Source: a virus
Taxonomy: Duplodnaviria; Heunggongvirae; Uroviricota; Caudoviricetes
Virus record (IMG/VR): IMGVR_UViG_3300033121_001642
Coordinates: 1 to 64,000 of that record
Length of the DNA stretch: 64,000 nt
Direction: 5' to 3' (one strand)
Shown: positions 1 to 64,000 of the stretch, piece after piece
How positions within the stretch are numbered: position 1 is the first letter of the stretch
How the letters are laid out: every line of letters starts with the position of its first letter
Program-made: the position numbers and the translations under genes
The notes under the pieces: generated by a model
The model's database searches: none
The model's input: the letters and a program-made list of their open reading frames with translations, nothing else
Told to the model about the DNA's origin: nothing

Positions 1-252
1 TTAGCTTCAAAAAGGGTTTTTAGGGTAGACGAAGAGTTTGACCCTAACAAGTTTGTACAACACTTTGTGGATAGGTACGGCGGAAGGTGGACTTTTGAAG
101 AAGCAAAGAAAGCTTTGATAAGAGGCTTTGGCAACAAGAGCATTAATATTATGAAGAACGAGCTATCTAGGCATGTATGGCCGAAGCAATTACCTGCGGC
201 TCTAAGATGGCTTGGTCGAGAATATCGAAACAAAACAAAGAATGTGGTATAA
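1..252 (+). CDS. hypothetical protein, 5'-truncated (reading frame open from nt 1 of window; stop at 250-252)
   Basis: Frame of ORF 67..252 has no stop back to position 1; C-terminal fragment only. Confidence 0.4.
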   Translation, partial: LASKRVFRVDEEFDPNKFVQHFVDRYGGRWTFEEAKKALIRGFGNKSINIMKNELSRHVWPKQLPAALRWLGREYRNKTKNVV

Positions 253-550
253 AATCGCGCAAAACAGAAATACAGGTTTTAAGGTTGTTGGCTTTGCCAA
301 TGGCAAGGCATATTCTTTAGCCAACCGCAGCCTTCAATATAGCTTGGTTATTGGCAGCATCGTTGGAGATACCTTCTTAGGAACGACAGAACAGTTCGTT
401 ATAGACTATTATAGCAACATGACGGACGGCCAAGAGCTTTTACTGACCTACTCGTATGACGTAGCTGATATAATATCAGGCGGCGATTCTGCGAATGGCG
501 GCGAGGTAAGGGTAAGCAAGGCAAGGCTTGAAAGCGTCAGACCTCTGTAG
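242..550 (+). CDS. hypothetical protein; likely true start ATG 242 giving N-terminus MWYKIAQNRN (WY-motif family)
   Basis: ORF 212..550; internal ATG at 242 reproduces the recurrent MWYK(A/I)A N-terminus seen at 1720. Confidence 0.45.
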   Translation: MWYKIAQNRNTGFKVVGFANGKAYSLANRSLQYSLVIGSIVGDTFLGTTEQFVIDYYSNMTDGQELLLTYSYDVADIISGGDSANGGEVRVSKARLESVRPL

Positions 551-1637
551 GAGCGTCGAACATAAGATTTCGCGCAACAGGAGGAATACCCTTTTGTTGG
601 TTTTGGGGAACTTGCGTTGGAGCGTTCTTAGGCGGCAACTGCAATCCAACCTCTCGAAGGTCCAAGTCCCACTCCTCAAACTCGGTAGCATTACTAAGAA
701 GGTCCATTGCTCTTCGGATCTCGCCCTTAGAGTCTTGGGTAACGTCAGTTATATAATCAAGCATATCTCCGGTTTGGTGAGCGGAGTTGATAATAATATT
801 GATTGTAGCTAGCGCCTGACCAATAGGTTGACGTTCAACGCTCTTGAGCATATTATAAGCATTCTCTATTCTTTGTCTTGTTTGGTCTATGCCTTGGGGC
901 TTCCAGAAGCCGTACCAAATAGGGAAACATAGGAACTGAGCAAACTCTATACATATTTCCTGTAGGTCATACGTTTGAGAAGCCATCTCAAGAAAAGTTG
1001 CTAGATCGCCTCCATACCAAGTATCAAAGTATTCGGAGAAAGACATTTCTTCGTAGCGTTGTTTTATTTCAGCTTCGATTTCTTCCTCGTCTCTTTGGTC
1101 GTCAGGGTTTCTATTGTTTTCATAAATAGCATTTTCGGTATCAGCTTCTATAAGTTCATACTTTGCAGCTTCAAACAATCTACTTAATACTTGAGCTTGA
1201 CCATTCTTAACAGGTTCGTCAAGTCGATGTAACTCTGGAGATATGTTAAACTTTTTTCTTTCTCTATGAATATCGCATTCGCTTGCGATCATATCAGCGA
1301 GGGATTGCGGGGAATCTCCGTCTATTTCAAACCATTCGGTAACTCTTTTGGTTGCCCAAGTTCGAGGGGTAAGGAGTGCGTGACCTGAAAGCCAGTTTTC
1401 AAAGACTGGAACGAGTATATCCACAAAGTCTGCGATAACAGTTCTTGCAGAGCCTTCTATTTGTTGAAGGATGTTTTGTAATCTTGTTGGATGGCCTTGA
1501 AAGTTATGATGTTGTAAGTATTGGTATTTATAGGTAAGCTCATAGAGGGCGTAGAGCATGCTAGATATGGAGTCTCTATTATAGTTGACGTTCCATATAG
1601 GCGTGGCTGCAAACTTTGCTCTAGAATACCAGTTCAT
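537..1637 (-). CDS. hypothetical acidic protein (366 aa), N-terminus MNWYSRAKF (WY-motif family)
   Basis: Long ORF; start codon context ATGAACTGGTAT identical to 6704, 7582 and internal 6301. Confidence 0.6.
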   Translation of the reverse strand: MNWYSRAKFAATPIWNVNYNRDSISSMLYALYELTYKYQYLQHHNFQGHPTRLQNILQQIEGSARTVIADFVDILVPVFENWLSGHALLTPRTWATKRVTEWFEIDGDSPQSLADMIASECDIHRERKKFNISPELHRLDEPVKNGQAQVLSRLFEAAKYELIEADTENAIYENNRNPDDQRDEEEIEAEIKQRYEEMSFSEYFDTWYGGDLATFLEMASQTYDLQEICIEFAQFLCFPIWYGFWKPQGIDQTRQRIENAYNMLKSVERQPIGQALATINIIINSAHQTGDMLDYITDVTQDSKGEIRRAMDLLSNATEFEEWDLDLREVGLQLPPKNAPTQVPQNQQKGIPPVARNLMFDAPTEV

Positions 1638-1705
1638 ACTACTATGTATCGAGAAACTATACTCTAATCCTTGATTGTTGAGAAAGGAAAGGCTGTTTAT
1701 ATTTC

Positions 1706-1719
1706 GATACTATAGTATC
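1706..1719. promoter_or_regulatory. Perfect 14-bp palindrome GATACTATAGTATC abutting the ATG of the 1720 gene; contains a -10-like TATAGT. Candidate operator in the divergent intergenic region.
   Basis: Read directly: gatacta|tagtatc immediately 5' of atgtggtat. Confidence 0.35.
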
Positions 1720-2199
1720 ATGTGGTATAAAGCCGCTAACGAGACTTTTGTAACCTTATATCATGGCACCAGCCGTGAGAACTATCTTTTAATGAAGAGG
1801 TCTGGAGTTTTGAGGAAATCGGACGTACCGAACCTTACGACGAGCAAAGAGTTAGCGAAGGCGTTTGGGAAGCAGTTCTTTGAGGGCGATGAAACGGTCA
1901 TACTTTCTTTTGTACTTCCGCGAAATTTAATAGAAGGGCATGTTGGTACTGTAGTAACGACGGTTAGCGACATTCCAATGAAGTATATGAAGGGTATTGA
2001 GAAGTTTGACAGTTTGGACGCTTCGATAGGGAAGCCGGCGGACATAAGGCATAGGTTAGATATTAGTCAGCAAGTTGAGGGGTGGACGGCGGAGCAAGAG
2101 CGTATGGCGGTTGAGAAGATGAGGGAGTTGGAGAGGAATCCTAAAGCTTATATACCTGCGTGGATGAGGAACGACAATCGGTTTAGAGGAAAAGTGTGA
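1720..2199 (+). CDS. hypothetical protein; probable start at ATG 1720 (MWYKAANETF...)
   Basis: ORF 1675..2199; ATG 1720 gives the WY N-terminus; no recognisable domain. Confidence 0.55.
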   Translation: MWYKAANETFVTLYHGTSRENYLLMKRSGVLRKSDVPNLTTSKELAKAFGKQFFEGDETVILSFVLPRNLIEGHVGTVVTTVSDIPMKYMKGIEKFDSLDASIGKPADIRHRLDISQQVEGWTAEQERMAVEKMRELERNPKAYIPAWMRNDNRFRGKV

Positions 2200-4583
2200 A
2201 AAAATTAAGGAATTATACCTCTGGGAAATTTTTTCGTGCGAGCATGGCGGCGTTCGACGAGAAGGGGTTTAGCGGGATGGACTGGTTGAAGAAAGCGAGC
2301 AATATGAAGAAGAAGGCGAACGGCCCATGTCCGTTATGCGGCTCTCCCATGACAAAGAGGAAGGGGCCGTTTGGCGAGTTTTTTGGATGCAATAGATATC
2401 CTCAATGCAAAGGAGTAAGGAAGCTTAATGAAGCTCCTGCCGCTCCTCAGCAGCCGCAAGCTCCCCAACCTCGTCCGCCGCAGGCTGCTATGCCGCAGCC
2501 TGAAAAACAGAGAACATGGATTCTTGCAACAATGATTGCAACTGGCGAGCCTATTGTTGCTGCCAAGGGAGCAACAGGATGGGATTATCAAACAGAAAAT
2601 GGCGACTTTGGAACAATCCCAAACGCCGAAGTTGCAAAAACTATTAAGTCGGTTGAAGAAAACGGGCAAAAAGTTTCAGGAACTAATCCTGCAATTTTAT
2701 TCAACAAATATCATCAACTCAATCCTAAAGTTCAAGAAGCTGAACAACAGGCGGAAGCTCCTGGGCGAATACCCGCTAACAGAATAAGTCCCCAACAAAA
2801 AGATATTGAGAACTCATTTCTTAATACGCCTCAAAGCATCATGATTAATGCTCTTGCTGGATCTGGTAAAACAACCATGCTGCGTCACTTGGCAAGCTTT
2901 AAGCCGCCTGGCGAAAAGTGGCTATACTTGGTGTTCAATAAGAAGAACCAAGTTGAAGCCTCTACGGGCAAGGGTAGGTTCCCAAATGGCGTTGAAGTCA
3001 AGACGAGCCATAGTTTCCTTGGACAGGTGCTGGGTCGAAGCGCTGAGCTTAATATGGTTCAGCATACGGACCTGTGGAACGACTTTGGCGAACGTATTAC
3101 TCAAATTCTTGACCACATGATGGAAAGAGACAACACGTTTCCTCAATCTGTAAAATACGTTGCAAAGCAAACGATCAAACATCTTGCCTCTTTGAGCAAG
3201 GCTTTTGCGGTTCATCCTCAATCGCAAAACGCCGCTCAGCAAATGTCTGAGATTATCAGACAGTACAATATTGATACAGACCTGTCTCCTAACAAGGACA
3301 AAAATCCAAACGCAGCAGGGGTGAACTATGCGCCTCAAATCATAGACAAAGCTCTTGACTTGTTACATTATTGTTTGCCCGGAAATGCGCCAACTCCAGA
3401 ACTTAACTCTATGAGAGACCATGACGATACGCTATGGTACTCTGCAATCAACGATGTAAAGTGGCCTCGCTTTGACGTAGTTTTGGCAGACGAAGTTCAA
3501 GACTTCAATACTTGTCAAACGATTATGTTGCAGAAACTATCTCAGGCAGGCGCAAGAGTTATTGCGGTAGGCGACCCAAATCAAGCTATCTATATGTTTA
3601 GAGGCGCTGACGCTCAAGCTTTCCAGAAAGTTCAAGGCGTTCTTGGTCAAGCTCCAAATGGCAATGTTCCTCATGAACTTCCTGTTAACTACAGAAGCGG
3701 AAGAGCGATTATCAAATATGTCAACGAGAAAACTCATGTTAAGAACTTACAAGCCGGCAAGGACTTTGACGGTCAAGTAACCGAAGGCCGCAAGGTTGAA
3801 GAAGCTATGGGCGATATTTTCAATGAGAAGAAGCAAAGGAACAGGCTTGCGGAACAAACGGCATTTATTGCGAGAACAAACTCTCCTCTTGTCAAGACCG
3901 CCCTTGAGCTTATGAAGAATAATGTTGAGTTTGTCATTATTGGTAGAGACTTCTCGAAAGAACTTGTTGACCATATTCAGAAGATAACTGGCAAGGGCAG
4001 AATGGCGAAGAAGATTTCTATACGATTCCTTGGCGAAACAATTAATAACTTCCTAAGCGAAAGAGAAACGGCATGGAAGGGCAAGATTGCAAGAGAGTCT
4101 GAACTTAAGGATATGAAGGCAACAACCGAGGCTTTGAGCAATGTTATTGAGTATCTATCTGCTTCTGGCTATAGAGACCCTCAGCTAAATATGAGAGTTG
4201 ACGACAGTACGAGCTTTATTGAGTATATTAAGAAGAAGTTCGCCGGTGTCAACATGGATGATGCGGAAGAAGCAGAAGCCTTGAAGAAGAAAGACCCTTT
4301 ATCATATGTAACCCTTACTTCTGCGCATAGATCTAAAGGCTTAGAGTTTGATAGAGTCTTTATTCTTGAACCAAATCTCTTTCCTCATCCTAAGGCAAAA
4401 ACGCCCGAGGAACTTTTGCAAGAAGAGAATGCAAAGTATGTTGCATATACAAGAGCGATGAAGAGTTTGCATGTTCTTGCTCCAAGCAAGGAAGAAAAGA
4501 AAGAAAGAAGAGAGGCCTCTTCCAAGGCTGGTTGGTATATCAAGGCAAAGAGTACCAAAAAGAAAAGGAAGAAGAAAAAGTGA
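2196..4583 (+). CDS. UvrD/PcrA-like SF1 DNA helicase with N-terminal topoisomerase-type C4 zinc ribbon and P/Q-rich linker; C-terminus GWYIKAKSTKKKRKKKK
   Basis: CPLCGS..GCNRYPQCKG Zn ribbon; Walker A ALAGSGKTT; motif II LADEVQDFN; motif III GDPNQAIYMFRGA; motif IV NYRSG; motif VI TSAHRSKGLEFDRV; GTG start overlapping upstream stop (GTGTGA). Confidence 0.85.
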   Translation: MKKLRNYTSGKFFRASMAAFDEKGFSGMDWLKKASNMKKKANGPCPLCGSPMTKRKGPFGEFFGCNRYPQCKGVRKLNEAPAAPQQPQAPQPRPPQAAMPQPEKQRTWILATMIATGEPIVAAKGATGWDYQTENGDFGTIPNAEVAKTIKSVEENGQKVSGTNPAILFNKYHQLNPKVQEAEQQAEAPGRIPANRISPQQKDIENSFLNTPQSIMINALAGSGKTTMLRHLASFKPPGEKWLYLVFNKKNQVEASTGKGRFPNGVEVKTSHSFLGQVLGRSAELNMVQHTDLWNDFGERITQILDHMMERDNTFPQSVKYVAKQTIKHLASLSKAFAVHPQSQNAAQQMSEIIRQYNIDTDLSPNKDKNPNAAGVNYAPQIIDKALDLLHYCLPGNAPTPELNSMRDHDDTLWYSAINDVKWPRFDVVLADEVQDFNTCQTIMLQKLSQAGARVIAVGDPNQAIYMFRGADAQAFQKVQGVLGQAPNGNVPHELPVNYRSGRAIIKYVNEKTHVKNLQAGKDFDGQVTEGRKVEEAMGDIFNEKKQRNRLAEQTAFIARTNSPLVKTALELMKNNVEFVIIGRDFSKELVDHIQKITGKGRMAKKISIRFLGETINNFLSERETAWKGKIARESELKDMKATTEALSNVIEYLSASGYRDPQLNMRVDDSTSFIEYIKKKFAGVNMDDAEEAEALKKKDPLSYVTLTSAHRSKGLEFDRVFILEPNLFPHPKAKTPEELLQEENAKYVAYTRAMKSLHVLAPSKEEKKERREASSKAGWYIKAKSTKKKRKKKK

Positions 4584-6700
4584 GTTGGTTTACTCGCATA
4601 GCTGACATCAACTATCAGTCCTTGGGTTTTGACCAGGCTGCTGAATCTTATTTAAGAAGCTTAGACAATTGGGACCGAGGAACCGCTGTTGAATTATCAA
4701 AACTAACCGGAGCGAAAAGGGCTAATCAACTAGAGTTCCACCTCAATAACTACAAAGGATTTTTGTCTAATATTCAGGGTAAGATACCGAATCGTTTCTT
4801 ATTTCCAGTATATGGGTGGCTAAGTCGTGGCGTAATAAGATTACCTGAAGATTTGGGTAGATTAGCAAGAGCTTTGGCTGTTTTTACGCAACAAAATAAC
4901 AAGTTTCAGCTAAAGAATATACAGCAGTATCCTTCTCTTGGAGACCTTGAAGAAGCTGTTAGTAAGGTTACTGGCGTTAATGAAGAAAGCAAGCGCCAAG
5001 TTGCCAAAAACATAAAGATGCAAGGTAGTAGAGAGATCTACCGAGACGAAGAATGGCGCGTTATTGAGATGACGACTCCCGAAGCTGTTTGCGAACTTGG
5101 CAAGGGAACAAAGTGGTGTACAAACGCTGATAATGACGGTCTTGAAAATGCTCAAATGTATTTGAAGAGCGGTCCTTTGTTCTTGTTTTTGCATAATGAG
5201 GGCGGCAAGTGGCAGAAGTACGCTCAAGCAACGAAAGACCTAGATCAAGTAATGGACATTCTTGATAAGCCCATAAATGAGCCTCCTCAGTCTTTTATTG
5301 AAGTTCTCAAAAAGCTTGTTCAGCTTGGTCATATTAAAGACGAGAATTTCTTTGGCAATTATGCTAAAAAGGTTTCTTATAAAGGCGCTGACGTTGATTT
5401 TGCAAACTATTTTGAAAAGCAACTTAAAGAAAATGACGGAGATTTTCCTTCTTATGCCTTTAGAGATATAATTGATTATGTAGAAGAGTTTGGAAGGCTG
5501 GGCGCGGTTGAAGAAAAGATTATCTTTAAGCCAATTCTTTCTGACAAAAAGATGATTAAAAACTATGGAGTGACTAACGGTTCTCGTATTGAAGAATATC
5601 TTGACAAAGTTCTTCAACGAGGTCTTCGTTGGACAGAAGAGCGTCATGAGGGTCATATTGCAAACTCAACATATGCTCACGATTACTGGAAAGACAGATA
5701 CTCAAACTATAATTTTGGAGAAGGCAAGCCCGGAAATGGAGATTATTCTGTTTGGCCTGAGTATGAGGCTGCGATGCTTAGCAACCCTCGTCGCGCCGAC
5801 GAGTTGGTTAGCTATCTTTGGAACCTAAACGGAAACAAGAGGGCAGAAAAACGATTTGAAGATTACTTACTCAAGGCCGGTCAAGAAAGTCAAGATTATG
5901 AACATGCTATAAACTACGCTAAAAACTGCAATTTTAGATGGTCTGAACTTGAAAAGGCTATTATTCAAAGCGGTAAATTGTGGGATATGTACCAGTATGC
6001 TAAAGAGACTATAAACGGTAGATGGCCTGAAGTAGAGCCTTATTTTCTCAGCGACAAATGGGGAGGACTATCTGATGCTTTGTATTACGCTAGAGACGTT
6101 CTAAAACAAAGATGGCCTGAGCTTGAACAAAAAATCATGGAACTCAAAAATGGATGGGCTGCCGGTCAGTATGCCGTTTTGATTATGAAGGCAAGGTGGC
6201 CTGAAATGGAGCCTTATATTTTGTCTGGCAAAGACAAAGCGGTTCCAATCTATTATGAAAAGAACCTTGGAATATCAACAAGCAAAAATGCCCGTTCCGA
6301 AATGAACTGGTACAAAAAAGCTCAAAGACAGAAGGTTTATGATCTAGACGATAGCTACACTAATATTGGTCATTCTGGTCTTAGCGAAGGCATATATGGA
6401 TGTAACTACATTTGGGTTTTTTACAAGAACGGCTCGTTTAAACATACAAAAGAAACAAGCCTAATAAACAGTCACGAGATATGGAAAATTAGAGGCGAGA
6501 TATCAAGCGATTATATTTACAAAGGAAGAGTTGATATTTGTAATAAAATTGCAAGTCTAACAGCTTGCGATGTATGTTTTGAATCAATTGGAGTTCCCAC
6601 GAACGCTGCGAGAGAAATGTTTTGCATCAGAATGAAAGAAGTATGTAAAAACGCTATTTATCAAGTATTTGGAAATGATATTACAATAAGAGAGTTTTAG
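4580..6700 (+). CDS. hypothetical protein with three tandem ~40-aa 'RWPE(V/L/M)E' repeats; probable GTG start at 4580 ((M)SWFTRIADI...) overlapping the UvrD stop (GTGA). Contains an internal MNWYKKAQ motif ~135 aa from the C-terminus.
   Basis: ORF 4532..6700; GTG 4580 gives a WY-family-like N-terminus SWF; repeats RWPEVEPYFL / RWPELEQKIM / RWPEMEPYIL. Confidence 0.6.
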   Translation: MSWFTRIADINYQSLGFDQAAESYLRSLDNWDRGTAVELSKLTGAKRANQLEFHLNNYKGFLSNIQGKIPNRFLFPVYGWLSRGVIRLPEDLGRLARALAVFTQQNNKFQLKNIQQYPSLGDLEEAVSKVTGVNEESKRQVAKNIKMQGSREIYRDEEWRVIEMTTPEAVCELGKGTKWCTNADNDGLENAQMYLKSGPLFLFLHNEGGKWQKYAQATKDLDQVMDILDKPINEPPQSFIEVLKKLVQLGHIKDENFFGNYAKKVSYKGADVDFANYFEKQLKENDGDFPSYAFRDIIDYVEEFGRLGAVEEKIIFKPILSDKKMIKNYGVTNGSRIEEYLDKVLQRGLRWTEERHEGHIANSTYAHDYWKDRYSNYNFGEGKPGNGDYSVWPEYEAAMLSNPRRADELVSYLWNLNGNKRAEKRFEDYLLKAGQESQDYEHAINYAKNCNFRWSELEKAIIQSGKLWDMYQYAKETINGRWPEVEPYFLSDKWGGLSDALYYARDVLKQRWPELEQKIMELKNGWAAGQYAVLIMKARWPEMEPYILSGKDKAVPIYYEKNLGISTSKNARSEMNWYKKAQRQKVYDLDDSYTNIGHSGLSEGIYGCNYIWVFYKNGSFKHTKETSLINSHEIWKIRGEISSDYIYKGRVDICNKIASLTACDVCFESIGVPTNAAREMFCIRMKEVCKNAIYQVFGNDITIREF

Positions 6701-6703
6701 AGC

Positions 6704-7585
6704 ATGAATTGGTATAAATTATCCAACGGATTTGTTATAGAAGGCCCTTTTGACGGTAGCGGGCATATGACATCTGACGATCCGTCCATTATCTTTGAAG
6801 CAAAAATAGGCAAAGAGTCTATTGGCTATATTCTTGTTGTTATGCCAAAAAACAAGAACCCTTATGTTGGTCAAGTTACTGTTAAACCAGAAAATAGGCT
6901 AAATGGAGTTGCTACGGCTTTGTATAATAGAGTTGATTATTATTTACGAGAAAACGGTATTTTGCCATTAAATCCGTCTAGAGACCTATCTCCTGGTAGT
7001 CGTAGAATTTGGGATAAGAGATTAGGCAAAGGGATTGGCAAAGAAAGCCAAAGACTTTCTCCGCAACAAATCAATTTATATCATAATTTCAAATCGCCGT
7101 CTGGCGTTAAGCTTATTGGCAGCGGGGTGAGCGCTATTTTTCAAGTTCCAGGCATAAATCAAACACTCAACGGCGCTCAGCTTATGAATCAAGTTATTGG
7201 AAGAATACAAAAAGTTCTTGTACAAAATAATGTTCACACTATAGATACAAGTCCCGTCTCCCGATCTGACGCTATCGGTTTGGCTATTAGTTCTGAACCT
7301 GGAATCATTCATGTTGATATAGCAAAAATATTTAATACGATCAAAAATCAAGCTTTACCCTCTATTACTCAGCTTGATGGCGTAGAGGTTGATAAAGATA
7401 TTCAAAATGATATAATTGATAAAATTTCAAACTATATAACAAATCAATTGGCAAACACCACGGCGCATGAATCAAAACATAATATGGATTATTTTAATAG
7501 TTTTCCAAAAGGTCGGTTTGAATCTTCTGAAAGCGGTGCAGAGGGTTTTGGTAATCAAATTTCAAATCAATATTTCAAACTATGA
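6704..7585 (+). CDS. hypothetical protein, N-terminus MNWYKLSNGF; possible GNAT-like fold (VTVKPENRLNGVATALYNRV)
   Basis: ORF; GNAT motif-A-like R-x-x-G-x-A; WY start. Confidence 0.6.
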   Translation: MNWYKLSNGFVIEGPFDGSGHMTSDDPSIIFEAKIGKESIGYILVVMPKNKNPYVGQVTVKPENRLNGVATALYNRVDYYLRENGILPLNPSRDLSPGSRRIWDKRLGKGIGKESQRLSPQQINLYHNFKSPSGVKLIGSGVSAIFQVPGINQTLNGAQLMNQVIGRIQKVLVQNNVHTIDTSPVSRSDAIGLAISSEPGIIHVDIAKIFNTIKNQALPSITQLDGVEVDKDIQNDIIDKISNYITNQLANTTAHESKHNMDYFNSFPKGRFESSESGAEGFGNQISNQYFKL

Positions 7586-10500
7586 ACTGGTATTACGATC
7601 AAATTATTAAAGAAAGCGCAATGGGAGACAATTCTGTTGAAGCTTTTCTTGCGCGAATTGGAGTTCCCGAAGAAACAATAAGTTATGTTACAACCATAAC
7701 AAACCCAGAGTTGAAGCAGCAAGTTGTTGGTTATTTGCGCAAGTTCCCTCAAACTCCTTCGGTATTGTTGATGGACAAACTTAGGCCGCAAAATCAACCT
7801 CAGCAAAACCCAAATACTCCTCAAGAAGTTCAACTTGCCAATAGGTTTCAGAACCTTGAGTTTCAGAAGTGGTTACTTGTTGCTTTGAGAAAAGCAAGAA
7901 ATGAATATCAGATCAAAAAGAAGCCTGACGGCATTGCTCTTACAGGAGACGGATATTCAATTCCAGGTCGAGGAAATGTCAACTTTACTTTGATACCAGA
8001 TATTGCTCAGAGTATATTTGACTGGTATGTAAGAGGCGTTCTTCCTGCAAGGCAAGCTTTTCAAGCTGCTCAAACACCAGAAGAGCAGGCTGTTGTTGTC
8101 AACGAATACGGTGTAACGAATGCAAATACCAACCTTGCTGGGCTAACGCTTGACCAAGCGGATCGGTTTGCAGAAAACTGGCATGATGTTATTTCTGGAG
8201 AAGGCGAAGGGCTTGAATATTACGGCGAAAAAAGAGAAGACATAGTATATGGCCCTCAATGGAGTAGACCAGAATGGGCTGGTTGGACAATTAAACAAGT
8301 TGTAACAAAGAACAACCTAAGAACTGAAGGCGGCAAGATGGGACATTGTTTTGCTGAAGGTTCTTTAATAAGAACCAAAAAAGGATTTATTCCTATTGAA
8401 GATATAGAAACAGGAGATTTTGTTCTTGTTGAAGATGGAAGTTTTCAAAAAGTAACAGAAAAATTTGAAAGAGAATATAATGGAGAAATTATAAAATTAG
8501 AAACAAGACTTGGGGTTGAACCTGTTTTTGTTACGCCAGAACACTTGTTTTTATCCTTAAAATCAAACCATAAAGGCAACAAATCTTGTAAACTTCATAC
8601 TTGCGGATCATTGTGCAGAAATAATAAACCAGAAGAAAAACACAATATTGAATGGCAACCTATTGAGTCCTTAAAAGATTCGTATATTTTATCCAGAATT
8701 CCAAAAGAGTTCGAAGATATAAATGAACTTATCATACCTAATCATTGTATTGTAAACAAATCAAAAGGCGATAAAAAATACAAATGCGATAAAGATTTAT
8801 TGTGGATTTTTGGCATATACATAGCAGAAGGATCAAATGACGGTGATAAACTCAGTTTTGCTCTTGCAAAAAAAGAAACAGACTATGCTAATAAAATAAT
8901 ATCTTTCTTCTCAAAGGCGGGATTTTCTGCTCGTATAAGAAAAGATAAAGAAAATTACGGCGGTCTTGTTGTTTTAGTAAATAGTAGAATGCTGTGCAGG
9001 TGGTTCTCTGAAATGTTTGGATGTGGTTGTAATAATAAAAAAATACCCTCAAAATTACTTAATTTACCTAATGATAAGATTTTTCATATTTGGCAAGGAA
9101 TATTTGACGGCGATGGATGTAAAAACAGAAACATATTACATCAAACCTCAAAAGAACTTGCTCTACAAATGACAGAGATATCTCTTAGGCTTGGTGGTTT
9201 GCCTTCTTTGTCAAGAAAAGATAATAGCAAAAGAAACAGAAAAACAGCATATGTTCTTGAAGGAGCAGATGCTAGAGTTGAAAGAAATTCTCGGAAAAAA
9301 CACTTTTGGATACACAAAAAAGAAGTTTTAGTAAAACCAATTTGCCATGAAAAAGTAAATTTTAAAGGCAAAGTTTACAACATAGAGGTCGAAGGTATCC
9401 ATTCTTATGTTGTTCAGCACCTTGTTGCTCATAATTGCGTCGGAAGCTATTGCGACGATGTTTTGAAAGGTAATACGAGAATTTTCTCGCTTCGAGACCC
9501 GTCTAATACTCCGTATGTAACGATGGAAGTTGACCCTAAAAGCTGGACTTTTAGACAAATTTATGGCGACGGGCCTAAAACAGGAAACGTTGAGCCAAGC
9601 GACAACTCAAAAGCGATGATTGGCGAGTGGATGAAGACTCTTAAGGGCGCTTCTATTGAGGGCATGAATGACTTTGATTACAGCGATCTTAGTTACGGAA
9701 GCATGGACGACGATCTTGAAAGAGCTATATACAAAGGAGCAGAAGGTTATGGCTTGCCCATTTCTCTTACGGGATGGGAGTATCAAGACGCATACGAAGC
9801 TGTTTACAACAAGCTCAATAATGACCGAGGATATCGCAATGACGGCGGATATCAAACGCATCATGTTTCAAAGGTTCTAGCTAGAGCCGCTGTTGACTCT
9901 GATATACAAAAACTAAACGAAGGGCTTATTGATGAAGCTCGAATGAAAAAGATAGCGCTAGATTGGGCGCATAAGACTCCAAAGCATCATGTTATGAAGA
10001 AAGAGCATTTTGACAGAATGACTCCTGAAAACAAAAGAGAGTATCTGAAGGAATATTTACCAGAAGCTGCCGCTTCAGTTAAAAGAGAAACAGATCAAGC
10101 TCTAAAAGACAAATGGCAAGGATGGGAAAGATATACGAGTCCTCAAGCTGTTGAACAAAAGACGCTTGAAAGGGCTTATTACAATATGAGTCAGGCTAAA
10201 GAGTTTGATTATTCCAAGCTAAAAAGCTTTGATCAACTAGACGAGAAGAATCAAAAAAGGTTTATGGCTCAAGTTCTTGACGCTCAATTTCAAATTGCGC
10301 AAATTTATGAAAAGCGGCAAGAAAACGACGAAAATTTCTACGATTATTATAATGATGATTATTTAGAGCTTCCAGAAGAGCCCGTGGAAGATGACTTTTC
10401 AGATCCCGAAGAATATCAAAAAGCTGTAAGCGAATGGGAAGACGAAAGGCAAAGAATTGAAGACGAAGCCGCCGACTCTCATAGGAAGGAAAACCTTCCA

Positions 10501-11457
10501 TATTGTCTTGACGACGCCGTTATAGAAGACGTTGAAAAAACTCTCATGCAAACTCAGATTAAGCTACCAAGATGGTTTAGTAAATACTTCAACAAGAAAC
10601 AAGATAATAGAAGTCATTATCCAACAATACTTTGGACTCTTGAGGGGATTGCTCGTAAAAAGAAGGAAGCGATCAAAGGGAAAAAGAAACGAAGAGCAAG
10701 CGGTTGGTATAATATTTGTAAGTTTTCAGAGTCTTTTTTAGTTAAAAAAGTGACAGATATTTATGCCATTACTTTTGACCAAGCAAAAAGAAGCGACCTA
10801 ATTGAGGACGGAAACAAGTTTAAATCTAACGGTTCTTATACTTTTGTTGATGATAGTAAAATGATTTGCAGGGACGAAGATTATAATATGTGGGTCGAAG
10901 ACGTTTCTGATTTTGATAAAAGATACAAAATTAAAGACGGCAAAAAGAAACAAATCAGGAGTCCTTTCAAGGAAGGTTTTTGGCAGAGATACGAACCAAC
11001 AGAAAATGCAAAAAATATTGTTGAAGAAGTTTCTGAAGACGAAGTTTTATTAAAAGAAGATAAAAACAACGGAGACGAATGGGAAATAACCATAGAAGAG
11101 TATGGAAAAAACTACAAGAAAGCGAATGGAGGGTTTTCGCCGGACGAGACCAAGAGCAATATAGAGATTGAAGATTCAGAGTGCATCAACAATCATCGTT
11201 GGCGATCAGACATGATCATGCGAGGTTACGACACTCAAACGAACGAGCTTGTTGGGCAACTGAGCTATAGTGTATTTGGCAACGAGTTGCATATTAGCAT
11301 GATTGAAATTGTTCCAAAATACCGAAGGCAGGGGGTTGGGACTCTTTTGATTAAAAAGATGAAAGAAGAAAATCCTGGCTTAGTAATAAAGCCGGGCCTC
11401 ATGACAAATGACGGCTACTCTTTCTTTAGAGCTTTAAAACGCAGAAGAGTCATATAA
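7582..11457 (+). CDS. large hypothetical protein (1291 aa including intein), N-terminus MNWYYDQII; LAGLIDADG intein inserted after ..EGGKMGH; C-terminal GNAT-like acetyltransferase motif (IVPKYRRQGVGTLLIKKM); highly charged central region
   Basis: ORF overlaps upstream stop as ATGA; intein blocks and GNAT motif read from translation. Confidence 0.75.
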   Translation: MNWYYDQIIKESAMGDNSVEAFLARIGVPEETISYVTTITNPELKQQVVGYLRKFPQTPSVLLMDKLRPQNQPQQNPNTPQEVQLANRFQNLEFQKWLLVALRKARNEYQIKKKPDGIALTGDGYSIPGRGNVNFTLIPDIAQSIFDWYVRGVLPARQAFQAAQTPEEQAVVVNEYGVTNANTNLAGLTLDQADRFAENWHDVISGEGEGLEYYGEKREDIVYGPQWSRPEWAGWTIKQVVTKNNLRTEGGKMGHCFAEGSLIRTKKGFIPIEDIETGDFVLVEDGSFQKVTEKFEREYNGEIIKLETRLGVEPVFVTPEHLFLSLKSNHKGNKSCKLHTCGSLCRNNKPEEKHNIEWQPIESLKDSYILSRIPKEFEDINELIIPNHCIVNKSKGDKKYKCDKDLLWIFGIYIAEGSNDGDKLSFALAKKETDYANKIISFFSKAGFSARIRKDKENYGGLVVLVNSRMLCRWFSEMFGCGCNNKKIPSKLLNLPNDKIFHIWQGIFDGDGCKNRNILHQTSKELALQMTEISLRLGGLPSLSRKDNSKRNRKTAYVLEGADARVERNSRKKHFWIHKKEVLVKPICHEKVNFKGKVYNIEVEGIHSYVVQHLVAHNCVGSYCDDVLKGNTRIFSLRDPSNTPYVTMEVDPKSWTFRQIYGDGPKTGNVEPSDNSKAMIGEWMKTLKGASIEGMNDFDYSDLSYGSMDDDLERAIYKGAEGYGLPISLTGWEYQDAYEAVYNKLNNDRGYRNDGGYQTHHVSKVLARAAVDSDIQKLNEGLIDEARMKKIALDWAHKTPKHHVMKKEHFDRMTPENKREYLKEYLPEAAASVKRETDQALKDKWQGWERYTSPQAVEQKTLERAYYNMSQAKEFDYSKLKSFDQLDEKNQKRFMAQVLDAQFQIAQIYEKRQENDENFYDYYNDDYLELPEEPVEDDFSDPEEYQKAVSEWEDERQRIEDEAADSHRKENLPYCLDDAVIEDVEKTLMQTQIKLPRWFSKYFNKKQDNRSHYPTILWTLEGIARKKKEAIKGKKKRRASGWYNICKFSESFLVKKVTDIYAITFDQAKRSDLIEDGNKFKSNGSYTFVDDSKMICRDEDYNMWVEDVSDFDKRYKIKDGKKKQIRSPFKEGFWQRYEPTENAKNIVEEVSEDEVLLKEDKNNGDEWEITIEEYGKNYKKANGGFSPDETKSNIEIEDSECINNHRWRSDMIMRGYDTQTNELVGQLSYSVFGNELHISMIEIVPKYRRQGVGTLLIKKMKEENPGLVIKPGLMTNDGYSFFRALKRRRVI
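8347..9435 (+). mobile_element. Intein with LAGLIDADG homing-endonuclease domain (363 aa) inside the 7582..11457 gene
   Basis: Starts CFAEGSLIRTKKGFIPIEDIETGDFVL (block A), LAGLIDADG-like LWIFGIYIAEGS and IWQGIFDGDGCK, ends ..VVQHLVAHN followed by +1 Cys (CVGSY). Confidence 0.8.
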
Positions 11458-11569
11458 GTTCCTATATCCAGGCTACCGAGACCTGTATGGTCTTGTAAAG
11501 AGCAGAGATGCTTTTTATACCTTACGAGAAATCGGAGAAGCGAGGAAAGAGAAACCGGCGAAAACACTC

Positions 11570-11604
11570 AACGCCCATACCTGAAAAGGTTGGGCGTTCT
11601 TTTT
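11570..11604 (+). terminator. rho-independent terminator (8-bp stem AACGCCCA/TGGGCGTT, loop 13 nt, then CTTTTT) after the 7582..11457 gene
   Basis: Read directly from sequence. Confidence 0.7.
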
Positions 11605-11631
11605 GACAGTTCTTCTGTCACCCGCTATAAA
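11603..11631 (+). promoter_or_regulatory. sigma70-type promoter TTGACA-N17-TATAAA driving the high-GC AAA+ gene; implies a ~165-nt 5' leader
   Basis: TTGACA 11603-11608, 17-nt spacer, TATAAA 11626-11631. Confidence 0.6.
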
Positions 11632-11801
11632 GCCTAGAGCGATTTCAAAGACACGAATAATCGAAAAGATTCTTTTCATTTCCACACGCAAGGTTTTCTT
11701 TGCTTTGCTTGGGGTGCTATTCTTCTGTCAGTTGGGTCGAAGAGTTTCGGCCCCAAAACTTTCTAATCCGCGATTGCGGAGAAAAATGAGGTAAGAAACG
11801 T

Positions 11802-13418
11802 ATGGCTATCACTCCAAAGGCAAAGAAGACGGAACTTCAGGAGAATCCTTTTCAGGACGTTCAGGTTGAGCGTTCTGGCAAGCTGATTACTCTTCCCAGC
11901 GATCCTCGCGACATGGAGATTCAGGAGGCGATTGAAGCTCTTCGCGGCGTTCAGGCCGACGAAGAGGCCGAAACGTCAATCAATCACGAGATTGAGTGCT
12001 TCCCTCTCGACGGTCTTGTGAACTTCAATCGAGCCTGTCTTGAGGAGTTTGGCATCGCTATCGGTACTCCAACTCCCGGCTTCTGGGGTCCGACTCCTCC
12101 AACCATGATGACGGTTCCGATTGGCTATAACACCAAAACGCAGGTTCCCTGGGGAAGCATCAGTTTTCCTCAGTTGAAGGATAGTCGTCTTGAGACGATT
12201 GTTCCTGGCAAGGGTAACACCAAGCCCAAGTTCATCATTGGCGGCGAAGTTCTGAAGAAGTATCAAAAGCAGGTTCAATCCATTGCGGCTCGTACCGAGA
12301 AAAATCTTCGCGAGAAGAGCATTTACAAGGGCAAGGCCATCAAGGTTTCGTTTGCTTGGATGCGAGAGAGTCGCGACTTCCATCCAACGAACGACGCCCC
12401 AACCTTCCTGGATGTTTCCAACGCTCGCAAGGACAACCTTATTTTCGGCAAGGAAGTTGCTGATCTCATCCAGACTGGTCTGTTCTCTGCAATTGAGAAG
12501 ACGAAATCATTCCGCGAGTTTGGTATTCCTCTCAAGCGCGGCGTTCTGCTCACTGGTCCTTACGGTTGCGGTAAGACCTTGACCGCTTATACGACGGCCA
12601 AGATTTGCGAAGACAACGGCTGGACGTTCATGTATGTCTCGAACGTTGAAGACCTGCCGATTGCTCTGAAGTACGCCAAGCTGTACTCGCCCTGCGTCAT
12701 CTTCGCTGAGGACGTTGATATCGCAACCAACGGGCCTCGCAGCACTCAGTTGAACGAGTTGCTGAACACCATCGACGGCGCTGATTACAAGGATGCTGAG
12801 ATCATCACGATCTTGACGACCAATCACGCCGAGAACATCAATCGCGCCTTCCTTCGTCCTGGTCGTATCGACACGGTTATTCCTGTCGAGCCGCCTGACC
12901 GCGAAGCAACAATGCGTTTGATTAAGAATTATGGTGGCGAGTTGCTTGCTGACGGCACGGACCTGAATCCTGCCGCCGAGTTCTTGGCTGGTCAGATTCC
13001 GGCGACCATCCGAGAGTGCGTTGAGCGAAGCAAGATTTCGGCTCTCACTCGCACAAGCAACATCACTGGTCAGGTTACGAGCGAAGACCTCATCATTGCT
13101 ATGAAGGGCATGGAACCTCATATGCGACTCCTCAACGGGGCCAAGACTGGCGACGGTCCTTCGGTTATGGAGGTTGGCCTCGCCTGCTTGGGCGCTGGTA
13201 TCGGTCGCGGCATTGCTGCAACGGGCGGAGCAAACCTGCCTCCTGTTCTCAAGCAGATTGCTGACATGGCCGTTACTGAGACGCTCATGAAGTTCCTTCA
13301 GGTCGCTAACACTGACGGCTCTGGTCAGTCCTTCAAGAGCGCTGAGGATGTCAAGAAGGCGGGTCTCAACCTGAATGGTGTCAAGGCTCCTCCGATTGGC
13401 GCTGTCGCCAAGGCCTAA
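11802..13418 (+). CDS. AAA+ ATPase (classic-clade AAA domain: Walker A GPYGCGKT, Walker B VIFAEDVD, second region of homology), ~230-aa N-domain, Gly/Ala-rich C-tail; markedly GC-rich (~53%) relative to neighbours; paralog of 39374..40720
   Basis: Motifs read from translation; RBS GAGGT 9 nt upstream; flanked by own promoter and terminators. Confidence 0.8.
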   Translation: MAITPKAKKTELQENPFQDVQVERSGKLITLPSDPRDMEIQEAIEALRGVQADEEAETSINHEIECFPLDGLVNFNRACLEEFGIAIGTPTPGFWGPTPPTMMTVPIGYNTKTQVPWGSISFPQLKDSRLETIVPGKGNTKPKFIIGGEVLKKYQKQVQSIAARTEKNLREKSIYKGKAIKVSFAWMRESRDFHPTNDAPTFLDVSNARKDNLIFGKEVADLIQTGLFSAIEKTKSFREFGIPLKRGVLLTGPYGCGKTLTAYTTAKICEDNGWTFMYVSNVEDLPIALKYAKLYSPCVIFAEDVDIATNGPRSTQLNELLNTIDGADYKDAEIITILTTNHAENINRAFLRPGRIDTVIPVEPPDREATMRLIKNYGGELLADGTDLNPAAEFLAGQIPATIRECVERSKISALTRTSNITGQVTSEDLIIAMKGMEPHMRLLNGAKTGDGPSVMEVGLACLGAGIGRGIAATGGANLPPVLKQIADMAVTETLMKFLQVANTDGSGQSFKSAEDVKKAGLNLNGVKAPPIGAVAKA

Positions 13419-13468
13419 TCACCAAAACCCTTGTATAAGTTGACGGAGTAGTCCGTTCTTCTTATCTC

Positions 13469-13510
13469 AGCCGCCGGTTTGACCTTCGGGTTGGACCGGC
13501 GGTTTTTCTT
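13469..13510 (+). terminator. rho-independent terminator (imperfect stem CCGCCGGT..ACCGGCGG, then TTTTTCTTT)
   Basis: Read directly. Confidence 0.65.
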
Positions 13511-13575
13511 TGCGCGAAAATTTGCCGATTTCAAAGGTAGAGAGTCTTTTAATTCAGGAAGGATAGAAGGTTTTT

Positions 13576-13605
13576 TTGCGGAAATATAGACAGGGATACT
13601 ATAAT
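13576..13605 (+). promoter_or_regulatory. candidate promoter with consensus -10 TATAAT (13600-13605) and weak -35 TTGCGG; gives a near-leaderless transcript for the 13620 gene
   Basis: TATAAT 14 nt upstream of ATG 13620. Confidence 0.5.
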
Positions 13606-13619
13606 TTTTGGGAAAACTA

Positions 13620-16412
13620 ATGAGTTGGTATAGCATAATCAGGTCAATGATAAAGGTTGCAGGACCAAAGGAAAAGATACAGAAGTACGGAGTCACAGAC
13701 CCCGCTCTTCAGCTTCTTATTATGCGCTATGAGGGGATGATTAAGTGGAACGGCTATACCGTTGAAGGCAAAAACGAGGCCGGAGAAGATACTCAAGTCC
13801 AAAAGTCAATTGAGAACCAAAACGATATCAATGATTTTATCAAGGCTGTTTTACTACCAAAAGTCTTTGCTAAAGTAGATCAAAACAATCCAAATAACAA
13901 CTATATAAAAAAGTTTGATGTTGAAGCGGGTTATAACTTTGCTAGACAGAACAACATATTCAATCCCGAACTTGAACACGCCTATAATATGTCTAAGCAT
14001 GACAAGGAAGGCGCTGAAAAGTTTTATGTAGGCGTTATCAACAACATTAAGAAGCAAGCGTTTGACGGTTGGATAACCTACGTCAAAGACCATCCTGATT
14101 ATTCGAGTAGCCCTGCTTTCGTTTATCTTCTTTTGAATCCTGTATTTGACAGTTCAGGTCCAAAGACTATCAATCCGGCTCCGACCGCCTCTCCTCCTGT
14201 TATTGCTCAAATATTTCAAAAAGTCAAGAACGTAAAGTTCAAATACAACGGTCCAATCAAAGACGAGAATGTTTTCAAGAAGGTTTTGTCTCTTGCAAAG
14301 GAAGGCAAACCCATTGACCAGATTGCTCAGGAACTAAACCTTCCGCCAGAACAAGTTCAAGACGCTATAAGTCAAAATAACTCTCGCAACATTGATATAT
14401 TCAAAGACTATGAGAAGAATCTTATTGAACACAGTCTTTCTGTTGCCAAGCAGGGGTATAACGAAGTTGAAAAAAGCGGCTGGTTAAAACTTCCAAGTAA
14501 AGATAAAACAAAAGACGGCGTTGACAAAGACGGCAAACCAATATCCGCTGAGAAAGTTTTCGAAAACAATGTTGAAATACTTCATAACTTCTCGGTTCCG
14601 AATGCCTGGTGTACAACCAGACATAGTAACGGGCCGAGATATCTTAGCGCTGGTGATTTTTGGATATTAGTTGAAAACGGTAAAGCAAATGTTGGTATTC
14701 GTTTTAGCGGCGAAAACATTGTTGAGATTGCAGGCGATCAAAGCTATGCAGGCGGAGTAAGCCGTTCTTGTCCAACAGCTTATTGGCGAGAAATTACAGA
14801 CATTATTTACAGAGAAGGTCTTGAGCCTAAGATTACAGATTATGCTAAAACTCACTGGGACCAAATTCTTAAAGAAGCAAATCTTAATAAGAGCTTTTTC
14901 AACGACGACGGAACTCCAAATCTTGAAGAGATTGAAGAGTTTAGGAAAATGCTTCTTAATAATCCTGCTCTCTATAACAGAGTTACAGAGAACGATAAGT
15001 TTGCTCAATATCCTCAGCTTCTAGAGGGGCTTCAAACAGCATGTAAAGAAGGTTGGTTCAAAAAAGTTCAGAACCTTAGCGGAAACGACGCTCTTCAGAT
15101 GGCTGAGAATGTTGCAGCCAACGCTCAGAACATGCCTGAGTTCGTTCTTAGAGATCCGGCTTTCATGGAAAACGTTCACGGAAGACTCACGGCTCTTTAT
15201 GAAAACAGCCCTGATCGTATTAGAAATGTTCTTGAGAAGGTTCCTAATCACTGGAGAGATTATCCAAGAGGTAAAGAGGTCTTCAAACACGCTGTCCTTA
15301 GAAAGTATCAAGAAGGTCTTTATTGGAAAGCAAATGTTTTTAGCGCTAGCAGAAAAACCAAAGAGCAAAAGGGCAGGATTGCCACTGCCAAGATCGAATA
15401 TGACGCTCTTCAGCAGGTAATTGGCGACTTATTACCAGAGCTTCACGCAGATAAGGATTTTGAACAAGCTATTAATGTCGCTAAGAACCAAAGCGCTGAA
15501 GTTGCGGCCAAAGAAGGCTATATTGCTGTTGACACCCCAAGACCTGTTATTGATAGAATTTTTGCAGATCCTGCCAACGTTGAGGAAATGGCTGAAAAAT
15601 ATGCTGATAAAATAAGTAAAGCTCATTTAGAGCCTCATTCTAGACAAACAGAGACTTCGGTTCTTCTTGACTCTTACATGGACTCAGAGTTCTTAGCAAT
15701 TGCCCCTCTTTGGGTTAGAAAAACACCTGGTTTCCAGAACTTTATAAATCTTACAAAGAAAAAGGTTCTCATTAAGAGCGTTCACAACTTTCCAAGTTTT
15801 GATCCTCGCTACAAAGAAGATCCTGAACTTTATCAAATGTATAAAGATTATATTCTAGCTAATGATCCTCTTAAAAAGAAACTCGTTGGCAAAGATAAGA
15901 TTGATCCAAGACTTTTGGATGACAAAGACTATCAAGCGGCGGTTGGCAATTTCGATCAAGGCGTTGATCAGGTTCTTAAGACAATGAAGTGGAGAGCTTC
16001 TGTATATCTAACTCTTCCGCCTCAGGTTCAAGAGAATCCACAGGTTGTTGAAGCGTATATACAATCAAGGGTTTATTCCACAAACATGAACTTTCAAAAC
16101 GCTTTGGCTAAGGAGTTTCCTCAATTACCCGAGTTTTTGAAAGAAAATCCAGTTATTCAACAAAAATATCTTGAAGTTGTTAAGAGGCTTATGAGAACAG
16201 CAATGCCTGGAGATAAGGCGAACTATATAAATTGCAACGAGCTTGATATCATTGCGGCTCAAGACCATGAAATTGTCGAGATGTGTAATAAAAGAAATAC
16301 TCCCTTCAATTTTCCTGTTATTGAAGACGTTGATAACGAAGATCAAGGAATGGATTTCCCGCAAAAAAATGCCTCTAAAGGATGGTATAGGAAAGCGGCT
16401 ACAACATATTGA
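13620..16412 (+). CDS. large hypothetical protein (~930 aa), N-terminus MSWYSIIRS, C-terminus ..KGWYRKAATTY
   Basis: ORF 13608 uses a TTG start; ATG 13620 fits the promoter and the WY motif; no recognisable domain. Confidence 0.7.
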   Translation: MSWYSIIRSMIKVAGPKEKIQKYGVTDPALQLLIMRYEGMIKWNGYTVEGKNEAGEDTQVQKSIENQNDINDFIKAVLLPKVFAKVDQNNPNNNYIKKFDVEAGYNFARQNNIFNPELEHAYNMSKHDKEGAEKFYVGVINNIKKQAFDGWITYVKDHPDYSSSPAFVYLLLNPVFDSSGPKTINPAPTASPPVIAQIFQKVKNVKFKYNGPIKDENVFKKVLSLAKEGKPIDQIAQELNLPPEQVQDAISQNNSRNIDIFKDYEKNLIEHSLSVAKQGYNEVEKSGWLKLPSKDKTKDGVDKDGKPISAEKVFENNVEILHNFSVPNAWCTTRHSNGPRYLSAGDFWILVENGKANVGIRFSGENIVEIAGDQSYAGGVSRSCPTAYWREITDIIYREGLEPKITDYAKTHWDQILKEANLNKSFFNDDGTPNLEEIEEFRKMLLNNPALYNRVTENDKFAQYPQLLEGLQTACKEGWFKKVQNLSGNDALQMAENVAANAQNMPEFVLRDPAFMENVHGRLTALYENSPDRIRNVLEKVPNHWRDYPRGKEVFKHAVLRKYQEGLYWKANVFSASRKTKEQKGRIATAKIEYDALQQVIGDLLPELHADKDFEQAINVAKNQSAEVAAKEGYIAVDTPRPVIDRIFADPANVEEMAEKYADKISKAHLEPHSRQTETSVLLDSYMDSEFLAIAPLWVRKTPGFQNFINLTKKKVLIKSVHNFPSFDPRYKEDPELYQMYKDYILANDPLKKKLVGKDKIDPRLLDDKDYQAAVGNFDQGVDQVLKTMKWRASVYLTLPPQVQENPQVVEAYIQSRVYSTNMNFQNALAKEFPQLPEFLKENPVIQQKYLEVVKRLMRTAMPGDKANYINCNELDIIAAQDHEIVEMCNKRNTPFNFPVIEDVDNEDQGMDFPQKNASKGWYRKAATTY

Positions 16413-16432
16413 ATATGAATCTTGGAGACTGA

Positions 16433-19400
16433 ATGAATAACTATTTTGATATAACAAAGATTGCGCAGAACATGAACGAGCCTATAGCTCCTGCGCCACA
16501 GCCTGTTGCTCAACCGCAACCAGAACCTATAGTTCAACCAGAAGCTGCGGCACCTGTAGAGCAAAATCAGGCTCAACCACTTGCCAACCAACCTCCTGTC
16601 CAGCCTCCCGGCCAACCCCCTGTTGCTCGGCCTCAAAGAGGCGGTAATAGGCCTTTGATTTTTGTTAAAGAGGCTGCTTTTGGTAACTGGATGTCAATTG
16701 TTGTTGAAGTTCCAAGTATGACCAAAGAAGAATTTAATTCTTTACAATCTCTTGCGAAGGCCTATATTCAAAGCACAAAGAAGCCAAACGGAACATACCC
16801 AACATGGGCAACGTGGGTTAATAAAGCTAAAAAGGGTGCCTTACAAATTGCTGACTTTAAGCTGTTCTCAAAAACGAAAGACATGGAGGGTCGGTTCGTT
16901 AATATTGGAACAACAGAGGCTCCTTTCTTTACTCAAATTCTTGATAAGTTATCAGAAATGGGTTTTGATACGGCTCAGATACAAAGATATGAAAAACAGA
17001 ACGATCCAGCCGTTCTTGTCGAACAACAGCAACAACCGCCACCAGTTGAACAGAAAAACAAGGTTGAAGTTTCAAAACCTGAAGGCTGGCAAACTTTAAT
17101 TGTAAAGTTTGAAAGAAACAACGATATTAGAAACTTTATTGTCAACAACAGGATAGGAGGCCGCTGGGATCCTGCTTATATTGCTTGGAGATTTGACCTT
17201 AGGGGCGATCCTCCGATTCTTCCGTCAAGACTTGAATCTATGTCTGAGTTTATGAGGCAAAAAGACTTTGACACAACAGAACTTGACGCTGCAATCAAAG
17301 AATACAAGAACGAGCTTGAGAAAAACAAAGAAAACCTCAAAGACCCACTTAAGACGCTTGTGGTTAATGACGCAACAAGAAATACAAAGTTTCTTGTTTC
17401 TATCAACTTCCCAAGAACGCCGCAACTTATTCGAGAAATGGAAGACTATGTTAAGTTTTCTTTCCCAAGCAAAGGAGACCTTACCGACTTAAAGCTAGAT
17501 CCGGTCCCTGAAAATTATCATACAAAGCCCCCAAAGCAACTCCCTAATGGAAGATGGGAGCCGTCAGGTATGCGACTTGATCAACAAAACAAGTGGTATG
17601 CCTATGGTTCTTTTGATGATTTTTTCCGATTTGGAGCTTTGATCAAAAGCAGAGGCTGGGACGTTACAAATCTAAGAACAACACTAAGCGGTCTTTTGAG
17701 ATCAAAGGCTCTTGAAAGAACAAGATATTCTGGCGAGCTTGATGGCTATGAAGTTAAAGACGAGAATGGTCGTCAATTAAAAGACGCCAAAGGTAATCCT
17801 CAGTTTGATTATGAAAGATTCTACAAAGATGTAGAAGAGATAACAGGTGATAGGGCAAAGCTCTTTGATAAACAAAAGGACGGCGTAAGATGGCTCTACG
17901 AAAGAGGCAACGCAATTCTTGGCGACAAGACAGGAACTGGTAAGACTCTAACAACTCTTGTTGCTGCGGCTATGAGGCTAAAACAATCAGGTGGTAGATG
18001 TCTTATTATTACTCTCAAGACAACTCAAATACAATGGGCTAACGAAATTCAAAATAAGCTTGGAGAAGATCCCGCAAACATAAGCTTCAATCCTGGCGAT
18101 AATAAGAAATGGACAATTATCACTTATCCTAACATTTCTGCGGCCCCAGAGAAAAACAACGCAGGCGTCATTCTTCAACCCAATGGCTCTCCCGTTCTCA
18201 AGCCTCGTTGGAAATCTAAGCAACAGATTATTGACGGAATTTTCAATACGCAGTTTACTGCTCTTATTCTTGACGAAGCTCATTTAATCAAGAATGAAAC
18301 AAGCGGCGCTTCTCAAATCATGGCTTTGATTGCTCCAAAAGTTCCGTTCAAATGGGGCGCTTCTGCAACTTCGGCTGCTAATACGGCTATTGACGTTCAT
18401 AACATTCTAAGCATTGTTGGTCATACTCTTGGCGAGATTTCAACAAGAGACTTCAATAAAGAGTTTGTCGGAAGGAAGTCAACAATCAGAGATTTTGCAG
18501 ACCCAATTAAGGCTAGAGAAATTTTGGCTCTACAAGAAGAGAAGGCTTACAATCTCAGGAAGTGGCTAACCCTTTCCGGCGCTTATCTTAGCCGTTCTCA
18601 AAAGGCTATCAATCCAAACCTTCCAGAACACGTTATTGACGAGCAATACATTTCTGAAGAAGACTTTGATATAAGGGCCTTTGCTAGAGATTTTGAAAAC
18701 ATAAAAGCTCAGTATGGCGGAAACGCTGGTGCCGCTCTTGCTGTTCTTACGAAGCAAAGGGTTCTTATTGCGCAAATGAAAGTCCCTCATACTATGGCTC
18801 TTGCAAAAGAGATTCTTGATAGGGGGGAAAAGGTTCTTGTCTTCTCTAACTTCAGAACTTGCTGCCAATCGCTATATGCAGGCCTTGACGCTCATCTAAA
18901 AGCTCAAGATCCTGATTTTGAAGTTGTTCGTATCATGGGAGACGACAACGGCGCTGCAATTATGAATGCTGTTGCGCAATTCAAAGATCCTGAAAATCCT
19001 GCAAGAGCAATGGTTATTGCTGCCAAGAAGGGCGGTACGGGTGTCAGCTTGGAAAACTCTACGCAGAATGTAATTATGAATGACTTTGACTGGTCTCCAT
19101 ATATTGCAGAACAAACAGAAGGCCGGGCTTTCAGAATCACCAATGTTATGCCTGTAAATACAAAGTATATGGTCGTTAAAGGACCAGATGGAAGGCTAAG
19201 CCCTGACGAAGTTTTCTACAAATTTGTTAGAAGCAAAATTAAGATTGCTCAGATCATTCAGAACCTTGACTCTGAAGCCGAAGAGTACATTCTCAATGGT
19301 CTCAATGATGCCAAGATTCAGGCAGAGATTGCCAAGGCAAGAGCGGCTGATATGGAAGCTGACGTACAGCTTGGAAAAGACCTGAACGAAATGTTTGCAG

Positions 19401-19564
19401 AAAATGGCATTGAGTTTGGCGCAAAGGATAATGATTTCGGACAAATTGCGATTGACTTCAATGACGCTGTTATCGAAAGAGAAATTGAAGGCAATGACGA
19501 CGAAGAAAATCCTCGCCAAGCATCCACTTGGTATGATCGAATGATATTGGCAGGTTCTGTGTAA
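16433..19564 (+). CDS. SNF2-family (SF2) helicase/ATPase with N-terminal P/Q-rich low-complexity region; C-terminus ..STWYDRMILAGSV
   Basis: Motif I LGDKTGTGKT; motif II LILDEAHLIKN; C-terminal helicase lobe with KGGTGVSL and QTEGRAFR (motif VI). Confidence 0.85.
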   Translation: MNNYFDITKIAQNMNEPIAPAPQPVAQPQPEPIVQPEAAAPVEQNQAQPLANQPPVQPPGQPPVARPQRGGNRPLIFVKEAAFGNWMSIVVEVPSMTKEEFNSLQSLAKAYIQSTKKPNGTYPTWATWVNKAKKGALQIADFKLFSKTKDMEGRFVNIGTTEAPFFTQILDKLSEMGFDTAQIQRYEKQNDPAVLVEQQQQPPPVEQKNKVEVSKPEGWQTLIVKFERNNDIRNFIVNNRIGGRWDPAYIAWRFDLRGDPPILPSRLESMSEFMRQKDFDTTELDAAIKEYKNELEKNKENLKDPLKTLVVNDATRNTKFLVSINFPRTPQLIREMEDYVKFSFPSKGDLTDLKLDPVPENYHTKPPKQLPNGRWEPSGMRLDQQNKWYAYGSFDDFFRFGALIKSRGWDVTNLRTTLSGLLRSKALERTRYSGELDGYEVKDENGRQLKDAKGNPQFDYERFYKDVEEITGDRAKLFDKQKDGVRWLYERGNAILGDKTGTGKTLTTLVAAAMRLKQSGGRCLIITLKTTQIQWANEIQNKLGEDPANISFNPGDNKKWTIITYPNISAAPEKNNAGVILQPNGSPVLKPRWKSKQQIIDGIFNTQFTALILDEAHLIKNETSGASQIMALIAPKVPFKWGASATSAANTAIDVHNILSIVGHTLGEISTRDFNKEFVGRKSTIRDFADPIKAREILALQEEKAYNLRKWLTLSGAYLSRSQKAINPNLPEHVIDEQYISEEDFDIRAFARDFENIKAQYGGNAGAALAVLTKQRVLIAQMKVPHTMALAKEILDRGEKVLVFSNFRTCCQSLYAGLDAHLKAQDPDFEVVRIMGDDNGAAIMNAVAQFKDPENPARAMVIAAKKGGTGVSLENSTQNVIMNDFDWSPYIAEQTEGRAFRITNVMPVNTKYMVVKGPDGRLSPDEVFYKFVRSKIKIAQIIQNLDSEAEEYILNGLNDAKIQAEIAKARAADMEADVQLGKDLNEMFAENGIEFGAKDNDFGQIAIDFNDAVIEREIEGNDDEENPRQASTWYDRMILAGSV

Positions 19565-19625
19565 CCTTAAAAAGTGGCTAGTGGATTTCCGATGAGTTCT
19601 AGGAACTTTTTGGAGTCCTAGCCGA

Positions 19626-20423
19626 ATGTCTAATTGCAAGTTTAGCGTAACGGTCTCGCTGTCCCAAGGAGCAGAAGAATCTATGGAGCAAATGCTTCAT
19701 GGAGACGAACCCTCTTTCTGTCCTCCATTTGATAAAATAGATCAGGAAGCAAAAAAGAATAAAGGTGATTTCTATAGCTGGAACAAAACCTCTTGCGACT
19801 ACTGCTTTGAATCAAAGGAAGATGCTGAACGTTTTATGAAGAATATAAGAAGAAAATTCAAAGACAAGATAGAGGTCAAGTTTCAAGAAGACCAGGAAAG
19901 AGGTCATATGAGATCATTCAAATCTCTACCAGATAGTTTACAAGAAAGAATAAGCGAACTTACGCCAAAGACGATTAATGGCAAGAAAGTTGGTATTCAC
20001 CTTATTGATAGCGGTGTCCTTTTACTTCCTGAAAAAGAAGAGCATTCGGAACTGTTTCGTTTGACCTATGCAAATATTCGATGCAAAATCAGAGGCAAGG
20101 TTATCAGTCAACCCCTAATACTTCGCTCTGCCCCAAAAATGATAGAAAAAGTCCTAAAGAAGACCAAGAATGCTTCTTTTGAAAAAGCTAAGGCTGCTGG
20201 CTGGCAAAATAGCGACATATTCTATGATTCTATCATAAATAGCATCTTTAAGCAGGACGTTTGCGAAGAAAAGTACAACAACAAAAGTTGTCCTGAGATT
20301 GGCTTTGCAACAACTCATGTAAAAATCGTGATTGCCGATTATTTCGGCGAACAGTTTGTTGGTTGGTTTTTCTATAATGAAAATCTTGATGAACCAATGA
20401 ACTATACCAGTTATAGCTCATGA
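19626..20423 (+). CDS. hypothetical Cys-containing protein
   Basis: ORF only. Confidence 0.55.
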   Translation: MSNCKFSVTVSLSQGAEESMEQMLHGDEPSFCPPFDKIDQEAKKNKGDFYSWNKTSCDYCFESKEDAERFMKNIRRKFKDKIEVKFQEDQERGHMRSFKSLPDSLQERISELTPKTINGKKVGIHLIDSGVLLLPEKEEHSELFRLTYANIRCKIRGKVISQPLILRSAPKMIEKVLKKTKNASFEKAKAAGWQNSDIFYDSIINSIFKQDVCEEKYNNKSCPEIGFATTHVKIVIADYFGEQFVGWFFYNENLDEPMNYTSYSS

Positions 20424-20992
20424 TACTCAAATATAGATCAGATTTTGGAGACTACCTCAATAGTCTACATCTTGTTGGACAGGGAGTAGAGATTGGTGTA
20501 AAGCGAGGAGTCTTTTCAGAACTTATTCTTTCAAAATGGAAAGGACAAAAACTATTTTGTATTGATTGCTGGGAAGAACAGGAAAAAGAAGTTTACAATG
20601 ACGCTTCAAATGTTTCTCAAAAGAAACAAGAAGAACACTTGAAAGAAACGAAAAAGCGATTGAAAAAGTTTGGCGACAGGTTTTTTATTATACGAGAAAT
20701 GTCTACGATTGCGGCTTCTATCTTCGATGATGAATCTCTTGATTTTGTCTACATAGACGCAAACCACAAATATGAATATGTAAAACAAGATATCGAAACC
20801 TGGTATGGAAAGGTTCGATATGGGGGATTAATTTCTGGTCACGATTACCTGAATGGCGAAATACCTGTTCATGGAAATTTTGGGGTAAAACAAGCCGTTG
20901 ACGAGTTTGCAAAAAGAATTGGCACGAAAATCCAAACGACAAAAGAGCCTTGGCCCTCTTGGTTCTTTGTGAAAAATCGAAGCCTACTATAG
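20420..20992 (+). CDS. class I SAM-dependent methyltransferase-like protein (Methyltransf_24/TylF-like)
   Basis: G-x-G SAM motif VEIGVKRG; FVYIDANHKYEYV ... GGLISGHDY acidic/aromatic motifs. Confidence 0.6.
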   Translation: MILKYRSDFGDYLNSLHLVGQGVEIGVKRGVFSELILSKWKGQKLFCIDCWEEQEKEVYNDASNVSQKKQEEHLKETKKRLKKFGDRFFIIREMSTIAASIFDDESLDFVYIDANHKYEYVKQDIETWYGKVRYGGLISGHDYLNGEIPVHGNFGVKQAVDEFAKRIGTKIQTTKEPWPSWFFVKNRSLL

Positions 20993-21019
20993 AGGGTCAA
21001 GAGGTTAGCGAGGTAGCGT

Positions 21020-21490
21020 ATGAAAATGTTCGTTACAGAAAAAGAAGCAGCAGACCAGCTTGGATTACCTGTTTCAAAAGTTCACCAACTTGGTGAAGAC
21101 GGTGTTTTCCAGCAATTCATAGATAAAGATATAACGCTATTCAAACAAGAGCAGGTTGACTTGTACAAAGAATCAGAAGAGTACAGAAACCTCTCTGACA
21201 AAGGCGCTGTCTTTGTCCCTCAAAAAGATTACTATGGAAGCGCAACACTGATTATGTTCAGCTTTTGCGCCTTAGTTTTCCTGGTTTCTGTTTTTGCTCG
21301 CCGTCCGCAATTGCTTGAGTTTGTTGTTCCTCCATTAGCCTTGGTGGGACTTGTTTGTTTAGGCCTCAACCTTCTCAAGCATTACAAGGATAAAGAGCAA
21401 AAGAGAAAAGCCGCAGAAACAGCCGCAGAAACTGATCGAGTTCTCGATCAGATTGACAGACTGCAAAGGCAGTCGGAAAGAAAGAGATGA
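21020..21490 (+). CDS. N-terminal HTH (excisionase/MerR-like) DNA-binding domain + two TM helices + charged coiled-coil tail
   Basis: EKEAADQLGLPVSKVHQLGEDG HTH; hydrophobic segments ATLIMFSFCALVFLVSVF and VVPPLALVGLVCLGL. Confidence 0.55.
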   Translation: MKMFVTEKEAADQLGLPVSKVHQLGEDGVFQQFIDKDITLFKQEQVDLYKESEEYRNLSDKGAVFVPQKDYYGSATLIMFSFCALVFLVSVFARRPQLLEFVVPPLALVGLVCLGLNLLKHYKDKEQKRKAAETAAETDRVLDQIDRLQRQSERKR

Positions 21491-22740
21491 GTTATAGAAA
21501 TTCAGGAGCAAATTCGATGAGTCAATTCCCCGTTAAACTTGCTATTTCAGGCGTTATTGGTGTTGGTCTTCTTTTGGGTGGTGTTACCCTTTTTGACCTC
21601 GAAACCGTTGCCGGTAGCGAGGTTGGCGTCAAAGAAACCTGGAGCGGCGTTGATCCCAACCCGCTTCCTCCTGGAACCTATTCCAGAAACCGAATGACGA
21701 CCAACATCTATCGCTACGACATGACGAGCAGAGTTTTCGTCATGAACGATGCGCCTCCTACTTCTGGTGAAACTGGTAAAGGCAGAGACTATGACGCTTA
21801 TCTTGTTCAGTCGCAAGACCAGCAAGACATGCACATCAACCTCAGCGTTCGCTGGAGATTTGATCAGCCTAGCATTATCAACATCCACAAGAACTATCAC
21901 GCCCACATGGACGCTGATGACCCAAACATTATCGAAGAGCGCCTTCTTCGTAATACCGTTCAGTTGGTTGTCAAGAATCACGCAACAAAGATGAAGGCAA
22001 CCGAAGCCTACTCTGGCGAAGGTCTTGTTAGATTGCAAACAGAGATTGAGCAGGATCTCGCTTCTCCCGACAGTGAGCTTCGCAAGCAGGGCGTCATTGT
22101 TGAGAACTTCGTAATCGAGAAGATTGCTCTTGATCCTAACTATGTTGCTGAAATCAAGGCTCGTCAGATTGCTCAGCAAAAGAAACTTCGCGCTGATGAA
22201 GAAGCCAAGGCCGCTGAAGCTGAAGCGCTTAAGGTAAGAGCAGTTGCTCAGGCGGACCTCAATAAGGCGGTTGTTGAGGCTGAAAGAGACAAAGAAGTTG
22301 CCAAACTCAAGGCCGAACAGGTCGCCGCCGCAACCTTAACCGCTGCTGAAGCGCAGAAGAAGCAAACAATCTTAGCTGCTGAGGCTGAGGCCGAAAGATT
22401 GAAGATTGCATCTGAGGCTGAGAAGGCGGCTGCCGAGAACAGAGCATCTGCTGTCCTTGCTGAGGGTCGCGCCAAGGCCGAAGCTCAAAAGCTTCTCTAT
22501 GCGGCTTATGAGGGTATTGGCGGTCAAACCTTTGCTCAGATTGAGATTTCTCGAAACATGGGTTCTGCATTCCAGAACTTCAATGGCTTCCTCCCTCAGA
22601 ACATGAGCTTTACCTCTCTGTCTGGCGACTTCATGGGTGCTATCAGAACGGCTCTTGGCCAGCCTTCTGCTCGTCCTAATACTCCTACCAACGCTTCAAC
22701 AACGGCTCCTGCAACGATGCTCGTTCCTTCAGGTAAGTAA
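21487..22740 (+). CDS. SPFH/band-7 (prohibitin/HflK-like) membrane protein with long Ala/Glu/Lys coiled-coil
   Basis: N-terminal TM; SPFH core; EIKARQIAQQKKLRADEEAKAAEAEALK.. repeats. Confidence 0.75.
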   Translation: MSYRNSGANSMSQFPVKLAISGVIGVGLLLGGVTLFDLETVAGSEVGVKETWSGVDPNPLPPGTYSRNRMTTNIYRYDMTSRVFVMNDAPPTSGETGKGRDYDAYLVQSQDQQDMHINLSVRWRFDQPSIINIHKNYHAHMDADDPNIIEERLLRNTVQLVVKNHATKMKATEAYSGEGLVRLQTEIEQDLASPDSELRKQGVIVENFVIEKIALDPNYVAEIKARQIAQQKKLRADEEAKAAEAEALKVRAVAQADLNKAVVEAERDKEVAKLKAEQVAAATLTAAEAQKKQTILAAEAEAERLKIASEAEKAAAENRASAVLAEGRAKAEAQKLLYAAYEGIGGQTFAQIEISRNMGSAFQNFNGFLPQNMSFTSLSGDFMGAIRTALGQPSARPNTPTNASTTAPATMLVPSGK

Positions 22741-22779
22741 TCCAACAATCCCCTGCTCGAAAGGGCGGGGGGATTGCTT

Positions 22780-22950
22780 ATGAGTAAGAAGTTCGAAGAT
22801 TTCATGCAACCTGTTGCCGAGGAATCCGCTCGCAATAGCGTTATGCATCAAAAGCACGTTATGGGCATGGCAATCATTGCCATGATTTCATGGTTCTGTT
22901 ACAAGATTTCAGAAAAGGTCAAGAATGTCAAGCGCTTTATCTCTAAATAG
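22780..22950 (+). CDS. possible small (56 aa) single-TM protein, below the ORF-track cutoff
   Basis: ATG 22780 after a G-rich SD inside a hairpin; hydrophobic MGMAIIAMISWFCY; overlaps 22925 ORF out of frame. Confidence 0.25.
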   Translation: MSKKFEDFMQPVAEESARNSVMHQKHVMGMAIIAMISWFCYKISEKVKNVKRFISK

Positions 22951-23173
22951 AGGCCAGGTCGTAGCAACAACCAGCTTCGTCAATAAGCTTGGCGGCGGCA
23001 TGAATGTTACCTTCAAAGCCCCAAAGGGTAAAAGGTTTGCTTTCGTATTTCTCGGAGTAGAAGACGACGAGAACCCGATTGAGCCAACTGTTATCCTGAA
23101 TCAAATGGGTTGGTTCCAAAAGAAAAGCGCCGAACCAAAGGCGACTAAGAAAAAGACAAAAGCAAAGAACTAA
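22925..23173 (+). CDS. small basic hypothetical protein
   Basis: ORF only. Confidence 0.35.
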   Translation: MSSALSLNRGQVVATTSFVNKLGGGMNVTFKAPKGKRFAFVFLGVEDDENPIEPTVILNQMGWFQKKSAEPKATKKKTKAKN

Positions 23174-23192
23174 GCCATAACCTCTTCTTCAA

Positions 23193-23234
23193 CCTCCTGA
23201 CTTTGCCGATAAACGGTTAGTCAGGAGGTTTTTT
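23193..23234 (+). terminator. strong intrinsic terminator (10-bp stem CCTCCTGACT/AGTCAGGAGG + TTTTTT). Its 3' arm is the AGGAGG Shine-Dalgarno of the ATPase gene that starts at 23236.
   Basis: Read directly; ATG lies 1 nt after the T-run. Confidence 0.7.
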
Positions 23235-23235
23235 C

Positions 23236-24246
23236 ATGCTCAAAATTCGGTCACTAGAACTATCAAACTACGCAGGTTTCAATAAGCGAAGCGTTTTTAG
23301 ATTTACATATAACAACGGTTCTTATAAGCCTCTTTGCGTATTCTTTGGACCAAATGGTTGCGGAAAGAGTACAGGTCTTAATGCTATCGCTGTCCTTTCT
23401 AGAGCCAAAGCGTATTCAAAAAGAAAGAAAGACGAGGAAAACCTGCTTCTAAGGAAGATGCAATTTCATCCAGATTACGATCCAAACTATGCTGGTTTTA
23501 CAAAGTACAAAGAAGATATGGAAATGATTGCTATATTTGAAAACCAGGTTGGCGAAGAGCTTATTGTTCATATCAAAGACGACGATGTTATAAGAAACGA
23601 TCTTGCAAGTCTTGGCTCTGAAAACGTTGTTTTCATTGACGCAGACCATCCTATAAACAATAACAAGTTTCAAATACCGTCCGAGAGAATTGAACTTTTT
23701 CTTGAACTTGCAGAGGCGATATACGGATATAAATGCTTTGTTGAAAAACCTGTCTCGGCTACAGGTGTTGAAGCAGGTAGCGACTCTCTCAAAGAAATCA
23801 TAAGCGTTTATGCGAATAACTATGAAGCTATTACTTCTTCTGAATCCAAACCTACGGTTTCAAAAGAAGAGATTTACTCTCATCTTTCCGACCATAAAAA
23901 GGCCGAACTTTCATTCTACCAGGATTTTGTAATTCAAAAGGGAGAAGTTAAGGTTCATTATAAGTCAATGAGCGCAGGCGAGAAGAAAATCGCAACACTT
24001 CTTAGAAATCTTTGCGACCCTGCTGTTATTGACAAAAGCGACATTGTTCTGGTTGATAATATAGAGATGCATGTATATTTCAAGAGGCATGTAAAAATGC
24101 TAGAGAAGATACTGGAAAAGTTTCCAACTAAACAGTTTATTGTGACAACTCATAGTAGTCTTATGATTGATCACGTGAAAAGTAAGTTTGGAGATAGCTG
24201 TCTATTCGATATACCAATCATCAAGGGTCAGCCTCTTGTTGATTGA
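23236..24246 (+). CDS. ABC-type (AAA_21/SMC-like) ATPase
   Basis: Walker A GPNGCGKST; signature-like SAGEKK; Walker B IVLVDNIEMH; H-loop TTHS. Confidence 0.8.
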   Translation: MLKIRSLELSNYAGFNKRSVFRFTYNNGSYKPLCVFFGPNGCGKSTGLNAIAVLSRAKAYSKRKKDEENLLLRKMQFHPDYDPNYAGFTKYKEDMEMIAIFENQVGEELIVHIKDDDVIRNDLASLGSENVVFIDADHPINNNKFQIPSERIELFLELAEAIYGYKCFVEKPVSATGVEAGSDSLKEIISVYANNYEAITSSESKPTVSKEEIYSHLSDHKKAELSFYQDFVIQKGEVKVHYKSMSAGEKKIATLLRNLCDPAVIDKSDIVLVDNIEMHVYFKRHVKMLEKILEKFPTKQFIVTTHSSLMIDHVKSKFGDSCLFDIPIIKGQPLVD

Positions 24247-24821
24247 GTATTCACATGGAAGAAAACAAGTCAAGATTCGACATTCTCTCCCAGAAGCTAA
24301 GCGAGTTTTGTTTTGCTTGTAAAGATATTTTCTTAAGCAGAAACAAGATTTCATTAGAAACTTCACGAAAAAACATGGTTACAAAAGTCTTTACTCCCAA
24401 AGAAGGCTCTTGTAAACCTTTTGTTTTCTTAGTTGCAAGTTCTTACTTTGACACAAAGAGAATGATTGAAGTTGTCGCCGCTTGTTTGAAAGTTGCAGGC
24501 AAAGAAGTCGAAACTCCAATGAATATTTCTAAGGAGTTTGTTGATAGACTTGCTGAACATATCTCGCAAAACGACCATTTAATTGTTCGGCTTTTGGAGA
24601 ACTCAATTGTTCTTGTTTCTAATAGACTTGAGTTTCAAGTTTTTGACGTTACAGGAGTTGACCGCCCTTCAAAAGAAACACTTACCCGTTCGTTCTGTTT
24701 GAACCTGGCATTTTGCGGTAAGATTGTTACTAACAATCTTGATAGCTACATAGTTAATGATTACGGAATAGTCAATATCGAAACGCTGGCAAACGCAGAC
24801 AAGGTTATCAATGGCAAATGA
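24243..24821 (+). CDS. hypothetical protein, translationally coupled to the ATPase (4-nt overlap)
   Basis: ORF only. Confidence 0.55.
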   Translation: MSIHMEENKSRFDILSQKLSEFCFACKDIFLSRNKISLETSRKNMVTKVFTPKEGSCKPFVFLVASSYFDTKRMIEVVAACLKVAGKEVETPMNISKEFVDRLAEHISQNDHLIVRLLENSIVLVSNRLEFQVFDVTGVDRPSKETLTRSFCLNLAFCGKIVTNNLDSYIVNDYGIVNIETLANADKVINGK

Positions 24822-25734
24822 ACCTCTAAACGGATGGGGCAAGAACTGTTTGCCTCAATACATAACCGAAGGCAATGTTCGTTATGAACTTGCCTTTAAT
24901 GATGTTGACAACATTGAAGACGGGTATCGGAAGCTACCTCTTGGCTTTGATGTTTCTTGTTTTGGCATTGCCCTTCATAAGGACAATATTTCTACGCATA
25001 TCAATAAAGACTGCAATACCGGATGTTTCTTTGTTCCGTATATTGAAATACAGACCAAAGAGGAACTTGCTCGTTGCGTCAGCAGGCTTGCGGCTCGTCT
25101 TGGCGATGAAGTTTCTAAAATCGAAAAGACTGATAGCCCAACATTGAAGATCATTGTTTCAAAATATGTTGACGAAAAAGGTAATCGCAATTTCGCTATT
25201 GGCGGAACAAATCTCAAACCCAAAAATGAACTAATTCACAAACTAAATGTACAGACCATGCTTTGCGAGCCAATCAAAGTTCAAGATGACGAGTCTTGGT
25301 TTGCTGTTATTGCTGATATGGAAGATCCATATGAAACTCAAACCTTGAGAGTTCATAGAGAATCTATTTTAGATTTTGAAAAACGCAAACTAACAATCGA
25401 CAACAAAAACAAGCATGTATTGAGTTTGCTGCCTAAAGATTCAACCTTTTTTGGCAAGCATCTTGTTGGAGGCTCTTCTCAGAACTTCTATAATCCAAAG
25501 AAGCAAGTGGAAGGTTGTATTTATGGCCTATCTGTAATGAGAGCGTCTTCTGAAAATGAAGTAAACACGATACTTCGCCAGCTTGTTGAGTCTTTCAGGA
25601 ACCTGACGGGTTGCTGCTTTGCTGAGGCTATTGTTCTCTCCCAGGAACATTCTGGGGAAATTTGCGATATCAGCATGGCCGTCTATCAATCAGATATTCC
25701 ATACCTAAGAGAAGACGAAGAGGTTGATTTTTGA
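24811..25734 (+). CDS. hypothetical protein, third gene of the ATPase cassette (overlapping start)
   Basis: ORF only. Confidence 0.55.
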   Translation: MANEPLNGWGKNCLPQYITEGNVRYELAFNDVDNIEDGYRKLPLGFDVSCFGIALHKDNISTHINKDCNTGCFFVPYIEIQTKEELARCVSRLAARLGDEVSKIEKTDSPTLKIIVSKYVDEKGNRNFAIGGTNLKPKNELIHKLNVQTMLCEPIKVQDDESWFAVIADMEDPYETQTLRVHRESILDFEKRKLTIDNKNKHVLSLLPKDSTFFGKHLVGGSSQNFYNPKKQVEGCIYGLSVMRASSENEVNTILRQLVESFRNLTGCCFAEAIVLSQEHSGEICDISMAVYQSDIPYLREDEEVDF

Positions 25735-25764
25735 TTTGTGCTTTTTTAGCACCTACAATTGGTC

Positions 25765-26271
25765 ATGAGACCCAAAGCAATCTATGCGGCAAGCCTTGAC
25801 CCTATTACTGCGGGTCATCTCTGGCTAATCAATCAGGGAACTCAACTTTTTGAAGAGCTTGTTGTTTGCATTGCGGTAAACCCCAACAAAGTTGGCAGGT
25901 ATCTCTTTTCTGTTGAAGAGAGAATCGAAATGACCAGGATTTGTGTTCCTCCGACTGTCAAAGTAATGGCAATTGGTCCGAACTACCTGGTTGATTTCGT
26001 GAAACAAGAAAAAGCAACTCACCTCTTGAGAGGCGTTCGAAATGCCGAAGATTTCTCCGTTGAGTCAACAATGGCTGAAATCAACCGTAGAATGGCTTTA
26101 GATAGAGGCGTTGCCGTCGAAACAGTTATATTGCAGCCGCCGCATGATCTCTCAATCGTTTCGAGCAGTTTTGTGAAAAGCTTGATTGGCTACGACGGAT
26201 GGCAGAAAGAGATAAGGAAATATGTTCCTGAGCATGTTGCGATTGCTCTTGAGGGGAAGGTGAAGAAATGA
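25765..26271 (+). CDS. coaD: phosphopantetheine adenylyltransferase (CoaD/PPAT) homolog
   Basis: KAIYAASLDPITAGHLWLI (T/HxGH nucleotidyltransferase motif); LLRGVRNAEDFSVESTMAEINR matches CoaD RGLRxxxDFEYExQxAxxNR; SIVSSSFVKSL matches ISSSLVKEV. Confidence 0.7.
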   Translation: MRPKAIYAASLDPITAGHLWLINQGTQLFEELVVCIAVNPNKVGRYLFSVEERIEMTRICVPPTVKVMAIGPNYLVDFVKQEKATHLLRGVRNAEDFSVESTMAEINRRMALDRGVAVETVILQPPHDLSIVSSSFVKSLIGYDGWQKEIRKYVPEHVAIALEGKVKK

Positions 26272-27014
26272 GAGATTTCACAAAGATGGCAGATAAGAGA
26301 TTAACTCCCGATATTGGGATGGATTATCTCTTTTACATCTATGACAGAGCAATCAACGCAAGATCAAGTCTTTCTGCTCTTGTTCAAACCAGGGCAAACT
26401 TTGATACTCTTGTTGCGAAATACGCAACTCCAGTTTCTGAGGAGCCTCATGTTGCTCGTCAATATCACGACTTCAACCATGTCATTGAGGGTGTAAAAGA
26501 TATACTCTCAATTGAAAGCGATTGCGATTGTTCTGAGGGATCAATCGACGACGTTTTGTTGGCCTGGTTCTATCATGATTCAATCTATCGCTTAAATCCA
26601 AAGACAACAACCAATGAATCCGAAAGCGCCTGGTACGCTCTTGAGGATCTCGTTGGCATGGGTTTCTCTGCGGAAAGAGCAGGAAGAGTTCACGATCTTG
26701 TTATGTGGACAAAACATGACAAGAACCCTCCTGAAGCGGATTATGAAGCGAACTTAATTGTTGATATAGACTTATTAAGAATCGCTTCAACGCCTGTTGA
26801 AACTTTCTTTGGACGAACCGCAATGGTTCGCAAAGAGTTTTCCTTTATTGACAATAAGACCTGGACCGAAGGTAGAATAGCCTTCTGGAAGGGTTTTTTG
26901 CAGAGGAAAAACGGCAGGGTTTTCAGAACAAGCCATTTTGAACACTTGAACAATATTGCAATCAGCAATATTGAGAAAGAAGTCTTTAGCCTGGAAAGGG
27001 GCATGTTCCTATAA
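26268..27014 (+). CDS. hypothetical protein, possibly HD-type phosphohydrolase-like; coupled to the coaD homolog (ATGA overlap)
   Basis: H..HD-like spacing (YHDFNH; FYHDSIY; DIDLLRIA) - weak. Confidence 0.5.
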   Translation: MRDFTKMADKRLTPDIGMDYLFYIYDRAINARSSLSALVQTRANFDTLVAKYATPVSEEPHVARQYHDFNHVIEGVKDILSIESDCDCSEGSIDDVLLAWFYHDSIYRLNPKTTTNESESAWYALEDLVGMGFSAERAGRVHDLVMWTKHDKNPPEADYEANLIVDIDLLRIASTPVETFFGRTAMVRKEFSFIDNKTWTEGRIAFWKGFLQRKNGRVFRTSHFEHLNNIAISNIEKEVFSLERGMFL

Positions 27015-27025
27015 GGAGATAAGAA

Positions 27026-27229
27026 ATGGGACGAGAAAAGGAATTTGAAGACATCGAGGACTCGTTTGAAACAGAAGAAGACGACGACCTTGATCTTGAC
27101 GATGATGAGGACGAGGACGAAATCGACGACGACGAAGAAGATGAAGAGTTTGACGACGATGAAGAGTACGAAGAAGATTACGAAGACGACGACGATTTCG
27201 ACCTTGACGACGACGATGACGAGTTCTAA
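27026..27229 (+). CDS. hyper-acidic small protein (67 aa, ~75% Asp/Glu)
   Basis: MGREKEFEDIEDSFETEEDDDLDLDDDEDEDEIDDDEEDEEFDDDEEYEEDYEDDDDFDLDDDDDEF. Confidence 0.6.
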   Translation: MGREKEFEDIEDSFETEEDDDLDLDDDEDEDEIDDDEEDEEFDDDEEYEEDYEDDDDFDLDDDDDEF

Positions 27230-27233
27230 ATTG

Positions 27234-27260
27234 AACCCCGCTGCTTGGCGGGGTTTTCTT
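27234..27260 (+). terminator. rho-independent terminator (CCCCGC/GCGGGG stem, TTTTCTTTGG)
   Basis: Read directly. Confidence 0.75.
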
Positions 27261-27262
27261 TG

Positions 27263-27879
27263 GTGAAAAACTGGCCGAGTTCGTTTGTATATTCCGAAAG
27301 AGTGAATTGAACGATAAGCAGCCTTCTGTAGTCGGAACGCAGAAGGCGAATGAACAAGAGTATTCGAGACTCTTCTTTCTTCTCGAATAGGTTTCCCCTC
27401 TTTGGCCTCTGTTGTAAAGGGGGTTACGCTCTAAAAGAGCGGTCTTTGCTGAGAATTCCGACTTCTACAGCATTGTCTTGGAATCCCGCAAGGGATAGCT
27501 GCCTAACAGGCTTTGCCTTTTCACCTGTTGGCGTAGGCGAAAACAAGACGGTCTGACTGAATGAGAACTAAGTCTTAACGCCGACCTTAAAAGATCAACT
27601 TAGTAACCGTTTCGGCGGATTCAGTCGCTTTCGCTTTCCTTTTAGGGATGCGTTGGCGGCTGAAAAGGTTGTTGCGCAGCGCAATTAAGTTGTTATAGCG
27701 CATTATAAACAACTCTTCTATATACTGATACGGATTTGCGAAGCAAAGACGTATCACCGAGCGTAGCGAGGAAAAAGCTGATAACGTTCCAAACTCCCCC
27801 AGCCCAATGAAAAGGTACAGTTTTAGAGTGCCGAAACCTGCTTCCAAAATTGAAATTTTCTAACTAAGGATTTGATAGA
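27263..27879. other. 617-bp non-coding, relatively GC-rich region with several short hairpins; candidate structured RNA or regulatory hub
   Basis: No convincing ORF; hairpin TTCGAGA..TCTCGAA near 27362-27386; composition differs from flanks. Confidence 0.4.
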
Positions 27880-28323
27880 TTGAATATTGAAGACGTACAA
27901 CTCATGCAAATACCTTCAGAAATACTTCGACAGAAGTGTGTTGAAATTGAGTATTCCGAAGATCTAAAACCATTTGCTGACAAGATGTTGTCTATCATGC
28001 TTGCTAATAAAGGTGTTGGATTAGCAGCGAATCAGGCAAATATTCCCTGGAGAATGTTTGTAATGAAAACAGAGAAGATGAAGAAGCCAAAAACCTTCAT
28101 CAATCCAGTTATTCTTTACGAGTGCGTGCCTTACAAAGATACCGAAGGCTGCCTATCCTGTCCTGATGTCAAAAAAGAAATTATTCGAAACAGGTATGTC
28201 CTCATTGAGTATATTAACTATGAGGGTAAAAAAGTAAAAGAGCATCTAAGAGATTTAGAAGCTCGTTGCGCTCAACATGAAATTGATCACTTAAACGGTG
28301 TTCTTATCGTAGATAAGACTTAA
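27880..28323 (+). CDS. def: peptide deformylase
   Basis: Motif 1 GVGLAANQ, motif 2 EGCLS, motif 3 QHEIDHLNG; TTG start with TAAGGA RBS (alternative ATG 27907). Confidence 0.85.
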   Translation: MNIEDVQLMQIPSEILRQKCVEIEYSEDLKPFADKMLSIMLANKGVGLAANQANIPWRMFVMKTEKMKKPKTFINPVILYECVPYKDTEGCLSCPDVKKEIIRNRYVLIEYINYEGKKVKEHLRDLEARCAQHEIDHLNGVLIVDKT

Positions 28324-28829
28324 ACAATATTGATTGGCATAACGTCAACAATCAATCCATTTTGGTCTGTTGTTATGATTCCAAGCTTTTTGTTGTTAAC
28401 TTCAACATCCCTTGCTATTGTAAGCAACCAAACTCCTCTTGCAAGAGCGTCTGGTTGAGTTACCTCAAAGAATCTACAAAGATTATTGAGGTGATTGATT
28501 GCTGTTTCGTTGCATTCAAGAGTAATTTTGAAATTTTCAATCTTTGGAGCGTCAATGGGTATTTCTGTTGACGTTTGTTGGTTTTTAGAACTAATAGGGC
28601 ATTCTAAAGGGTTATTCGACTGTACCGTGTTAGGTTGAAATAATAGTTTTTCTTTTGTTATAACTGGAATATTAGCTTCTGCATTTTCTTCGTCGGTTTT
28701 GACGGTTATGGTAATCGCTTGTTCATTTTGAGAGTCTACGGTTGGTGTTTTGACGGTTTTTTTGGAACGAAACTTCCCAAGAATTGCTCCAAAAATTTCG
28801 CAGGTTGCATCTAAGATAGATTTGATCAT
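28320..28829 (-). CDS. hypothetical protein
   Basis: ORF only. Confidence 0.5.
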   Translation of the reverse strand: MIKSILDATCEIFGAILGKFRSKKTVKTPTVDSQNEQAITITVKTDEENAEANIPVITKEKLLFQPNTVQSNNPLECPISSKNQQTSTEIPIDAPKIENFKITLECNETAINHLNNLCRFFEVTQPDALARGVWLLTIARDVEVNNKKLGIITTDQNGLIVDVMPINIV

Positions 28830-28921
28830 TATCTGCTTTCCTTTTGTGTAAGATCGTCTTTTCTATTTACATTGCAAAGAAAAACACTTCCTCTGCTCGA
28901 TATACCTGTAAAGGAGATTTT

Positions 28922-29269
28922 ATGATCAAGAATCGAGAGGAGTGGCAAAAAACATTCATTACGAGTTTGATCTCAATAAGAGACTATTTTATAGAACAGG
29001 ATCCCTTAGAAATTATCGGCAAACAACACAGCGTCTCTATCTCTAATATTTTGATTGGATATTTCTGCGAAAGAAGAATTAGAGTTCCGATCAAAGAACC
29101 GTCGCCTTATATGACTTGCGAAGATATAGCAATCTATATCAATGACGAAGTTTTGTCTTATATTTATGACGAGTATCCAGATTTTATAGATATAGATTGG
29201 CGACAAATGTACGTTCTCAAGGAAGATATTGACAGACTTCTTTCTAGCGGCGACGAGGAAGAATGGTAA
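28922..29269 (+). CDS. hypothetical protein (start ATG 28922 with AAGGAG RBS)
   Basis: ORF 28844..29269 trimmed to the RBS-supported ATG. Confidence 0.5.
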   Translation: MIKNREEWQKTFITSLISIRDYFIEQDPLEIIGKQHSVSISNILIGYFCERRIRVPIKEPSPYMTCEDIAIYINDEVLSYIYDEYPDFIDIDWRQMYVLKEDIDRLLSSGDEEEW

Positions 29270-29624
29270 ACGTAGCTGTTTTATCTTCTATTTGAAGATC
29301 AAAATCAACGCCAAGATTTGACAGGAACTTTCTCAAGCTTTTCTCTGAAAAATAGTGACAGAGATGATTGTCGAAGCTTCCGTAACAAAGCTGTACTTGA
29401 AACTGTTCATTACGAAGTTTTTTAACTATGTTTGAGTACGGACAAAAACTATACTCAAGAGAGTCTTTTTTGGTAAACTTTTTTAGGCTTTTCTCTTCAA
29501 TCAAGGCGTAGGCGTGTTCGCAGTTTTTACAATCTATGAGATAGAAAATATGCTTATTTATTTTAGATACGTCTTTTGAGCCGCAAATAGCGCAAACTGG
29601 ATTTTTCAAGAAGATATCGTTCAT
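29244..29624 (-). CDS. hypothetical Zn-ribbon protein (two CxxC pairs)
   Basis: CAICGS...CKNCEH. Confidence 0.5.
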   Translation of the reverse strand: MNDIFLKNPVCAICGSKDVSKINKHIFYLIDCKNCEHAYALIEEKSLKKFTKKDSLEYSFCPYSNIVKKLRNEQFQVQLCYGSFDNHLCHYFSEKSLRKFLSNLGVDFDLQIEDKTATFTILPRRR

Positions 29625-30280
29625 AAAATCTTGATGGCTTTTTCAAATATCTTATCTACATTGTTTTGCGAAGAATACCATCCCTGAGGGCAGCCGCTTG
29701 AGAAATCCTGAAGATATTTCTCATACGCCTCATGCCATTTTTTTCGGTCATTTTCAGAAGCAATAAGAACTTCTTTGTTTTTGAAGCCCGTTAGAATTTC
29801 AGCCTTATTTTCGGCTTCTTTTCTAACCTGTTTCCATTCTTCGATTGTTTCTGTTATTGGCCCCCAGTGTAACAACTTCTTATCCTTTGAGACTGCCCAA
29901 AAGTCAATGGAAGGCATTTTGTGGCTTAGTATTGATTTCGTAAAGAGAACCGCTGCCGGATTGAATCCTAAGTCTTCTAGCTCCTCAGAAGACATTTTTA
30001 GAGCGCCATTGAAGCTGTTATCAATAGCGAGTAAATCACCAGAATCAAAACTGCATTCAATAAGAATATCTACGTCTTTGATTCTGTGATCTTTCTTGTT
30101 GAAGTTTTCAGCAAGAGAGCCCCAGGCGTATATGCTCTTAACTTGTTTGAAATTAGAAATACTCTTCGAAGCCTCTTTTAGATAAGGTTGAATGTCTCGT
30201 ATTCTTGGGATTGCTTTTTCGTACCATTTCATATGTAGGCTTTCAATATAGGCTTTCAATATAGTATTCTCCTTACACAT
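29621..30280 (-). CDS. hypothetical protein
   Basis: ORF only. Confidence 0.55.
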   Translation of the reverse strand: MCKENTILKAYIESLHMKWYEKAIPRIRDIQPYLKEASKSISNFKQVKSIYAWGSLAENFNKKDHRIKDVDILIECSFDSGDLLAIDNSFNGALKMSSEELEDLGFNPAAVLFTKSILSHKMPSIDFWAVSKDKKLLHWGPITETIEEWKQVRKEAENKAEILTGFKNKEVLIASENDRKKWHEAYEKYLQDFSSGCPQGWYSSQNNVDKIFEKAIKIL

Positions 30281-30378
30281 TATTTTCGGTATTCCACTTC
30301 TTTTTCCTCTTTACTTGGGTGTATCTCTTCTCTTGTGCAATAGAAATGCCGAATGATGGAATAAACGAAGAGGTTTAT

Positions 30379-31278
30379 ATGAATAACGAAAACATACTGT
30401 ATCCAGAGCAAGAAAAACCGCATAAAGCCTTCGAAGTTCACAAGGTTTTAGACGCTGGTTTTATTCGTCTTGTTGATTCGATGCCTAGTCCAACAGACCC
30501 ATACAGTATTCCTGCCGACGCTGCCATTGTTCAGGCTGCGAGGGTCTCTTATGGAAAAGGCACGAAGGCCGTTAATGAAGATAAGGGTCTTATTAGCTAT
30601 CTCATGAGGCATCGTCATACAACTCCGTTTGAGATGGTTGAGTTCAAGTTTCACGCAAGAATGCCTATGTTTGTTGCTCGACAATGGATTCGTCATCGAA
30701 CAGCCAATGTCAATGAGTATTCGGCTCGCTACTCTGAAGTTCCTGATCTTTGTTATATACCTGAACCCGAAAGAATAATGGGACAGAGTAAGACAAACAA
30801 GCAAGCCTCTGACGGAACCTTATCTCAAGACACTAAAGATTCTTTTATTGGCAGACTACAAACCGTTGCTTCTGAAACATATAGCGATTATCAGGAGTTT
30901 TTAGCTCAGGGCGTTTCGAGAGAAACAGCCAGGATGTTTCTGCCGGTTGCGTATTACACAGAATGGTATTGGAAGATCGATCTTCATAATCTATATCACT
31001 TTATTGCATTAAGATATGACGCTCACGCTCAGTACGAAATCAGAGTATATGCTGAGGCTATGTATAATATTTGCAAAGAACTCGCCCCTATAGCTACAGA
31101 GGCTTTTGAGATTCATAGAATGAAATCTGTGCATATTTCTCATGACGAAGTTGATATTTACAAGTCTCTAATGAGCGTAGAGAACCTAAACGATAAACTC
31201 AATGTTGCTTTTGACGCAAAAGGATGGAGTCCTCGAAGAAGAAAAGAGTTTATGGATAATCTGTCGAAGATTATGTAA
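30379..31278 (+). CDS. thyX: flavin-dependent thymidylate synthase ThyX
   Basis: RHRHTTPFEMVEF ... RHRTANVNEYSARYS (ThyX RHR..S.RY signature); GAAGAGG RBS before ATG 30379. Confidence 0.85.
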   Translation: MNNENILYPEQEKPHKAFEVHKVLDAGFIRLVDSMPSPTDPYSIPADAAIVQAARVSYGKGTKAVNEDKGLISYLMRHRHTTPFEMVEFKFHARMPMFVARQWIRHRTANVNEYSARYSEVPDLCYIPEPERIMGQSKTNKQASDGTLSQDTKDSFIGRLQTVASETYSDYQEFLAQGVSRETARMFLPVAYYTEWYWKIDLHNLYHFIALRYDAHAQYEIRVYAEAMYNICKELAPIATEAFEIHRMKSVHISHDEVDIYKSLMSVENLNDKLNVAFDAKGWSPRRRKEFMDNLSKIM

Positions 31279-31279
31279 T

Positions 31280-31843
31280 ATGAATTTTATTGTAGATCTA
31301 GAAGCAACTTGTTGGGAAAATCCAAGAATTCCTGATCTTAATGAAATTATAGATATTGGTATAATTGTTTGCGATGATAGGTATGAGAGAATTGATTCAT
31401 GGGAAAGTCTTGTTAAACCCAAGTTCAACACTAGATTGTCTGTCTTTTGTAAGAGACTAACTTCTATAAAGCAATCAGACGTTGATTCTGCTGAACATAT
31501 TGAACAGGTTTTTGCTAGGTTTTGCAAGTGGTGTAAAGAAAACGGTTACGATCCAACTAATCATGTGTGGTATACATGGGGTAGTTGGGATCTAGGCTGT
31601 CTAATTAGCGATTGCGAGAGAAATAAAATCTCTTTCCCTTTTGGGGAACATCGAGATCTAAAAACAATATATATGCAAAGAAGAAACTTATCTTCTCGCG
31701 AAAAATGCAATGTTAAGGACGTTATAATTAGGGAGAATCTTGGAGACGGTTTAGGCCTTCATAGGGCCATAACAGACGCTACTGCTGCTGCGAAGATTGC
31801 AAAGTTGGTGTTTGAACTTGATTCTTCGCAAGATCTTTCATGA
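31280..31843 (+). CDS. DnaQ-like DEDDh 3'-5' exonuclease
   Basis: Exo I VDLEAT; Exo II WGSWDLGCL; Exo III HRAITDATAAAKI. Confidence 0.75.
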   Translation: MNFIVDLEATCWENPRIPDLNEIIDIGIIVCDDRYERIDSWESLVKPKFNTRLSVFCKRLTSIKQSDVDSAEHIEQVFARFCKWCKENGYDPTNHVWYTWGSWDLGCLISDCERNKISFPFGEHRDLKTIYMQRRNLSSREKCNVKDVIIRENLGDGLGLHRAITDATAAAKIAKLVFELDSSQDLS

Positions 31844-32588
31844 CTTTAACATGATGTTTTGATCTATTTCCAACCTGTCCATACCAGACGCTTTTTTCCA
31901 TAAGGTTTGCAGCTTTTGCGTATTCTTTATTAACTATAGCTTTGCCTGTATTTATAAATTTTGATATAGTTGGACCGCCCATATTAAAAGACATATCAAC
32001 GCAAATAAGTTGAATTTCTTTTGGTTGACCGCTTAGGTTTGGAATCCATTTTTGAGCGTCAGAAATAGCAGTTTTCAGATTAACTCTGAACAGCTTGGAC
32101 ATTTGATCTTGACTAAGCGTTTCTTTTCCGGATATTAGACCTTCTTTGGTTGCTCCAATACTCTTAAGAATGGAATCTGCGTCTGGCCTTTCTAAATTGA
32201 ATCCGCAACCAACGGTCCATATTCCTTTACTATCTTTATAAGCCCTAGCTATGAACCCGCCTTCAAAAGGCGCAATAAATGATTCAAGCTCGTTTTCGGA
32301 AACCAAACCTTGAGACGCTTGTTGTGTCTGTTGTTGAAGTTGAGGGGCTTGTTCGGTTTTTACTGGTTCAAGTTTAGTTTGAAACTGTTGATTTTGAACC
32401 TCTTTTATAGGGGCTTGCTGTTTATTTTCAGGAACAGAAGGCTGGCCCATTAGGCTAAAACTAAGAGGTAAAGCTCCGAGGGCTCCTCCCATACCAAGTC
32501 CCTTACGAACGTCTTTCCAGTTTACGTCCGCTTCCTTGTGAAGGGTTAGATTCTTAGCTTTGATGTACCATCCGCTTTCTTGTTGCAT
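31779..32588 (-). CDS. GH24 (T4-type) lysozyme with N-terminal extension: MQQESGWYIKAKN.. followed by a Gly/Ala-rich weakly hydrophobic SAR-like segment and a Q-rich linker; possibly virion-associated lysin or SAR endolysin
   Basis: FEGGFIARAYKDSKGIWTVGCGFN catalytic region; ORF 32660 start is TTG; ATG 32588 preferred; alternative ATG (MGGALGALPL) with AAGGGA RBS. Confidence 0.8.
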   Translation of the reverse strand: MQQESGWYIKAKNLTLHKEADVNWKDVRKGLGMGGALGALPLSFSLMGQPSVPENKQQAPIKEVQNQQFQTKLEPVKTEQAPQLQQQTQQASQGLVSENELESFIAPFEGGFIARAYKDSKGIWTVGCGFNLERPDADSILKSIGATKEGLISGKETLSQDQMSKLFRVNLKTAISDAQKWIPNLSGQPKEIQLICVDMSFNMGGPTISKFINTGKAIVNKEYAKAANLMEKSVWYGQVGNRSKHHVKVMKDLAKNQVQTPTLQSSQQQ

Positions 32589-32661
32589 ATTTCTATATAC
32601 TTCGGCTTTATTACTTTCCCTTGATTGACGATACACTTTAGATTGGCATGGAGATTCCAAA

Positions 32662-33000
32662 ATGGAAAAAGTGATGAGTTTTAAAATACAAACAGTTGAA
32701 AAGGCGGTAGAGGCTTACGAGCAAATTAGGGAAGCTTTTTCCAGACCGGACAAAGCCGTTGTTGGCGAGGCCTTGATTCTATATACAGAACTTTCTGATT
32801 GGGGTTTTTTTGAAAAGTATAGCATTTTTGCGCCAGAAAATAAATGGCTATATGTCACAGTCATGGCTATGAGTCTAACTTCAAAAGCGAAGAGTCCTCT
32901 ATCGTTTAGCAAGAACGAGATTGGCAAAAGTAAATGGGAAATAATTCAAACAGCATTACAAAGGTCCGAGAAGTTTGGAAATAGTAAAAAGAAGGCATGA
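32662..33000 (+). CDS. hypothetical protein
   Basis: ORF only. Confidence 0.4.
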   Translation: MEKVMSFKIQTVEKAVEAYEQIREAFSRPDKAVVGEALILYTELSDWGFFEKYSIFAPENKWLYVTVMAMSLTSKAKSPLSFSKNEIGKSKWEIIQTALQRSEKFGNSKKKA

Positions 33001-33236
33001 GAGAATATGAATCTTTCTTCTATGGCGACTGTTCAAGAAGTGGTTATAAAATAAGCTATTTGTTGCTTAGTAGAAAGATAGGACATACATTTGTTTATGC
33101 GGACGATAAATTTGTTTTTTCTATTAAGACGGCTCGATTATTTAGAGAATTTGTAGGGTTCGACGATATCTTTTCTTACATAAATTGTTATGGATATATA
33201 TTTGATTTTCCGGAGATAAATAGTTGGAACTCATAG
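32997..33236 (+). CDS. small hypothetical protein
   Basis: ORF only, overlapping starts. Confidence 0.3.
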   Translation: MREYESFFYGDCSRSGYKISYLLLSRKIGHTFVYADDKFVFSIKTARLFREFVGFDDIFSYINCYGYIFDFPEINSWNS

Positions 33237-33559
33237 TTCACTGCATACTCTCTGTGTTTTTTGGTTATTCACTAGCCATTCTTCTTGTTGAAAAAGGAGA
33301 CGATTGGCCTGTTATTATACTAACTAAGCCATTGAAATTTCTATTTGGCAAAATTTATAGTAAACTGACTGGGCTTTTGGAGTGTACGGTTTGTTGTTCT
33401 TTTTGGGCAACTCTTATTGGTGAAATTGTGTTAAAGTTTTGGATTACTGATTTATTTTTATGGCCTTTTACGGGCATTATTGCTTTGGGCTTTACTTGGT
33501 CAGTTATAGAGTTTTTGAATACTCTAGATAAATCCAAACACAATGACGCAACCAATTAA
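33224..33559 (+). CDS. small membrane protein with CxxC (DUF1360-like)
   Basis: Three hydrophobic helices; LECTVCCSFW. Confidence 0.5.
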   Translation: MELIVHCILSVFFGYSLAILLVEKGDDWPVIILTKPLKFLFGKIYSKLTGLLECTVCCSFWATLIGEIVLKFWITDLFLWPFTGIIALGFTWSVIEFLNTLDKSKHNDATN

Positions 33560-33749
33560 AATAACCGGAATAGGCTGTTCATGGACTAGCGAAGAGGCTC
33601 TATTTAGCAAAAATAGGCTTTGCGAAGTAGGATTTTATGCCAAACTTTTATATATAAAAGAACATTACTATGTTCTGTATTCCTATAGAGACTTTACAAA
33701 CGAAGAAGCTATCGAACTTTTGAATAAGACTTTTGGAGGAAAAATATGA
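33543..33749 (+). CDS. small hypothetical protein
   Basis: ORF only. Confidence 0.3.
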   Translation: MTQPIKITGIGCSWTSEEALFSKNRLCEVGFYAKLLYIKEHYYVLYSYRDFTNEEAIELLNKTFGGKI

Positions 33750-34810
33750 AAAAACAATTTGTGTTTGGCCCTATTCTTTTTTTGGGCCTATTAGGATGGG
33801 CTTTTGTTTTGTCGTCATGCTCTCTTTTTCAAAAAGAAGAAGTCAGGCCCAACACGCCTCCAGCATTACCAACTGTTGATAAAGAAAAAGAGAACGTGGG
33901 CGAGGCGGCTAAAACAGTCGGTGAAACATCAAAGAGCGTTTCGGACCATGCCGACAAAATAGATACGCATACGACCTCGATTGAAAGCAAAACTCCACTT
34001 GAAATCAAAGAAGCTGTAAAACCAGAAATCTCAGGAATTAGAGAAGAAACCAAAGGTCTTCGTCAAGATTCGGCAACACTTTCTGCGGTAGAACAAAAGC
34101 TTAAAGACACAGAAAGTAAACTCGCCGATCAGCAAGTAGCGATTATTAAATATACAGAGTTTGCGAAAACGGCAGAAACAGAAAGAGCGAAGTTACAAAA
34201 TAAGATCAAAGATCTAGAAAGTTCGCAAAAGAAAATGCTTAATACACTTTTAGCTTGGATAACAGTGGCTTGCGTCGTTGGTATCGGCGCTTCTCTTGTT
34301 ATTGGATTCTTCTTTAAGACGCCTGCTGCATTCATGATTGCGGCGGGTTGTGTTGCAACTTTAGGCGTTTCTGTGGCGGTTAGTCTGTATCTTACACAAA
34401 TAGCATGGGTTGCTCTTGCTTTGCTTGGCGCAGGCTTTATTGCGGCGATTGTATACGTTGCACGGCAGATTAAGAATAGAGATAAAGCCGTTGGCGAACT
34501 TGTTCATACAGGTGAAATTGCTAAGACTTATTTACCTCTTTCAGCAAGAGAGAAGATCTTTGGCAATGCGGTCGAGCCAGGCGTTGCTCATAATGTTCAG
34601 TCTGAAACTACAATGAAACTTGTTAGAAACGTAAGGAATCTAAACAAAGACAAGAGAGGTTACGGCCTAGCTCCTGAGCTTCCTAAGTTTTGGAAGCCAA
34701 CATTAGGAGATTCTGTACAGCCAGAAACAATAGTCGCGTTTCAAGATCCTTATTCGCTAGCGGGCGCTCAATCGTTTACAACAAGCACATCAAAGACAAT
34801 TTTAGGATAA
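33746..34810 (+). CDS. putative lipoprotein / membrane protein: lipobox LSSC, long coiled-coil, two C-terminal TM helices
   Basis: Signal MKKQFVFGPILFLGLLGWAFVLSSC; coiled-coil heptads; TM segments 34240-34440. Confidence 0.6.
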   Translation: MKKQFVFGPILFLGLLGWAFVLSSCSLFQKEEVRPNTPPALPTVDKEKENVGEAAKTVGETSKSVSDHADKIDTHTTSIESKTPLEIKEAVKPEISGIREETKGLRQDSATLSAVEQKLKDTESKLADQQVAIIKYTEFAKTAETERAKLQNKIKDLESSQKKMLNTLLAWITVACVVGIGASLVIGFFFKTPAAFMIAAGCVATLGVSVAVSLYLTQIAWVALALLGAGFIAAIVYVARQIKNRDKAVGELVHTGEIAKTYLPLSAREKIFGNAVEPGVAHNVQSETTMKLVRNVRNLNKDKRGYGLAPELPKFWKPTLGDSVQPETIVAFQDPYSLAGAQSFTTSTSKTILG

Positions 34811-34907
34811 ATCAGCCTAAATATAACGGACTGCTTTCGAATACAAAGATAGTGCTTTTGTAGTCTTGTATACTTGATTGTAGTTGACACAAAGAAGGAG
34901 TCAATTG

Positions 34908-35717
34908 ATGATTAGTGAAGAATCAGTTAGAGATAAGTGGGAAGAGTTTGTTATAATTCGCAAGAACAAACAAGATCCACATTATATAAAAGCAAGAAAT
35001 TCCTTACTTGAGATTTATTATCCACTCGTAACAAAAGTGGCAGAGAGAATGCACAAGAAGATAAGAGAAGTCGATATCGACGACCTTGTTGCTTGGGGCA
35101 CGGACGGTTTGTTTCATGCTGTTGAAAGGTTTGACCCGTCTCTCAAGAATAAGTTCGAAACCTTTGCAATACATCGCATAAAAGGTTCTATTCTTGACAA
35201 TATTCGTCAGGTTGATTGGGTTCCACGTCTTGTTAGACAGCGATATTCTAAAATACAAAAAGCGAAACAAGTTCTTGAATCAGAACTTGGACGAACTCCA
35301 ATCCACGAAGAGGTTGCCGAGTATATGGGTATATCGCTAGATGAGTATATAGAGATTAGCTCAAAAGCTACTCCGGTAAGCTGTATTAGCATGAATGCTG
35401 GTCGTTCTGAAGATTCTGATTCAGGGGAAGAAATACAAATAGAAAGCATAATAATCAATTCAGAAAAACCAGACAACAACGTTCTTCGTGAAGAGATGTT
35501 CAAGAAACTCATGGGTAAGAATTTTATTCCTCTTGAGAGAAAAATCATTCACATGCACTACTACAACAATATGACGATGAAAGAAATTGCAAAAGAGACT
35601 GGTTACAGCGAATCCAGGATTAGCCAGATGCATTCAAAAATTCTTGAACGATTGCAAAGAAAAGTAAAGCTCAACCCCAACTACATGAAGGGTCTTGAGG
35701 CTATACTTCAGTCTTGA
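34908..35717 (+). CDS. sigma-70 family sigma factor (group 3/4-like; regions 2, 3 and 4 present)
   Basis: Region 2 LVAWGTDGLFHAVERFDP..FETFAIHRIKGSILD; region 4 HTH MTMKEIAKETGYSESRISQMHSKILERL; AAGGAG RBS. Confidence 0.85.
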   Translation: MISEESVRDKWEEFVIIRKNKQDPHYIKARNSLLEIYYPLVTKVAERMHKKIREVDIDDLVAWGTDGLFHAVERFDPSLKNKFETFAIHRIKGSILDNIRQVDWVPRLVRQRYSKIQKAKQVLESELGRTPIHEEVAEYMGISLDEYIEISSKATPVSCISMNAGRSEDSDSGEEIQIESIIINSEKPDNNVLREEMFKKLMGKNFIPLERKIIHMHYYNNMTMKEIAKETGYSESRISQMHSKILERLQRKVKLNPNYMKGLEAILQS

Positions 35718-35728
35718 AGGAGCGAACC

Positions 35729-36268
35729 ATGAGGGTTTACGTTGGCGACATCACTAAGGTCGAGGGTATAGACGTTATCGTGAACGCCGCAAACGGCATT
35801 GGAGTCATGGGAGCGGGAGTGGCGGGCGCTATTGCTCGTTCAGCAGGTACAAGTACCGAACAGAATGGCGTCAATATCAGAACAATTGTGGCTGATGTTG
35901 TCGAAAAAGAGGGTCCATTTGATGTTGGGGACGTTTACGTCTCTGACGCAGGACTTTTGAAACGAAGAGGAGTGAAAAAAATCTACCATGCGGTCACAAT
36001 GAAGTACCCTGGTGGACAAACTTCTTTAGGCACGATACCCTCTCTTTTGACGAGGGTTTTTGAAACAGCAATCGCAAATGGTGAAAACTCGATAGCTTTT
36101 GGAGGCCTAGGATGCGGTATCGGAGGTCTCAGTAAATCTGACGTTGCCAGAGAAATGGCGCATGTTGCTGAAGCCTATAACGGAAGAATCAAAATCGAAG
36201 TTGTAGACATGAATCAAGAGTTCGTAGACGAATTCAAAAAGAACCTGAGCATTCCGATCGAGACGTAG
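35729..36268 (+). CDS. Macro domain (ADP-ribose binding/processing) protein
   Basis: VIVNAANGIGVMGAGVAGAI ... GGLGCGIGG. Confidence 0.75.
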   Translation: MRVYVGDITKVEGIDVIVNAANGIGVMGAGVAGAIARSAGTSTEQNGVNIRTIVADVVEKEGPFDVGDVYVSDAGLLKRRGVKKIYHAVTMKYPGGQTSLGTIPSLLTRVFETAIANGENSIAFGGLGCGIGGLSKSDVAREMAHVAEAYNGRIKIEVVDMNQEFVDEFKKNLSIPIET

Positions 36269-36272
36269 CAAC

Positions 36273-36896
36273 ATGGTAACTCAATCTTCAATCACAATGC
36301 CGACTCTCGTTTTGAACAAGAGTTGGACTCCTGTTTCAATTTGCACTGCAAAGAAAGCAATTGCCAAGACAATGCTTGGTCTTGCTCAAATTCTTGATCC
36401 TGAGAGTTACATATTGTACAATTTTGAGGATTGGATGACTTTACCAGTCCGAGAAGGAGAAAGAATTATCAGGACTTCTAGAACTGAAATTCGAGTACCT
36501 GAAATTGTTGTGCTTTCAGAATACGAGAGACTTCCACAAAGAGAAGTCAAACTAACTCGTCGAAATCTTCTGGTTAGAGATAACTACACCTGTCAATACA
36601 CAGGCAGAAGAATCTCAATGGATACCGGAACTATTGACCATGTTATTCCAAGATCAAGAGGAGGCCTAAGCACGTGGGATAACCTGGTTATGTGTTGCTT
36701 GGAAGTTAATGCTAAAAAAGCCGATAGGACTCCAGACGAGGCAGGTCTCAAGCTTTTAAAGAAGCCTGAGAGGCCAAAGTGGAGTCCTGTTTACTCTCGT
36801 TTTGCAAGACTTGCTTCGTCAAACGTTCCGTCATCCTGGGCTCAGTTCGTCAAGGTTGAAGGAAATCCGTTTGGGGCAATAGATGCAGCGACGTAG
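36273..36896 (+). CDS. HNH endonuclease
   Basis: CQYTGRR..DHVIPRSRGGLSTWDNLVMCC. Confidence 0.8.
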   Translation: MVTQSSITMPTLVLNKSWTPVSICTAKKAIAKTMLGLAQILDPESYILYNFEDWMTLPVREGERIIRTSRTEIRVPEIVVLSEYERLPQREVKLTRRNLLVRDNYTCQYTGRRISMDTGTIDHVIPRSRGGLSTWDNLVMCCLEVNAKKADRTPDEAGLKLLKKPERPKWSPVYSRFARLASSNVPSSWAQFVKVEGNPFGAIDAAT

Positions 36897-37566
36897 AATC
36901 AGGTATTCGTCAGTCAAACAAAGGGGTGATGCTCGTAAGTGGTTGGGAAAGTTCCCTGATTGTCCAGTTTTTATACTGGGCAACGGGCCTTCTCTCAACG
37001 ACGAAGACATCACCCCTTTATCTAATTATTTGACCATAGGCATTAACAGATCTTTTTATAAACTTGATTCAACAATTCTTATGTGGCAGGACTCTAGCCT
37101 TTGGTATACAGAGCGAAAGAAGCTATCAGAAATAAAAGCTATCAAGTATTGTACCGCTCACGCAGATCCAGAAAATCGTTTCTATCATTTTAAGATTAGT
37201 CCTGGTGGTTTCGGACTACCAGAGACGGTATCAAATCTAAAAGGCAGCGGATCAACGTCGCCCTTGGCTGTTCAGCTTGCTTATTTAATGAGTTGTAATC
37301 CGATAATTCTACTTGGCTGCGATTGTAAACCAAGAGACGGCGAAAGCGATTTCTATGGTAATAATAAGTTTCACAATCAAAAAACAATGTCTCAGTGTTA
37401 TGTAGGTCTTTCTTGGATTAAGAATTTGCACGAAAGCGGCAAGAGAACAATTATTAGTTGCTCTGATAATGATTTGTTTCCCAGGCAATCTCTTTCTTCG
37501 ATTTTGTCTTCTATAGATACAAAGCATAAACAAAACAGAGAGTATTGGAATCAATTCTTGTTATGA
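36883..37566 (+). CDS. GNGPS-motif protein (PF01973 MptE-like/DUF115 or GT42-like fold), tandem paralog 1
   Basis: FILGNGPSLND ... ILLGCDC. Confidence 0.6.
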   Translation: MQRRRIRYSSVKQRGDARKWLGKFPDCPVFILGNGPSLNDEDITPLSNYLTIGINRSFYKLDSTILMWQDSSLWYTERKKLSEIKAIKYCTAHADPENRFYHFKISPGGFGLPETVSNLKGSGSTSPLAVQLAYLMSCNPIILLGCDCKPRDGESDFYGNNKFHNQKTMSQCYVGLSWIKNLHESGKRTIISCSDNDLFPRQSLSSILSSIDTKHKQNREYWNQFLL

Positions 37567-38216
37567 TTTTTAGGTCGAGATATAAGTTTCCTATAAAGCT
37601 TTGGAAGAAAAAGTTCGTCGGCGAGACAGCTTTTATACTAGGCAACGGTCCTTCTCTTCTTGAAAACGATCTTGGCCTGCTCAAGAACTATTTCACGATA
37701 GGAACAAATCGGGCATACAAAATCGTTTCTCCCTGCATACTTATGTGGCAGGACGAATCTTTGTATGAAGATTGTTTTCGTGACTTAGTTACTCTTGCTT
37801 GCGCGAAATTAACAAGAAAAGAAATAGACAAAGAAGACCTGTTTACTCACTTTAGAATAGAACGGGGCGGTTTTTCTTTTGGAGAAGATCCGGAAGTTTT
37901 ACATGGCGGAGGCTCGACAGCGTGTCTTGCTATACAGCTTGCGGTCTCGATGGGTTTTTCTAAAATCGTTCTTCTTGGTTGTGATTGTTCTTACCGAGGA
38001 GAACAAACCGATTTTTATGGAAAGAACAAAAACCATAGTACGAATACTTTGGCTAATTTTTCTGCCGCAATGGAATGGGTTAGCCGTGAATCACCGATTC
38101 CTATAAGGAATTGTGGCGATGCACCATACTGGTCCAAGATTTCTTTACAGGCAGCTATTGACGATTTTGAACCCAATAAACTTTCTAGACTAGAGTGGCT
38201 GAATAGGTTGACGTAA
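37545..38216 (+). CDS. GNGPS-motif protein, tandem paralog 2
   Basis: FILGNGPSLLEND ... VLLGCDC; ~35% identity to the upstream gene by eye. Confidence 0.6.
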   Translation: MESILVMIFRSRYKFPIKLWKKKFVGETAFILGNGPSLLENDLGLLKNYFTIGTNRAYKIVSPCILMWQDESLYEDCFRDLVTLACAKLTRKEIDKEDLFTHFRIERGGFSFGEDPEVLHGGGSTACLAIQLAVSMGFSKIVLLGCDCSYRGEQTDFYGKNKNHSTNTLANFSAAMEWVSRESPIPIRNCGDAPYWSKISLQAAIDDFEPNKLSRLEWLNRLT

Positions 38217-38217
38217 A

Positions 38218-39372
38218 ATGAACGAACAACAAACAGAAAGTAACAGATTCATTATTGACACTAAAGCTGTCGAGAAGTTTTTGTCTATTCTCGATAAAAA
38301 TGATGATATTTCAATTATTTGCCACGACCAACCAGATCCCGATTGTCTTGCTTCGGCTTTTGCTATTCAGGCTCTTGCTCAATCAAGAGGTAAAAATGCT
38401 GTCATTTATTATGGCGGAGAAATTCCATATACTCAAAACAGCGTCATGATGAATGTTCTTAACATTTCAGCGATTAAGCTAGAGGTTGACGAGGATAATG
38501 AAGAGGAAGAATTAACTCAACAAATAAAAGACAATATTAAGAAAAGCTCCATTATCGTCGTTGATACGAGCGCTGGTTTTGGAAAAGAAAATAATACCGG
38601 GATCTTTGGCTTTCTTGAAAAAGATAGGAAGCCAGACGCCATTATAGATCATCACACAACAAGTCCTTATGTAGACTGTCCTGTGTATATAAACAAGCAG
38701 TACGGCGCTTGTTCGACCATATTGCTTGAAATATTGACGGTATTGGATATTCCAATAAATAAAGGTCTTGCAACGGCTCTCTATCTTGGTATTTCGACCG
38801 ATACTGCGGATCTTAAATCAGAAGGAACCATGCAGAATGATATTGACGCAATGGACTTTCTCAGATCCATCATGGATGTTGAGCTTCTTAGAAAAATTTA
38901 TGACTATCCAAAACCCCTTGCGTTGCTTGAGCTTAGAAGAAAAGCATATTCAAATTTTTGTATTAGCGGCAACAATTTGACCATATCAAACGTTGGTATT
39001 GTTAATCCTCAACAAAGAGCTTTGCTTGCGAAACTTTGCGAAGAAATGCTTGAGGTTGAATCAATAGATAGTGCCCTTGTTATGGGGCTTGTTGACGAAG
39101 GATTTGATAAGCCTAAGTTTTTGATAGCGTCTTTCAGAACAGGGGTTCTTGGTATCAATGTTTCTCAGTTCATTCAAAAGATATTTGGTAAAAAATATGG
39201 CGGCGGACGGCGTGGAGCCGGCGCAGCAAAAGTTCCTCTTGACGATAAGATATCTTCAGTGATTGATTTTGCAAAAAGGCAGGAAAACGGAGTTGCTCGT
39301 ATTGAGCAACTTGTTGCTCCCTTTTTTGAATATTACGCCGACAAGGCGAGAACAGAAAAGAGTAACATATAA
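38218..39372 (+). CDS. DHH/DHHA1 phosphoesterase (NrnA-like)
   Basis: Motif I CHDQPDPDCLAS; DTS; IDHH; DHHA1 GGGRRGAGAA. Confidence 0.75.
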   Translation: MNEQQTESNRFIIDTKAVEKFLSILDKNDDISIICHDQPDPDCLASAFAIQALAQSRGKNAVIYYGGEIPYTQNSVMMNVLNISAIKLEVDEDNEEEELTQQIKDNIKKSSIIVVDTSAGFGKENNTGIFGFLEKDRKPDAIIDHHTTSPYVDCPVYINKQYGACSTILLEILTVLDIPINKGLATALYLGISTDTADLKSEGTMQNDIDAMDFLRSIMDVELLRKIYDYPKPLALLELRRKAYSNFCISGNNLTISNVGIVNPQQRALLAKLCEEMLEVESIDSALVMGLVDEGFDKPKFLIASFRTGVLGINVSQFIQKIFGKKYGGGRRGAGAAKVPLDDKISSVIDFAKRQENGVARIEQLVAPFFEYYADKARTEKSNI

Positions 39373-39373
39373 T

Positions 39374-40720
39374 ATGGATATATCTAAGATCCCCCTTAAG
39401 GACTCAACGTTATTAGAGTTTGCCCATGCATTAATGGCCGCTGAAGGAGACTCCTTTAGAGATAACTACATTAACAATTTTTTCGGAGATACCAAAAAAA
39501 GAACCTCCATTAATTCTGAGGCGATTTCGCCTTATGAACATAGAAAAATACAGGCTATTTGGCAGGAATTCTTCAATAAAGAAGAATGGACGCTAACTGA
39601 ACAGTGCGATTTTTCTTATACAGCAAAAACGCCTGTTGTGAAGTTTGATATAGAAACATCTCCTGACGAATACATTAAAGGCTACAGAGAGGGTTGCCTT
39701 TTTTATAAGAAAGGAAGAAGCAAGCTTTGTGTTCAAATCGTGAGAAATCCCGGAAGAGAAGAATACTCTTATATTATAACAACTTCTGAGACAGATAGTA
39801 AACTGTTGCAAGATCTTAAAAAATATGCTTCTGAGAATAACCTCTATAAGGGTAAGAAGATTGACTGTAGAGGTAATTTTTTAAAGCTCGATAATGTTTC
39901 TTGGGAAGATATTATTCTTCCAGAAAAAACAAAACAAGTTGTTAGGTCTAATATAGAAGAGAATTTCGCCTTAAGAGAGACATTCAAGAAATACGGACTC
40001 TCAGTTAAGAGAGGCATTATTCTTCATGGGGTTCCCGGAACTGGTAAGACAAAGATTTGCAAATGTCTCGCAAGAGAGTCGGGATATAGCGTTCTGTACG
40101 CCTTGCCCTCTGATTTCCCTAATCCAAATTCTATTTCTAGAGTTTGTGAAATAGCAAAAGACCTTGCCCCTTGTCTTCTTATAATTGAAGATATTGATTG
40201 GATTGCTTCTGATAGAGCGAAGGGTGGTTCCGCATTCGTTATGGAGCTTATGAATAAGCTTGACGGTCTTGAATCTTTTGGTGATATTATAACGCTCGGA
40301 ACCACAAATGCTCTTGGAGAGCTTGAGAATGCTATTAAGAATCGACCGGGAAGATTTGATAGAATTATAAGCGTTGATAAGCCCGACGAAGAATGTCGAG
40401 CAAAAATGCTTCTTAAGTTTACAGATAAGTTTGTTGTATCTAAAGCTGTTGATTTTAAAAAACTCGCGTCAGTAACTAGAGGTCTAACTGGCGCTCATAT
40501 GAATGATCTCTGTTTAACTGCTGCCATATTTGCGGTCAAAGATTCTTCTTTTGAAGGAGAAAAACTCCTTCTTGAAAAGAAGCATTTTGATAAAGCAATT
40601 AAGGAAACAAAAGATAAAGATTATTCTACCTATATGGAACAACAAAGCAAGAATAAGGCCATTGGTTTTGCGCAAATGCAGAACCCCCTGTTTGGTGATT
40701 TTTTAGATGATGATTTCTAA
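39374..40720 (+). CDS. AAA+ ATPase, low-GC paralog of 11802..13418
   Basis: ILHGVPGTGKT; LLIIEDIDW; second region of homology NRPGRFDRI; N-domain alignable to the other AAA gene (YKGK..I / KRGxxLxGxxGxGKT). Confidence 0.8.
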   Translation: MDISKIPLKDSTLLEFAHALMAAEGDSFRDNYINNFFGDTKKRTSINSEAISPYEHRKIQAIWQEFFNKEEWTLTEQCDFSYTAKTPVVKFDIETSPDEYIKGYREGCLFYKKGRSKLCVQIVRNPGREEYSYIITTSETDSKLLQDLKKYASENNLYKGKKIDCRGNFLKLDNVSWEDIILPEKTKQVVRSNIEENFALRETFKKYGLSVKRGIILHGVPGTGKTKICKCLARESGYSVLYALPSDFPNPNSISRVCEIAKDLAPCLLIIEDIDWIASDRAKGGSAFVMELMNKLDGLESFGDIITLGTTNALGELENAIKNRPGRFDRIISVDKPDEECRAKMLLKFTDKFVVSKAVDFKKLASVTRGLTGAHMNDLCLTAAIFAVKDSSFEGEKLLLEKKHFDKAIKETKDKDYSTYMEQQSKNKAIGFAQMQNPLFGDFLDDDF

Positions 40721-40773
40721 ATTCTAACAGAAGGAAGACGATTACTATTATTAGAAGTTCTCTTTACGCCGAG

Positions 40774-43700
40774 TTGAATATGGAGAAGAAAATGATTATG
40801 ATGGATACTGATGTTAGCTTAGACGAAGGATCAATTAAGAAGATATATTCGAATCAAGAAGCGCTGGACAAATCGCTTGAATATTTTGGAGGAGACAACT
40901 TAGCTGCGAGCGTGTTTGTTAGCAAGTATGCCCTTAGAGATAATGAAGGTAGAATTCTAGAATCGAATCCAGATCAAATGCATCGTAGGCTCGCCAGAGA
41001 GTTTGCAAGAATAGAGAAGAAATATCCTAATCCTCTTTCAGAACAAGAAATATACGATTATTTTAGGCATTTCAAGTATATTGTACCTCAAGGCTCTCCG
41101 ATGAGCGCAATTGGGAATCCATATCAAGTTCAGTCTTGTTCTAACTGTTTTGTTATACCGTCTCCAGAAGATAGTTATGGCGGTATTTTGAAGACAGATC
41201 AAGAGCAAGCTCAAATTATGAAGCGTCGTGGGGGTGTTGGCTTTGATATTAGCTATATTCGTCCCCGTGGTCTTCAAACAAACAACGCAGCTAGAACAAC
41301 AGACGGTATTGGCGTTTTCATGGAGCGATTCTCTAACACTTGTAGAGAAGTTGCTCAAAATGGCCGTCGAGGCGCTTTGATGTTGACAATCTCGTGTCAT
41401 CATCCTGAGATTAGAACTTTCATAAACATCAAGAAGGACTTGTCTAAGGTCACTGGCGCAAACATTTCTATTCGTTTAACCGACGAGTTTATGAATGCAG
41501 TTAAGAATAAGACGCAAGTTGAGTTGCGTTGGCCTGTTAATTCTAACGAACCAAAGATTAGAGAAATGGTTGATGCTGAATCTCTGTGGAAAGAAATTAT
41601 TGACGCTGCTTGGCAGTCTGCGGAACCTGGTCTTCTTTTCTGGGATACTGCTCAGAAGTTTACTCCTGCTGATATCTATAAAGACTTTGGCTATGAGTCT
41701 CTTTCAACTAATCCATGTGTAACATCTGATACTTGGGTATTAACTTCTGAAGGACCAAGAAGGGTTTGTGATCTTGTTGGACTTCCATTTGACGCTATTG
41801 TTGATGGAATTCGTTATCCTTCTGATATTAGAGGGTTTTGGAAAACCGGAAACAAAAAAACACTTGTAATAACAACAAAAGAAGGATTTAGATTAGAGTG
41901 TACTCCTGAACACAAAGTATTGGTTGCAAGATTTGAAAACAGGAAAAAAATAACAGAATGGAAAGAAGCAAAAGATATTAAGACAGGAGATTTGTTGAAC
42001 CTTGATAATCATTCCCAAATCGCTGAGTGGGATGGTAATGGTATTTTTGAAGAAGGGTATTTGCTTGGATCTCTTATTGGAGACGGATGCATTTGTGGAG
42101 ATACCGCATATCTTTCTTGGTGGGGCGGTACTAAATCTATAATGATGAAGTATGCAGCAGATTTGGCAAATAAAGCCCTAAAGTGTCGTTCTGATTTAGG
42201 GTCAGGATCTTTTGAATCTTCTAGCGCAGAGAAGCATGACAGAACAGGATTTAACTGTAAGGCATTAAAAGAATTGGCAGAAGAGTTTGGTTTAGATAAT
42301 AAGAAAAATATTAGTGACGAGATAGAAAAAGGAAGTTATCAGTTTTACAAAGGCATCCTAATGGGATGGTTTGATGCTGACGGTACTGTTAACTTCAACA
42401 AAGAAAAACAAAGAAATGATGTTAGACTTTGTTCTTCTAATCTTGAAAATCTTTACGCCGCTCAAAGAATGCTTTCTAGAATGGGAATTGTTTCTAAAGT
42501 TTATTGCAATAGAAAAGAAGCAGGAAATAGGCTAATGCCAGACGGCAAGGGAGGAACAAAAGAATATTATTGCCAATCAACTCATGAGCTTGTTATAACA
42601 AAAAATAACATCAAGCTTTTTGCTGACAAAATTGGGTTTGCAGATCCTGACAAAAGCAATAAACTCAATAAAGTTCTTTCTTCTTATGTTAATAGAGGAT
42701 TGTATACAGAAAAATATGTCGCAGAAGTCGTATGCATAAACGAGGGGCAACAGAAAGATGTTTATGATTGTCATATTCCTTCTGTTCATCGTTTCGACGC
42801 AAACGGTATAACAGTTCATAATTGTGGTGAAATTGTCTTGAGCGCATATGATTCTTGTAGATTAATTTGTATCAACTTGCTATCTTTTGTTGGTAACAAG
42901 TTTACAGAAAACTCGTTCCTTGATATAAAAGAATTGGAACGAGTTGCTGAAGTTGCTCAGCGTCTTATGGACGACATGATTGATATTGAGATTGAGCAAA
43001 TTGATAAGATTCTTGCTAAAATTGACTCAGATCCAGAGTCTGACGACGCAAAGTTTGTTGAAAGAAATTTGTGGACAAGGATTAAGCAGGCATGCGTAAA
43101 TGGTCGCAGGACTGGACTTGGGATCACAGCACTTGGCGATGCTCTTGCAGCGCTTGGCGTTCGTTATGGCTCTAAGGAATCTGTTGTTCTTACAGAGAAA
43201 ATGTATCAGGCGCTTGCTATTGGCTCATATAGGGCGTCTTGTGTTATGGCTAAGGAACGAGGAGCCTTTCCTGTCTTTGATCATAAGCTTGAAAAGGACC
43301 ATCCATTCCTTAGCCGTATCTGGGAAGCCGCTCCTGATGTTTATGCTATTTACAAGAAGTATGGTCGCAGGAATATAGCTAATACAACAACCGCTCCTAC
43401 TGGCTCTGTTTCTACGTTGACTCAAACGACTTCTGGCATTGAGCCTGCATATAGCTTGCTGTACAAGCGCCGCAAGAAGATTAATCCTGGCGACGGAACC
43501 AATATTCGCGTTGATTTTGTAGATCAGAAGGGTGATAAGTGGCAAGAGTTTTTTGTTTTCCATCATCAATTCAAAGAATGGATGGATGTTAATGGCTATA
43601 AGATTGATGAAGGCGAAAAAGCGTCAATTAATTCTCATGAAGATTTAAGCTTTTTCAAGAAATCTCCTTATTATAAGGCGACATCAAACGACGTAGACTG

Positions 43701-44421
43701 GTCTGCTAGTGTAGACATTCAGTCTGTTGCTCAGAAATGGATTGATCACGCTATTAGCAAGACCTGTAATCTTCCTAACGATGTTACAAAAGAGCTTGTT
43801 GCTAATGTTTACATGAAGGCCTGGGAAGCTGGTTGTAAGGGTTTTACGGTCTATAGAGACGGCTGTAGAACAGGTGTTCTTGTTTCTGCTTCCGAAAAGA
43901 AGAAAGAGAATATTCAAAAGACAAATGCCCCAAAGAGGCCTCAATCTCTTGATTGCGACATTCATCATACAAAATCTAGAGGCGAAGATTTCTTCGTTCT
44001 TGTTGGGATGTTTGAAGGTCATCCTTATGAAGTTTTTGCCGGAAAGAATGGTTGTATTACATCCCTCAAAAAGGGAACTCTTGTTAAGAAAAAGAGAGGC
44101 GAATATTCTCTTAATGCAGAGGACGGCTCGGTTGTTCAAAATGTTTGTGATCTTTTAACAGACGAGCAGGCTGTTATTACTAGAATGATTAGTTTATCTC
44201 TTCGTCACGGTTCAGACATAACATATGTTGTTGATCAGTTAGAAAAATCTCCTGGTGATATGACAAACTTTGGCAAAGCTATGGCGAGAGTGTTGAAGAA
44301 ATACATTCCTGACGGAACAAAAGCTTCTGGAGCGACATGCCCTAGCTGTTCAAGCTCTAATGTTGTCCGTCTTGAAGGCTGTTTGACTTGCAAAGATTGC
44401 GGACATAGTAAGTGTAGTTAA
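40774..44421 (+). CDS. nrdJ: class II (B12-dependent, monomeric) ribonucleotide reductase NrdJ interrupted by an intein
   Basis: RNR N-terminal ATP-cone-like region; catalytic loop NP|CGEI split by the intein; C-terminal Zn-ribbon CPSCSS..CLTCKDCGHSKC. Confidence 0.9.
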   Translation: MNMEKKMIMMDTDVSLDEGSIKKIYSNQEALDKSLEYFGGDNLAASVFVSKYALRDNEGRILESNPDQMHRRLAREFARIEKKYPNPLSEQEIYDYFRHFKYIVPQGSPMSAIGNPYQVQSCSNCFVIPSPEDSYGGILKTDQEQAQIMKRRGGVGFDISYIRPRGLQTNNAARTTDGIGVFMERFSNTCREVAQNGRRGALMLTISCHHPEIRTFINIKKDLSKVTGANISIRLTDEFMNAVKNKTQVELRWPVNSNEPKIREMVDAESLWKEIIDAAWQSAEPGLLFWDTAQKFTPADIYKDFGYESLSTNPCVTSDTWVLTSEGPRRVCDLVGLPFDAIVDGIRYPSDIRGFWKTGNKKTLVITTKEGFRLECTPEHKVLVARFENRKKITEWKEAKDIKTGDLLNLDNHSQIAEWDGNGIFEEGYLLGSLIGDGCICGDTAYLSWWGGTKSIMMKYAADLANKALKCRSDLGSGSFESSSAEKHDRTGFNCKALKELAEEFGLDNKKNISDEIEKGSYQFYKGILMGWFDADGTVNFNKEKQRNDVRLCSSNLENLYAAQRMLSRMGIVSKVYCNRKEAGNRLMPDGKGGTKEYYCQSTHELVITKNNIKLFADKIGFADPDKSNKLNKVLSSYVNRGLYTEKYVAEVVCINEGQQKDVYDCHIPSVHRFDANGITVHNCGEIVLSAYDSCRLICINLLSFVGNKFTENSFLDIKELERVAEVAQRLMDDMIDIEIEQIDKILAKIDSDPESDDAKFVERNLWTRIKQACVNGRRTGLGITALGDALAALGVRYGSKESVVLTEKMYQALAIGSYRASCVMAKERGAFPVFDHKLEKDHPFLSRIWEAAPDVYAIYKKYGRRNIANTTTAPTGSVSTLTQTTSGIEPAYSLLYKRRKKINPGDGTNIRVDFVDQKGDKWQEFFVFHHQFKEWMDVNGYKIDEGEKASINSHEDLSFFKKSPYYKATSNDVDWSASVDIQSVAQKWIDHAISKTCNLPNDVTKELVANVYMKAWEAGCKGFTVYRDGCRTGVLVSASEKKKENIQKTNAPKRPQSLDCDIHHTKSRGEDFFVLVGMFEGHPYEVFAGKNGCITSLKKGTLVKKKRGEYSLNAEDGSVVQNVCDLLTDEQAVITRMISLSLRHGSDITYVVDQLEKSPGDMTNFGKAMARVLKKYIPDGTKASGATCPSCSSSNVVRLEGCLTCKDCGHSKCS
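41716..42822 (+). mobile_element. Intein (369 aa) with LAGLIDADG homing endonuclease inserted at the RNR catalytic cysteine
   Basis: Begins CVTSDTWVLTSEG, LAGLIDADG LLGSLIGDGC and ILMGWFDADGT, ends ITVHN + C(GEIVL). Confidence 0.85.
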
Positions 44422-44438
44422 AAACAGAAGGATCAATT

Positions 44439-44915
44439 ATGAAGACACAAATTAAGTTTAGAAAGTTAGTTCCTGAGGCTCAAATACCAACAAAAGCTAA
44501 AAATGGAGACGCAGGATTTGATTTAGTAGCAATCGACGATGGCATTGTTGATTCGGAAGGTTTTATACAATATAGAACAGGACTGGCAGTTGAGCCCCTT
44601 CAAGGTGTTCATACGGAAATATGGCCTAGATCTAGCATTAGCAAGTATGACATGGCCTTAGCTAACAGCATCGGTCTTGTAGATAACGGTTATAGAGGAG
44701 AACTTCTTGTTAGATTTAAGCCAACTCTTCGATATAGCCAAATGCCAGACGGAGAGGTTTACGTTACTTTGCCCAAGCCATTTAAGAAATATAAAAAGGG
44801 CGATAAAATCGCTCAACTTGTTGTTTCCATAACCGTGGACGCTTCTTTTATTGAAGTACAAGAGCTTGTTGAGACAACAAGGGGCTCTGGTGGGTTTGGT
44901 TCCTCAGGTAGCTAA
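44439..44915 (+). CDS. dut: dUTPase
   Basis: Motifs AGFDL, RSS, GLVDNGYRGEL, TTRGSGGFGSSG. Confidence 0.9.
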   Translation: MKTQIKFRKLVPEAQIPTKAKNGDAGFDLVAIDDGIVDSEGFIQYRTGLAVEPLQGVHTEIWPRSSISKYDMALANSIGLVDNGYRGELLVRFKPTLRYSQMPDGEVYVTLPKPFKKYKKGDKIAQLVVSITVDASFIEVQELVETTRGSGGFGSSGS

Positions 44916-44953
44916 GGCTTTTTGATCTAGAAAGGGTTTTGAATAGTTTTTTA

Positions 44954-44982
44954 GAACACAGAGAATATCTCTGTGTTCTTAT
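44954..44982 (+). terminator. perfect 10-bp hairpin GAACACAGAG-AATAT-CTCTGTGTTC followed by a T-rich tract; terminator after dut and before the giant gene
   Basis: Read directly. Confidence 0.55.
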
Positions 44983-45042
44983 TGCATTATATTTAGCTTT
45001 AGCGCTACCCGATAATAGTATAGGAACTTTTGGGGGATACGA

Positions 45043-48000
45043 ATGCCATTTAAGTTTTTTGCTAGTTTTGAGTTTACTGGATCGCCAACATCTGAGCAGT
45101 TTAGGTTTGCTTATGGCATGGGCGTTATGAAAAACGTTCAAAGTCCCATATCCAATTATCAAACTCTAACAATTAATAACGACGCAATTAATCAGCATAT
45201 TGATAACGCTATTGCTCAAGGATATGAAGCTATTTGTTGGGACGAGAAAAACCCGAGATTTTATCTTTGGAATTCATCAATGACAGAGGCGGAAAAAGAC
45301 GCCGCTCTTGATTGTTTGGTTGAAATATATACAAAATCTAAGGCAAGAGCTATTCAGCAAGGGAGGCCCGATCTCAAAATTGGTTGGTGCGACATTCCGG
45401 GAGGTCATCCAAATAGCTATAACGCACCGTTGCAGTATACTCAAAGTCCAAGCAATCCTACATATCAGTCCAATTATCAATCATGGATTTCTTGGATGAG
45501 TAGGCTTTCACAGAGATACGTTAATGGGCAATATATCTCTTCTCCATTTTCAAATTGTTGTGATTTTGTTGCTCCAAGTTTGTATATATTTTATGGCAAT
45601 AGTCAATCTCTTATTGATGATTGGAAGATTTTTGCAGGTGTAACCCTTGATCAAATGAGGCTTAGGATAGCCAATGGGAAGCCTATTTATTCTTTTTGTT
45701 CATTTTCGTTTCATCCATCTTTTGTATATGTTGGAACAATGGCAAGCTATAATAATATGTCTCAAATGATTGCTTTATCTAAGCAAAAAGCTGACGGCAT
45801 AATTATGTACGGCGGGGCCAATGCAAGTTATAGATATGACAATTGGTTTTGGAGACCGTCTGGAGCGAACGAGGCAGCAGACTTAACTACTTGGAGAACC
45901 GTAACGAATGGTTCGTTTTCTATAACCATTGCCAATGTAAAACTAAAAATACAAAACATTAACACTTCGTCGGCGGTGTCAATGTCTCAGGTTGCCTCAG
46001 TTTTACAATCTGCAATACAGTCAAAAATTAGTTCTAGACCAAATCCTGCATATGACGGATATTATCCATTTCCTTTAGGGACCGTTACCGTAACATGGTC
46101 TTCTTCCCAAAAAGGCTTCTTGTTCAATATGACAACAAATGGATCTTCTACCCCAATGCCTCCAAACTTCCACAGAGGCTTGTTTACTATTGAGTCAAAA
46201 AATGCTTGGGGAGGGAATATAAGCGGAACGGATTTGGCAATTAGCCAGTTTATAGGAGTTCCAACAACAAATACCGCGGGGTTGCCTGGTAACACACAGT
46301 GGTTATATGGCGGAACTCAAAATAATATGGAATGGAGAGATTATGCTGAAGATCAAGACTGGTGGCAGTCTTATAGCGAAGCGTCTCTGGAAAATTCAGA
46401 GCTAAAAGATTTCAAATATTTTATATCTTCCGCCTATGCGGGTCAGCCTTCTTTTACTAGCTTTGAAACTTATGGAATTAATTTTATAAAAACAGGAGGA
46501 ATAACTCCGTTTGTTGAGAGTTACTCTCAAGCCGCAACAACACTTCTTACAAGTCCTTTAACTATTAGCGACAGCAACATTAATGCTGGAATTCTAGCGT
46601 ATCTTGATCCGTCTCTTGGTAGTAACCAATCATTTTATTATGCATATGATTTAGAGCAGTTTCAATCATATATTGATCCAACATCAAATTCTGATACTGT
46701 TATAGATAACATGCTAGAGTCGTTTAATAGAGCTTATACAAGAACAAAAGAACTTCTTGCGGTTCGTGGTATTAGCGATGTAAAGATAGGTTTTTATTTC
46801 AATCCAAACTTCAAAAGCTATTACGATCCTGTTCTTTACTGGTATACAAAAGGTAATAGTTTAGATTACACAACAAACTATAATACTTGGGTTTCTAAGT
46901 TTAGAAGAGTTAATCTTAGAAAATCAGGCGCAACTTATTATACAAAGAAGTTTTCAGATTATACCGATTTTATAACTTGTGAAGTTTGTCCTTTTTACGG
47001 AGAGCAAGACCCTCTTGATGATATTTACTATAAAGAGAACATTATCCAAGCAGCAAGATATACCGCAGCAAATAAGCCTCTATATGTTTTTTTGAATCCT
47101 TCTTTTCATTTTTCCACTCCTTGGTGTTCAAAGCTCGTAAGCGGAAATTACATGATCAAGATGCTTTCTTGGTGCAAAAGAATTGCTGACGGAGCTATTG
47201 TTCGGTCTGTTTATAGACCAAGCTATAGAAGGGCAAGAATGCGTCATTTTATGACAGCCTCAGGAGGCCCTCCTGCCGTTCCTTCTAAAACTCTTGCTGA
47301 TTGGCAGTCTATCACAAATGGTTGTTTTAATTATTTCGCGCAAGGATATACTAGATCGATTACAGACATTAATTTTTCAATAGCAACGAGCATTGGAGGG
47401 TTGGAATCAACGAGTGTTGCAAACATTATTGAATCAGCAATTAATGCTGATTTGTACTATATAAACAATTTCTTTCCAACCACAACCGCATATCCAAGCT
47501 TGTCATATTCAAGACCATATGAAGTCGGAAGCGTTGTTGTTTCTTATCAATCAAGCGTTTCCAACAACACCCCATTATCTTCAACTCAGGTTCCGTGTTT
47601 TGAGTTTACTTACACAACCCCTTCTATTCAGTCCCCTCCCGATCATAGCTCGTCTGAGGGGCGAGAATTTTTATATTGCTATGGTTATTCAGGATCTTTG
47701 CCTATTGGAGGAACAGATATAGGTTCCGCTCTTTGGATAGGAACATATTATAATACAGATCAAGAATATGATAGCAATGTTTATGCTGGTCAAGATTTTG
47801 ATTCAAATGAATGGTCTAATGGGTGGGTCGTTGGAAATGATTGGTGGCACGCTTTCTCCTCAATGGCAACTTCAGATAAATACACAAGAGATAGATCTAT
47901 AGCTGTTATGGAGAATTTTGGTTCTACAACATCCAATGGCATTATTAGGAGTTTTTCTGGCATGCCAACTGTTCCTCAATTAAAAGCTCAATACAATATT

Positions 48001-51000
48001 ATTAGAGCATATACCGCTTATACTTCCGATACGTCTTGGTCTCAATATACAGATCCATTTATTGACGCAAAGCTTGATGCTTTTATTGCTGAAAAAGCAG
48101 ATATATTTGTTTGGGATATCGAAGGCTCTTATTGCAATGTAACAGTAAATAGCCCAGATTGGGTTTACGGAGTCTCAGAATCTGAAGTTGACGCTAACCT
48201 TGAGCAATTCAAAAGTCTGTATACAAGAACGAAAATTAGAGCCGGATTGAAGGGCATATCAAATATTAAGGTTGGTTTTTATGGAACACCATTTACAGCC
48301 AATAGTTATTATGGAGCTTATTATTGGGGAAGCGGCGGCCTGGCCCACTCTGTTCCTGGTTCTGTTTTTGACGCAAGTATGAGAAGAATTAATCAGAGAT
48401 ACCAAAATGGGGTATATGTTACAACTCCTTTTGAAGATTATAATGACTTTTTTGCGCCTTCATTATATCCGCTATACCAGGGCTGGACAGCGGCAGAGAC
48501 AAATGAGATTTATGTTGTAAAAGGCTATATTGAAAAGATTATAGAAGTATTTGGAAAATCTAGACCCATATATCCATTTGTTCTTCCAACGTTTTCTGAA
48601 CAAGAAGGAGTAAATGCATTTTTGGGCATGGCTCAAAACTCAACTCTTTCTCAAGGAATGTATACTCAAATATTAGATTCAGGTGCTGACGGACTTATTA
48701 TGTGGTATTCAAAACAACCAAGCTTGTATACAAGTAATCATATATTTATTCCAAGCGTAAATAAAACTCTTTCTGATTGGCAATCTATCACGAATGGTTG
48801 TTTTATTATTGCTGTTGACGGTTATCCCGTTAAGGTTGAAGGTATAAATTTTTCAACAGCGGCAAGCATGACCGATGTTGCTCAAAAAATACAAGACGGA
48901 TTAAACAACAAAATAGCCACAATAACAATAGTTACAGCGTCAGACGGCTCTACATGGAATTCTGGATCTCCAACATCTCCTAGAAACATAGGAAATGTTA
49001 CAGTTGCTTGGGACTCGTTAAATCTTAGGTTTGTAATGAACACCACGAGAGGAACCTTGAAATCACCTAGCGGAATGGTGTTCCCGCCAGATTTTGACAA
49101 AGGATATTTTGTTATTAAGTCATGGACAGCCTGGACCGGAGGTTCTTCTCCTGGTTTTGATATAGGAGTTGACGAGTGGATAGGTCGTCACGACGTTTGG
49201 ACCGATTTGACAAGCACAAGAACAGACGCGGTTGGTGAGTTCGGAAAATGGATCGAGGACTCTCGTTGGTGGAATTCTTATAAGTCAATAGCTCTTGGAT
49301 CTTATGGAACAAATATATCCAACAGAATACTCCCCTTTATAAACGTTGTAACACCCTCTTCTGGAGATGCTCCTTTCACCGTTCATGTTGATGCCATTAA
49401 TTCTTATTTCAATGGAGTTGATATACAAGACTGCACATTCGAATGGGATTTTGGAGACAGCAATCCTCCTGTTTCTGTTATTTCAAGAACCATGATTTCA
49501 GATCCAAGAGTTGATTTTGATTTCAATTCTGACGGGATCGCTCATAGAAAAACGTCGCTATCTAGTAAACAAAGAGGCATTAATGCCGCTTATACTTATT
49601 ATCACGACAATGGCGGTAGTCCGTTTACAATAACTTTAAAGATATGGCACAATGGCGCTGTTAGCTCCACCGTTTCTACAACCGTTGTTGTTTCAAGCCC
49701 AACAGTGGACTCTTATCCGACTAACAATCCTAATAATTGGGTTTTATTGAAGGTCGTTCCAGAGCAGATTTCTCCTCCTGCGAATACCTTTCAAACAATA
49801 GACGCCGCTATTTCTTGGATTAATTCAAATAGAACTAACGGCAAGGCAATTATTGAACTCTTGCCAGGATATAGCGGTTCTGGTAATTTGAATTTTCCTA
49901 TTAATGGAAAAATTACAATAAGTAAACCAAATATCTTGATTAGAGCCTCAACAGTATATTCAACACAGAAGCCAAGAATCGTTGCCAAAAATGGCTCTTT
50001 TACTAGAAGTTCTCCAACGGCTTTGTTTGAGCTAGCGGCAACTGCGTATAATGTTATTTTCCAAGACATTCAATTTGGAGCGTCTGCTAATGTTGCAGGA
50101 GATCCTGGTGGTTTTGAACAGGGAAGCGATAATACTTCTAACCTTATAGGATGTGTTGTAAAATCTCCGGCTTCTGCCACCACAAACACAAGTAATATAA
50201 CGTTTTCGAACTGTACGTTTAGAAATCTTTATCAAGCCGTTACGACATCGCACTTTGTAACTGGTGTATATTTTAATCAATGTCATACGTCAACAACAAA
50301 GATCAAGAGCTACGACTTTATAGGTTGTAATTTTGTTATCAACAAAGGAGTCCATGCAACCTTGAGTGGTTTTGAGGCTGGTGGCTCATTGGCTCTTGCT
50401 GTAAGAACACCGGCTGACTCTCCAATTAACTTTGGAGCAGATAGCAGTCTTGCAGAAAAACTTTCTATGAATTTTTGTAGAATAGATCACTTTGCAACAT
50501 TTCATGGATCTTTAATATCTTCTTCAGGCCCTGTCAATTTATACAACGCAAGATACGTCACTGTTTATGGTTCTATTTTACAAGATGGTTCGAACAATTT
50601 AAACGATGTTTTTTCAGTTAGGTTTGATTCAAATGAAATGTTAGCTGGTGGAACTAAAAGCTTGTTTGTTGTAACAGCACCTTCTTCGGATATAACTATA
50701 GTTAATAATATTTTAAGGCCAAACTCGTATACGGCCGGTTCCAGAATAAACTCTGGTTTATTTGAGTTTGGCGGATCTTATGGTCTTATAAATAATCTTA
50801 AAATAGGAAACAACACAGCAATAGCTGATGTGAATACAAGCTATCAAAAAGCCTTCTGGAATTTTACCACAGCAACAGGCGTTGGTTTGAGTAATATTGA
50901 ATTTGTAAATAATCTCAATACAGAGCATGGTGGTTATTGTATATCTAGATGGATTTCTGTTGGAAATAATGTAGGCCAGTTTGGCAAATTTAGTAATAAT

Positions 51001-54000
51001 ATATGGCCGCAGAGATTTGGTTTTATGGATTTTGCTTTTATTAATGGAACTATAAAAACATGGGATCAATGGGTGTCTGCTGGATACGAAGACAGTCCGT
51101 CTCAGTTTGAGGTTATAACGGTAAGTTTGCAGTCAGTTTACAAATATAAGCTTGATTCTGCAACCAACACTCCTTTGGCGACGACATCTATTTTATATCC
51201 TGCGGCTTGTAAGGATTTTAATGACGAGTTTAGAGGGTCGTTTAATTGCGGTGTTGGAGCAACAAAACCATATGCTCTTTCTTATTCAACGGCTGCGTTC
51301 ACGGTTTCGCCAAATGTTACAACAAGAACAAGAACAACAGAGCCAGGATGGACACCTCCGTCAGGTTGCCAAAATGCCTTTGTTGCCATTACAGATCCTG
51401 TTACAAACACAATTGATAATAATTTTGCAATAACTCAGAAGCCGGTAATCAAAAAGCTTTCAGCTAATGTTTTAGAAATGGTTGATTTTATTCCAGTTGG
51501 TTATTCTTCTTCAAGAGCTTATAGAGTAAAGTTTGACCCAAGCGGTAACGCAAATATAATAGATGCGTTCTTTGGAATGCTATGGGAAGGAGGAGTCAAG
51601 AAACTTGGAGCTATTTTTATTAGAAATGATTATGTTGCTTTTTCTATAACAAACATACCTATTGGATCTTATACAACTATTACTGATCTTTTCAATGCGG
51701 TTTCTTCGGCTATAAACACTTTATTTGTTAATAATAACCTTGGCAATCCGTCTGTTATTATAGATCTTTTTGGATGCGGATATCTTTCTCCGTCTTTATT
51801 GGCATTTCCTTCGAGCAGCGTAACGAGCATATACACAACAGGTTCGAGGTGCTACAATGTTTGGACTTTTGCTTCTTTTTCAAACATCACTCTTGGCAAT
51901 TATATTAAAACAACAATATCAGTGACCCCAACCACTGACGGATATGATGCATTAATAACTTACACAAACGACGGCCCGTCTGGAGCGAACGACAGCGTAA
52001 CGGGTGATATAAGACAAAGAATAGGAGTTATTAGGGTTGAAGGTATTCTTTCTGGATACAAAGGTAAACTCTTGCTGACCAATGACGGAACGAGACTTTC
52101 TAATTATGATACTTCATTTATGAACTATTTTGGATCTGGTATTTTGTATCCATTTGATAAGTTTTCTCCTGTTACGGTTGCGATAGGAGAAACATACGCT
52201 GTTGGCGTTTCTCTTTTGTATAATTTTGCAACAAGTCATTTGTATAATCAAGAGTTTATTGGGCAATACGGAGGAGGTATTGTCAATAGACTATCTTGGT
52301 TGACAAATCTCGATAGCGATAATCTTTCTGCCGTTAATGCTGACTGTTTGGCTCGCGGCCAATCTATGCAGGTAACCGTTTCTGTTAGAGTTACTAGAAA
52401 TATTAGAGACTGGGTTAAAACTCTTGCTCCATATAAAGCTTATTTTGCAGCTACATACGGGTCTGTCAATTATATTAAAGACCCTCGCCCTATTCGCCCC
52501 ATAACACCTGCCGCCACCCACAGCGGTCAGCCATTGTATTTTCATGGGCACGAAGATCAAAATAATCAAAACCCAGCCCGTTGGGGTTGGGCTTGGTATG
52601 CTAATAAGATAAAATATCTATATAATACTCTTGGGTACGAAAGATTTTTTATGTGGTGTCCTGCTGGGTTGTACTATAATGGAAACGGAGCGAATTACCC
52701 GTCCATTGTTTTAACGCCATTTTTTGATACAATAGGAAAATTCCCGCACTCTTCTAGCGCAGCAATATCAGATAGTTGTTATACTTTACTTAATAACGTT
52801 TGTGTTCCTGGAACGTTTACTATAAATTCAGATTTGTTTAAGGGAACAATATATATGCTGAGAGACGCAATACAGGAAGTTCCCATGTTTGGTTTCTATC
52901 AAGGATATGGTACTATTGTTCATAAAAAATGGAATCCAGCACGCAGCGATATTGTTGGATTCAAGGACATATCTTCTGCTGAAATTATGAATTATGCAAA
53001 TAATGAATTACACTTAATGTCTTATTATGCAAAAACAAACATGATAGGCCTTGACGCATATGCCTCAGGTACGCAAGACGGGCTTATACAAAACAAAAGA
53101 GCGCTTGATTTTATAGGATACAAATATGACGGGTTGAAACTTCTTGCTGAAAAATCTCTAGAAGACGTAACAAGCATTAATTGTATAAACTATTTGTTCT
53201 CTCCAGAACTTCAATCAGGACCAAATGTTGTTGCAGATTATATTGTTCCTGGACACGAAAGCCTTGCTATGCTTTATCCAAATCTTTCTTGGTCTGATTT
53301 TCCAGCAGGAACATATAATGAAGGTCAAATAAAGAACATGCTTGCGGCTTTTGCAAGATGGGGTTATGTTGTTGGAAGCGTAGATAACGAAATACATTCT
53401 TCTCCAAAATCGTCTCTTGTTGATGCTTCAGTTTTTAACTCTGCTGACATGCGATTTGTTTATGATCAAAAACCTGCAAGCGTTTTGTCTCTTGCAGCCC
53501 CTTCTGGTTTGCAACACAAGATTATTGATGCGGTTGTTAATAATGATTATCCAGACGTTCATCAACAATCAATTATTTTATCATGGAACGCTAATACCGA
53601 AACCGATTTTAGCCATTATGTTGTTTCTAGACCTAGAATAATAAATGGAGAACCAGATTTTGATCTTCCATATCAAGAAAAGCTATATACGAAAAATACC
53701 ATCTTTGTTGATTATCAAGTTTTTCCTGCGAAAACATATTATTATAAAATTGTTGCATATGACGTAGACGGCAATGCTTCTTCTCCAACTTTTTATGAAG
53801 TAACCCATATAGCTGACGATCCAATACTTAATCCACCAAAGAATGTTTCTTCAACAGCTAATATTGGAGATGGCAATATTGTTGTTACATGGGACGCTCC
53901 TTCGTCCGAGTTTGAACCCTCTTCTACCAATAGAGTACCTCCAAAGTTTATTATACAAGGAAGCAGTAGAGCGGCTGATCTTGATAATGAGCTTTTTGAT

Positions 54001-55281
54001 TTGTCAAATACCTACATACTTGTTAGCGCTCCAATATCGACAGGCGATTCTGACGCAAGAACGATGGATCAGCGCGCTCAGTTTGCTAGAGATCTTATTG
54101 TTGAAATAAGAAATAAGTGGGCTTCTGTAAGGCCTGGTCAGCCATTTAGATGGGCTTTTTGTCCGCAAGGGTTCGGCTTGTATAATTGGGGAAGCTCTAA
54201 CACTTCTCTGTTTAGACACTCTGGCGACTTCTTGCTTGGTGGTACTTGCTTGTGGACAGCTAGCGGTATAGCAGAGGCAAGGTCTAGAATGCTAACATAT
54301 TTTGGGTTGTTAGCCAATTATTTATCTCAAAATGGCATTCCTGCGCCTTTGTATATTGATCCAATGTTTGAAGGAGATAGCGGGGCTTCTTTGGCTGGCG
54401 GCAATTGGAACAATAGACTACTTTGGCACGGCAACCTTATGGCAGATAGCCGTTCTACAAATGAGTTGTTTGATGGAACTATAACATATGCAGAGTATAT
54501 AGGTTCTTTGAAAGATTTGGATAATATTTCCATTCCAACTTCAGAGTTGTATCCTTATATATACGACACTTCTTTTACTTCTTCAAAGAGAGTTCACGTT
54601 TATAGCAGTATTGAGTCTAGAAGAACTGATTGGGCTCTTTATAAATCGCTGTTTGAGCCAGCAAAATCTGTATGGCCTAATGTTATATGCGGTAATTATT
54701 CTTTGTTCGGTTCTACTAGACAATATCTTGGAAGCGTAAGAAGATTCAGAGAAAGCCCTGTTGATTTTGGTCAATATATGAAATCCGATGTTCAAGTTTT
54801 GCCAAATTATAAATGGCAGGTTATTGACGGAAAGAGCCTTCCTTCAGGATATGGTTATAATACATATATTGAGAATTCTTTGAAATATAACATAGACCTT
54901 AATAAAACCAAAAATTCTAATGAAATAGTAAAAGCCATGAGAATAGGGTCTCTTGATTATGCGCTGAAAGGTTGCGAAGGAGCTAACCCTAACAAACCAG
55001 TGGCTACTTGGTTGCAGTATAATAATATACCAGTTATATATAACGATCTTTACGAAGGCTCCAGTCCAAAATATCCAGCAAATTTTAGAGCATGCATTAT
55101 TGATGATAGAGATCACATGATGGGGCTGTTTAGGGTTCTAAACAAGAGAAACATATCTATAGTTGGATGGTACTGCGGTCAAACTCTTGGTTCTAGCAAT
55201 ACGCAAGAGGATACTTCGGATACTTATAGCAAGATATATGAGGTTATCAGTAATCTTAATGAAGCTGGTTATGTTGTTTGA
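45043..55281 (+). CDS. giant (3412 aa) tail-fibre/depolymerase-like protein: three tandem ~700-aa repeats (TIM-barrel glycoside-hydrolase-like module + 'L(T/S)xW(Q/R)(S/T)(I/V)TNG(C/S)F' module), PKD-like domain (WDFGDS), right-handed beta-helix repeats, FN3 domain, long C-terminal region
   Basis: Internal repeats ..ADGIIMYGGANAS / ..DGAIVRSVYRPS / ..DGLIMWYSKQPS; PKD FEWDFGDSNPP; FN3 LSWNANTETDFSHYVV..TYYYKIVAYDVDGNASSP; NxTFxNC beta-helix rungs. Confidence 0.8.
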   Translation: MPFKFFASFEFTGSPTSEQFRFAYGMGVMKNVQSPISNYQTLTINNDAINQHIDNAIAQGYEAICWDEKNPRFYLWNSSMTEAEKDAALDCLVEIYTKSKARAIQQGRPDLKIGWCDIPGGHPNSYNAPLQYTQSPSNPTYQSNYQSWISWMSRLSQRYVNGQYISSPFSNCCDFVAPSLYIFYGNSQSLIDDWKIFAGVTLDQMRLRIANGKPIYSFCSFSFHPSFVYVGTMASYNNMSQMIALSKQKADGIIMYGGANASYRYDNWFWRPSGANEAADLTTWRTVTNGSFSITIANVKLKIQNINTSSAVSMSQVASVLQSAIQSKISSRPNPAYDGYYPFPLGTVTVTWSSSQKGFLFNMTTNGSSTPMPPNFHRGLFTIESKNAWGGNISGTDLAISQFIGVPTTNTAGLPGNTQWLYGGTQNNMEWRDYAEDQDWWQSYSEASLENSELKDFKYFISSAYAGQPSFTSFETYGINFIKTGGITPFVESYSQAATTLLTSPLTISDSNINAGILAYLDPSLGSNQSFYYAYDLEQFQSYIDPTSNSDTVIDNMLESFNRAYTRTKELLAVRGISDVKIGFYFNPNFKSYYDPVLYWYTKGNSLDYTTNYNTWVSKFRRVNLRKSGATYYTKKFSDYTDFITCEVCPFYGEQDPLDDIYYKENIIQAARYTAANKPLYVFLNPSFHFSTPWCSKLVSGNYMIKMLSWCKRIADGAIVRSVYRPSYRRARMRHFMTASGGPPAVPSKTLADWQSITNGCFNYFAQGYTRSITDINFSIATSIGGLESTSVANIIESAINADLYYINNFFPTTTAYPSLSYSRPYEVGSVVVSYQSSVSNNTPLSSTQVPCFEFTYTTPSIQSPPDHSSSEGREFLYCYGYSGSLPIGGTDIGSALWIGTYYNTDQEYDSNVYAGQDFDSNEWSNGWVVGNDWWHAFSSMATSDKYTRDRSIAVMENFGSTTSNGIIRSFSGMPTVPQLKAQYNIIRAYTAYTSDTSWSQYTDPFIDAKLDAFIAEKADIFVWDIEGSYCNVTVNSPDWVYGVSESEVDANLEQFKSLYTRTKIRAGLKGISNIKVGFYGTPFTANSYYGAYYWGSGGLAHSVPGSVFDASMRRINQRYQNGVYVTTPFEDYNDFFAPSLYPLYQGWTAAETNEIYVVKGYIEKIIEVFGKSRPIYPFVLPTFSEQEGVNAFLGMAQNSTLSQGMYTQILDSGADGLIMWYSKQPSLYTSNHIFIPSVNKTLSDWQSITNGCFIIAVDGYPVKVEGINFSTAASMTDVAQKIQDGLNNKIATITIVTASDGSTWNSGSPTSPRNIGNVTVAWDSLNLRFVMNTTRGTLKSPSGMVFPPDFDKGYFVIKSWTAWTGGSSPGFDIGVDEWIGRHDVWTDLTSTRTDAVGEFGKWIEDSRWWNSYKSIALGSYGTNISNRILPFINVVTPSSGDAPFTVHVDAINSYFNGVDIQDCTFEWDFGDSNPPVSVISRTMISDPRVDFDFNSDGIAHRKTSLSSKQRGINAAYTYYHDNGGSPFTITLKIWHNGAVSSTVSTTVVVSSPTVDSYPTNNPNNWVLLKVVPEQISPPANTFQTIDAAISWINSNRTNGKAIIELLPGYSGSGNLNFPINGKITISKPNILIRASTVYSTQKPRIVAKNGSFTRSSPTALFELAATAYNVIFQDIQFGASANVAGDPGGFEQGSDNTSNLIGCVVKSPASATTNTSNITFSNCTFRNLYQAVTTSHFVTGVYFNQCHTSTTKIKSYDFIGCNFVINKGVHATLSGFEAGGSLALAVRTPADSPINFGADSSLAEKLSMNFCRIDHFATFHGSLISSSGPVNLYNARYVTVYGSILQDGSNNLNDVFSVRFDSNEMLAGGTKSLFVVTAPSSDITIVNNILRPNSYTAGSRINSGLFEFGGSYGLINNLKIGNNTAIADVNTSYQKAFWNFTTATGVGLSNIEFVNNLNTEHGGYCISRWISVGNNVGQFGKFSNNIWPQRFGFMDFAFINGTIKTWDQWVSAGYEDSPSQFEVITVSLQSVYKYKLDSATNTPLATTSILYPAACKDFNDEFRGSFNCGVGATKPYALSYSTAAFTVSPNVTTRTRTTEPGWTPPSGCQNAFVAITDPVTNTIDNNFAITQKPVIKKLSANVLEMVDFIPVGYSSSRAYRVKFDPSGNANIIDAFFGMLWEGGVKKLGAIFIRNDYVAFSITNIPIGSYTTITDLFNAVSSAINTLFVNNNLGNPSVIIDLFGCGYLSPSLLAFPSSSVTSIYTTGSRCYNVWTFASFSNITLGNYIKTTISVTPTTDGYDALITYTNDGPSGANDSVTGDIRQRIGVIRVEGILSGYKGKLLLTNDGTRLSNYDTSFMNYFGSGILYPFDKFSPVTVAIGETYAVGVSLLYNFATSHLYNQEFIGQYGGGIVNRLSWLTNLDSDNLSAVNADCLARGQSMQVTVSVRVTRNIRDWVKTLAPYKAYFAATYGSVNYIKDPRPIRPITPAATHSGQPLYFHGHEDQNNQNPARWGWAWYANKIKYLYNTLGYERFFMWCPAGLYYNGNGANYPSIVLTPFFDTIGKFPHSSSAAISDSCYTLLNNVCVPGTFTINSDLFKGTIYMLRDAIQEVPMFGFYQGYGTIVHKKWNPARSDIVGFKDISSAEIMNYANNELHLMSYYAKTNMIGLDAYASGTQDGLIQNKRALDFIGYKYDGLKLLAEKSLEDVTSINCINYLFSPELQSGPNVVADYIVPGHESLAMLYPNLSWSDFPAGTYNEGQIKNMLAAFARWGYVVGSVDNEIHSSPKSSLVDASVFNSADMRFVYDQKPASVLSLAAPSGLQHKIIDAVVNNDYPDVHQQSIILSWNANTETDFSHYVVSRPRIINGEPDFDLPYQEKLYTKNTIFVDYQVFPAKTYYYKIVAYDVDGNASSPTFYEVTHIADDPILNPPKNVSSTANIGDGNIVVTWDAPSSEFEPSSTNRVPPKFIIQGSSRAADLDNELFDLSNTYILVSAPISTGDSDARTMDQRAQFARDLIVEIRNKWASVRPGQPFRWAFCPQGFGLYNWGSSNTSLFRHSGDFLLGGTCLWTASGIAEARSRMLTYFGLLANYLSQNGIPAPLYIDPMFEGDSGASLAGGNWNNRLLWHGNLMADSRSTNELFDGTITYAEYIGSLKDLDNISIPTSELYPYIYDTSFTSSKRVHVYSSIESRRTDWALYKSLFEPAKSVWPNVICGNYSLFGSTRQYLGSVRRFRESPVDFGQYMKSDVQVLPNYKWQVIDGKSLPSGYGYNTYIENSLKYNIDLNKTKNSNEIVKAMRIGSLDYALKGCEGANPNKPVATWLQYNNIPVIYNDLYEGSSPKYPANFRACIIDDRDHMMGLFRVLNKRNISIVGWYCGQTLGSSNTQEDTSDTYSKIYEVISNLNEAGYVV

Positions 55282-55293
55282 TAAGGGGTATTT

Positions 55294-57318
55294 ATGATTT
55301 TGCCTATAGATTTTGCATACTATGAAATTTATCGATCAAATCAATCTGATGGTGTTTTCTCTTTAATAGGGACTTCTACAACAGAGGATTTTGTTGATTC
55401 GACTGCTGCTCTTGGAAATACATATTGCTATAAGGTTGTTGCTGTTGATATTTATGGTAACAGATCAGAATCAAGCACGGTCACTTGTGTTTTTTTTTCG
55501 ATTCAGGGACCAACCCCGGACGGGGGCCAGCAAACAATTGTCAATCCTACCGCAATACTTTCAAAGGACAACGTTGTTTGCGTTTATCGAGAAGGGGACG
55601 CAGACAGCCTGTCGTCCGCATTGCGATATAAAGAGATTCATGGCCTTGAAGATAACCAATTGATAGCTATAGCATGTTCTAATAGAGAAGTATTATCAGA
55701 TTATATAGAGTTTCAAGAAGAAGTAGAAGACCCTATAAGATCTGCTATAACAAGCTATCCAGTTTCTGATCGAAGTGTTTATGCAATTGTTTTGATGCCA
55801 TATGTTCCTGGTGGGTTTAGAGACGGTTCTGATGTTGTGTCTTCAACATCGAGGCTTTCTAGAATATTTTACCCATTTGAAAAGAATGCTGTTAATCCGG
55901 TTTATAATAGGCAAGTATTTAATAGGTTTGACGGTTTTGATGCTTTGCAATCTTTGATTTGCACAAGAATTGATGGACCAAACATTATTACAGCCTCTTG
56001 GTTTGATAATATTGAAACAGCAAAAGGAAGATCTCAGGTTGGGGGTAAGTTTTATTTTGATCCATATTCATCTTATTCATTTGAAGGAGCTTCTGATTAC
56101 TCGTTAGAGCTTCTTGATTTTAGAGACAATTATATAGGAAGGCTTGGTTTAGCAATCGAGACAACCTCTCAATCTTTTCCTTCTATAGATCCTTTTTTCT
56201 CTCAAATTGAAGGAGATTCGTTTTTCTGGGGATGGGGCGCTGACAGAGGTTCTTTGGGTTATTTCCAGGCAACGGCGGAAACGAGAGCTTTCTTTTACAA
56301 CGCTGATTTTGACGGCGGATTTTCTATAAGAGACTTGGACGCTCGCTCTTGGCCTATACTTGCCATAAGGCAAGGGTATACCGCTGCGGCAGGATCTATG
56401 TCTGGAGCAAATGCGCGTGCCTTTTTGAGGCCTGTTCCTTTTATGGACGCTCTTTTTAGAGGAGCAACAATGGGCGAGGCCATGTTCTTTTCCCAACCTC
56501 TTTTAAATTCTACAATAGCTTGCTTTGGTGATCCGTTGGCTTTCTATTCTTTTCCTGTTTCGTTTGCAGAAAGAATTCTTTTGTCTCCCCCAAAGGCGTG
56601 GGATAATATGGAAAATTGCTTGGCCGAAGCTGTCGCCTGTATATACAGAAAAGCAAAAGTTCTTGACAATCTTCGAACGTATGTAGCAAGCGGATCGGAC
56701 GAGTTTATTCAAGAAGAATTGATATATCCATTCGATCAGTTGTCCGCAGAGTTTGATGATTTATCGTGGAGAAATGATTTTGTTCAATTAACAGGAAAGC
56801 TTGTTAATTTCGTTGTTGATAAGAATGCGACCGCTTATGATTTTGCATATCCTAATCTTAATCAGTATTTGACATATACTGGTACCAGGGTCTCTGGTAT
56901 TGTTTTAGAAACTCTTCAAAATCAGAGCCTAATAGGCTCGATTGTTCCGACGAACATAGAAACCGTTGGGTCTTGGAATTTTGAAACTACTCTTCAACAC
57001 TATCCTGGTGATTTTAGGTTCTACCATTTTGAATTACAGATCGCTAGAGAATATGACGATTTTGATAAAGGCAACATATTGATATCAAAAGATACTTTTG
57101 TTGATACAACTAACTGGTATTTTGAAGATTATAATGGAAATTTTCAACCCTTTTCTAGTAACGGCATAACCAGTAATTATGAAGATAAGAAGATAAGATA
57201 TGTAAATCAATCTTCTGAACTTTTGATTCGAGGAGAGTTTTATTGGTTTAGAGTTAGGCAGAAAGATGAATTGCAAGAGTTTGATTGGAGATTTTCTAGA
57301 GAGATTATTTATCTATAA
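55294..57318 (+). CDS. hypothetical structural protein beginning with the C-terminal half of an FN3 domain (DFAYYEIYRS..NTYCYKVVAVDIYGNRSESS)
   Basis: Same frame as upstream giant gene after a TGA TAA double stop; FN3 strands C-G only. Confidence 0.7.
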   Translation: MILPIDFAYYEIYRSNQSDGVFSLIGTSTTEDFVDSTAALGNTYCYKVVAVDIYGNRSESSTVTCVFFSIQGPTPDGGQQTIVNPTAILSKDNVVCVYREGDADSLSSALRYKEIHGLEDNQLIAIACSNREVLSDYIEFQEEVEDPIRSAITSYPVSDRSVYAIVLMPYVPGGFRDGSDVVSSTSRLSRIFYPFEKNAVNPVYNRQVFNRFDGFDALQSLICTRIDGPNIITASWFDNIETAKGRSQVGGKFYFDPYSSYSFEGASDYSLELLDFRDNYIGRLGLAIETTSQSFPSIDPFFSQIEGDSFFWGWGADRGSLGYFQATAETRAFFYNADFDGGFSIRDLDARSWPILAIRQGYTAAAGSMSGANARAFLRPVPFMDALFRGATMGEAMFFSQPLLNSTIACFGDPLAFYSFPVSFAERILLSPPKAWDNMENCLAEAVACIYRKAKVLDNLRTYVASGSDEFIQEELIYPFDQLSAEFDDLSWRNDFVQLTGKLVNFVVDKNATAYDFAYPNLNQYLTYTGTRVSGIVLETLQNQSLIGSIVPTNIETVGSWNFETTLQHYPGDFRFYHFELQIAREYDDFDKGNILISKDTFVDTTNWYFEDYNGNFQPFSSNGITSNYEDKKIRYVNQSSELLIRGEFYWFRVRQKDELQEFDWRFSREIIYL

Positions 57319-57329
57319 ATGAGGAATAA

Positions 57330-60300
57330 ATGGCCTGGAATGCTAACATATCAATAAATTCAGACTCCTTCGGTTATGCGCCGTTTACTGTTTTTGTATC
57401 AGCAAGCGGCAGCAGCTTTGATGTTTACACCTCTCAGGATGTTGAGTATCTTTGGGATTTTGGAGATCCCTCGCCTCCTTTGAACGGAAATCAAGATAAT
57501 GAAAGGTATTATTCAAATCCTTCAGGGTATCAAGATCTAGACTTAATAAACGTAACAACCAATCAACCTGTTACTGGAAATTTTAAGAACAAAACTAAAT
57601 TTCCTATCCCAACAATTGATTCAGACGTAGATAATACAGGACACTCAAAGTGTAGCGGCTATTCAAACACAATGCAAAGAGGATCAACTGCTGCTTATAC
57701 TTATTATCACGATAATGAAGGTAATCCGTTTACGATAACTTTGAGAATTTTTTATGGAGGCGTAGAGGTTGCAAGCAGTAGTCTTGAGGTATCCGTATCG
57801 CCGTCTACAGTTTACAATTCGTGGACAAATGCAGAAATTACCAATCCTGTTGATACTATAAATCAAGACGGTTCGTATGTTAGTTTGAAAATAAATCCAT
57901 ATTACACCAATCCTGGGCAAGACGACGATAGCGACTCAGAGTGTAACGAGTTTGCAACGCTAGCAAAAGCTATTTCTTGGGCAAACAACTGGCACCCAAA
58001 CTTTGTTAGATATGTTCTTACTAATGATAGCGATGTTTATGATTTTAGTATTTCTGCTCCAATATACATTGAGGGAAGCGATCAAATTATAACGGTTTCT
58101 GACTATCAATACTCGAATCGTTTTTCACTGGTGTCTGACTACAATCCTGGCGCTGAAGAAAATTTGATAACACTTAAGGGGCATAGAGTATATATAGAGA
58201 ACATAACTATAAAAGGCTATGGTCCAACTTCAAGCTCTGAGCTTGTTGGTGTTTTTATTGACGCCTCTCAAGAAGAGGCTTGTTTTCATAATTGTTCTTT
58301 TTCTGGATTAAAAATTGGTATTTCAATAAACGGATTAAAATGCTATTTAAATAGAATTCTTTGTTCTGTTAGCGGATCTGATTATCTTTTTAAGGAGAAC
58401 TTCATAAAAGGATCTGAAACAGAGAATCTTGTTATGACAAATTTAGAAGTATCTAGTTTTTCTGATACAACAAGAACGCTGTATGAAAAACAAGGCAAAA
58501 TGATTGATATTGCTCGTTCCAGTTATATTGTTTTACAGTGGTCGTATTTTGACAACGCTCTAACTCTTGAAAATGGATACGCCTCGCCTGGTGGAGATTC
58601 TTTGGCGTATGGCTTTTTGTATGATACATTTGACGAACTATCGGCAGGTGCGTTTAGGTTTTATATAAATACAAATTTTGATATTTGTTCTAATTGCTTT
58701 ATAAGAGGATGTTCGGAAATTGATGATTGTTTTTATGCGAGACTGGCAGGCAATTATTTTTCTGGCGCAGGCGGAGGACAGAAATCAGATCCAAGCACAG
58801 TTGTTCAAAAAAGAGCTTGTTTATATCTAAACAATCAGCAAAACAAAATTAGTATTGTTAGTAATATCTTTGAGCTAAAATACAATAACATGCTTTGTTC
58901 TGCTATTTTGTTTGAACCAACATCCTCTAAGCATCAAGTTTCAATTTTGAATAATATGTTTTTACTATGGTCAAATGTCTCAAAATATTCTGCTGTTTGT
59001 GATTTTGCCGCAGACGCTTCCGCTCTCGAAGATTTTGTTTTTAGTCAAAATATATTTGTTGAAAACAAAATTAATTGTATGTCAAACTACATTTCTTATA
59101 ACACAGATCAAATCAATGGCAAGATATATGATAACATTTATCCAAAATCATCGAGTCTCGAAAACGTTAGAGCGGCGCTGATCGACGGTGTTCAAGTTGA
59201 TTGTAAGACATTTTTTGAATTATACGAATCAAAGTTTTTTGTCATAGAAATAGAAGACTGTTTGCCAGAAAGATCTTTTGCTTTAGATTTGTTAAAGTAC
59301 GAAGCTTTTGCGGAAGTTTCCCCCATTGGTTCTGTTGTTAGAAACTATTCGCTAGAACTGCTTGATTCGTCCATATCTCAAAGGTTTTGTGCCTCCTCTT
59401 TCGTTAATTTTTCAAACGATTCTTCTCAGTTTAGCGTTTCGTCTTCGCTGTCATATAGAAGCCGACCAACAAATATAAACGCCGTTGCAAATGATTCTCA
59501 TAATCTTATATTTGAGATAAGAGATCCTTCTTTTATTGAACAAGACAATGACGGAGTTACTTCCGCAAAAATAATTATTGGGCAATCGTATGGGTTGTCG
59601 GAATCCGAAGCTGCTGAAAATCCATATATTTCTCTTTTGAATGGAGTTGGAGACTATATAAAGACAACAATTTCTACTTCCGTTAAATCAGACGGAATAG
59701 ATATTACTGTTGTTTATACCAATGACGGTCCATTATCTCAGGTTCTTGGGTCTGCTGCTCAAAAAATGGGAACCATAGATATTGACGGAGTATTTTGCGG
59801 AAGAAATCTTTCGTTGCTAACAGATTTGAATGGAATGAGTTTTAATAGCTATATGTTTCACGCAAAACAAGAGCTTGATACAAGCAATGACGATAGGAGA
59901 TATCCATACAAATTTGCTCCTATTAGTTGTTATCTTTTGAAAAACCATGCAGTTGTTGTTTCGTGGACCGCTGATTATGTAAACTCTGATAAAATGTTTC
60001 AAGAAATAACTTCGTCCAGATCAGAATCTGAAGGGGTTGTTTATTCTAGAGGTAAAACTCAGATAGAGTGGTTGGCAAATACAGGAAGTTCTGTTTCTTA
60101 TTATAATGATTGTTTGCAAAAAGGAGATTCTTTTTCCATAACCATATCTGTTAGGATTACAAGAGATCCGTCTAAATGGGTTTTGAAAGCTCAGCCTTGG
60201 AAAGATTATTTACAATCCAATCATGAAATGGTTCACACCAGAGACCCAAGACCTGTCTTTTTAGAAATTATGACAACGAATCCAGGCTCGACTCCATTGT

Positions 60301-61562
60301 TACTTAATGCTTCTTACAATATACCTTCAACAGGATATTCGTCTTACATAGATAACGTTATTTCAAACGTTGTTAATAAGAATTATCAAAGGTATATGGT
60401 TTGGGAGATTCTTGGTAACAATGAAAATGGATTAAACTATTATCCTCAGATTTTGACTCCAATATACAGAAGTCAGTATCCCTGGACTGGATATCCAAAT
60501 ATGCTTTCTTCAATATCTGGTTTGCAAAGACTTGGCGAAGAGATCTCTCAGTTTGGTTTTTATCAAGGTTACGGAGATTTGACTGCAACAAGCTCAACTA
60601 TATATGGACCGTCTGTTGAGTATGAAACTATTGATTTTACAGATACCGCACGAATGCAGAAATTCTATGACGAGCTAGATCTTGCTTCTGATTTATTTTG
60701 GGCAAATTCTCTGGGCTTGGATTCCTTTGGAACTATTTTTAACCAAAACCAAATGAAGAACGCATTGGATCTTATGGATGTGTATAAGGAGCGATATCCA
60801 AATATGTCTTTGTTGGTAGAGAAAGCAAAGCAAGACGTTTTTTGTTTTAGGGGTGCTTCGTGTTTGTTTTCTTATGACGGGGTGTACGGACCTCATCATC
60901 TTGCAAACTTTTTAGTTCCAGGAAACGAACATTGGTGTATCGATTATGGCATTGAAGGATCGGATTTGAGCCTTGTTGAAGCAGAGGTCTTGTATAGACT
61001 TGAGGCAATAGCGTCTTATGGCTATGTGGTTGGCGGTTATGATTTGAGCGCTTATTCCAATCTCAACCCTTTATCTTCTAGCTTTGAGGCGATTGATAGA
61101 AGATTTGATTTTGTAGAAGTTCCTTCTAATTATACTTCGACTGTTGCTCCTTCCTCTCCGATTGGTCTTAGGTATGGTTTGTATAATAAAGAAAGAAATA
61201 CAACATACACAACCGATAGAAAATATATAAAGATATTTTGGGATGCCAGCGAAGACCCGGATTTTAGCCACTACATCGTTTATAAATGTAAGATTTCTAA
61301 TCAGGTAATAGACTCAACGACCGCAAATTTCGTTAGAAGACAATATACAAAAAATCCGTTCTTTTACGATACGGCGGTTAGAGTAAATTCGACTTATTAC
61401 TATCAAGTTTCTGCTGTCGATGTTTTTGGTAACGAATCAACCAAATCAAGCGTTCTTGTTGTTCCGTTTGTTCCTGATGATCCTGTTTTGGAGCCGCCGT
61501 CTTCTGTAATTGCAGTAGGAGATGTTGATCAAAATGCAATAACAATAAGTTGGAGTTCATAA
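57330..61562 (+). CDS. 1410-aa paralog of the C-terminal two-thirds of the 45043 gene: PKD-like (LWDFGDPSPP), beta-helix, shared C-terminal blocks (RDPRPV, FGFYQGYG), FN3 ending ..ITISWSS-stop
   Basis: Blocks alignable by eye with the giant gene (AAYTYYHDN(G/E)G(S/N)PFTITL(K/R)I). Confidence 0.75.
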   Translation: MAWNANISINSDSFGYAPFTVFVSASGSSFDVYTSQDVEYLWDFGDPSPPLNGNQDNERYYSNPSGYQDLDLINVTTNQPVTGNFKNKTKFPIPTIDSDVDNTGHSKCSGYSNTMQRGSTAAYTYYHDNEGNPFTITLRIFYGGVEVASSSLEVSVSPSTVYNSWTNAEITNPVDTINQDGSYVSLKINPYYTNPGQDDDSDSECNEFATLAKAISWANNWHPNFVRYVLTNDSDVYDFSISAPIYIEGSDQIITVSDYQYSNRFSLVSDYNPGAEENLITLKGHRVYIENITIKGYGPTSSSELVGVFIDASQEEACFHNCSFSGLKIGISINGLKCYLNRILCSVSGSDYLFKENFIKGSETENLVMTNLEVSSFSDTTRTLYEKQGKMIDIARSSYIVLQWSYFDNALTLENGYASPGGDSLAYGFLYDTFDELSAGAFRFYINTNFDICSNCFIRGCSEIDDCFYARLAGNYFSGAGGGQKSDPSTVVQKRACLYLNNQQNKISIVSNIFELKYNNMLCSAILFEPTSSKHQVSILNNMFLLWSNVSKYSAVCDFAADASALEDFVFSQNIFVENKINCMSNYISYNTDQINGKIYDNIYPKSSSLENVRAALIDGVQVDCKTFFELYESKFFVIEIEDCLPERSFALDLLKYEAFAEVSPIGSVVRNYSLELLDSSISQRFCASSFVNFSNDSSQFSVSSSLSYRSRPTNINAVANDSHNLIFEIRDPSFIEQDNDGVTSAKIIIGQSYGLSESEAAENPYISLLNGVGDYIKTTISTSVKSDGIDITVVYTNDGPLSQVLGSAAQKMGTIDIDGVFCGRNLSLLTDLNGMSFNSYMFHAKQELDTSNDDRRYPYKFAPISCYLLKNHAVVVSWTADYVNSDKMFQEITSSRSESEGVVYSRGKTQIEWLANTGSSVSYYNDCLQKGDSFSITISVRITRDPSKWVLKAQPWKDYLQSNHEMVHTRDPRPVFLEIMTTNPGSTPLLLNASYNIPSTGYSSYIDNVISNVVNKNYQRYMVWEILGNNENGLNYYPQILTPIYRSQYPWTGYPNMLSSISGLQRLGEEISQFGFYQGYGDLTATSSTIYGPSVEYETIDFTDTARMQKFYDELDLASDLFWANSLGLDSFGTIFNQNQMKNALDLMDVYKERYPNMSLLVEKAKQDVFCFRGASCLFSYDGVYGPHHLANFLVPGNEHWCIDYGIEGSDLSLVEAEVLYRLEAIASYGYVVGGYDLSAYSNLNPLSSSFEAIDRRFDFVEVPSNYTSTVAPSSPIGLRYGLYNKERNTTYTTDRKYIKIFWDASEDPDFSHYIVYKCKISNQVIDSTTANFVRRQYTKNPFFYDTAVRVNSTYYYQVSAVDVFGNESTKSSVLVVPFVPDDPVLEPPSSVIAVGDVDQNAITISWSS

Positions 61563-61563
61563 T

Positions 61564-62346
61564 TTGCCAGGTGATTTCTCTCATTACAATATTTATCGCT
61601 CTGATACCGGAACGCCAGGTACTTTTGTATTTATTGGCACGGCAACAAGCATGTCATTTGTTGATACTGACGTTGTTTTGGGTAACACCTATTATTACGT
61701 TGTTACAGTTGTAACGTATTATCTTATAGACGATCTCATTACTTATGAGGAGTCGCTTTCTAGTTCTGTTTTTTCTATAACGTTTGAGGCCCCACCGTCC
61801 CCGCCTCCTCCTCCTCCTCCTCCTCCTCCGGTTGCTCCTCCTGTTGTTCCTCCAAGAGGGCCTGTTCCGGACGCCGGGCATAGAATAGGAACATATGATT
61901 ACAGAGTAATAACGGACGCCATAGCCGAATCTTATGATCTTGGTAAAAAGTGTCTCGATCCTCTTGTTTGTATGTATAATAATTTACAAAACTGCGATGT
62001 AAATGTTCGCCAAAGACATAGGATGGAGCTTGAGAGCTTCTTAAGAAAAACATATGCTTACATAATTTACAAACATCTTGATAGTCAACAAACTATGTAT
62101 AACGCAGTCCGAGCATTGAATGTCCATGTAATGAGAGAATATGGAGAAGCGTATGGGTATGACAGCATGGACGAGTTTCTCATAGATCAGTTTTTAGAGG
62201 TTCCGTTGACCTATGCGATTCTTTCAGAACAGGTCGGATATTCGATAACTGTGATAGGAGATGCTAGAGCCAGATGGTCTGACATGCATCTTCTTTGGAA
62301 GGATATAACCCTTCCAATGAACAAGATAGGATGGGAGAACCTTTAG
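61564..62346 (+). CDS. protein starting (TTG) with second half of FN3 (PGDFSHYNIYRS..NTYYYVVTVV), poly-Pro linker, C-terminal domain; may be a +1 continuation of 57330..61562
   Basis: FN3 strands A-B end the upstream ORF and strands C-G start this one, 1 nt out of frame. Confidence 0.55.
   Translation: MPGDFSHYNIYRSDTGTPGTFVFIGTATSMSFVDTDVVLGNTYYYVVTVVTYYLIDDLITYEESLSSSVFSITFEAPPSPPPPPPPPPPVAPPVVPPRGPVPDAGHRIGTYDYRVITDAIAESYDLGKKCLDPLVCMYNNLQNCDVNVRQRHRMELESFLRKTYAYIIYKHLDSQQTMYNAVRALNVHVMREYGEAYGYDSMDEFLIDQFLEVPLTYAILSEQVGYSITVIGDARARWSDMHLLWKDITLPMNKIGWENL
61804..61827 (+). repeat. (CCT)8 trinucleotide microsatellite encoding a poly-proline linker
   Basis: Read directly; in frame. Confidence 0.9.
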
Positions 62347-62360
62347 TTTGAGGAATTTTC

Positions 62361-62891
62361 ATGAGTTCGTCTCTAAGCGACAAAACCCCTGCCCAATCGT
62401 GTAATGACCTTCTGTATCTCAATAATGACAATATAGGAGTCACAAGCGATCTAGTAACCGTTTATGGCGGTAACGGCATTCCTACGCCGTTAAAGCTGTC
62501 CACAGAAAAAATGGAGGCCTCGTTCAATAAGGGGGCTTTGGTAAAACCCGTTATTGATTCGTACCATCTAAAGTACAACGACATAGGAGAAGTTGGAGCT
62601 ACTTATCAAATTAGCACAACTGCTGGCAACGTTCAAAAACTCACGCTTACCGAGAATCTATCGCTAACATTTTTGCATAATTTAGACGAAGGTTCTGCAT
62701 TTGAACTGACCTTGCTTGTTGAGCAGTCAACAGGCGGTCATACCGTTTCGTTTCCGTCTTCGTTTAGAAAACCTGGACAAACAAATATAACCTTATCTTC
62801 GACAGCTAATGCGATAGACGTATTGAAGCTTCTAACATATAATGGTGGAGAAGATTGGTTGGTTTATAAAGAAGCTTCAGATTTGAGGTAA
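62361..62891 (+). CDS. hypothetical protein (176 aa), likely structural
   Basis: ORF with GAGGA RBS. Confidence 0.5.
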   Translation: MSSSLSDKTPAQSCNDLLYLNNDNIGVTSDLVTVYGGNGIPTPLKLSTEKMEASFNKGALVKPVIDSYHLKYNDIGEVGATYQISTTAGNVQKLTLTENLSLTFLHNLDEGSAFELTLLVEQSTGGHTVSFPSSFRKPGQTNITLSSTANAIDVLKLLTYNGGEDWLVYKEASDLR

Positions 62892-62893
62892 AA

Positions 62894-64000
62894 ATGGCAA
62901 AAGAAAAGAAGCAATCACAGAAACCTCAACAGGGTGGCTCTCTTGGCTTGTTGAACGAGTTAAGAGAGAAGATGAAAAAAGAAGTAGCCGGCTTAGCCAA
63001 AATTCCTAGTATTATAGAGTTTGTTGAAAGTCCAAAGTTTCTTGGACTGCCCTACGCCAATCCCCCTGTTACCCTTTACGACATACAGAAACTCGTACTT
63101 AAGTGTTTTTATAGAGGTAGCGACGGAAATGAAAGTTTAGAATTAACTCCTGAAGATTTTGATATAATCAACAAAAATGGATTAAACGACCCTCTCAATG
63201 GCGCTTTGCTAGATAAATGGAATTCAGGTAGTCAGTTTAGAGAACTTGTTCTTGTTTGGGGTCGGCGATGTCTTTCTGAGAATAGCGAAATTCTTGATGT
63301 CAAAACAGGAAAGAATTGGACATGCGGCGAGCTTTGGAATTATGGAAAAACAAGGTTAGAATCTTGGACGCTTGACGAACGTTCTAAGAAGATGGTTTCA
63401 ATAGATAACTGTAATCTAATATTCCAAGGAGTTAGGGATGTTTATAAGATTCAGACAATTTCTGGGCACGAAATAGAAGCAACAGATAATCATCCGTTTT
63501 TAACAGAAACGGGCTGGGTCCACGTTAAAGACCTAAAACCGAAGAGCAAAGTGGCGTTAGCGTCTCATCAGCCTTTCTTTGGTAATTCTACGGAGTTATC
63601 CGAAGACGAAGCTGTTATTCTTGGCTATCTCAGTAGCGGTTCTTGCGATTCGATTGGGGCCTATCTTGCTACGTCGCTTGATAATGGAGATGTTTTTGAC
63701 GACTTCAAGCAGAGAATAACAAGATATTGTGCTGATTCTAAAATAGAGCCAGCAAGTAATCATAATATAAAACTTGAAGATGATCGCAAATATACTTATG
63801 TTTACTCTCAAAAAGTAACAAAGTCGCAACAAAATAACGCTATTACTCTTTTGGATCAAAACGGACTGAAGAACAAGACAAGCCCGCAGAAGTTTGTTCC
63901 ATCAAGAATCTTTTCTTCGCCAAAGAATATTGTTGCAGCTTATTTGAGATCTATTTTTAGTTGTGACGGAGAAGTTTCTTGCACAAAGACCTCTCGTTTC
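62894..64000 (+). CDS. probable terminase large subunit (ATPase N-terminus), 3'-truncated at window edge, interrupted by an intein within the P-loop (..LVLVWGRR|C..)
   Basis: Open frame from ATG 62894 to window end; GRR immediately before intein Cys is consistent with a Walker A G-R-R-x-G-K-S/T split; position after the tail genes. Confidence 0.55.
   Translation, partial: MAKEKKQSQKPQQGGSLGLLNELREKMKKEVAGLAKIPSIIEFVESPKFLGLPYANPPVTLYDIQKLVLKCFYRGSDGNESLELTPEDFDIINKNGLNDPLNGALLDKWNSGSQFRELVLVWGRRCLSENSEILDVKTGKNWTCGELWNYGKTRLESWTLDERSKKMVSIDNCNLIFQGVRDVYKIQTISGHEIEATDNHPFLTETGWVHVKDLKPKSKVALASHQPFFGNSTELSEDEAVILGYLSSGSCDSIGAYLATSLDNGDVFDDFKQRITRYCADSKIEPASNHNIKLEDDRKYTYVYSQKVTKSQQNNAITLLDQNGLKNKTSPQKFVPSRIFSSPKNIVAAYLRSIFSCDGEVSCTKTSRF
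63269..64000 (+). mobile_element. Intein (partial; continues past window end) with LAGLIDADG-like segment
   Basis: Block A CLSENSEILDV, block B GHEIEATDNHPFLT, LGYLSSGSCDS / SIFSCDGEV. Confidence 0.7.

Follow-up and report, generated by a model that had tools for sequence, protein, structure and literature searches.

A gene for an ABC-type ATPase, a hairpin that buries its ribosome binding site and two following genes of novel sequence pose the question whether they form a phage-borne defence or superinfection-exclusion module, as an earlier note on this DNA had proposed, or part of the phage's own core equipment. We address it here for the window, by which we mean the whole stretch of 64,000 nt of viral DNA that was analysed (IMG/VR record IMGVR_UViG_3300033121_001642). 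Nearly all knowledge of giant phages comes from metagenomes, and for the majority of their conserved genes no function has been assigned. The reading that we favour, tentatively, is an operon of the phage backbone that is passed on vertically in a lineage of uncultivated giant phages, whose contigs reach 330-550 kb. It would feature an ATPase switch, a complex of this ATPase with the products of genes 2 and 3, and a gated start of expression.

The hairpin upstream of the ATPase gene

The elements around the start of the ATPase gene are the following (coordinates in the window):

22925-23173, + strand, gene of an upstream basic protein (82 aa, pI 10.1; phrog_8770, E 2.9e-12)
23191-23230, + strand, hairpin with a 12-bp outer stem, an inner 4-bp stem and a 16-nt loop region
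23206-23211, + strand, CCGATA box within the loop, with the ATG 30 nt downstream; candidate phage promoter element
23223-23228, + strand, AGGAGG in the 3' arm of the hairpin, Shine-Dalgarno (SD) sequence of the ATPase gene
23229-23235, + strand, T-run TTTTTTC, terminator tail and spacer between SD and ATG (ATG at 23236)

In the outer stem, the 5' arm at 23191-23202 (AACCTCCTGACT) pairs with the 3' arm at 23219-23230 (AGTCAGGAGGTT). The hairpin has a minimum free energy of -26 kcal/mol (z = -3.8), with none of 200 shuffled sequences folding as well, and the SD positions show a mean pairing probability of 0.97 in the folded ensemble. The stem is retained in nine distinct, diverged relatives, where five pairs are altered on both sides in a compensatory manner. 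Its covariation score of 0.253 compares with 0.142 in shuffles, none of 500 reaching 0.253, and with 0.03-0.10 in slid controls. Since a T-run of four to six residues is present in all nine relatives as well, hairpin and T-run fit an intrinsic terminator as predicted from sequence, i.e. a stable GC-containing stem-loop followed by a U-run. The terminator hairpin that the earlier note had described, with AGGAGG in its 3' arm, the T-run and the ATG, is thus borne out by sequence, folding energy and covariation in nine relatives.

A covariance model of the hairpin (R1) matched only upstream of the ATPase gene, and no copies were found outside the close clade, while at four distant loci (L008, L011, L012 and L041) the SD is sequestered by unrelated stem sequences. 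SD pairing was greater in the 5' regions of the ATPase genes than in 347 other genes of the same loci (Mann-Whitney p 1.6e-4, with related sequences counted as independent).

Within the loop, GCCGAT is found in eight of the nine hairpin sequences and GTCGAT in the ninth. CCGAWA occurs seven times in the intergenic DNA of the window (2.4 kb) against 1.5 expected, its density over ten loci is 2.7-fold higher in intergenic than in coding DNA, and copies precede several start codons by 28-37 nt, with orthologous sites in relatives. At one group of distant loci, the CCGATA motif falls within the coding sequence of a divergently oriented gene, the start of which overlaps with the ATG of the ATPase gene, and the motif may there owe its conservation to the coding of that gene. 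A gene-specific operator (CCGATAWA occurs once in the window) was dropped, since looser forms precede other genes.

In phage T4, SD-sequestering hairpins of gene e (lysozyme), soc, gene 49 and I-TevI block translation of early read-through transcripts, and transcripts initiated at a late promoter within the hairpin escape this block. The present arrangement is similar: at the boundary to the preceding transcription unit, the SD of the gene is paired within a stable hairpin, which also contains a conserved promoter-like box, the promoter activity of which we infer. It differs in that the hairpin doubles as a canonical intrinsic terminator with T-run, and in the sequence of the box, which is not that of the T4 late promoter TATAAATA. 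By this analogy, the six-nucleotide CCGATA motif suggests a promoter inside the hairpin. We propose a gated start in which hairpin and T-run would end transcription of the upstream gene, while the ribosome site of any read-through RNA would be locked within the stem; transcripts from a CCGATA promoter in the loop would begin inside the hairpin and lack the 5' arm, so that their ribosome site would be free. The occluded SD had previously been taken as typical of tightly repressed, potentially toxic modules. A buried SD is, however, not diagnostic of toxicity, and the conserved CCGATA in the loop rather suggests that expression is timed as for T4 gene e.

The hairpin may pack terminator, SD lock and promoter into 45 nt, a compact design that could be reused in engineering. 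If it acts as a promoter, the CCGATA box would moreover aid the annotation of transcription units in this phage group.

Operon extent and genomic context

Downstream of the hairpin, the following features were located, together with a helicase gene further upstream:

23236-24246, + strand, ATPase gene (336 aa; ABC/SMC-type, minimal, no coiled coil)
24255-24821, + strand, gene 2 (188 aa; ATG 8 nt past the ATPase stop; orphan partner)
24811-25734, + strand, gene 3 (307 aa; 11-nt overlap with gene 2, ATGGCAAATGA)
25711-25731, + strand, acidic tail of gene 3 (EDEEVDF, terminal Phe)
25759-26271, + strand, CoaD-like adenylyltransferase gene (TIGR01510 coaD, 128.2 bits against a cut-off of 103.3)
26268-27014, + strand, gene of a 248-aa protein, syntenic in relatives
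27026-27229, + strand, gene of a 67-aa poly-acidic protein (charge -47)
27233-27262, + strand, intrinsic terminator (GAACCCCGCTGCTTGGCGGGGTTT then TCTTT; 10 pairs, 6 of them GC) closing a six-gene unit
2196-4583, UvrD-like gene, about 19 kb from the ATPase gene

The 82-aa gene is a unit of its own with terminators on both sides (22749-22772 and 23191-23235), and its product is encoded upstream of the ATPase in L001 (97% identity), L002 (86%), L003 (94%) and L021 (80%); L016 is the same contig as L001. No terminator-like site was found on the + strand between 23240 and 27233, and each of the three genes after gene 3 begins close to its predecessor (spacing 24 nt, -4 nt and 11 nt). Consequently, what had been regarded as an insulated three-gene cassette lacks a 3' terminator before 27233: judged from gene order and terminators, the ATPase gene, gene 2 and gene 3 are the front half of a conserved six-gene operon ending there.

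Phages with proteins only 30-60% identical share the order of the six genes; for the three genes after gene 3, synteny was seen in L002, L003, L005 and L006. Synteny reaches from an SNF2 helicase to a peptide deformylase. The ATPase is 57% identical to that of L006, compared to 36% for the SNF2 helicase and 42% for the peptide deformylase, and only one protein of the block is more conserved. Fixed synteny and high ATPase conservation place the operon in the phage backbone and not in a variable island, with variable insertions found elsewhere (methyltransferase, membrane protein and SPFH upstream; sulfotransferase or TyrRS inside). Such conservation is unlike that of typical defence genes with their fast turnover.

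These observations bear on the proposed defence or superinfection-exclusion function, in which a PtuA/AriA-like sensor with two novel effectors would stay silent until a competitor infects. The partners do evolve fast, with gene 3 being 31% identical where the ATPase is 67% identical, and the tight translational control predicted from hairpin and covariation would suit a silent module. Against this stand the fixed syntenic backbone position, the very high ATPase conservation and the predicted transcription unit shared with the CoaD-like and other genes.

In the window, the ATPase locus lies between helicases (UvrD-like, SNF2) and nucleotide-metabolism genes, with a peptide deformylase and an RNase_T-type exonuclease nearby. 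This position, and a conservation of the ATPase resembling that of core genes, would agree with an accessory role in replication or recombination, in which gene 2 would be a mediator and gene 3 a DNA-binding protein, both partners of an ATP clamp that resembles the RecF/Rad50 head. The neighbourhood is nevertheless functionally mixed (CoaD, ThyX, lysozyme, SPFH), rendering guilt by association weak for the ATPase operon.

Distribution of the ATPase family

Members of the ATPase family occupy 40 IMG/VR loci. Most of the contigs measure 45-548 kb, and some are shorter fragments. Neighbours of the distant homologues include thymidylate synthase, DHFR, dUTPase, RNR-type genes and DNA ligase. Distant loci also carry RlaP and cREC, predicted RNA-repair enzymes (PMC7824862), directly upstream of the ATPase gene, and TyrRS inserted directly downstream. 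Among 185,579 species genomes there were two full-length matches to the ATPase, both on short MAG contigs. Among 50,697 deposited phage genomes, none gave a match to the ATPase protein at E <= 1e-5, and a DNA search of deposited phage genomes gave no match either. As far as these collections tell, the family is almost confined to large uncultivated phages. Its essential absence from cellular genomes, where such defence systems are common, argues against the defence function, as does the occurrence of distant family members without the gene 2 and gene 3 partners.

Motifs and relatives of the ATPase

The 336-aa protein scores above the Pfam cut-offs of AAA_21 (46.4 bits against 27) and AAA_15 (36.6 against 32.1), is at threshold for SMC_N (40.4 against 40.0) and likewise passes the AAA_23 and ABC_tran models. 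By these matches it is a member of the ABC/SMC-type ATPase superfamily, and the ABC-type motifs previously reported for it (Walker A, SAGEKK, Walker B, H-loop) were confirmed. The Walker A motif reads GPNGCGKS (G38-K44) and the signature SAGEKK (S246, G248, E249, then K), followed by the Walker B aspartate D274 and the H-loop TTHS (H306), while Q146 is the probable Q-loop glutamine. G38, K44, Q146, S246, G248, E249, D274 and H306 are all invariant in the family alignment (31 sequences, 39-88% identity), which also displays the family-specific blocks FHPDYDP and DADHPINxxKFQ; homologues number more than 233 in total. The sizes of the three proteins (336, 188 and 307 aa) recall the T4 clamp loader and clamp, gp44/gp62/gp45, but a clamp loader was rejected, since the ATPase is of ABC type with signature and H-loop and not AAA+.

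The position of the catalytic glutamate, directly after the Walker B aspartate, is occupied by Asn275 in 31 of 31 aligned family members. In the alignment with PtuA, LVDNIEMHVY pairs with LIDEIDLHLH, placing N275 opposite the catalytic Glu. Glu277, two residues further on, is nearly invariant and could serve as an alternative catalytic base, in which case the ATPase may hydrolyse ATP normally.

In profile searches of the PDB, the nearest solved relatives are PtuA (retron Ec83, E 1e-21) and AriA (E 1e-9), with the SMC1 head at E 2e-7, and the top PADLOC matches are PtuA, AbiLi, AriA and MADS3. By sequence comparison, the closest characterised relatives are all defence proteins. This similarity to Septu/retron PtuA and PARIS AriA speaks for a defence system, as does the description of PARIS as often encoded in viral genomes (PMC11464382). 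The scores are, however, far below family level: the PADLOC matches to PtuA reach at most 76.7 bits in two separate stretches, the best of which covers the C-terminal segment only, and NCBIfam PtuA (NF041760) gives 48.7 bits against a cut-off of 500.

The ATPase shares with PtuA and AriA the branch of ABC ATPases (Pfam AAA_21, AAA_15), and both the N-terminal strand-P-loop region and the block of signature, Walker B and H-loop can be aligned. With 336 aa compared to 465-552 aa, it lacks their long (about 200-aa) insertion or dimerisation region, and it has Asn where PtuA has the catalytic Glu. While PtuA and AriA occur in cellular defence islands, the present family resides in large phage genomes, with neither an HNH (PtuB) nor a Toprim (AriB) partner beside the ATPase. 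Septu is characterised by a family-level PtuA score and an adjacent HNH PtuB, and neither was found here; PARIS by an adjacent Toprim/DUF4435 AriB, to which no neighbour corresponds, the gene 3 family being devoid of invariant acidic residues; and Gabija by a Toprim fusion in GajA and an adjacent UvrD-like helicase, whereas this ATPase consists of the ABC head only and is adjoined by genes 2 and 3.

Rad50/SbcC and RecF resemble the ATPase in the architecture of the ABC head, and the SMC_N and AAA_23 matches together with weak similarity to RecF, SbcC and the SMC1 head would support a replication or recombination factor. The RecF match (TIGR00611, 26.6 bits against a cut-off of 172, P-loop region only) and the SbcC match (TIGR00618, 15.9 against 478.5) are both N-terminal and lie far under the cut-offs of these families. 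In comparison to SbcCD and Rad50-Mre11, a coiled coil with zinc hook, for which 336 aa leave no room, is missing, and Pfam searches revealed no Mre11/SbcD-type phosphoesterase partner.

Gene 2 and gene 3

Gene 2 had been annotated with 192 aa from TTG 24243. In every relative, an ATG lies 2-12 nt past the ATPase stop, while the TTG is present solely when the ATPase ends by chance in GTTGATTGA; gene 2 therefore comprises 24255-24821, starting at ATG 24255 and encoding 188 aa. The overlap between gene 3 and gene 2 (11 nt) stands, but gene 2 does not overlap the ATPase gene and starts 8 nt after its stop. Small gaps and overlaps among the three genes are conserved. All 26 loci in which a member of the gene 2 family was found have it downstream of the ATPase gene, and it is the next gene at every locus with an ATPase identity of at least 39%. 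N168 and G171 are the only invariant residues of the family.

The two halves of gene 3 align with each other (hhalign probability 84%, E 8e-6), from which we conclude that its sequence is a tandem duplication of a domain of about 150 aa. A search of 1.84 billion proteins yielded 26 cluster representatives of gene 3 homologues at E <= 0.001. At distant loci, a family of 140-181 aa that weakly resembles the gene 3 repeat (hhalign P 0.003-0.01) follows next after gene 2. Homology between gene 2 and gene 3 themselves was not detected (hhalign P > 0.1).

Neither protein matched Pfam (for gene 3 including all 24 family members), PHROG, PADLOC, NCBIfam or, with family profiles, the PDB, and nothing was found in PADLOC even at E < 1. 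The suggested database searches were therefore informative for the ATPase and gave no match for genes 2 and 3. AlphaFold2 models, based on alignments of six sequences each, had low pLDDT values (43.5 for gene 2, 37.6 for gene 3), and Foldseek against the PDB returned nothing below E 0.1, only local helix-plus-hairpin matches, so that the proposed structural route did not identify the partners. Across the gene 3 family, Asp, Glu and His are invariant at no position, and neither gene shows an invariant pattern of His, Asn or Cys. Consistent with the initial remark that the partners resemble no recognisable nuclease, a nuclease-type effector is not visible in either sequence. With partners that have neither a PADLOC match nor invariant catalytic-type residues, and with the backbone position and ATPase conservation described above, the data do not support a novel defence or exclusion cassette, which we consider improbable.

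Acidic C-terminal tails that end in an aromatic residue are known from E. coli SSB, T7 gp2.5 and T7 gp4. The gene 3 tail, with three to four D/E residues and a terminal Phe, resembles these tips, and a D/E run with terminal Phe is present in 16 of 24 sequences of the family. In the replication reading, such an SSB-like tail would recruit polymerase or helicase. Unlike SSB and gp2.5, gene 3 gave no sequence or fold signal of an OB-fold or of DNA binding in any search, leaving the resemblance of the tail as the only link to an OB-fold/SSB protein. Furthermore, the single-domain gene 3 homologues of distant phages have no acidic tail, and the tail is found on gene 2 there. We hence regard a replication or recombination accessory as rather unlikely. 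An assignment of gene 3 to tubulin/PhuZ (AIGGTN motif, acidic tail) was rejected, as the Gly residues are not conserved.

Proposed function of the operon

For the backbone operon that we tentatively favour, we propose that the ATPase is a minimal relative of PtuA and AriA with intact nucleotide-binding motifs and Asn in place of the catalytic Glu, most likely acting as an ATP-dependent dimerising switch or scaffold and not as a fast motor; hydrolysis would accordingly be slow. Gene order suggests that it probably forms a complex with the products of gene 2, which is always its neighbour, and of gene 3. Gene 3 would unite in one protein two copies of a domain that occurs singly, as a small protein, in more distant phages, and its acidic, Phe-terminated tail would be the kind of peptide that docks on a partner protein. 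The substrate could be nucleic acid, probably RNA or tRNA, in maintenance or counter-defence rather than in host killing. The RNA-related role is suggested by the surrounding genes (RlaP, cREC, TyrRS, peptide deformylase, RNase_T-type exonuclease and a structured RNA), and a role in conflict, especially counter-defence, is possible.

A more specific version of counter-defence is a decoy, in which an impaired ATPase copy sequesters or poisons host complexes that guide tRNA-cutting nucleases (PARIS AriA, retron/Septu PtuA, PrrC/RloC-like), alongside the adjoining RNA-repair enzymes and TyrRS. Asn instead of the catalytic Glu in all aligned members, the similarity to PtuA and AriA and the confinement of the family to phages are compatible with this, as is the placement of TyrRS directly downstream and of RlaP and cREC directly upstream at distant loci. 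Retron-Eco7 PtuA/PtuB degrades tRNA-Tyr (PMC12673091), and a viral tRNA neutralises PARIS (PMC11464382). The evidence is, however, one of gene context, and mixed assemblies are doubtful, since the ATPase lacks the insertion of about 200 aa that PtuA and AriA use to assemble. Known anti-defence proteins are also usually small, variable and patchy in occurrence, in contrast to the highly conserved ATPase, which makes a decoy likewise improbable. In its furthest extension, a megaphage-specific ribonucleoprotein or decoy would be formed by the ATPase, gene 2 and the domain of gene 3, perhaps joined by the conserved structured RNA that is always located a few kb downstream. It would neutralise ABC-ATPase-guided, tRNA-targeting immunity of the PARIS, retron-Septu or PrrC/RloC type, and the ATPase would be a viral mimic of the host sensor that no longer hydrolyses ATP and acts next to the TyrRS and RNA-repair enzymes of the virus; this we consider a long shot.

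The analysis newly delineates a family of minimal ABC ATPases that is restricted to phages, related to bacterial immune sensors and devoid of the catalytic Glu. It likewise delineates two families of orphan partners and an expression switch that can be tested. Should the ATPase turn out to mimic the defence ATPases of the host, it would represent a new kind of counter-defence; as a core factor of replication or repair, it would fill a gap in giant-phage biology.

A few kilobases downstream, 3' of the operon, we additionally observed a conserved structured RNA, which is unannotated and may be a new large phage RNA.

Operon anatomy

The locus is best accounted for as a conserved megaphage operon, headed by an ABC-type ATPase gene (gene 1, 23236–24246, 336 aa) with two orphan ORFs (genes 2 and 3) directly downstream. 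An earlier note had described an insulated three-gene cassette as a candidate defence, exclusion or anti-defence module, and all three ORFs could be recovered in the ORF list, while its anatomy required two corrections, at the start of gene 2 and at the 3' end of the unit. Gene 2 does not overlap the ATPase gene, since the conserved start is ATG 24255 (188 aa) and TTG 24243 is not conserved; all database homologues begin at the position equivalent to ATG 24255, and an ATG 2–12 nt past the ATPase stop is kept in every relative. The overlap of genes 2 and 3 is present and amounts to 11 nt. Insulation was not observed, as the + strand carries no terminator-like site after gene 3 until 27233–27256. 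The next three genes are tightly packed (spacings of 24, −4 and 11 nt) with synteny kept in relatives. The predicted transcription unit therefore comprises six genes and is enclosed by the terminators at 23191 and 27233.

Genes 4 to 6 of the unit
25759–26271 (+), gene 4: CoaD-like adenylyltransferase, TIGR01510 (NCBIfam equivalog) at 128.2 bits vs a cut-off of 103.3
After the CoaD-like gene, gene 5: 248-aa protein, no function assigned
27026–27229 (+), gene 6: 67-aa poly-acidic protein

Pantetheine-phosphate adenylyltransferase (CoaD) is unusual as an auxiliary gene of a phage, and it adjoins the 248-aa gene even in a phage with only 43% ATPase identity. The 67-aa protein consists of 73% Asp and Glu (charge −47), ends in DDDDDEF, similar to the tail of gene 3, and could be a DNA mimic or chaperone-like protein. 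All relatives carry a small gene (58–70 aa) at this position.

Hairpin and Shine-Dalgarno sequence

Upstream of the ATPase gene, 23191–23202 pairs with 23219–23230, placing the Shine-Dalgarno (SD) sequence AGGAGG (23223–23228) inside the 3' arm, followed by TTTTTTC and the ATPase ATG at 23236. The fold reaches −26 kcal/mol (z = −3.8), with 0 of 200 shuffles as stable. Upstream regions of orthologous ATPase genes share this design with differing stem sequences, and in nine distinct sequences aligned with a covariance model, five stem pairs changed on both sides and 85.6% of cells were pairing. None of 500 shuffles (mean 0.142) reached the covariation score of 0.253, and slid controls stayed at or below 0.095; the covariation is located in the distal stem, with the SD/anti-SD core CCTCC/GGAGG nearly invariable. 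The SD is also buried in four more distant IMG/VR loci with ATPase relatives (L008, L011, L012, L041), there in unrelated hairpins. In 31 loci, ATPase 5' regions exceeded those of 347 other genes in both structure and SD pairing (Mann-Whitney p of 1.6e-4 and 1e-3, a test inflated by sequence relatedness). Burial of the SD in an upstream terminator-like hairpin, as previously claimed, could therefore be confirmed by fold energy, conservation and covariation. Because shuffles, covariation and recurrence in distant loci all support it, the hairpin is, as judged from sequence comparison, real and under selection.

A putative internal promoter

The loop sequence GCCGAT is invariant in 8 of the 9 hairpins, the ninth reading GTCGAT. 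The strict form CCGATAWA occurs a single time in the window, and CCGAWA occurs 7 times in its 2.4 kb of intergenic DNA vs 1.5 expected, lying 9–49 nt 5' of several gene starts.

CCGAWA sites and related leaders
23206: CCGAWA, ATPase gene
27831: CCGAWA, before the peptide deformylase gene
30289: CCGAWA, minus strand
45009: CCGAWA, 3,412-aa gene
19589: variant CCGATG, 37 nt 5' of a 265-aa gene
19589–19625 and 45009–45042 of the window, 7011–7045 of L002 (a locus with an ATPase relative): leaders of shared design

The box recurs at orthologous sites in relatives, and its intergenic density is 2.7 times its coding density over ten loci. A phage promoter element would be the simplest reading. One enrichment count gave the motif in 23 of 37 loci; in one group of distant loci it lies within a divergent gene that overlaps the ATPase ATG with its own start codon, and part of this enrichment may therefore be coding constraint. 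In the distant loci L014, L028–L037, L039 and L044, the ATPase ATG and the start of a divergent 219–232-aa gene share bases (CATG); with an intergenic region of zero length, any ATPase promoter must sit within the divergent coding sequence.

A transcript initiating a few bases past the box would lack the 5' arm and leave the SD free. The same logic is known from T4 genes e, soc, 49 and I-TevI, where transcripts without the 5' arm free the SD, akin to the internal start proposed here. We propose that operon expression may be gated by the combination of terminator, SD lock and internal promoter. The shared leaders read CCGAT(A/G), 6–8 nt, TAGGAAC, 0–1 nt, TTTGG(A/G)G and then ATG, which suggests a common promoter-plus-leader design for one class of genes in this phage clade.

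The ATPase and its partners

The assignment of the 336-aa protein as an ABC-type ATPase is upheld by Pfam, with AAA_21, AAA_15, SMC_N, AAA_23 and ABC_tran all above threshold. PADLOC returned many partial matches to PtuA, AbiLi, AriA and MADS3 ATPases, matches in PHROGs were limited to families of unknown function, and all curated NCBIfam models scored the protein far below their cut-offs. Among solved structures, PtuA comes closest (from retrons Ec83 and Ec78 and from Septu, E 1e-21 to 1e-12), followed by AriA, the PARIS ATPase (1e-9), and SMC1 heads. More than 233 homologues were found at E ≤ 1e-5, and the family occupies 40 IMG/VR loci, mostly on contigs of 45–548 kb with some shorter fragments, where it sits among phage genes for nucleotide metabolism and replication. 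A pattern search through 185,579 species genomes, able to see fairly close relatives only, yielded just two full-length relatives, both on short metagenome-bin contigs.

Walker A, Q146, the signature, the Walker B Asp and the H-loop residues are invariant in the family alignment, where two blocks, FHPDYDP and DADHPINxxKFQ, are specific to the family. Directly after the Walker B Asp, at the catalytic Glu position of ABC ATPases, the family has an invariant Asn, whereas PtuA carries Glu; the profile-to-PDB alignment places LVDNIEMHVY on LIDEIDLHLH of PtuA. Since Glu-to-Gln mutants of ABC proteins retain ATP binding and dimerisation and hydrolyse poorly, this analogy suggests that the ATPase acts as an ATP-binding switch. 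The nearly invariant Glu277 could compensate for the Asn. The first three operon products may form an ATP-switch complex, probably RNA- or DNA-associated.

Gene 2 is an orphan, matching no family in Pfam, PADLOC, PHROGs, NCBIfam or PDB. For gene 3, a search of 1.84 billion proteins gave only 26 cluster representatives at E ≤ 0.001, almost all of them ~300 aa long, and no Pfam or PDB relative was found, also with a 24-sequence profile. The N- and C-terminal halves of the protein are homologous to each other (hhalign probability 84%, E 8e-6), 16 of 24 sequences close with an acidic stretch and a final Phe, and the family alignment shows no invariant acidic or His residue. Structure predictions for both proteins were unsuccessful. 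Iterated HMM searches across all loci collected placed a gene 2 homologue 3' of the ATPase at each locus having 39% ATPase identity or more, gene 3 was found only at 57% and above, and ATPase homologues at 33–38% are without both partners. In the distant loci, gene 2 is followed by a 140–181-aa family with weak likeness to the gene 3 repeat (P 0.003–0.01), and here the acidic tail belongs to gene 2.

Conservation and biological role

The ATPase is far more conserved than its partners and most neighbours: its identity to the L006 protein is 57%, and the corresponding values are 36% for SNF2, 44% for CoaD and 42% for peptide deformylase (PDF); gene 3 drops to 31% identity at an ATPase identity of 67%. 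The sole block protein surpassing it (96% vs L002, 63% vs L006) is a 219-aa protein (29621–30280, −) with weak nucleotidyltransferase matches (NTP_transf_2, Polbeta) and a CCGAAA box 9 nt 5' of its start. Variability in the region is found elsewhere; upstream methyltransferase, membrane protein and SPFH genes are missing from L002 and L006. In L006 an inserted sulfotransferase gene separates genes 2 and 3, and in L008, L027 and L051 a TyrRS gene is inserted after the ATPase.

A defence cassette of ATPase and genes 2 and 3 is an unlikely but tenable reading, and no test we ran supports it: no effector was found, the genes reside in the backbone and not in an island, the strongly conserved ATPase belongs to a phage-restricted family and the predicted unit co-transcribes unrelated genes. 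A counter-defence role is conceivable from gene adjacency. Distant loci carry an RlaP nucleotidyltransferase and a cREC domain protein directly 5' of the ATPase, in jumbo phages predicted RNA-repair or cyclic-phosphate-processing enzymes (PMC7824862), besides the neighbouring TyrRS; retron-Eco7 PtuA/PtuB degrades tRNA-Tyr (PMC12673091) and PARIS is neutralised by a viral tRNA (PMC11464382). The conserved operon described above remains our preferred account.

Source phage and downstream region

The gene content of the window points to a very large phage that is uncultivated: it includes UvrD-like and SNF2 helicases, ThyX, peptide deformylase, a ribonucleotide reductase with an intein, and ORFs of 1,200–3,400 aa. 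A 333-kb IMG/VR contig is 93–96% identical in the proteins studied, and 50,697 deposited phage genomes contained no DNA-level match.

Intein-containing genes (matches to Hint, LAGLIDADG and Intein_splicing)
7582–11457 (+) and 40774–44421 (+): the products are a 1,291-aa protein carrying PcfJ-like and GNAT domains and the large subunit of ribonucleotide reductase

Within the 650-nt gap 27230–27879, non-coding DNA at 27428–27840 (+) is conserved far above the flanking proteins, and nhmmer located it in 22 loci at a distance of 3–6 kb 3' of the ATPase, also in phages with only 40–49% ATPase identity. RNAalifold showed compensatory changes in 17 of 75 pairs (5 sequences) and 12 of 24 pairs (11 sequences), and G–U pairs point to the + strand. 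No Rfam family reached its gathering score or was credible at E ≤ 5, and searches for tRNA and tmRNA were negative. In this phage group the region probably encodes an undescribed structured RNA of ~350–400 nt. A CCGAAA box lies upstream of it, at 27294.

The 1.18-kb segment 26988–28168, covering the end of the 248-aa gene, the acidic gene, the RNA region and the 5' two thirds of the gene for peptide deformylase, is inverted vs 12178–13364 of L001, a 92%-identical IMG/VR contig. No flanking inverted repeats were found around it. L002, L003 and L005 share the orientation of the window, and the inversion could be an assembly error or a true inversion splitting the deformylase gene.

Follow-up and report, generated by a model that had tools for sequence, protein, structure and literature searches.

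A jumbo-phage CoaD homologue coupled to an HD-superfamily, phosphodiesterase-like protein suggests a CoA/4′-phosphopantetheine module

The 64,000-nucleotide stretch of phage DNA analysed here (the window) contains three genes which end a jumbo-phage operon and whose core we interpret, with slightly better than even confidence, as a two-enzyme module of CoA or 4′-phosphopantetheine metabolism. The genes code for a CoaD-like protein (ORF1), a protein of 248 aa (ORF2) and an acidic polypeptide of 67 aa, and are located where the original prediction had placed them (25765–27229; Table 1). The predicted translational coupling of the first two was found as an ATGA at 26268–26271, in which the TGA of the CoaD gene shares bases with the ATG of the HD gene, and the terminator expected behind the acidic ORF corresponds to a hairpin plus T-run which is conserved in relatives. 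Relatives with as little as ca. 50% protein identity preserve the order CoaD, HD, small acidic ORF and terminator, which is, therefore, not a product of chance; the sole exception is locus L002, from which the acidic ORF is deleted. The setting is that of a phage. The contigs sharing the gene order are jumbo-phage contigs of about 250–370 kb, the nearest relative being the 333-kb IMG/VR contig UViG_3300033067_001661 with 94–99% protein identity, and a DNA similarity search of positions 24000–29000 against the INPHARED phages gave no match.

Table 1. Features of the operon in the window.
Feature	Position	Strand	Remarks
ABC-type ATPase	23236–24246	+	SMC_N/AAA_21 matches; PtuA/AriA/AbiLi models (PADLOC search)
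192-aa ORF	24243–24821	+	overlaps neighbours start/stop; synteny kept
307-aa ORF	24811–25734	+	synteny kept; AF2 model pLDDT 36.5
CoaD (phosphopantetheine adenylyltransferase) homologue, ORF1	25765–26271	+	168 aa; TIGR01510, PDB PPAT matches, Pfam CTP_transf_like
HD-superfamily, phosphodiesterase-like protein, ORF2	26268–27014	+	248 aa; ATG overlaps CoaD TGA
Shine-Dalgarno AAGGAG of acidic ORF	27013–27018	+	read from sequence; overlaps HD stop codon
Hyper-acidic small protein	27026–27229	+	67 aa, 73% Asp/Glu, C-terminus ...DDDDDEF
Intrinsic-terminator-like hairpin and T-run, closes operon	27233–27256	+	10-bp stem; conserved in relatives

The three genes upstream (23236–25734) retain their synteny in all relatives and probably belong to the same transcription unit as the CoaD, HD and acidic genes; the nearest terminator-like site upstream lies at 22749–22772. 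PADLOC gave no match for the CoaD, HD and acidic proteins or for the 192-aa and 307-aa ORFs. Scans of the complete window for tRNAs and, at gathering thresholds, for Rfam families were both negative; an Rfam threshold of E ≤ 1 for 27200–27900 yielded noise alone. A conserved non-coding region extends over 27260–27830. A Macro-domain gene is also present in the window, as is the PtuA/AriA-like ATPase.

Judged by its sequence, ORF1 is a genuine member of the CoaD family with conserved catalytic residues. It matches the NCBIfam coaD equivalog model TIGR01510 with an E-value of 2.6e-37 and 128.2 bits (curated cutoff 103.3) in an alignment spanning model positions 2–154 of 155, and it is also matched by Pfam CTP_transf_like and by 34 phosphopantetheine adenylyltransferase (PPAT) structures in the PDB with E-values of about 1e-22. 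With the bacterial enzymes of E. coli (1B6T) and T. thermophilus (1OD6) it aligns over the full length at about 31–38% identity. The T/HxGH motif with the catalytic His18 is preserved (DPITAGH aligned to DPITNGH in E. coli), as are A37, K42, R88, R91, D95, E99, N106 and the (I)SSS motif; S129 and S130, which bind the substrate in PPATs, are likewise conserved in the alignment, the list of substrate-binding residues being taken from PMC3764209. The CoaD signature reported in the original prediction is thus borne out by the family model, the PPAT structures and the catalytic residues alike.

Apart from being encoded by a phage, ORF1 differs from the bacterial PPATs at four positions which contact pantetheine or phosphate (P8A, G9A, L73Y and Y98V), Pro8-Gly9-Thr10 being replaced by Ala-Ala-Ser. 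These changes may conceivably reflect an altered substrate or an altered regulation. ORF1 furthermore carries two subclass motifs, GHLW and LIGxxGWxxEhxKyVP, the latter as LIGyDGWqkEirKYVP in a C-terminal region with a 3-residue, Trp-containing insertion. The GHLW subclass is common to HD-fused CoaDs, HD-adjacent CoaDs and many jumbo-phage CoaDs; in its bacterial members L043 and L050, Gly9 is retained and position 98 is aromatic.

Among the auxiliary metabolic genes of jumbo phages a CoaD gene by itself is nothing out of the ordinary, and the value of the locus lies in the HD partner. Conserved residues and a predicted structure place ORF2 as an HD-superfamily, phosphodiesterase-like protein of a large uncharacterised family. 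Thirteen homologues share H67, H71, H103, D104, H150, D166 and D168 without exception, and the equivalents of the H...HD...D metal-ligand pattern (H71, H103-D104, D166/D168) are invariant in 40 bacterial members; the family motif reads YHNxxH...HD...DxD. The predicted structure is a confident all-alpha model with an HD/PDE-like fold, for which cyclic-nucleotide phosphodiesterases are the best structural matches. The invariant residues and the modelled fold agree with the "HD-like" His/Asp spacing remarked on in the original prediction. The family comprises about 10^4 clusters, is overwhelmingly bacterial and consists mostly of stand-alone proteins. It is unnamed, and sequence comparison relates it neither to a Pfam or NCBIfam model nor to a solved structure: against ORF2, Pfam and NCBIfam gave nothing at E ≤ 0.1, including Pfam HD (PF01966), PDB sequence searches with ORF2 and its family profile gave nothing usable, and among Pfam, NCBIfam and PHROG models only phrog_19425 ("phosphohydrolase") matches. 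One relative (P0075) weakly matches PF01966 (E 0.003, below cutoff).

Despite the fold predicted for it, ORF2 departs from the class I cyclic-nucleotide phosphodiesterases. With the catalytic domains of PDE2, 4, 5 and 9 it shares 12–17% identity and is about 70–80 residues shorter; Pfam PDEase_I does not match it; and its sequence HDSIYRLN, in which the second His of HDxxH is a Tyr, deviates from the class I signature HD[LIVMFY]xHx[AG]xx[NQ]. Moreover, the genomic links of the HD family are to CoA enzymes and not to cyclic-nucleotide signalling.

These links are of several kinds; in genome contigs, HD relatives were sought by means of degenerate DNA encoding W[FY]HDAIYD. CoaD-HD fusions are present in P0048, the huge phage LR756500 (L008), L164, L173 and L184, the last being followed by CoaE, and triple CoaD-CoaE-HD fusions in P0041 and P0155; P0076 is a CoaE-HD fusion in which Pfam detects only CoaE. 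A CoaD-CoaE fusion precedes an HD gene with overlapping start and stop codons in the bacterial loci L105 and L019 and in the viral locus L177, where a weak metallophosphoesterase-like match and an RNA ligase gene come next. In the Verrucomicrobiales and Terriglobia MAGs L043 and L050, CoaD and HD genes overlap by GTGA. CoaD lies directly upstream of HD in 4 of 119 sampled bacterial HD loci (chance expectation about 0.06) and is there the tied commonest upstream Pfam family; for the most part, the bacterial HD genes stand alone and their neighbours vary. Since the CoA-linked members are scattered over the family tree, the link must have arisen many times. The recurrent fusion to, and adjacency with, CoaE and CoaD indicates CoA metabolism, and the fusions and overlapping pairs in bacteria and phages show, as judged by gene arrangement, that the HD family works in the same pathway as these two enzymes. 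The eukaryotic CoA synthase COASY is a fusion of PPAT and DPCK. The CoaD-CoaE fusions among the relatives resemble COASY in physically joining the last two steps of CoA synthesis, although the prokaryotic and phage fusions add an HD/PDE-like domain which is absent from COASY, and the window has CoaD only. A search of the 64 kb for CoaE, ACP and other CoA genes was negative, the CoaE model used in it being a weak home-made HMM built from three sequences. A literature search on this HD family, COG4339, HD-CoaD-CoaE fusions and an HD-CoA link found no paper.

For the pair we propose the following scenario. ORF1, acting as a PPAT, would convert 4′-phosphopantetheine and ATP to dephospho-CoA and PPi, and the phage would thereby push CoA synthesis in its host through the penultimate step, which is normally under feedback control. 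ORF2 would be a metal-dependent, phosphodiesterase-type hydrolase in the pathway of CoaD and CoaE and might split a phosphodiester or pyrophosphate bond in a phosphopantetheine donor, be it holo-acyl-carrier protein or a spent or damaged CoA species. The 4′-phosphopantetheine so freed would be re-adenylylated by CoaD, and CoA would be completed by CoaE, either that of the host or one which the phage encodes beyond the window. For the HD enzyme we infer, as its probable role, the release or recycling of a substrate that contains phosphopantetheine. According to PMC8557913, the HD-family protein AcpH of E. coli and PptH of M. tuberculosis free 4′-phosphopantetheine from holo-carrier proteins. 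The analogy would be confined to the proposed reaction of the HD partner; homology to AcpH was considered and rejected, as no sequence relationship was detectable when the HD family profile was compared with E. coli AcpH by hhalign (probability 0.3%). PptH is a metallophosphoesterase and as such a different kind of enzyme. An objection to the proposed scenario is that a hydrolase cleaving CoA or dephospho-CoA beside a PPAT could produce a futile cycle.

The scenario yields a testable hypothesis for a very large and widespread family, namely the hydrolysis of phosphodiesters containing phosphopantetheine or CoA, and it suggests a recycling step for CoA and 4′-phosphopantetheine in bacteria and huge phages which is absent from the textbook pathway. 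In its most far-reaching form, which we regard as unlikely, the HD family would be a so far overlooked class, the third, of phosphopantetheinyl hydrolase or CoA-recycling phosphodiesterase; together with their own PPAT, jumbo phages would use it to strip 4′-phosphopantetheine from host holo-ACP or spent CoA and convert it to CoA, thus reprogramming host lipid and acyl metabolism, while the acidic peptide, independently of the pair, would decoy a host DNA-binding or SSB-partner protein by its polyanionic character. If the HD enzyme indeed strips ACP of its prosthetic group, the module would give the phage a new way of taking over host metabolism.

The fusion and adjacency data equally fit a housecleaning or damage-control hydrolase, because they are compatible with any enzyme of the CoA pathway. 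Instead of supplying a substrate, the HD protein would then clear by-products or damaged intermediates of the adenylyltransferase and kinase steps, e.g. damaged phosphopantetheine, mis-adenylylated products or Ap4A-like dinucleotides. In the nadD-yqeK pair of Firmicutes, a NaMN adenylyltransferase is encoded beside YqeK, an HD Ap4A hydrolase. The arrangement in the window may be seen as analogous, since a HIGH-motif adenylyltransferase of cofactor synthesis is directly followed by a small HD hydrolase. A DUF89 phosphatase domain is fused to eukaryotic PANK4. For PANK4 a role as 4′-phosphopantetheine phosphatase is mentioned in PMC9633907. The widespread stand-alone copies in bacteria would also suit general metabolite repair. 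Taken together, we consider a housecleaning function rather unlikely and retain phosphopantetheine release or recycling as the preferred reading.

The third gene stands apart from this pair. The polypeptide predicted to be ca. 75% Asp/Glu is present, with 29 Asp and 20 Glu (73%) among its 67 residues, and homologous ORFs of 45–69 aa with 62–75% Asp/Glu are found in L001, L003–5, L129, L131 and L133. AAGGAG precedes the ATG by 7–8 nt in all relatives checked, and the GC hairpin with its T-run is conserved behind the ORF in L001, L003 and L129; in L002 a deletion has taken out the ORF. These comparisons identify it as a real, translated, conserved and clade-specific but dispensable gene outside the conserved CoaD-HD module. 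The protein matches no family in Pfam, PHROG, NCBIfam or PADLOC. A K/T-rich ORF in the +2 frame (27045–27266) was rejected as a by-product: it lacks a conserved Shine-Dalgarno site and ATG, and this frame is open over the GAN-repeat run because codons beginning with A cannot be stops. In its extreme negative charge the acidic protein resembles the DNA mimics Ocr and ArdA as well as acidic disordered D/E-repeat regions, and the DNA-mimic or decoy role put forward in the original prediction would be conceivable on grounds of composition. Ocr and ArdA, however, are folded proteins with patterned charge, whereas the 67-aa protein is, from its composition, almost certainly disordered. For acidic disordered regions, action as DNA charge mimics is documented (PMC10987829, PMC10250230). 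Most likely, the protein would act as a disordered polyanion binding a basic or nucleic-acid-binding protein, and disordered polyanionic effectors may have a simple representative in this conserved poly-Asp/Glu mini-protein.

Acidic tails terminated by Phe are known from E. coli SSB (...DDDIPF) and T7 gp2.5. The two tails are discussed in PMC7913777 and PMC10359462, respectively. The acidic protein, instead of mimicking dsDNA in general, might be a free-standing mimic of such SSB-type tails competing for their partners, as its terminus ...DDDDDEF recurs in L001 and L003–5 and aromatic and aliphatic residues are interspersed in its D/E tracts. This proposal, drawn from composition and the end residue, appears improbable to us; the terminal Phe is not conserved, being replaced by I or L in L129, L131 and L133, and the ORF is dispensable in L002.

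For the enzymes, the original prediction had envisaged that the nucleotidyltransferase could serve anti-defence, related to nucleotide signals or to NAD, by acting on a non-CoA substrate. A CoaD-like enzyme which adenylylates NMN or NaMN to rebuild NAD+, or else a phosphate on nucleic acid or protein, with the HD protein processing the product, could account for the four contact changes and the extra Trp-containing motifs of the subclass, and the genes following the L177 unit would be in line with it. However, ORF1 exceeds the curated CoaD cutoff, whereas the NMN/NaMN adenylyltransferase models (NadD/NadR/NadM) stay far below theirs, the best being NF000842 with 19.9 bits (cutoff 167) and the remaining NAD-type models scoring 12–17 bits (cutoffs 112–181). 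In addition, the catalytic and nucleotide-binding residues are all retained, bacterial subclass members keep the aromatic residue at 98, and a genuine CoA enzyme, CoaE, co-occurs with the CoaD-HD pair. A non-CoA substrate is thus highly improbable. A counter-defence role of the HD protein in degrading cyclic-nucleotide immune signals (CBASS, Pycsar, Thoeris, type III CRISPR), with CoaD adjacent incidentally, has a very slight likelihood at best: the phage-borne gene, the cyclic-nucleotide phosphodiesterases as top matches of the modelled structure and the Macro-domain and PtuA/AriA-like ATPase genes in the same window speak for it, but the family is overwhelmingly bacterial and stand-alone, is fused to CoaD or CoaE in many lineages and overlaps CoaD start/stop in bacteria and phages alike, and ORF2 has a Tyr in HDSIY and no PDEase_I or PADLOC match. 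The repeated joining of the HD family to CoaE and CoaD and the lack of PADLOC matches for ORF1 and ORF2 likewise tell against the anti-defence function as originally conceived.

The view that a CoaD gene is unusual for a phage holds only in part. CoaD matches were obtained in 63 INPHARED records, some of which resemble bacterial contamination, and relatives in 62 IMG/VR loci, and annotations of the gene already exist for other jumbo phages, namely those of Brevundimonas, and for phage PhiMa05 (PMC8093824); it is for the HD-CoA link that no paper was found. In Brevundimonas phage Bambus, the ORF overlapping the CoaD stop is not an HD homologue, so that the coupling is not universal among phage CoaDs. 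The neighbours of HD-less phage CoaDs (UvdE, FolE2, methylase, RNase H) share no theme. An HD gene is adjacent or fused in 13 of the 62 viral CoaD loci, and for many phage members of the GHLW subclass no HD gene lies within 3.5 kb; the partnership is, therefore, frequent and not obligatory.

The HD family to which ORF2 belongs is tied to the last two enzymes of CoA synthesis by several independent arrangements, and this constitutes the key result. ORF2 lies in a group of three ORFs on one strand at 25765–27229 of the window, which is probably the end of an operon starting with an ABC-type ATPase gene, because the nearest terminator-like site upstream is found at 22749–22772. Start/stop overlaps join the genes of the ATPase and of the 192- and 307-residue proteins to one another. 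The order ATPase, ~180 aa, ~300 aa, CoaD, HD, small acidic ORF and terminator persists even in relatives with protein identities of only ~50%, with a deformylase gene further 3′ of the operon.

Features of the operon and its surroundings, with counterparts of the conserved non-coding stretch in related loci
Feature	Position	Strand	Remarks
ABC-type ATPase (SMC_N/AAA_21)	23236–24246	+	first gene of presumed operon
192-aa and 307-aa proteins, function unassigned	downstream of ATPase, up to 25734	+	5′ of CoaD
ORF1, CoaD homologue	25765–26271	+	168 aa
ORF2, HD protein	26268–27014	+	248 aa; ATG overlaps ORF1 TGA (ATGA)
AAGGAG ribosome-binding site of acidic ORF	27013–27018	+	overlaps ORF2 stop codon
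Acidic ORF	27026–27229	+	67 aa; 29 Asp + 20 Glu = 73%
Terminator-like hairpin	27233–27256	+	10-bp GC-rich stem, then T-run
Sigma-70-family factor	34884–35717		downstream of operon
Macro-domain protein	35714–36268		after sigma-70-family factor
HNH endonuclease	between Macro-domain and MptE-like genes		
Two MptE-like proteins	36883–38216		tandem
DHH-family phosphoesterase	38218–39372		end of run 34884–39372
Counterparts of ~570-nt stretch	L001 6966–7660; L002 6772–7432; L003 6939–7680; L129 6401–7140; L133 6476–7140		

ORF1 is, by its sequence, a member of the phosphopantetheine adenylyltransferase (PPAT) family. The CoaD signature noticed in the original prediction was borne out by a score of 128.2 bits on the NCBIfam coaD equivalog (cutoff 103.3) and by full-length matches to 34 distinct sequences of solved PPATs, with E down to 1.7e-22. 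Among the published conserved substrate-binding residues of PPATs (PMC3764209), the alignment indicated retention of H18, K42, R88, R91, D95, E99, N106, S129, S130 and also A37, and substitution at four positions (P8A, G9A, L73Y, Y98V). ORF1 falls into a recognisable subclass, common to many jumbo-phage CoaDs and the HD-linked bacterial ones, with ‘GHLW’ past the catalytic His and a Trp-containing three-residue insertion in ‘LIGxxGWxxEhxKyVP’; both motifs are absent from the E. coli and T. thermophilus PPATs. The NAD-related anti-defence function also considered in the prediction finds no sequence support, since NAD-type adenylyltransferase models gave 12–20 bits on ORF1 against cutoffs above 110; PADLOC matches were zero. 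Nor is such a gene as unusual in a phage as had been supposed: CoaD was matched by 63 INPHARED records, some evidently bacterial contamination, and a search with only two peptide patterns yielded relatives in 62 IMG/VR loci, mostly on contigs of 100–536 kb. Phage CoaDs are thus not rare and represent a known kind of gene, already annotated in Brevundimonas jumbo phages and in PhiMa05 (PMC8093824).

The predicted HD character of ORF2 and its translational coupling to CoaD were likewise confirmed. Sequence searches of Pfam, NCBIfam and PDB gave zero matches for ORF2; it matches phrog_19425 (‘phosphohydrolase’), and close relatives carry the JGI label ‘predicted metal-dependent HD superfamily phosphohydrolase’. 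H67, H71, H103, D104, H150, D166 and D168 are invariant in 13 close homologues, and the family motif YHNxxH ... HD ... DxD follows the same order as the metal site of class I cyclic-nucleotide phosphodiesterases (PDEs). ORF2 has an HD/PDE-like fold and metal site; confidence in its AlphaFold model is high (pLDDT 89, pTM 0.87). In the PDE signature HDxxH, however, ORF2 has Tyr in place of the second His, and Pfam PDEase_I is unmatched; we describe the modelled protein as PDE-like in fold and do not place it in the PDE family. At E <= 1e-3 the family profile matched 9,675 cluster representatives out of 1.8 billion, mostly of 200–220 aa, and phage and bacterial profiles align with an hhalign probability of 100%. 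A DNA-pattern scan of bacteria, limited to a single genome per species, gave 120 loci; a family member is present in 119, from Proteobacteria, Actinobacteria, Cyanobacteria, Planctomycetes, Gemmatimonadetes and others. In seven actinobacterial loci (L021, L023, L039, L054, L065, L080, L097; several Kribbella), naive ORF calling gave HD-bearing ORFs of ~550–850 aa, and the 745-aa protein P0136, named ‘glyceraldehyde-3-phosphate dehydrogenase (NADP+)’ by JGI, fuses the HD domain to an aldehyde dehydrogenase domain.

The association with CoaD and CoaE takes various forms. CoaD–HD fusions occur in the 462-kb huge phage LR756500 (386 aa; coaD score 128.7 bits), in the family representative P0048 and in the viral loci L164, L173 and L184, the last with CoaE directly 3′ of the fusion. 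P0041 and P0155 are CoaD–CoaE–HD triple fusions, P0076 is CoaE–HD, and P0099 joins a CoaE fragment to HD. A CoaD–CoaE fusion is followed by HD with a start/stop overlap in viral L177 and in the two bacterial genomes L105 and L019, where a divergent TrmB-type regulator is also present; CoaD and HD overlap by GTGA in L043 and L050 (Verrucomicrobiales and Terriglobia MAGs). Among the 119 bacterial loci, which were selected by the HD motif only, CoaD lies directly 5′ of HD in four and 1.3 kb away in one more; the chance expectation is ~0.06, if one gene in ~4,000 is coaD and each gene has two neighbours. CoaD is the joint commonest Pfam family 5′ of HD, the other upstream families being mixed (enoyl-CoA hydratase 4, SLT_2 4, NudC-type Nudix 2). 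Since the CoA-linked HD proteins are dispersed among the others in a neighbour-joining tree, the association arose repeatedly, and its probable basis is a function common to the whole family. In 13 of the 62 viral CoaD loci HD is adjacent or fused; the remaining phage CoaDs have unrelated neighbours and no such partner, and the ORF overlapping the CoaD of phage Bambus is not an HD protein. As far as our searches show, the CoaD–HD module and the CoaE fusions are undescribed, and from them a testable function can be proposed for this very large, uncharacterised HD family.

Fused domains usually catalyze neighbouring steps. Because of this and of the diesterase fold, we favour a scenario in which a phosphopantetheine-containing compound of CoaD's pathway is the substrate of the HD enzyme: the enzyme would free 4′-phosphopantetheine from a donor such as a carrier protein (holo-acyl carrier protein or another) or CoA species that are spent or damaged, CoaD would re-adenylylate it, and CoA would be finished by the host CoaE or by a phage CoaE outside the window, within whose 64 kb a weak home-made HMM detected none. 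Release of 4′-phosphopantetheine is known from AcpH and PptH (PMC8557913). Profile comparison detected no homology of the HD family to AcpH. The main rival, a damage-control or by-product-cleaning enzyme, fits the same genomic evidence. Comparable cases are the phosphatase domain of PANK4 and the NadD neighbour YqeK. A cyclic-nucleotide anti-defence enzyme would suit the fold only, and is disfavoured by the bacterial distribution of the family, the fusions with CoaD and CoaE and zero PADLOC matches. In L177 (5291–6935; 72-kb IMG/VR contig), [CoaD-CoaE]-HD is followed by a weak calcineurin-like phosphoesterase match and an RNA ligase gene; possibly, nucleic-acid ends are the substrate of some such units.

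The genes at 23236–25734, in the upstream part of the operon, possibly form a defence-like or exclusion module carried by the phage. The top PADLOC matches of its ATPase are the defence ATPases PtuA, AriA and AbiLi; the 192- and 307-residue proteins are conserved without any family match, the latter with an AF2 model of pLDDT 36.5. One branch of the clade has a sulfotransferase gene (Sulfotransfer_3) inserted between the ~180-aa and ~300-aa genes, 5′ of CoaD (L133 3321–4094, L134 480–1253). Sulfotransferases consume PAPS and release 3′,5′-ADP, the nucleotide moiety also present in CoA. In L001, a 96%-identical relative on an NCBI 248-kb contig, a LAGLIDADG homing-endonuclease-like gene (3033–3797; faint Pfam match) is inserted 3′ of the ATPase gene, and the ORF next to it has 148 aa versus 192 in the window.

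The predicted ~75% Asp/Glu polypeptide before a terminator was found essentially as described and is, on comparison with its relatives, a real gene. ORFs at the same position have 45–69 aa with 62–75% D/E, interspersed F, L and I and a C-terminal F, I or L; each is preceded by AAGGAG 7–8 nt 5′ of its ATG, and a terminator follows in those checked (L001, L003–5, L129). An overlapping K/T-rich frame was rejected as a by-product of GAN repeats. The acidic ORF is limited to the window's phage clade and absent from other CoaD–HD loci. It is dispensable, as a natural deletion in L002 (6700–6775) removed it and fused the HD C-terminus to its last codons (...FYDDDECQAPS). The protein has zero family matches in Pfam, PHROG, NCBIfam and PADLOC; a reasonable guess is a disordered, polyanionic protein with affinity for basic proteins that bind nucleic acids. 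Acidic D/E regions that serve as DNA charge mimics have been described (PMC10987829, PMC10250230), and the end ...DDDDDEF is reminiscent of the tails of SSB and gp2.5 (PMC10359462).

The source is a jumbo phage known from metagenomes only. INPHARED contains no DNA match to positions 24000–29000 of the window; the same gene block occurs on a 333-kb IMG/VR contig at 94–99% protein identity and on related contigs of 250–370 kb, and one of 494 kb. Phage-like genes encode helicases, ribonucleotide reductase, peptide deformylase, lysozyme, a sigma factor, an HNH endonuclease and, from a PHROG match, thymidylate synthase, whose counterparts in relatives match Pfam Thy1. Two giant ORFs of 3,412 aa (45043–55281) and 1,410 aa (57330–61562) have zero PHROG match at E <= 1e-5. 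A role in ADP-ribose or pAp/oligonucleotide metabolism is conceivable for the Macro and DHH proteins.

A ~570-nt non-coding stretch (~27260–27830, + strand assumed) separates the terminator from the peptide deformylase gene. It is conserved, though the flanking proteins of relatives are only ~50% identical, and contains long invariant blocks such as AGACGGTCTGACTG..AATGAGAG..CTTAACGCCGACCTTAAAAGA. With zero family match in Rfam, it is a candidate for a new large structured RNA of jumbo phages, its strand and ends being provisional; RNAalifold predicted 78 pairs, 28 of which show compensatory double changes.

Follow-up and report, generated by a model that had tools for sequence, protein, structure and literature searches.

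Locus and gene context

The window analyzed here is a stretch of 64,000 nucleotides of viral DNA (Caudoviricetes; positions 1 to 64,000 of IMG/VR record IMGVR_UViG_3300033121_001642). According to the ORF list and its translation, it contains at 45043..55281 a reading frame for a giant protein of 3412 amino acids, followed by a stop codon and preceded by a Shine-Dalgarno-like GGGGGA at 45033-45038. This gene and all features given below with coordinates are on the plus strand. The upstream neighbors encode a ribonucleotide reductase and a dUTPase. A hairpin that can be read directly from the sequence, AGAACACAGAG-aatat-CTCTGTGTTCT (44955..44981), separates the dUTPase gene from the giant gene and may be a terminator or mark a unit boundary. 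A scan for sigma-70 promoters gave a count equal to the shuffled expectation.

On the 3' side, the genes follow each other with gaps of 12-15 nt, such that the giant gene heads a tight run (45043-62891) that also holds a paralogue of it and ends in a gene for a 176-aa tail-fibre-like protein (62361..62891; PHROG tail-fibre families, E 1e-9). The orthologue of this last protein in L001 has a Phage_phiTE_241_C domain. Neither holin nor endolysin genes were seen among the neighbors of the giant gene.

At least eight full-length orthologues of the giant protein, all metagenomic, were found (P0001-P0006, P0011 and P0016; 3383-3429 aa, 44-81% identity). Eight independent full-length copies rule out an assembly artefact as the origin of the reading frame. 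The contigs bearing the orthologues are 248-495 kb long, and a homologue with 83% identity is encoded by a 334-kb IMG/VR viral contig, which together with the phage-type neighbors places the locus in a phage.

With the whole protein as query, Pfam gave DUF3383 (PF11863) as the only family match. PHROGs and NCBIfam returned no match, and neither did the PDB, with the sequence or with the full-length profile. In 50,697 phage records, megablast and tblastn found a single matching stretch of 106 aa, in a contig that has no annotation, and nothing else, and among these records and the PHROGs there is no match to annotated phage tail proteins or known structural proteins. No virion-attachment domain, that is, no tail or baseplate anchor, was recognized in the protein, and it has no signal peptide. 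The initial annotation had called it a tail fibre, a designation that these searches leave unsupported; it is the gene context that suggests attachment to the tail or a tail-fibre identity.

The repeated units

The N-terminal part of the protein consists of three tandem units of about 455-510 aa each (aa 1-454, 455-965 and 966-1428), which match each other in BLASTP with E values of 1e-21 to 3e-30 and 25-32% identity, far beyond chance. The tandem triplication that had been proposed initially is thus borne out, and all the motifs quoted for it are present and mutually aligned, but the units are shorter than the suggested ~700 aa, and the repeats stop at aa 1428 instead of extending over ~2100 aa. 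Each unit is composed of a TIM-barrel domain resembling glycoside hydrolase family 56 (GH56) and a module resembling the flexible domain of tail sheath proteins. Self-BLAST, the unit alignment and a residue census place the barrels of units 1 and 2 at aa 1-272 (45043..45858) and aa 455-737 (46405..47253); that of unit 3 spans aa 966-1237 (47938..48753). The overall conservation is similar across the three units. Since homologues with a single unit exist (P0018 and P0019), the triplication is specific to the lineage of the giant protein.

The relationship of the barrels to GH56 runs through intermediate sequences. Neither the giant protein nor the three-unit profile matches GH56 directly, be it PF01630 (Glyco_hydro_56) or the members in the PDB. 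When the unit domain was used for an exhaustive profile search, however, 427 relatives were obtained at E<=1e-3, and hhalign of the three-unit profile against a profile of 60 database relatives has a probability of 100% (E 1.8e-43). In the PDB, the profile of the 60 relatives finds the hyaluronidase of bee venom (1FCQ, E 1.6e-11), the human enzyme HYAL1 (2PE4, E 1e-7), PH-20 and Ves v 2. Of the 60 sampled relatives, 18 match PF01630 (best E 4e-8) and 6 match DUF3383, and the best whole-protein PF01630 score in the listed tables is 19.7 bits (P0033), under the cut-off of 23.2 bits.

An AlphaFold model of unit 3, of moderate confidence (mean pLDDT 63, falling to about 49 around W1221), shows a distorted (beta/alpha) TIM barrel closest to GH56, with 2ATM and 2PE4 as the best Foldseek matches (E about 1e-4). 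Via the relatives' profile, the motifs can be mapped on HYAL1: DiE on D129/E131, GFY on Y202, PSxY on Y247, and ADGxxxW on W321. These HYAL1 residues are reported to be the essential tyrosines, the proton donor and the acid that supports it (PMC4077683). The sequence chain from the units via the intermediates and the moderate-confidence model thus support the view that the repeated barrel is glycoside-hydrolase-like, a distant relative in the GH56 superfamily. A hydrolase-like TIM barrel, with GH56 among the candidate families, had been guessed in the initial annotation, and the motifs noted there turn out to be those that mark the active site of GH56 (DxE, GFY and ADGxxxW).

Compared with the animal GH56 enzymes (1FCQ, Ves v 2 2ATM, HYAL1 2PE4 and PH-20 9JUB), the barrel has D-x-E, G-F-Y, P-S-x-Y and ADG-x3-W in the identical order, although the identity over the structural alignments is only about 12-14%. 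Unlike these enzymes, the giant protein lacks an EGF-like C-terminal domain, and its barrel is triplicated, with two copies degenerate, inside a phage protein of 3412 aa. Prokaryotic and viral proteins among the 427 relatives (for example P0018-P0027, P0033 and the Planctomycetota protein MCY2952924.1) belong to the same barrel family, but have one unit where the giant protein has three, and each of them has a hypothetical-protein annotation. Small proteins of about 260-320 aa that stand alone are common among the relatives. In P0018, P0019, P0024, P0026 and P0027, the same cassette of barrel and DUF3383-like module is present, and P0018 and P0019 share in addition the entire architecture downstream of it. 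In P0026, a Tail_completion_gp17 domain is fused to the cassette, and in P0033 the barrel is combined with FN3 and CBM6.

We now turn to the second part of each unit. These modules cover aa 273-454 (45859..46404; PF11863 stretch, local module HMM E 3e-72), aa 738-965 (47254..47937; PF11863 stretch and local module HMM) and aa 1238-1428 (48754..49326). PF11863 matches the giant protein with an E value of 5.8e-29 in three stretches, the best of which is aa 1229-1335 in unit 3, and in all three it is only positions 86-166 of the 493 profile positions that are matched. This segment corresponds approximately to residues 91-210 of Pa193 gp32, its "flexible domain". Fold matches of the unit 3 module are the sheath proteins of E217, Pa193 and XM1, with overlaps of 129-153 residues. 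By homology, the second part of each unit thus belongs with the flexible domain at the periphery of tail sheath proteins of the Pbunavirus type. The "LxDWQSITNGCF..INFS" element of ~50 aa that had been described as a module is indeed conserved, but it is only the core of a module of about 180-230 aa whose sheath-type character had gone unrecognized there. In the sheath proteins themselves (PF11863 / E217_gp31_N; E217 gp31, Pa193 gp32 and XM1 gp6), the flexible domain is accompanied by a core and by arms at the N- and C-terminus, from which the contractile lattice is built. Since the giant protein has neither core nor arms, it does not count as a sheath protein. Near aa 2195-2227, several orthologues hint at a possible remnant of a fourth module of this kind, at a level that is not significant (iE 0.05-0.16).

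Catalytic residues

Of the three barrels, only that of unit 3 has the full catalytic set in 9/9 orthologues. It consists of D1025-x-E1027 (nt 48115-48123), Y1080, P1139-S-x-Y1142 and D1216-G-x3-W1221, and the residues are invariant in all nine with the exception of S1140 (8/9) and D1216 (7/9), with identities of this domain to the window protein of 38-87%. Without selection on the active site, such retention would be difficult to account for. Of the hydrolase fold and the catalytic acidic pair on which the initial assignment hinged, unit 3 has the GH56-like fold in its model and the pair as D1025-x-E1027.

In unit 1, the corresponding motif reads W-D67-E68-K69, with a lysine at the position of the glutamate, and the equivalents of Y202 and W321 are a cysteine and a tyrosine, respectively. 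Unit 2 keeps D536-L-E538, but has a cysteine at the Y247 equivalent and an arginine at the W321 equivalent, and its glutamate is replaced by D or K in 3/9 orthologues. Having drifted at the catalytic sites and yet been conserved, the folds of units 1 and 2 are likely kept for something besides catalysis, and the two are probably glycan-binding or spacer modules, not enzymes. For unit 1, E68 is invariant, adjoining D/N67, which means that an altered but active site may exist there. The suggestion of three glycanase domains giving multivalent degradation is in any case not supported by these residues.

The C-terminal part and the paralogue

The remaining about 2000 aa comprise six regions. The first is a PKD-like domain at aa 1429-1560 (49327..49722), recognized by the motif FEWDFGD...YTYY...FTITLKIW, with a weak PKD_4 match (E 0.07) in one orthologue. 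It is followed by a probable right-handed beta-helix region at aa 1561-2090 (49723..51312), identified by a pattern scan and by reading, with the rung-like motifs ITFSNCTFRN, YDFIGCNFVIN, LSMNFCRIDH, ITIVNNILRP, LKIGNNTAIA and IEFVNNLNTE between about aa 1660 and 1990. No match at threshold was obtained for this region in Pfam, PDB or PHROG, the weak hints being Adeno_E1B_55K in P0019 (E 0.034) and WcaM in the paralogue (E 0.01).

R3 (aa 2091-2340, 51313..52062) is beta-rich and is the most variable region among the close orthologues, with 59-73% identity. R4 (aa 2341-2800, 52063..53442) is a conserved domain with the motifs DPRP, GYER, FGFYQGYG, GLDAY, PGNE and ARWGYVVG that, from the alignment of the two proteins, is also present in the paralogue; R4 gave no match in PDB or Pfam, and the profile of R4 and the paralogue gave chance hits only in the PDB. 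The FN3-like region (aa 2801-2990, 53443..54012; motif SWN..T..DFSHY...YYYKIVAYD) reaches E 0.0054 with fn3, below the Pfam cut-off. The PKD-like, beta-helix and FN3 parts proposed initially are thus visible as motifs, while their HMM scores are sub-threshold (E 0.005-0.011 for fn3). The C-terminal domain R6 (aa 2991-3412, 54013..55278) is missing from P0019, a homologue of 1940 aa, as well as from the paralogue, and its identity is mosaic, 88% to P0001/P0002 versus 64% to P0003/P0004. Mosaic C-terminal identity of this kind is usual for receptor-binding proteins.

No fold was assigned to R3, R4 and R6 (about 1100 aa): the C-terminal profile search of the PDB was empty, and an AlphaFold model of aa 2225-3412 from 6 sequences had a pLDDT of 32.6 and was unusable. 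We have also considered that the C-terminal domains could be further GH56-like barrels or internal repeats, but all hhalign probabilities were below 1%. The paralogue (57330..61562, 1410 aa) corresponds to the PKD / beta-helix / R4 / FN3 part and lacks the GH56-like units. In BLASTP, its aa 773-1408 align with aa 2284-2950 of the giant protein (E 7e-65) and its aa 7-752 with aa 1433-2138 (E 2e-17).

Proposed function and alternatives

With barrel-sheath-domain units of which only the third has every catalytic residue, the giant protein is probably a host-recognition protein that cuts and binds the sugar coat. Our preferred reading, to which we give somewhat better than even chances, is that an uncultured huge phage encodes here a modular protein that degrades and binds glycans and is most likely carried on the virion. 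Points against it are the indirect link to GH56, the failure to recognize a virion-attachment domain, the near-empty searches of PHROGs and phage records, the sub-threshold scores of the PKD-like, beta-helix and FN3-like parts, and the about 1100 aa with no assigned fold. Unit 3 is probably an active retaining endo-beta-N-acetylhexosaminidase. Glu1027 of the D-x-E motif would be the general acid/base, as in the animal hyaluronidases, and the nucleophile would be the 2-acetamido group of the substrate itself, positioned by Asp1025, Tyr1080 and Tyr1142. It would act on the capsule, the EPS or another surface glycan of the host that contains HexNAc, with units 1 and 2 acting as binding or spacer modules.

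Another scenario is that the protein is not part of the virion at all, but a soluble enzyme freed at lysis, for example to release progeny from a biofilm matrix, or a factor that remodels the host surface. The position directly downstream of nucleotide-metabolism genes would fit, as would the lack of an identified anchoring domain and of matches to structural proteins. However, the hairpin parts the giant gene from the metabolic genes, and the run that it heads holds the paralogue and the tail-fibre-like gene. Furthermore, the second module is otherwise found in tail sheaths, and P0026 joins the cassette to a tail completion domain. The absence of a signal peptide also speaks against this scenario, although none would be needed for release at lysis. 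We consider this scenario rather unlikely.

The drift of units 1 and 2 at the catalytic positions, with their overall conservation, could also be read as the sign of a purely structural or adhesive fibre, in which all three barrels are non-catalytic and lectin-like and any enzyme activity resides in the unassigned C-terminal domains or in the beta-helix-like region, a feature typical of phage depolymerases. This is difficult to reconcile with the conservation of all GH56 hallmarks of unit 3 in nine orthologues as divergent as 38% identity, and the single-unit P0018 and P0019 keep the cassette too, making the adhesive fibre an unlikely option.

More speculative, and in our view doubtful, is the idea that the cassette is a mobile tail-decoration unit. 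The sheath-type modules would then dock the giant protein on the contractile tail or on a lattice of its own, and would present an array of barrels in which one cuts a HexNAc-containing host glycan and two former enzymes hold it. If true, a GH56-type enzyme system would be described here for the first time in a bacterial virus.

Finally, the chemistry of GH56 makes no demand beyond a 2-acetamido sugar at the -1 site, and peptidoglycan contains GlcNAc-beta-1,4-MurNAc bonds that would fit, so that unit 3 could cut the beta-1,4-HexNAc bond of peptidoglycan or another wall polymer at entry or lysis, as the lysin-typical size of the many stand-alone relatives might suggest; but this is improbable for a protein that at 3412 aa is unlike any lysin, has no lysin-type cell-wall-binding domain and no holin or endolysin neighbors, and whose PKD-, beta-helix- and FN3-like parts, like the CBM6 of P0033, better fit extracellular polysaccharide enzymes.

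Relation to known systems

GH56 hyaluronidases are regarded as enzymes of animals and venoms; no bacterial or phage enzyme of this type has been characterized, and the phage hyaluronidases known so far, such as HylP, are unrelated PL16 lyases that differ from GH56 in fold and mechanism (PMC11669647). A large uncharacterized prokaryotic and viral branch of the superfamily, with at least 427 cluster representatives, would widen the range of the family. In the present case the branch is built into a huge-phage protein of the host-recognition type, and it would be a lead to new enzymes that depolymerize capsules containing HexNAc. The giant protein is also a clear natural example of a domain that was tripled and then lost catalytic residues in two of its copies, which probably went from enzyme to binding module, and the pairing of the barrel with a peripheral sheath domain suggests how phages shift accessory domains among tail proteins.

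The preferred reading of a virion-borne glycan-degrading protein invites comparison with tailspike and fibre depolymerases (beta-helix enzymes such as P22 or K1F-type spikes; HylP PL16). The giant protein is like them in being large and modular, with a putative beta-helix-like region, putative Ig-like domains and mosaic C-terminal variation, and in its gene neighborhood, a run that includes a paralogue and a tail-fibre-like gene. It differs in having no sequence or HMM match to known tailspikes or fibres, and in that the catalytic candidate is an N-terminal GH56-like TIM barrel and not the beta-helix. A further point against the preferred reading is the N-terminus, which opens directly with an enzyme-like domain. 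This is unusual for tail fibres and spikes, because these normally anchor through their N-terminus.

Results and Discussion

The giant protein is encoded exactly where the initial annotation had placed it (45043-55281, + strand, 3412 aa, from the ORF list and translation), and GGGGGA stands 5' of the ATG. It aligns from end to end, at 44-81% identity, with eight orthologues (3383-3429 aa) recovered in independent assemblies, and this rules out an assembly or frameshift artefact as the origin of the ORF. Some of the orthologues lie on contigs of 248, 257 and 495 kb, and a 334-kb viral contig in IMG/VR carries a copy with 83% identity. The giant gene is separated from the dUTPase gene upstream by a perfect inverted repeat with an 11-bp stem (AGAACACAGAG-aatat-CTCTGTGTTCT, 44955-44981), followed by T-rich sequence. 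It may be a terminator or a regulatory hairpin that marks where a new transcription unit begins.

Aligning the protein with itself bears out the tandem triplication, at a level far above what chance would give, with BLASTP E values of 1e-21 to 3e-30 and 25-32% identity between units. The repeats had been described as three of ~700 aa over ~2100 aa, but they are shorter, at ~455-510 aa apiece and a total of 1428 aa: unit 1 spans aa 1-454, unit 2 aa 455-965 and unit 3 aa 966-1428. Single-unit homologues that share the downstream architecture exist, namely P0018 (2405 aa), whose whole length aligns with aa 971-3412 at 40% identity, and P0019 (1940 aa), which aligns with aa 971-2951 at 36%. The three-unit state is thus an expansion specific to the lineage of the giant protein.

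Each unit begins with a ~270-aa domain that bears the three motifs on which an earlier hydrolase assignment was based. When 1.84 billion cluster representatives were searched exhaustively with the profile of this domain (A2), 427 relatives were found at E<=1e-3. In a sample of 60 relatives, Pfam Glyco_hydro_56 is matched by 18 and DUF3383 by 6. The profile of the 60 (A4) finds GH56 enzymes of solved structure, namely those of bee venom (hyaluronidase 1FCQ, E 1.6e-11), human HYAL1 (2PE4, 1e-7), PH-20 and Ves v 2. By hhalign, the homology between A2 and A4 is unambiguous (probability 100%, E 1.8e-43). The PDB searched directly with A2 gave no match, and the sequence link between the units and GH56 is therefore transitive. 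The hydrolase assignment thus holds as a GH56-like domain and not as a direct family match, and because of the latter we do not count it among the strictly defined GH56 family members. The fold and active-site signature of GH56 are, however, both found in unit 3.

In HYAL1, Glu131 is the proton donor, Asp129 has a supporting role, and Tyr202 and Tyr247 are essential (PMC4077683). In the A4-HYAL1 alignment, where counting positions confirmed the chain numbering, the relatives' motifs DiE, GFY, PSxY and ADGxxxW fall on D129/E131, Y202, Y247 and W321, respectively. A census of 27 units from nine orthologues shows that unit 3 retains all of these residues in 9/9 (D1025, E1027, Y1080, Y1142 and W1221), as it does P1139. 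Unit 1 varies at every position: D129 (D 5, N 4), E131 (E 3, K 2, T 2, Q 2; K in the window), Y202 (Y 5, D 2, C 1, F 1; C in the window), Y247 (Y 4, N 4, Q 1) and W321 (W 4, Y 2, K 2, F 1; Y in the window). The residue just before the E131 equivalent of unit 1, the x of D-x-E, is an invariant Glu. Unit 2 keeps D129 and Y202 in 9/9 and varies at E131 (E 6, D 1, K 2), Y247 (Y 6, F 2, C 1; C in the window) and W321 (W 8, R 1; R in the window), and Cys replaces the Pro before the Y247 equivalent in 9/9. The model of unit 3 places D1025/E1027, Y1080 and Y1142 at the C-terminal ends of predicted strands, where the active site of a TIM barrel is expected.

We infer both activity and substrate for unit 3, which would likely be an active retaining, substrate-assisted endo-beta-N-acetylhexosaminidase. 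Of the three glycanase domains originally suggested, it is the one that keeps the full catalytic set. Overall conservation is similar across the three units despite the variation at the catalytic sites, so units 1 and 2 are functional, but probably not as GH56-type catalysts; they are probably copies turned into binding or spacer modules.

The second part of each unit is a module of ~180-230 aa. The 'LxDWQSITNGCF..INFS' motif noted earlier is present, not as a ~50-aa module but as the conserved core of this larger one, which matches positions 86-166 of Pfam PF11863 (DUF3383, now E217_gp31_N) in three stretches (E 5.8e-29). E217 gp31 is a tail sheath protein (PMC10329688), and its near-identical counterpart in Pa193, gp32, has a peripheral 'flexible domain' (residues 91-210) set into the sheath core (PMC11456595). 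Tail sheath proteins are also the best matches of the unit 3 model among predicted viral structures, and those of E217, Pa193 and XM1 superpose with it. The giant protein is nevertheless not itself a sheath protein: the core and arms of the E217/Pa193 type are missing, and what is shared is therefore an accessory domain. Judged from sequence, the barrel-plus-sheath-domain cassette is recurrent. It occurs alone in proteins of ~485-520 aa, and in P0026 (620 aa) its barrel and DUF3383-like module are joined to a Tail_completion_gp17 domain (24.8 bits, cut-off 24.5); P0033 (1019 aa) combines FN3, barrel and CBM6.

In the C-terminal ~2000 aa, the PKD-like motif (aa 1429-1560), beta-helix-like rungs (aa ~1660-1990) and FN3-like region (aa 2801-2990) of the initial annotation can be read from the sequence, but all family-model scores are sub-threshold (fn3 E 0.005-0.011; PKD_4 E 0.07; for beta-helix types, Adeno_E1B_55K E 0.034 in P0019 and WcaM E 0.01 in a 1410-aa paralogue). 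Regions R3 (aa 2091-2340), R4 (aa 2341-2800) and R6 (aa 2991-3412) have no match in Pfam, PHROGs, NCBIfam or PDB, and profile comparison rejects them as further GH56-like barrels. The AlphaFold model of aa 2225-3412, with a pLDDT of 32.6, is too poor to use. R6 (window 54013-55278) is 88% identical to P0001/P0002 vs 64% to P0003/P0004, while identity in R3 (window 51313-52062) is as low as 59%, against P0001. This mosaic among close orthologues suggests recombinational exchange of C-terminal modules, which is common in receptor-binding proteins.

We now turn to the gene context. The upstream genes are of phage type and serve replication and nucleotide metabolism; they encode helicases, AAA ATPases, a DHH protein, an intein-bearing ribonucleotide reductase and the dUTPase. 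The downstream genes are spaced 12-15 nt apart, and their order recurs on the 248-kb contig. They encode a 674-aa protein (55294-57318, +) that matches the full profile of TIGR03790, an uncharacterised family, below the curated cut-off (E 4.8e-12); the 1410-aa paralogue of the PKD, beta-helix, R4 and FN3 part (57330-61562, +; BLASTP E 7e-65, 2e-17), which lacks the GH56-like units and R6; a 260-aa protein; and a 176-aa tail-fibre-like protein (PHROG tail fibre E 1e-9), whose orthologue carries Phage_phiTE_241_C. A single gene run of this phage therefore holds the genes for two large modular proteins that are related to each other. The N-terminus of the 674-aa protein is similar to the FN3-like region found both in the giant protein and in P0019.

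A virion (tail) location is proposed from this gene context together with the sheath-type module and the fusion seen in P0026. No virion-anchor domain was found in the giant protein, nor any match to known tail proteins in PHROGs and the phage records searched, and its enzyme-like domains are N-terminal, which is unusual for tail fibres. In function it would resemble the polysaccharide depolymerases or receptor-binding proteins of phages, and the catalytic candidate that can be recognised in it belongs to the GH56 superfamily. A recent review treats GH56 as mammalian and venom enzymes and phage hyaluronidases as PL16 lyases (PMC11669647). Sequence and models point to a GH56-like clade of prokaryotes and viruses that had not been described before, to a cassette that recurs, and to a clear example of a triplicated unit whose catalytic sites have apparently decayed in two copies.

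Other features of the window concern inteins and ATPases. The ribonucleotide reductase large subunit (40774-44421, +, 1215 aa) contains an intein with a LAGLIDADG homing endonuclease; its 840-aa orthologue on the 248-kb contig (6844-9366) has no intein domains listed. An apparent intein (CLSENSEILD..., ...NHPFLTETGWVHVKDL) is also seen in the gene at ~62.9-64.0 kb (+), which runs off the window's end and whose orthologue on the same contig has Intein_splicing, LAGLIDADG_3 and MJ0330_N. Two AAA-type ATPase genes (11802-13418 and 39263-40720, +) match the same PHROG set (phrog_10440, 3757, 7485, ...), which suggests that they are paralogues.
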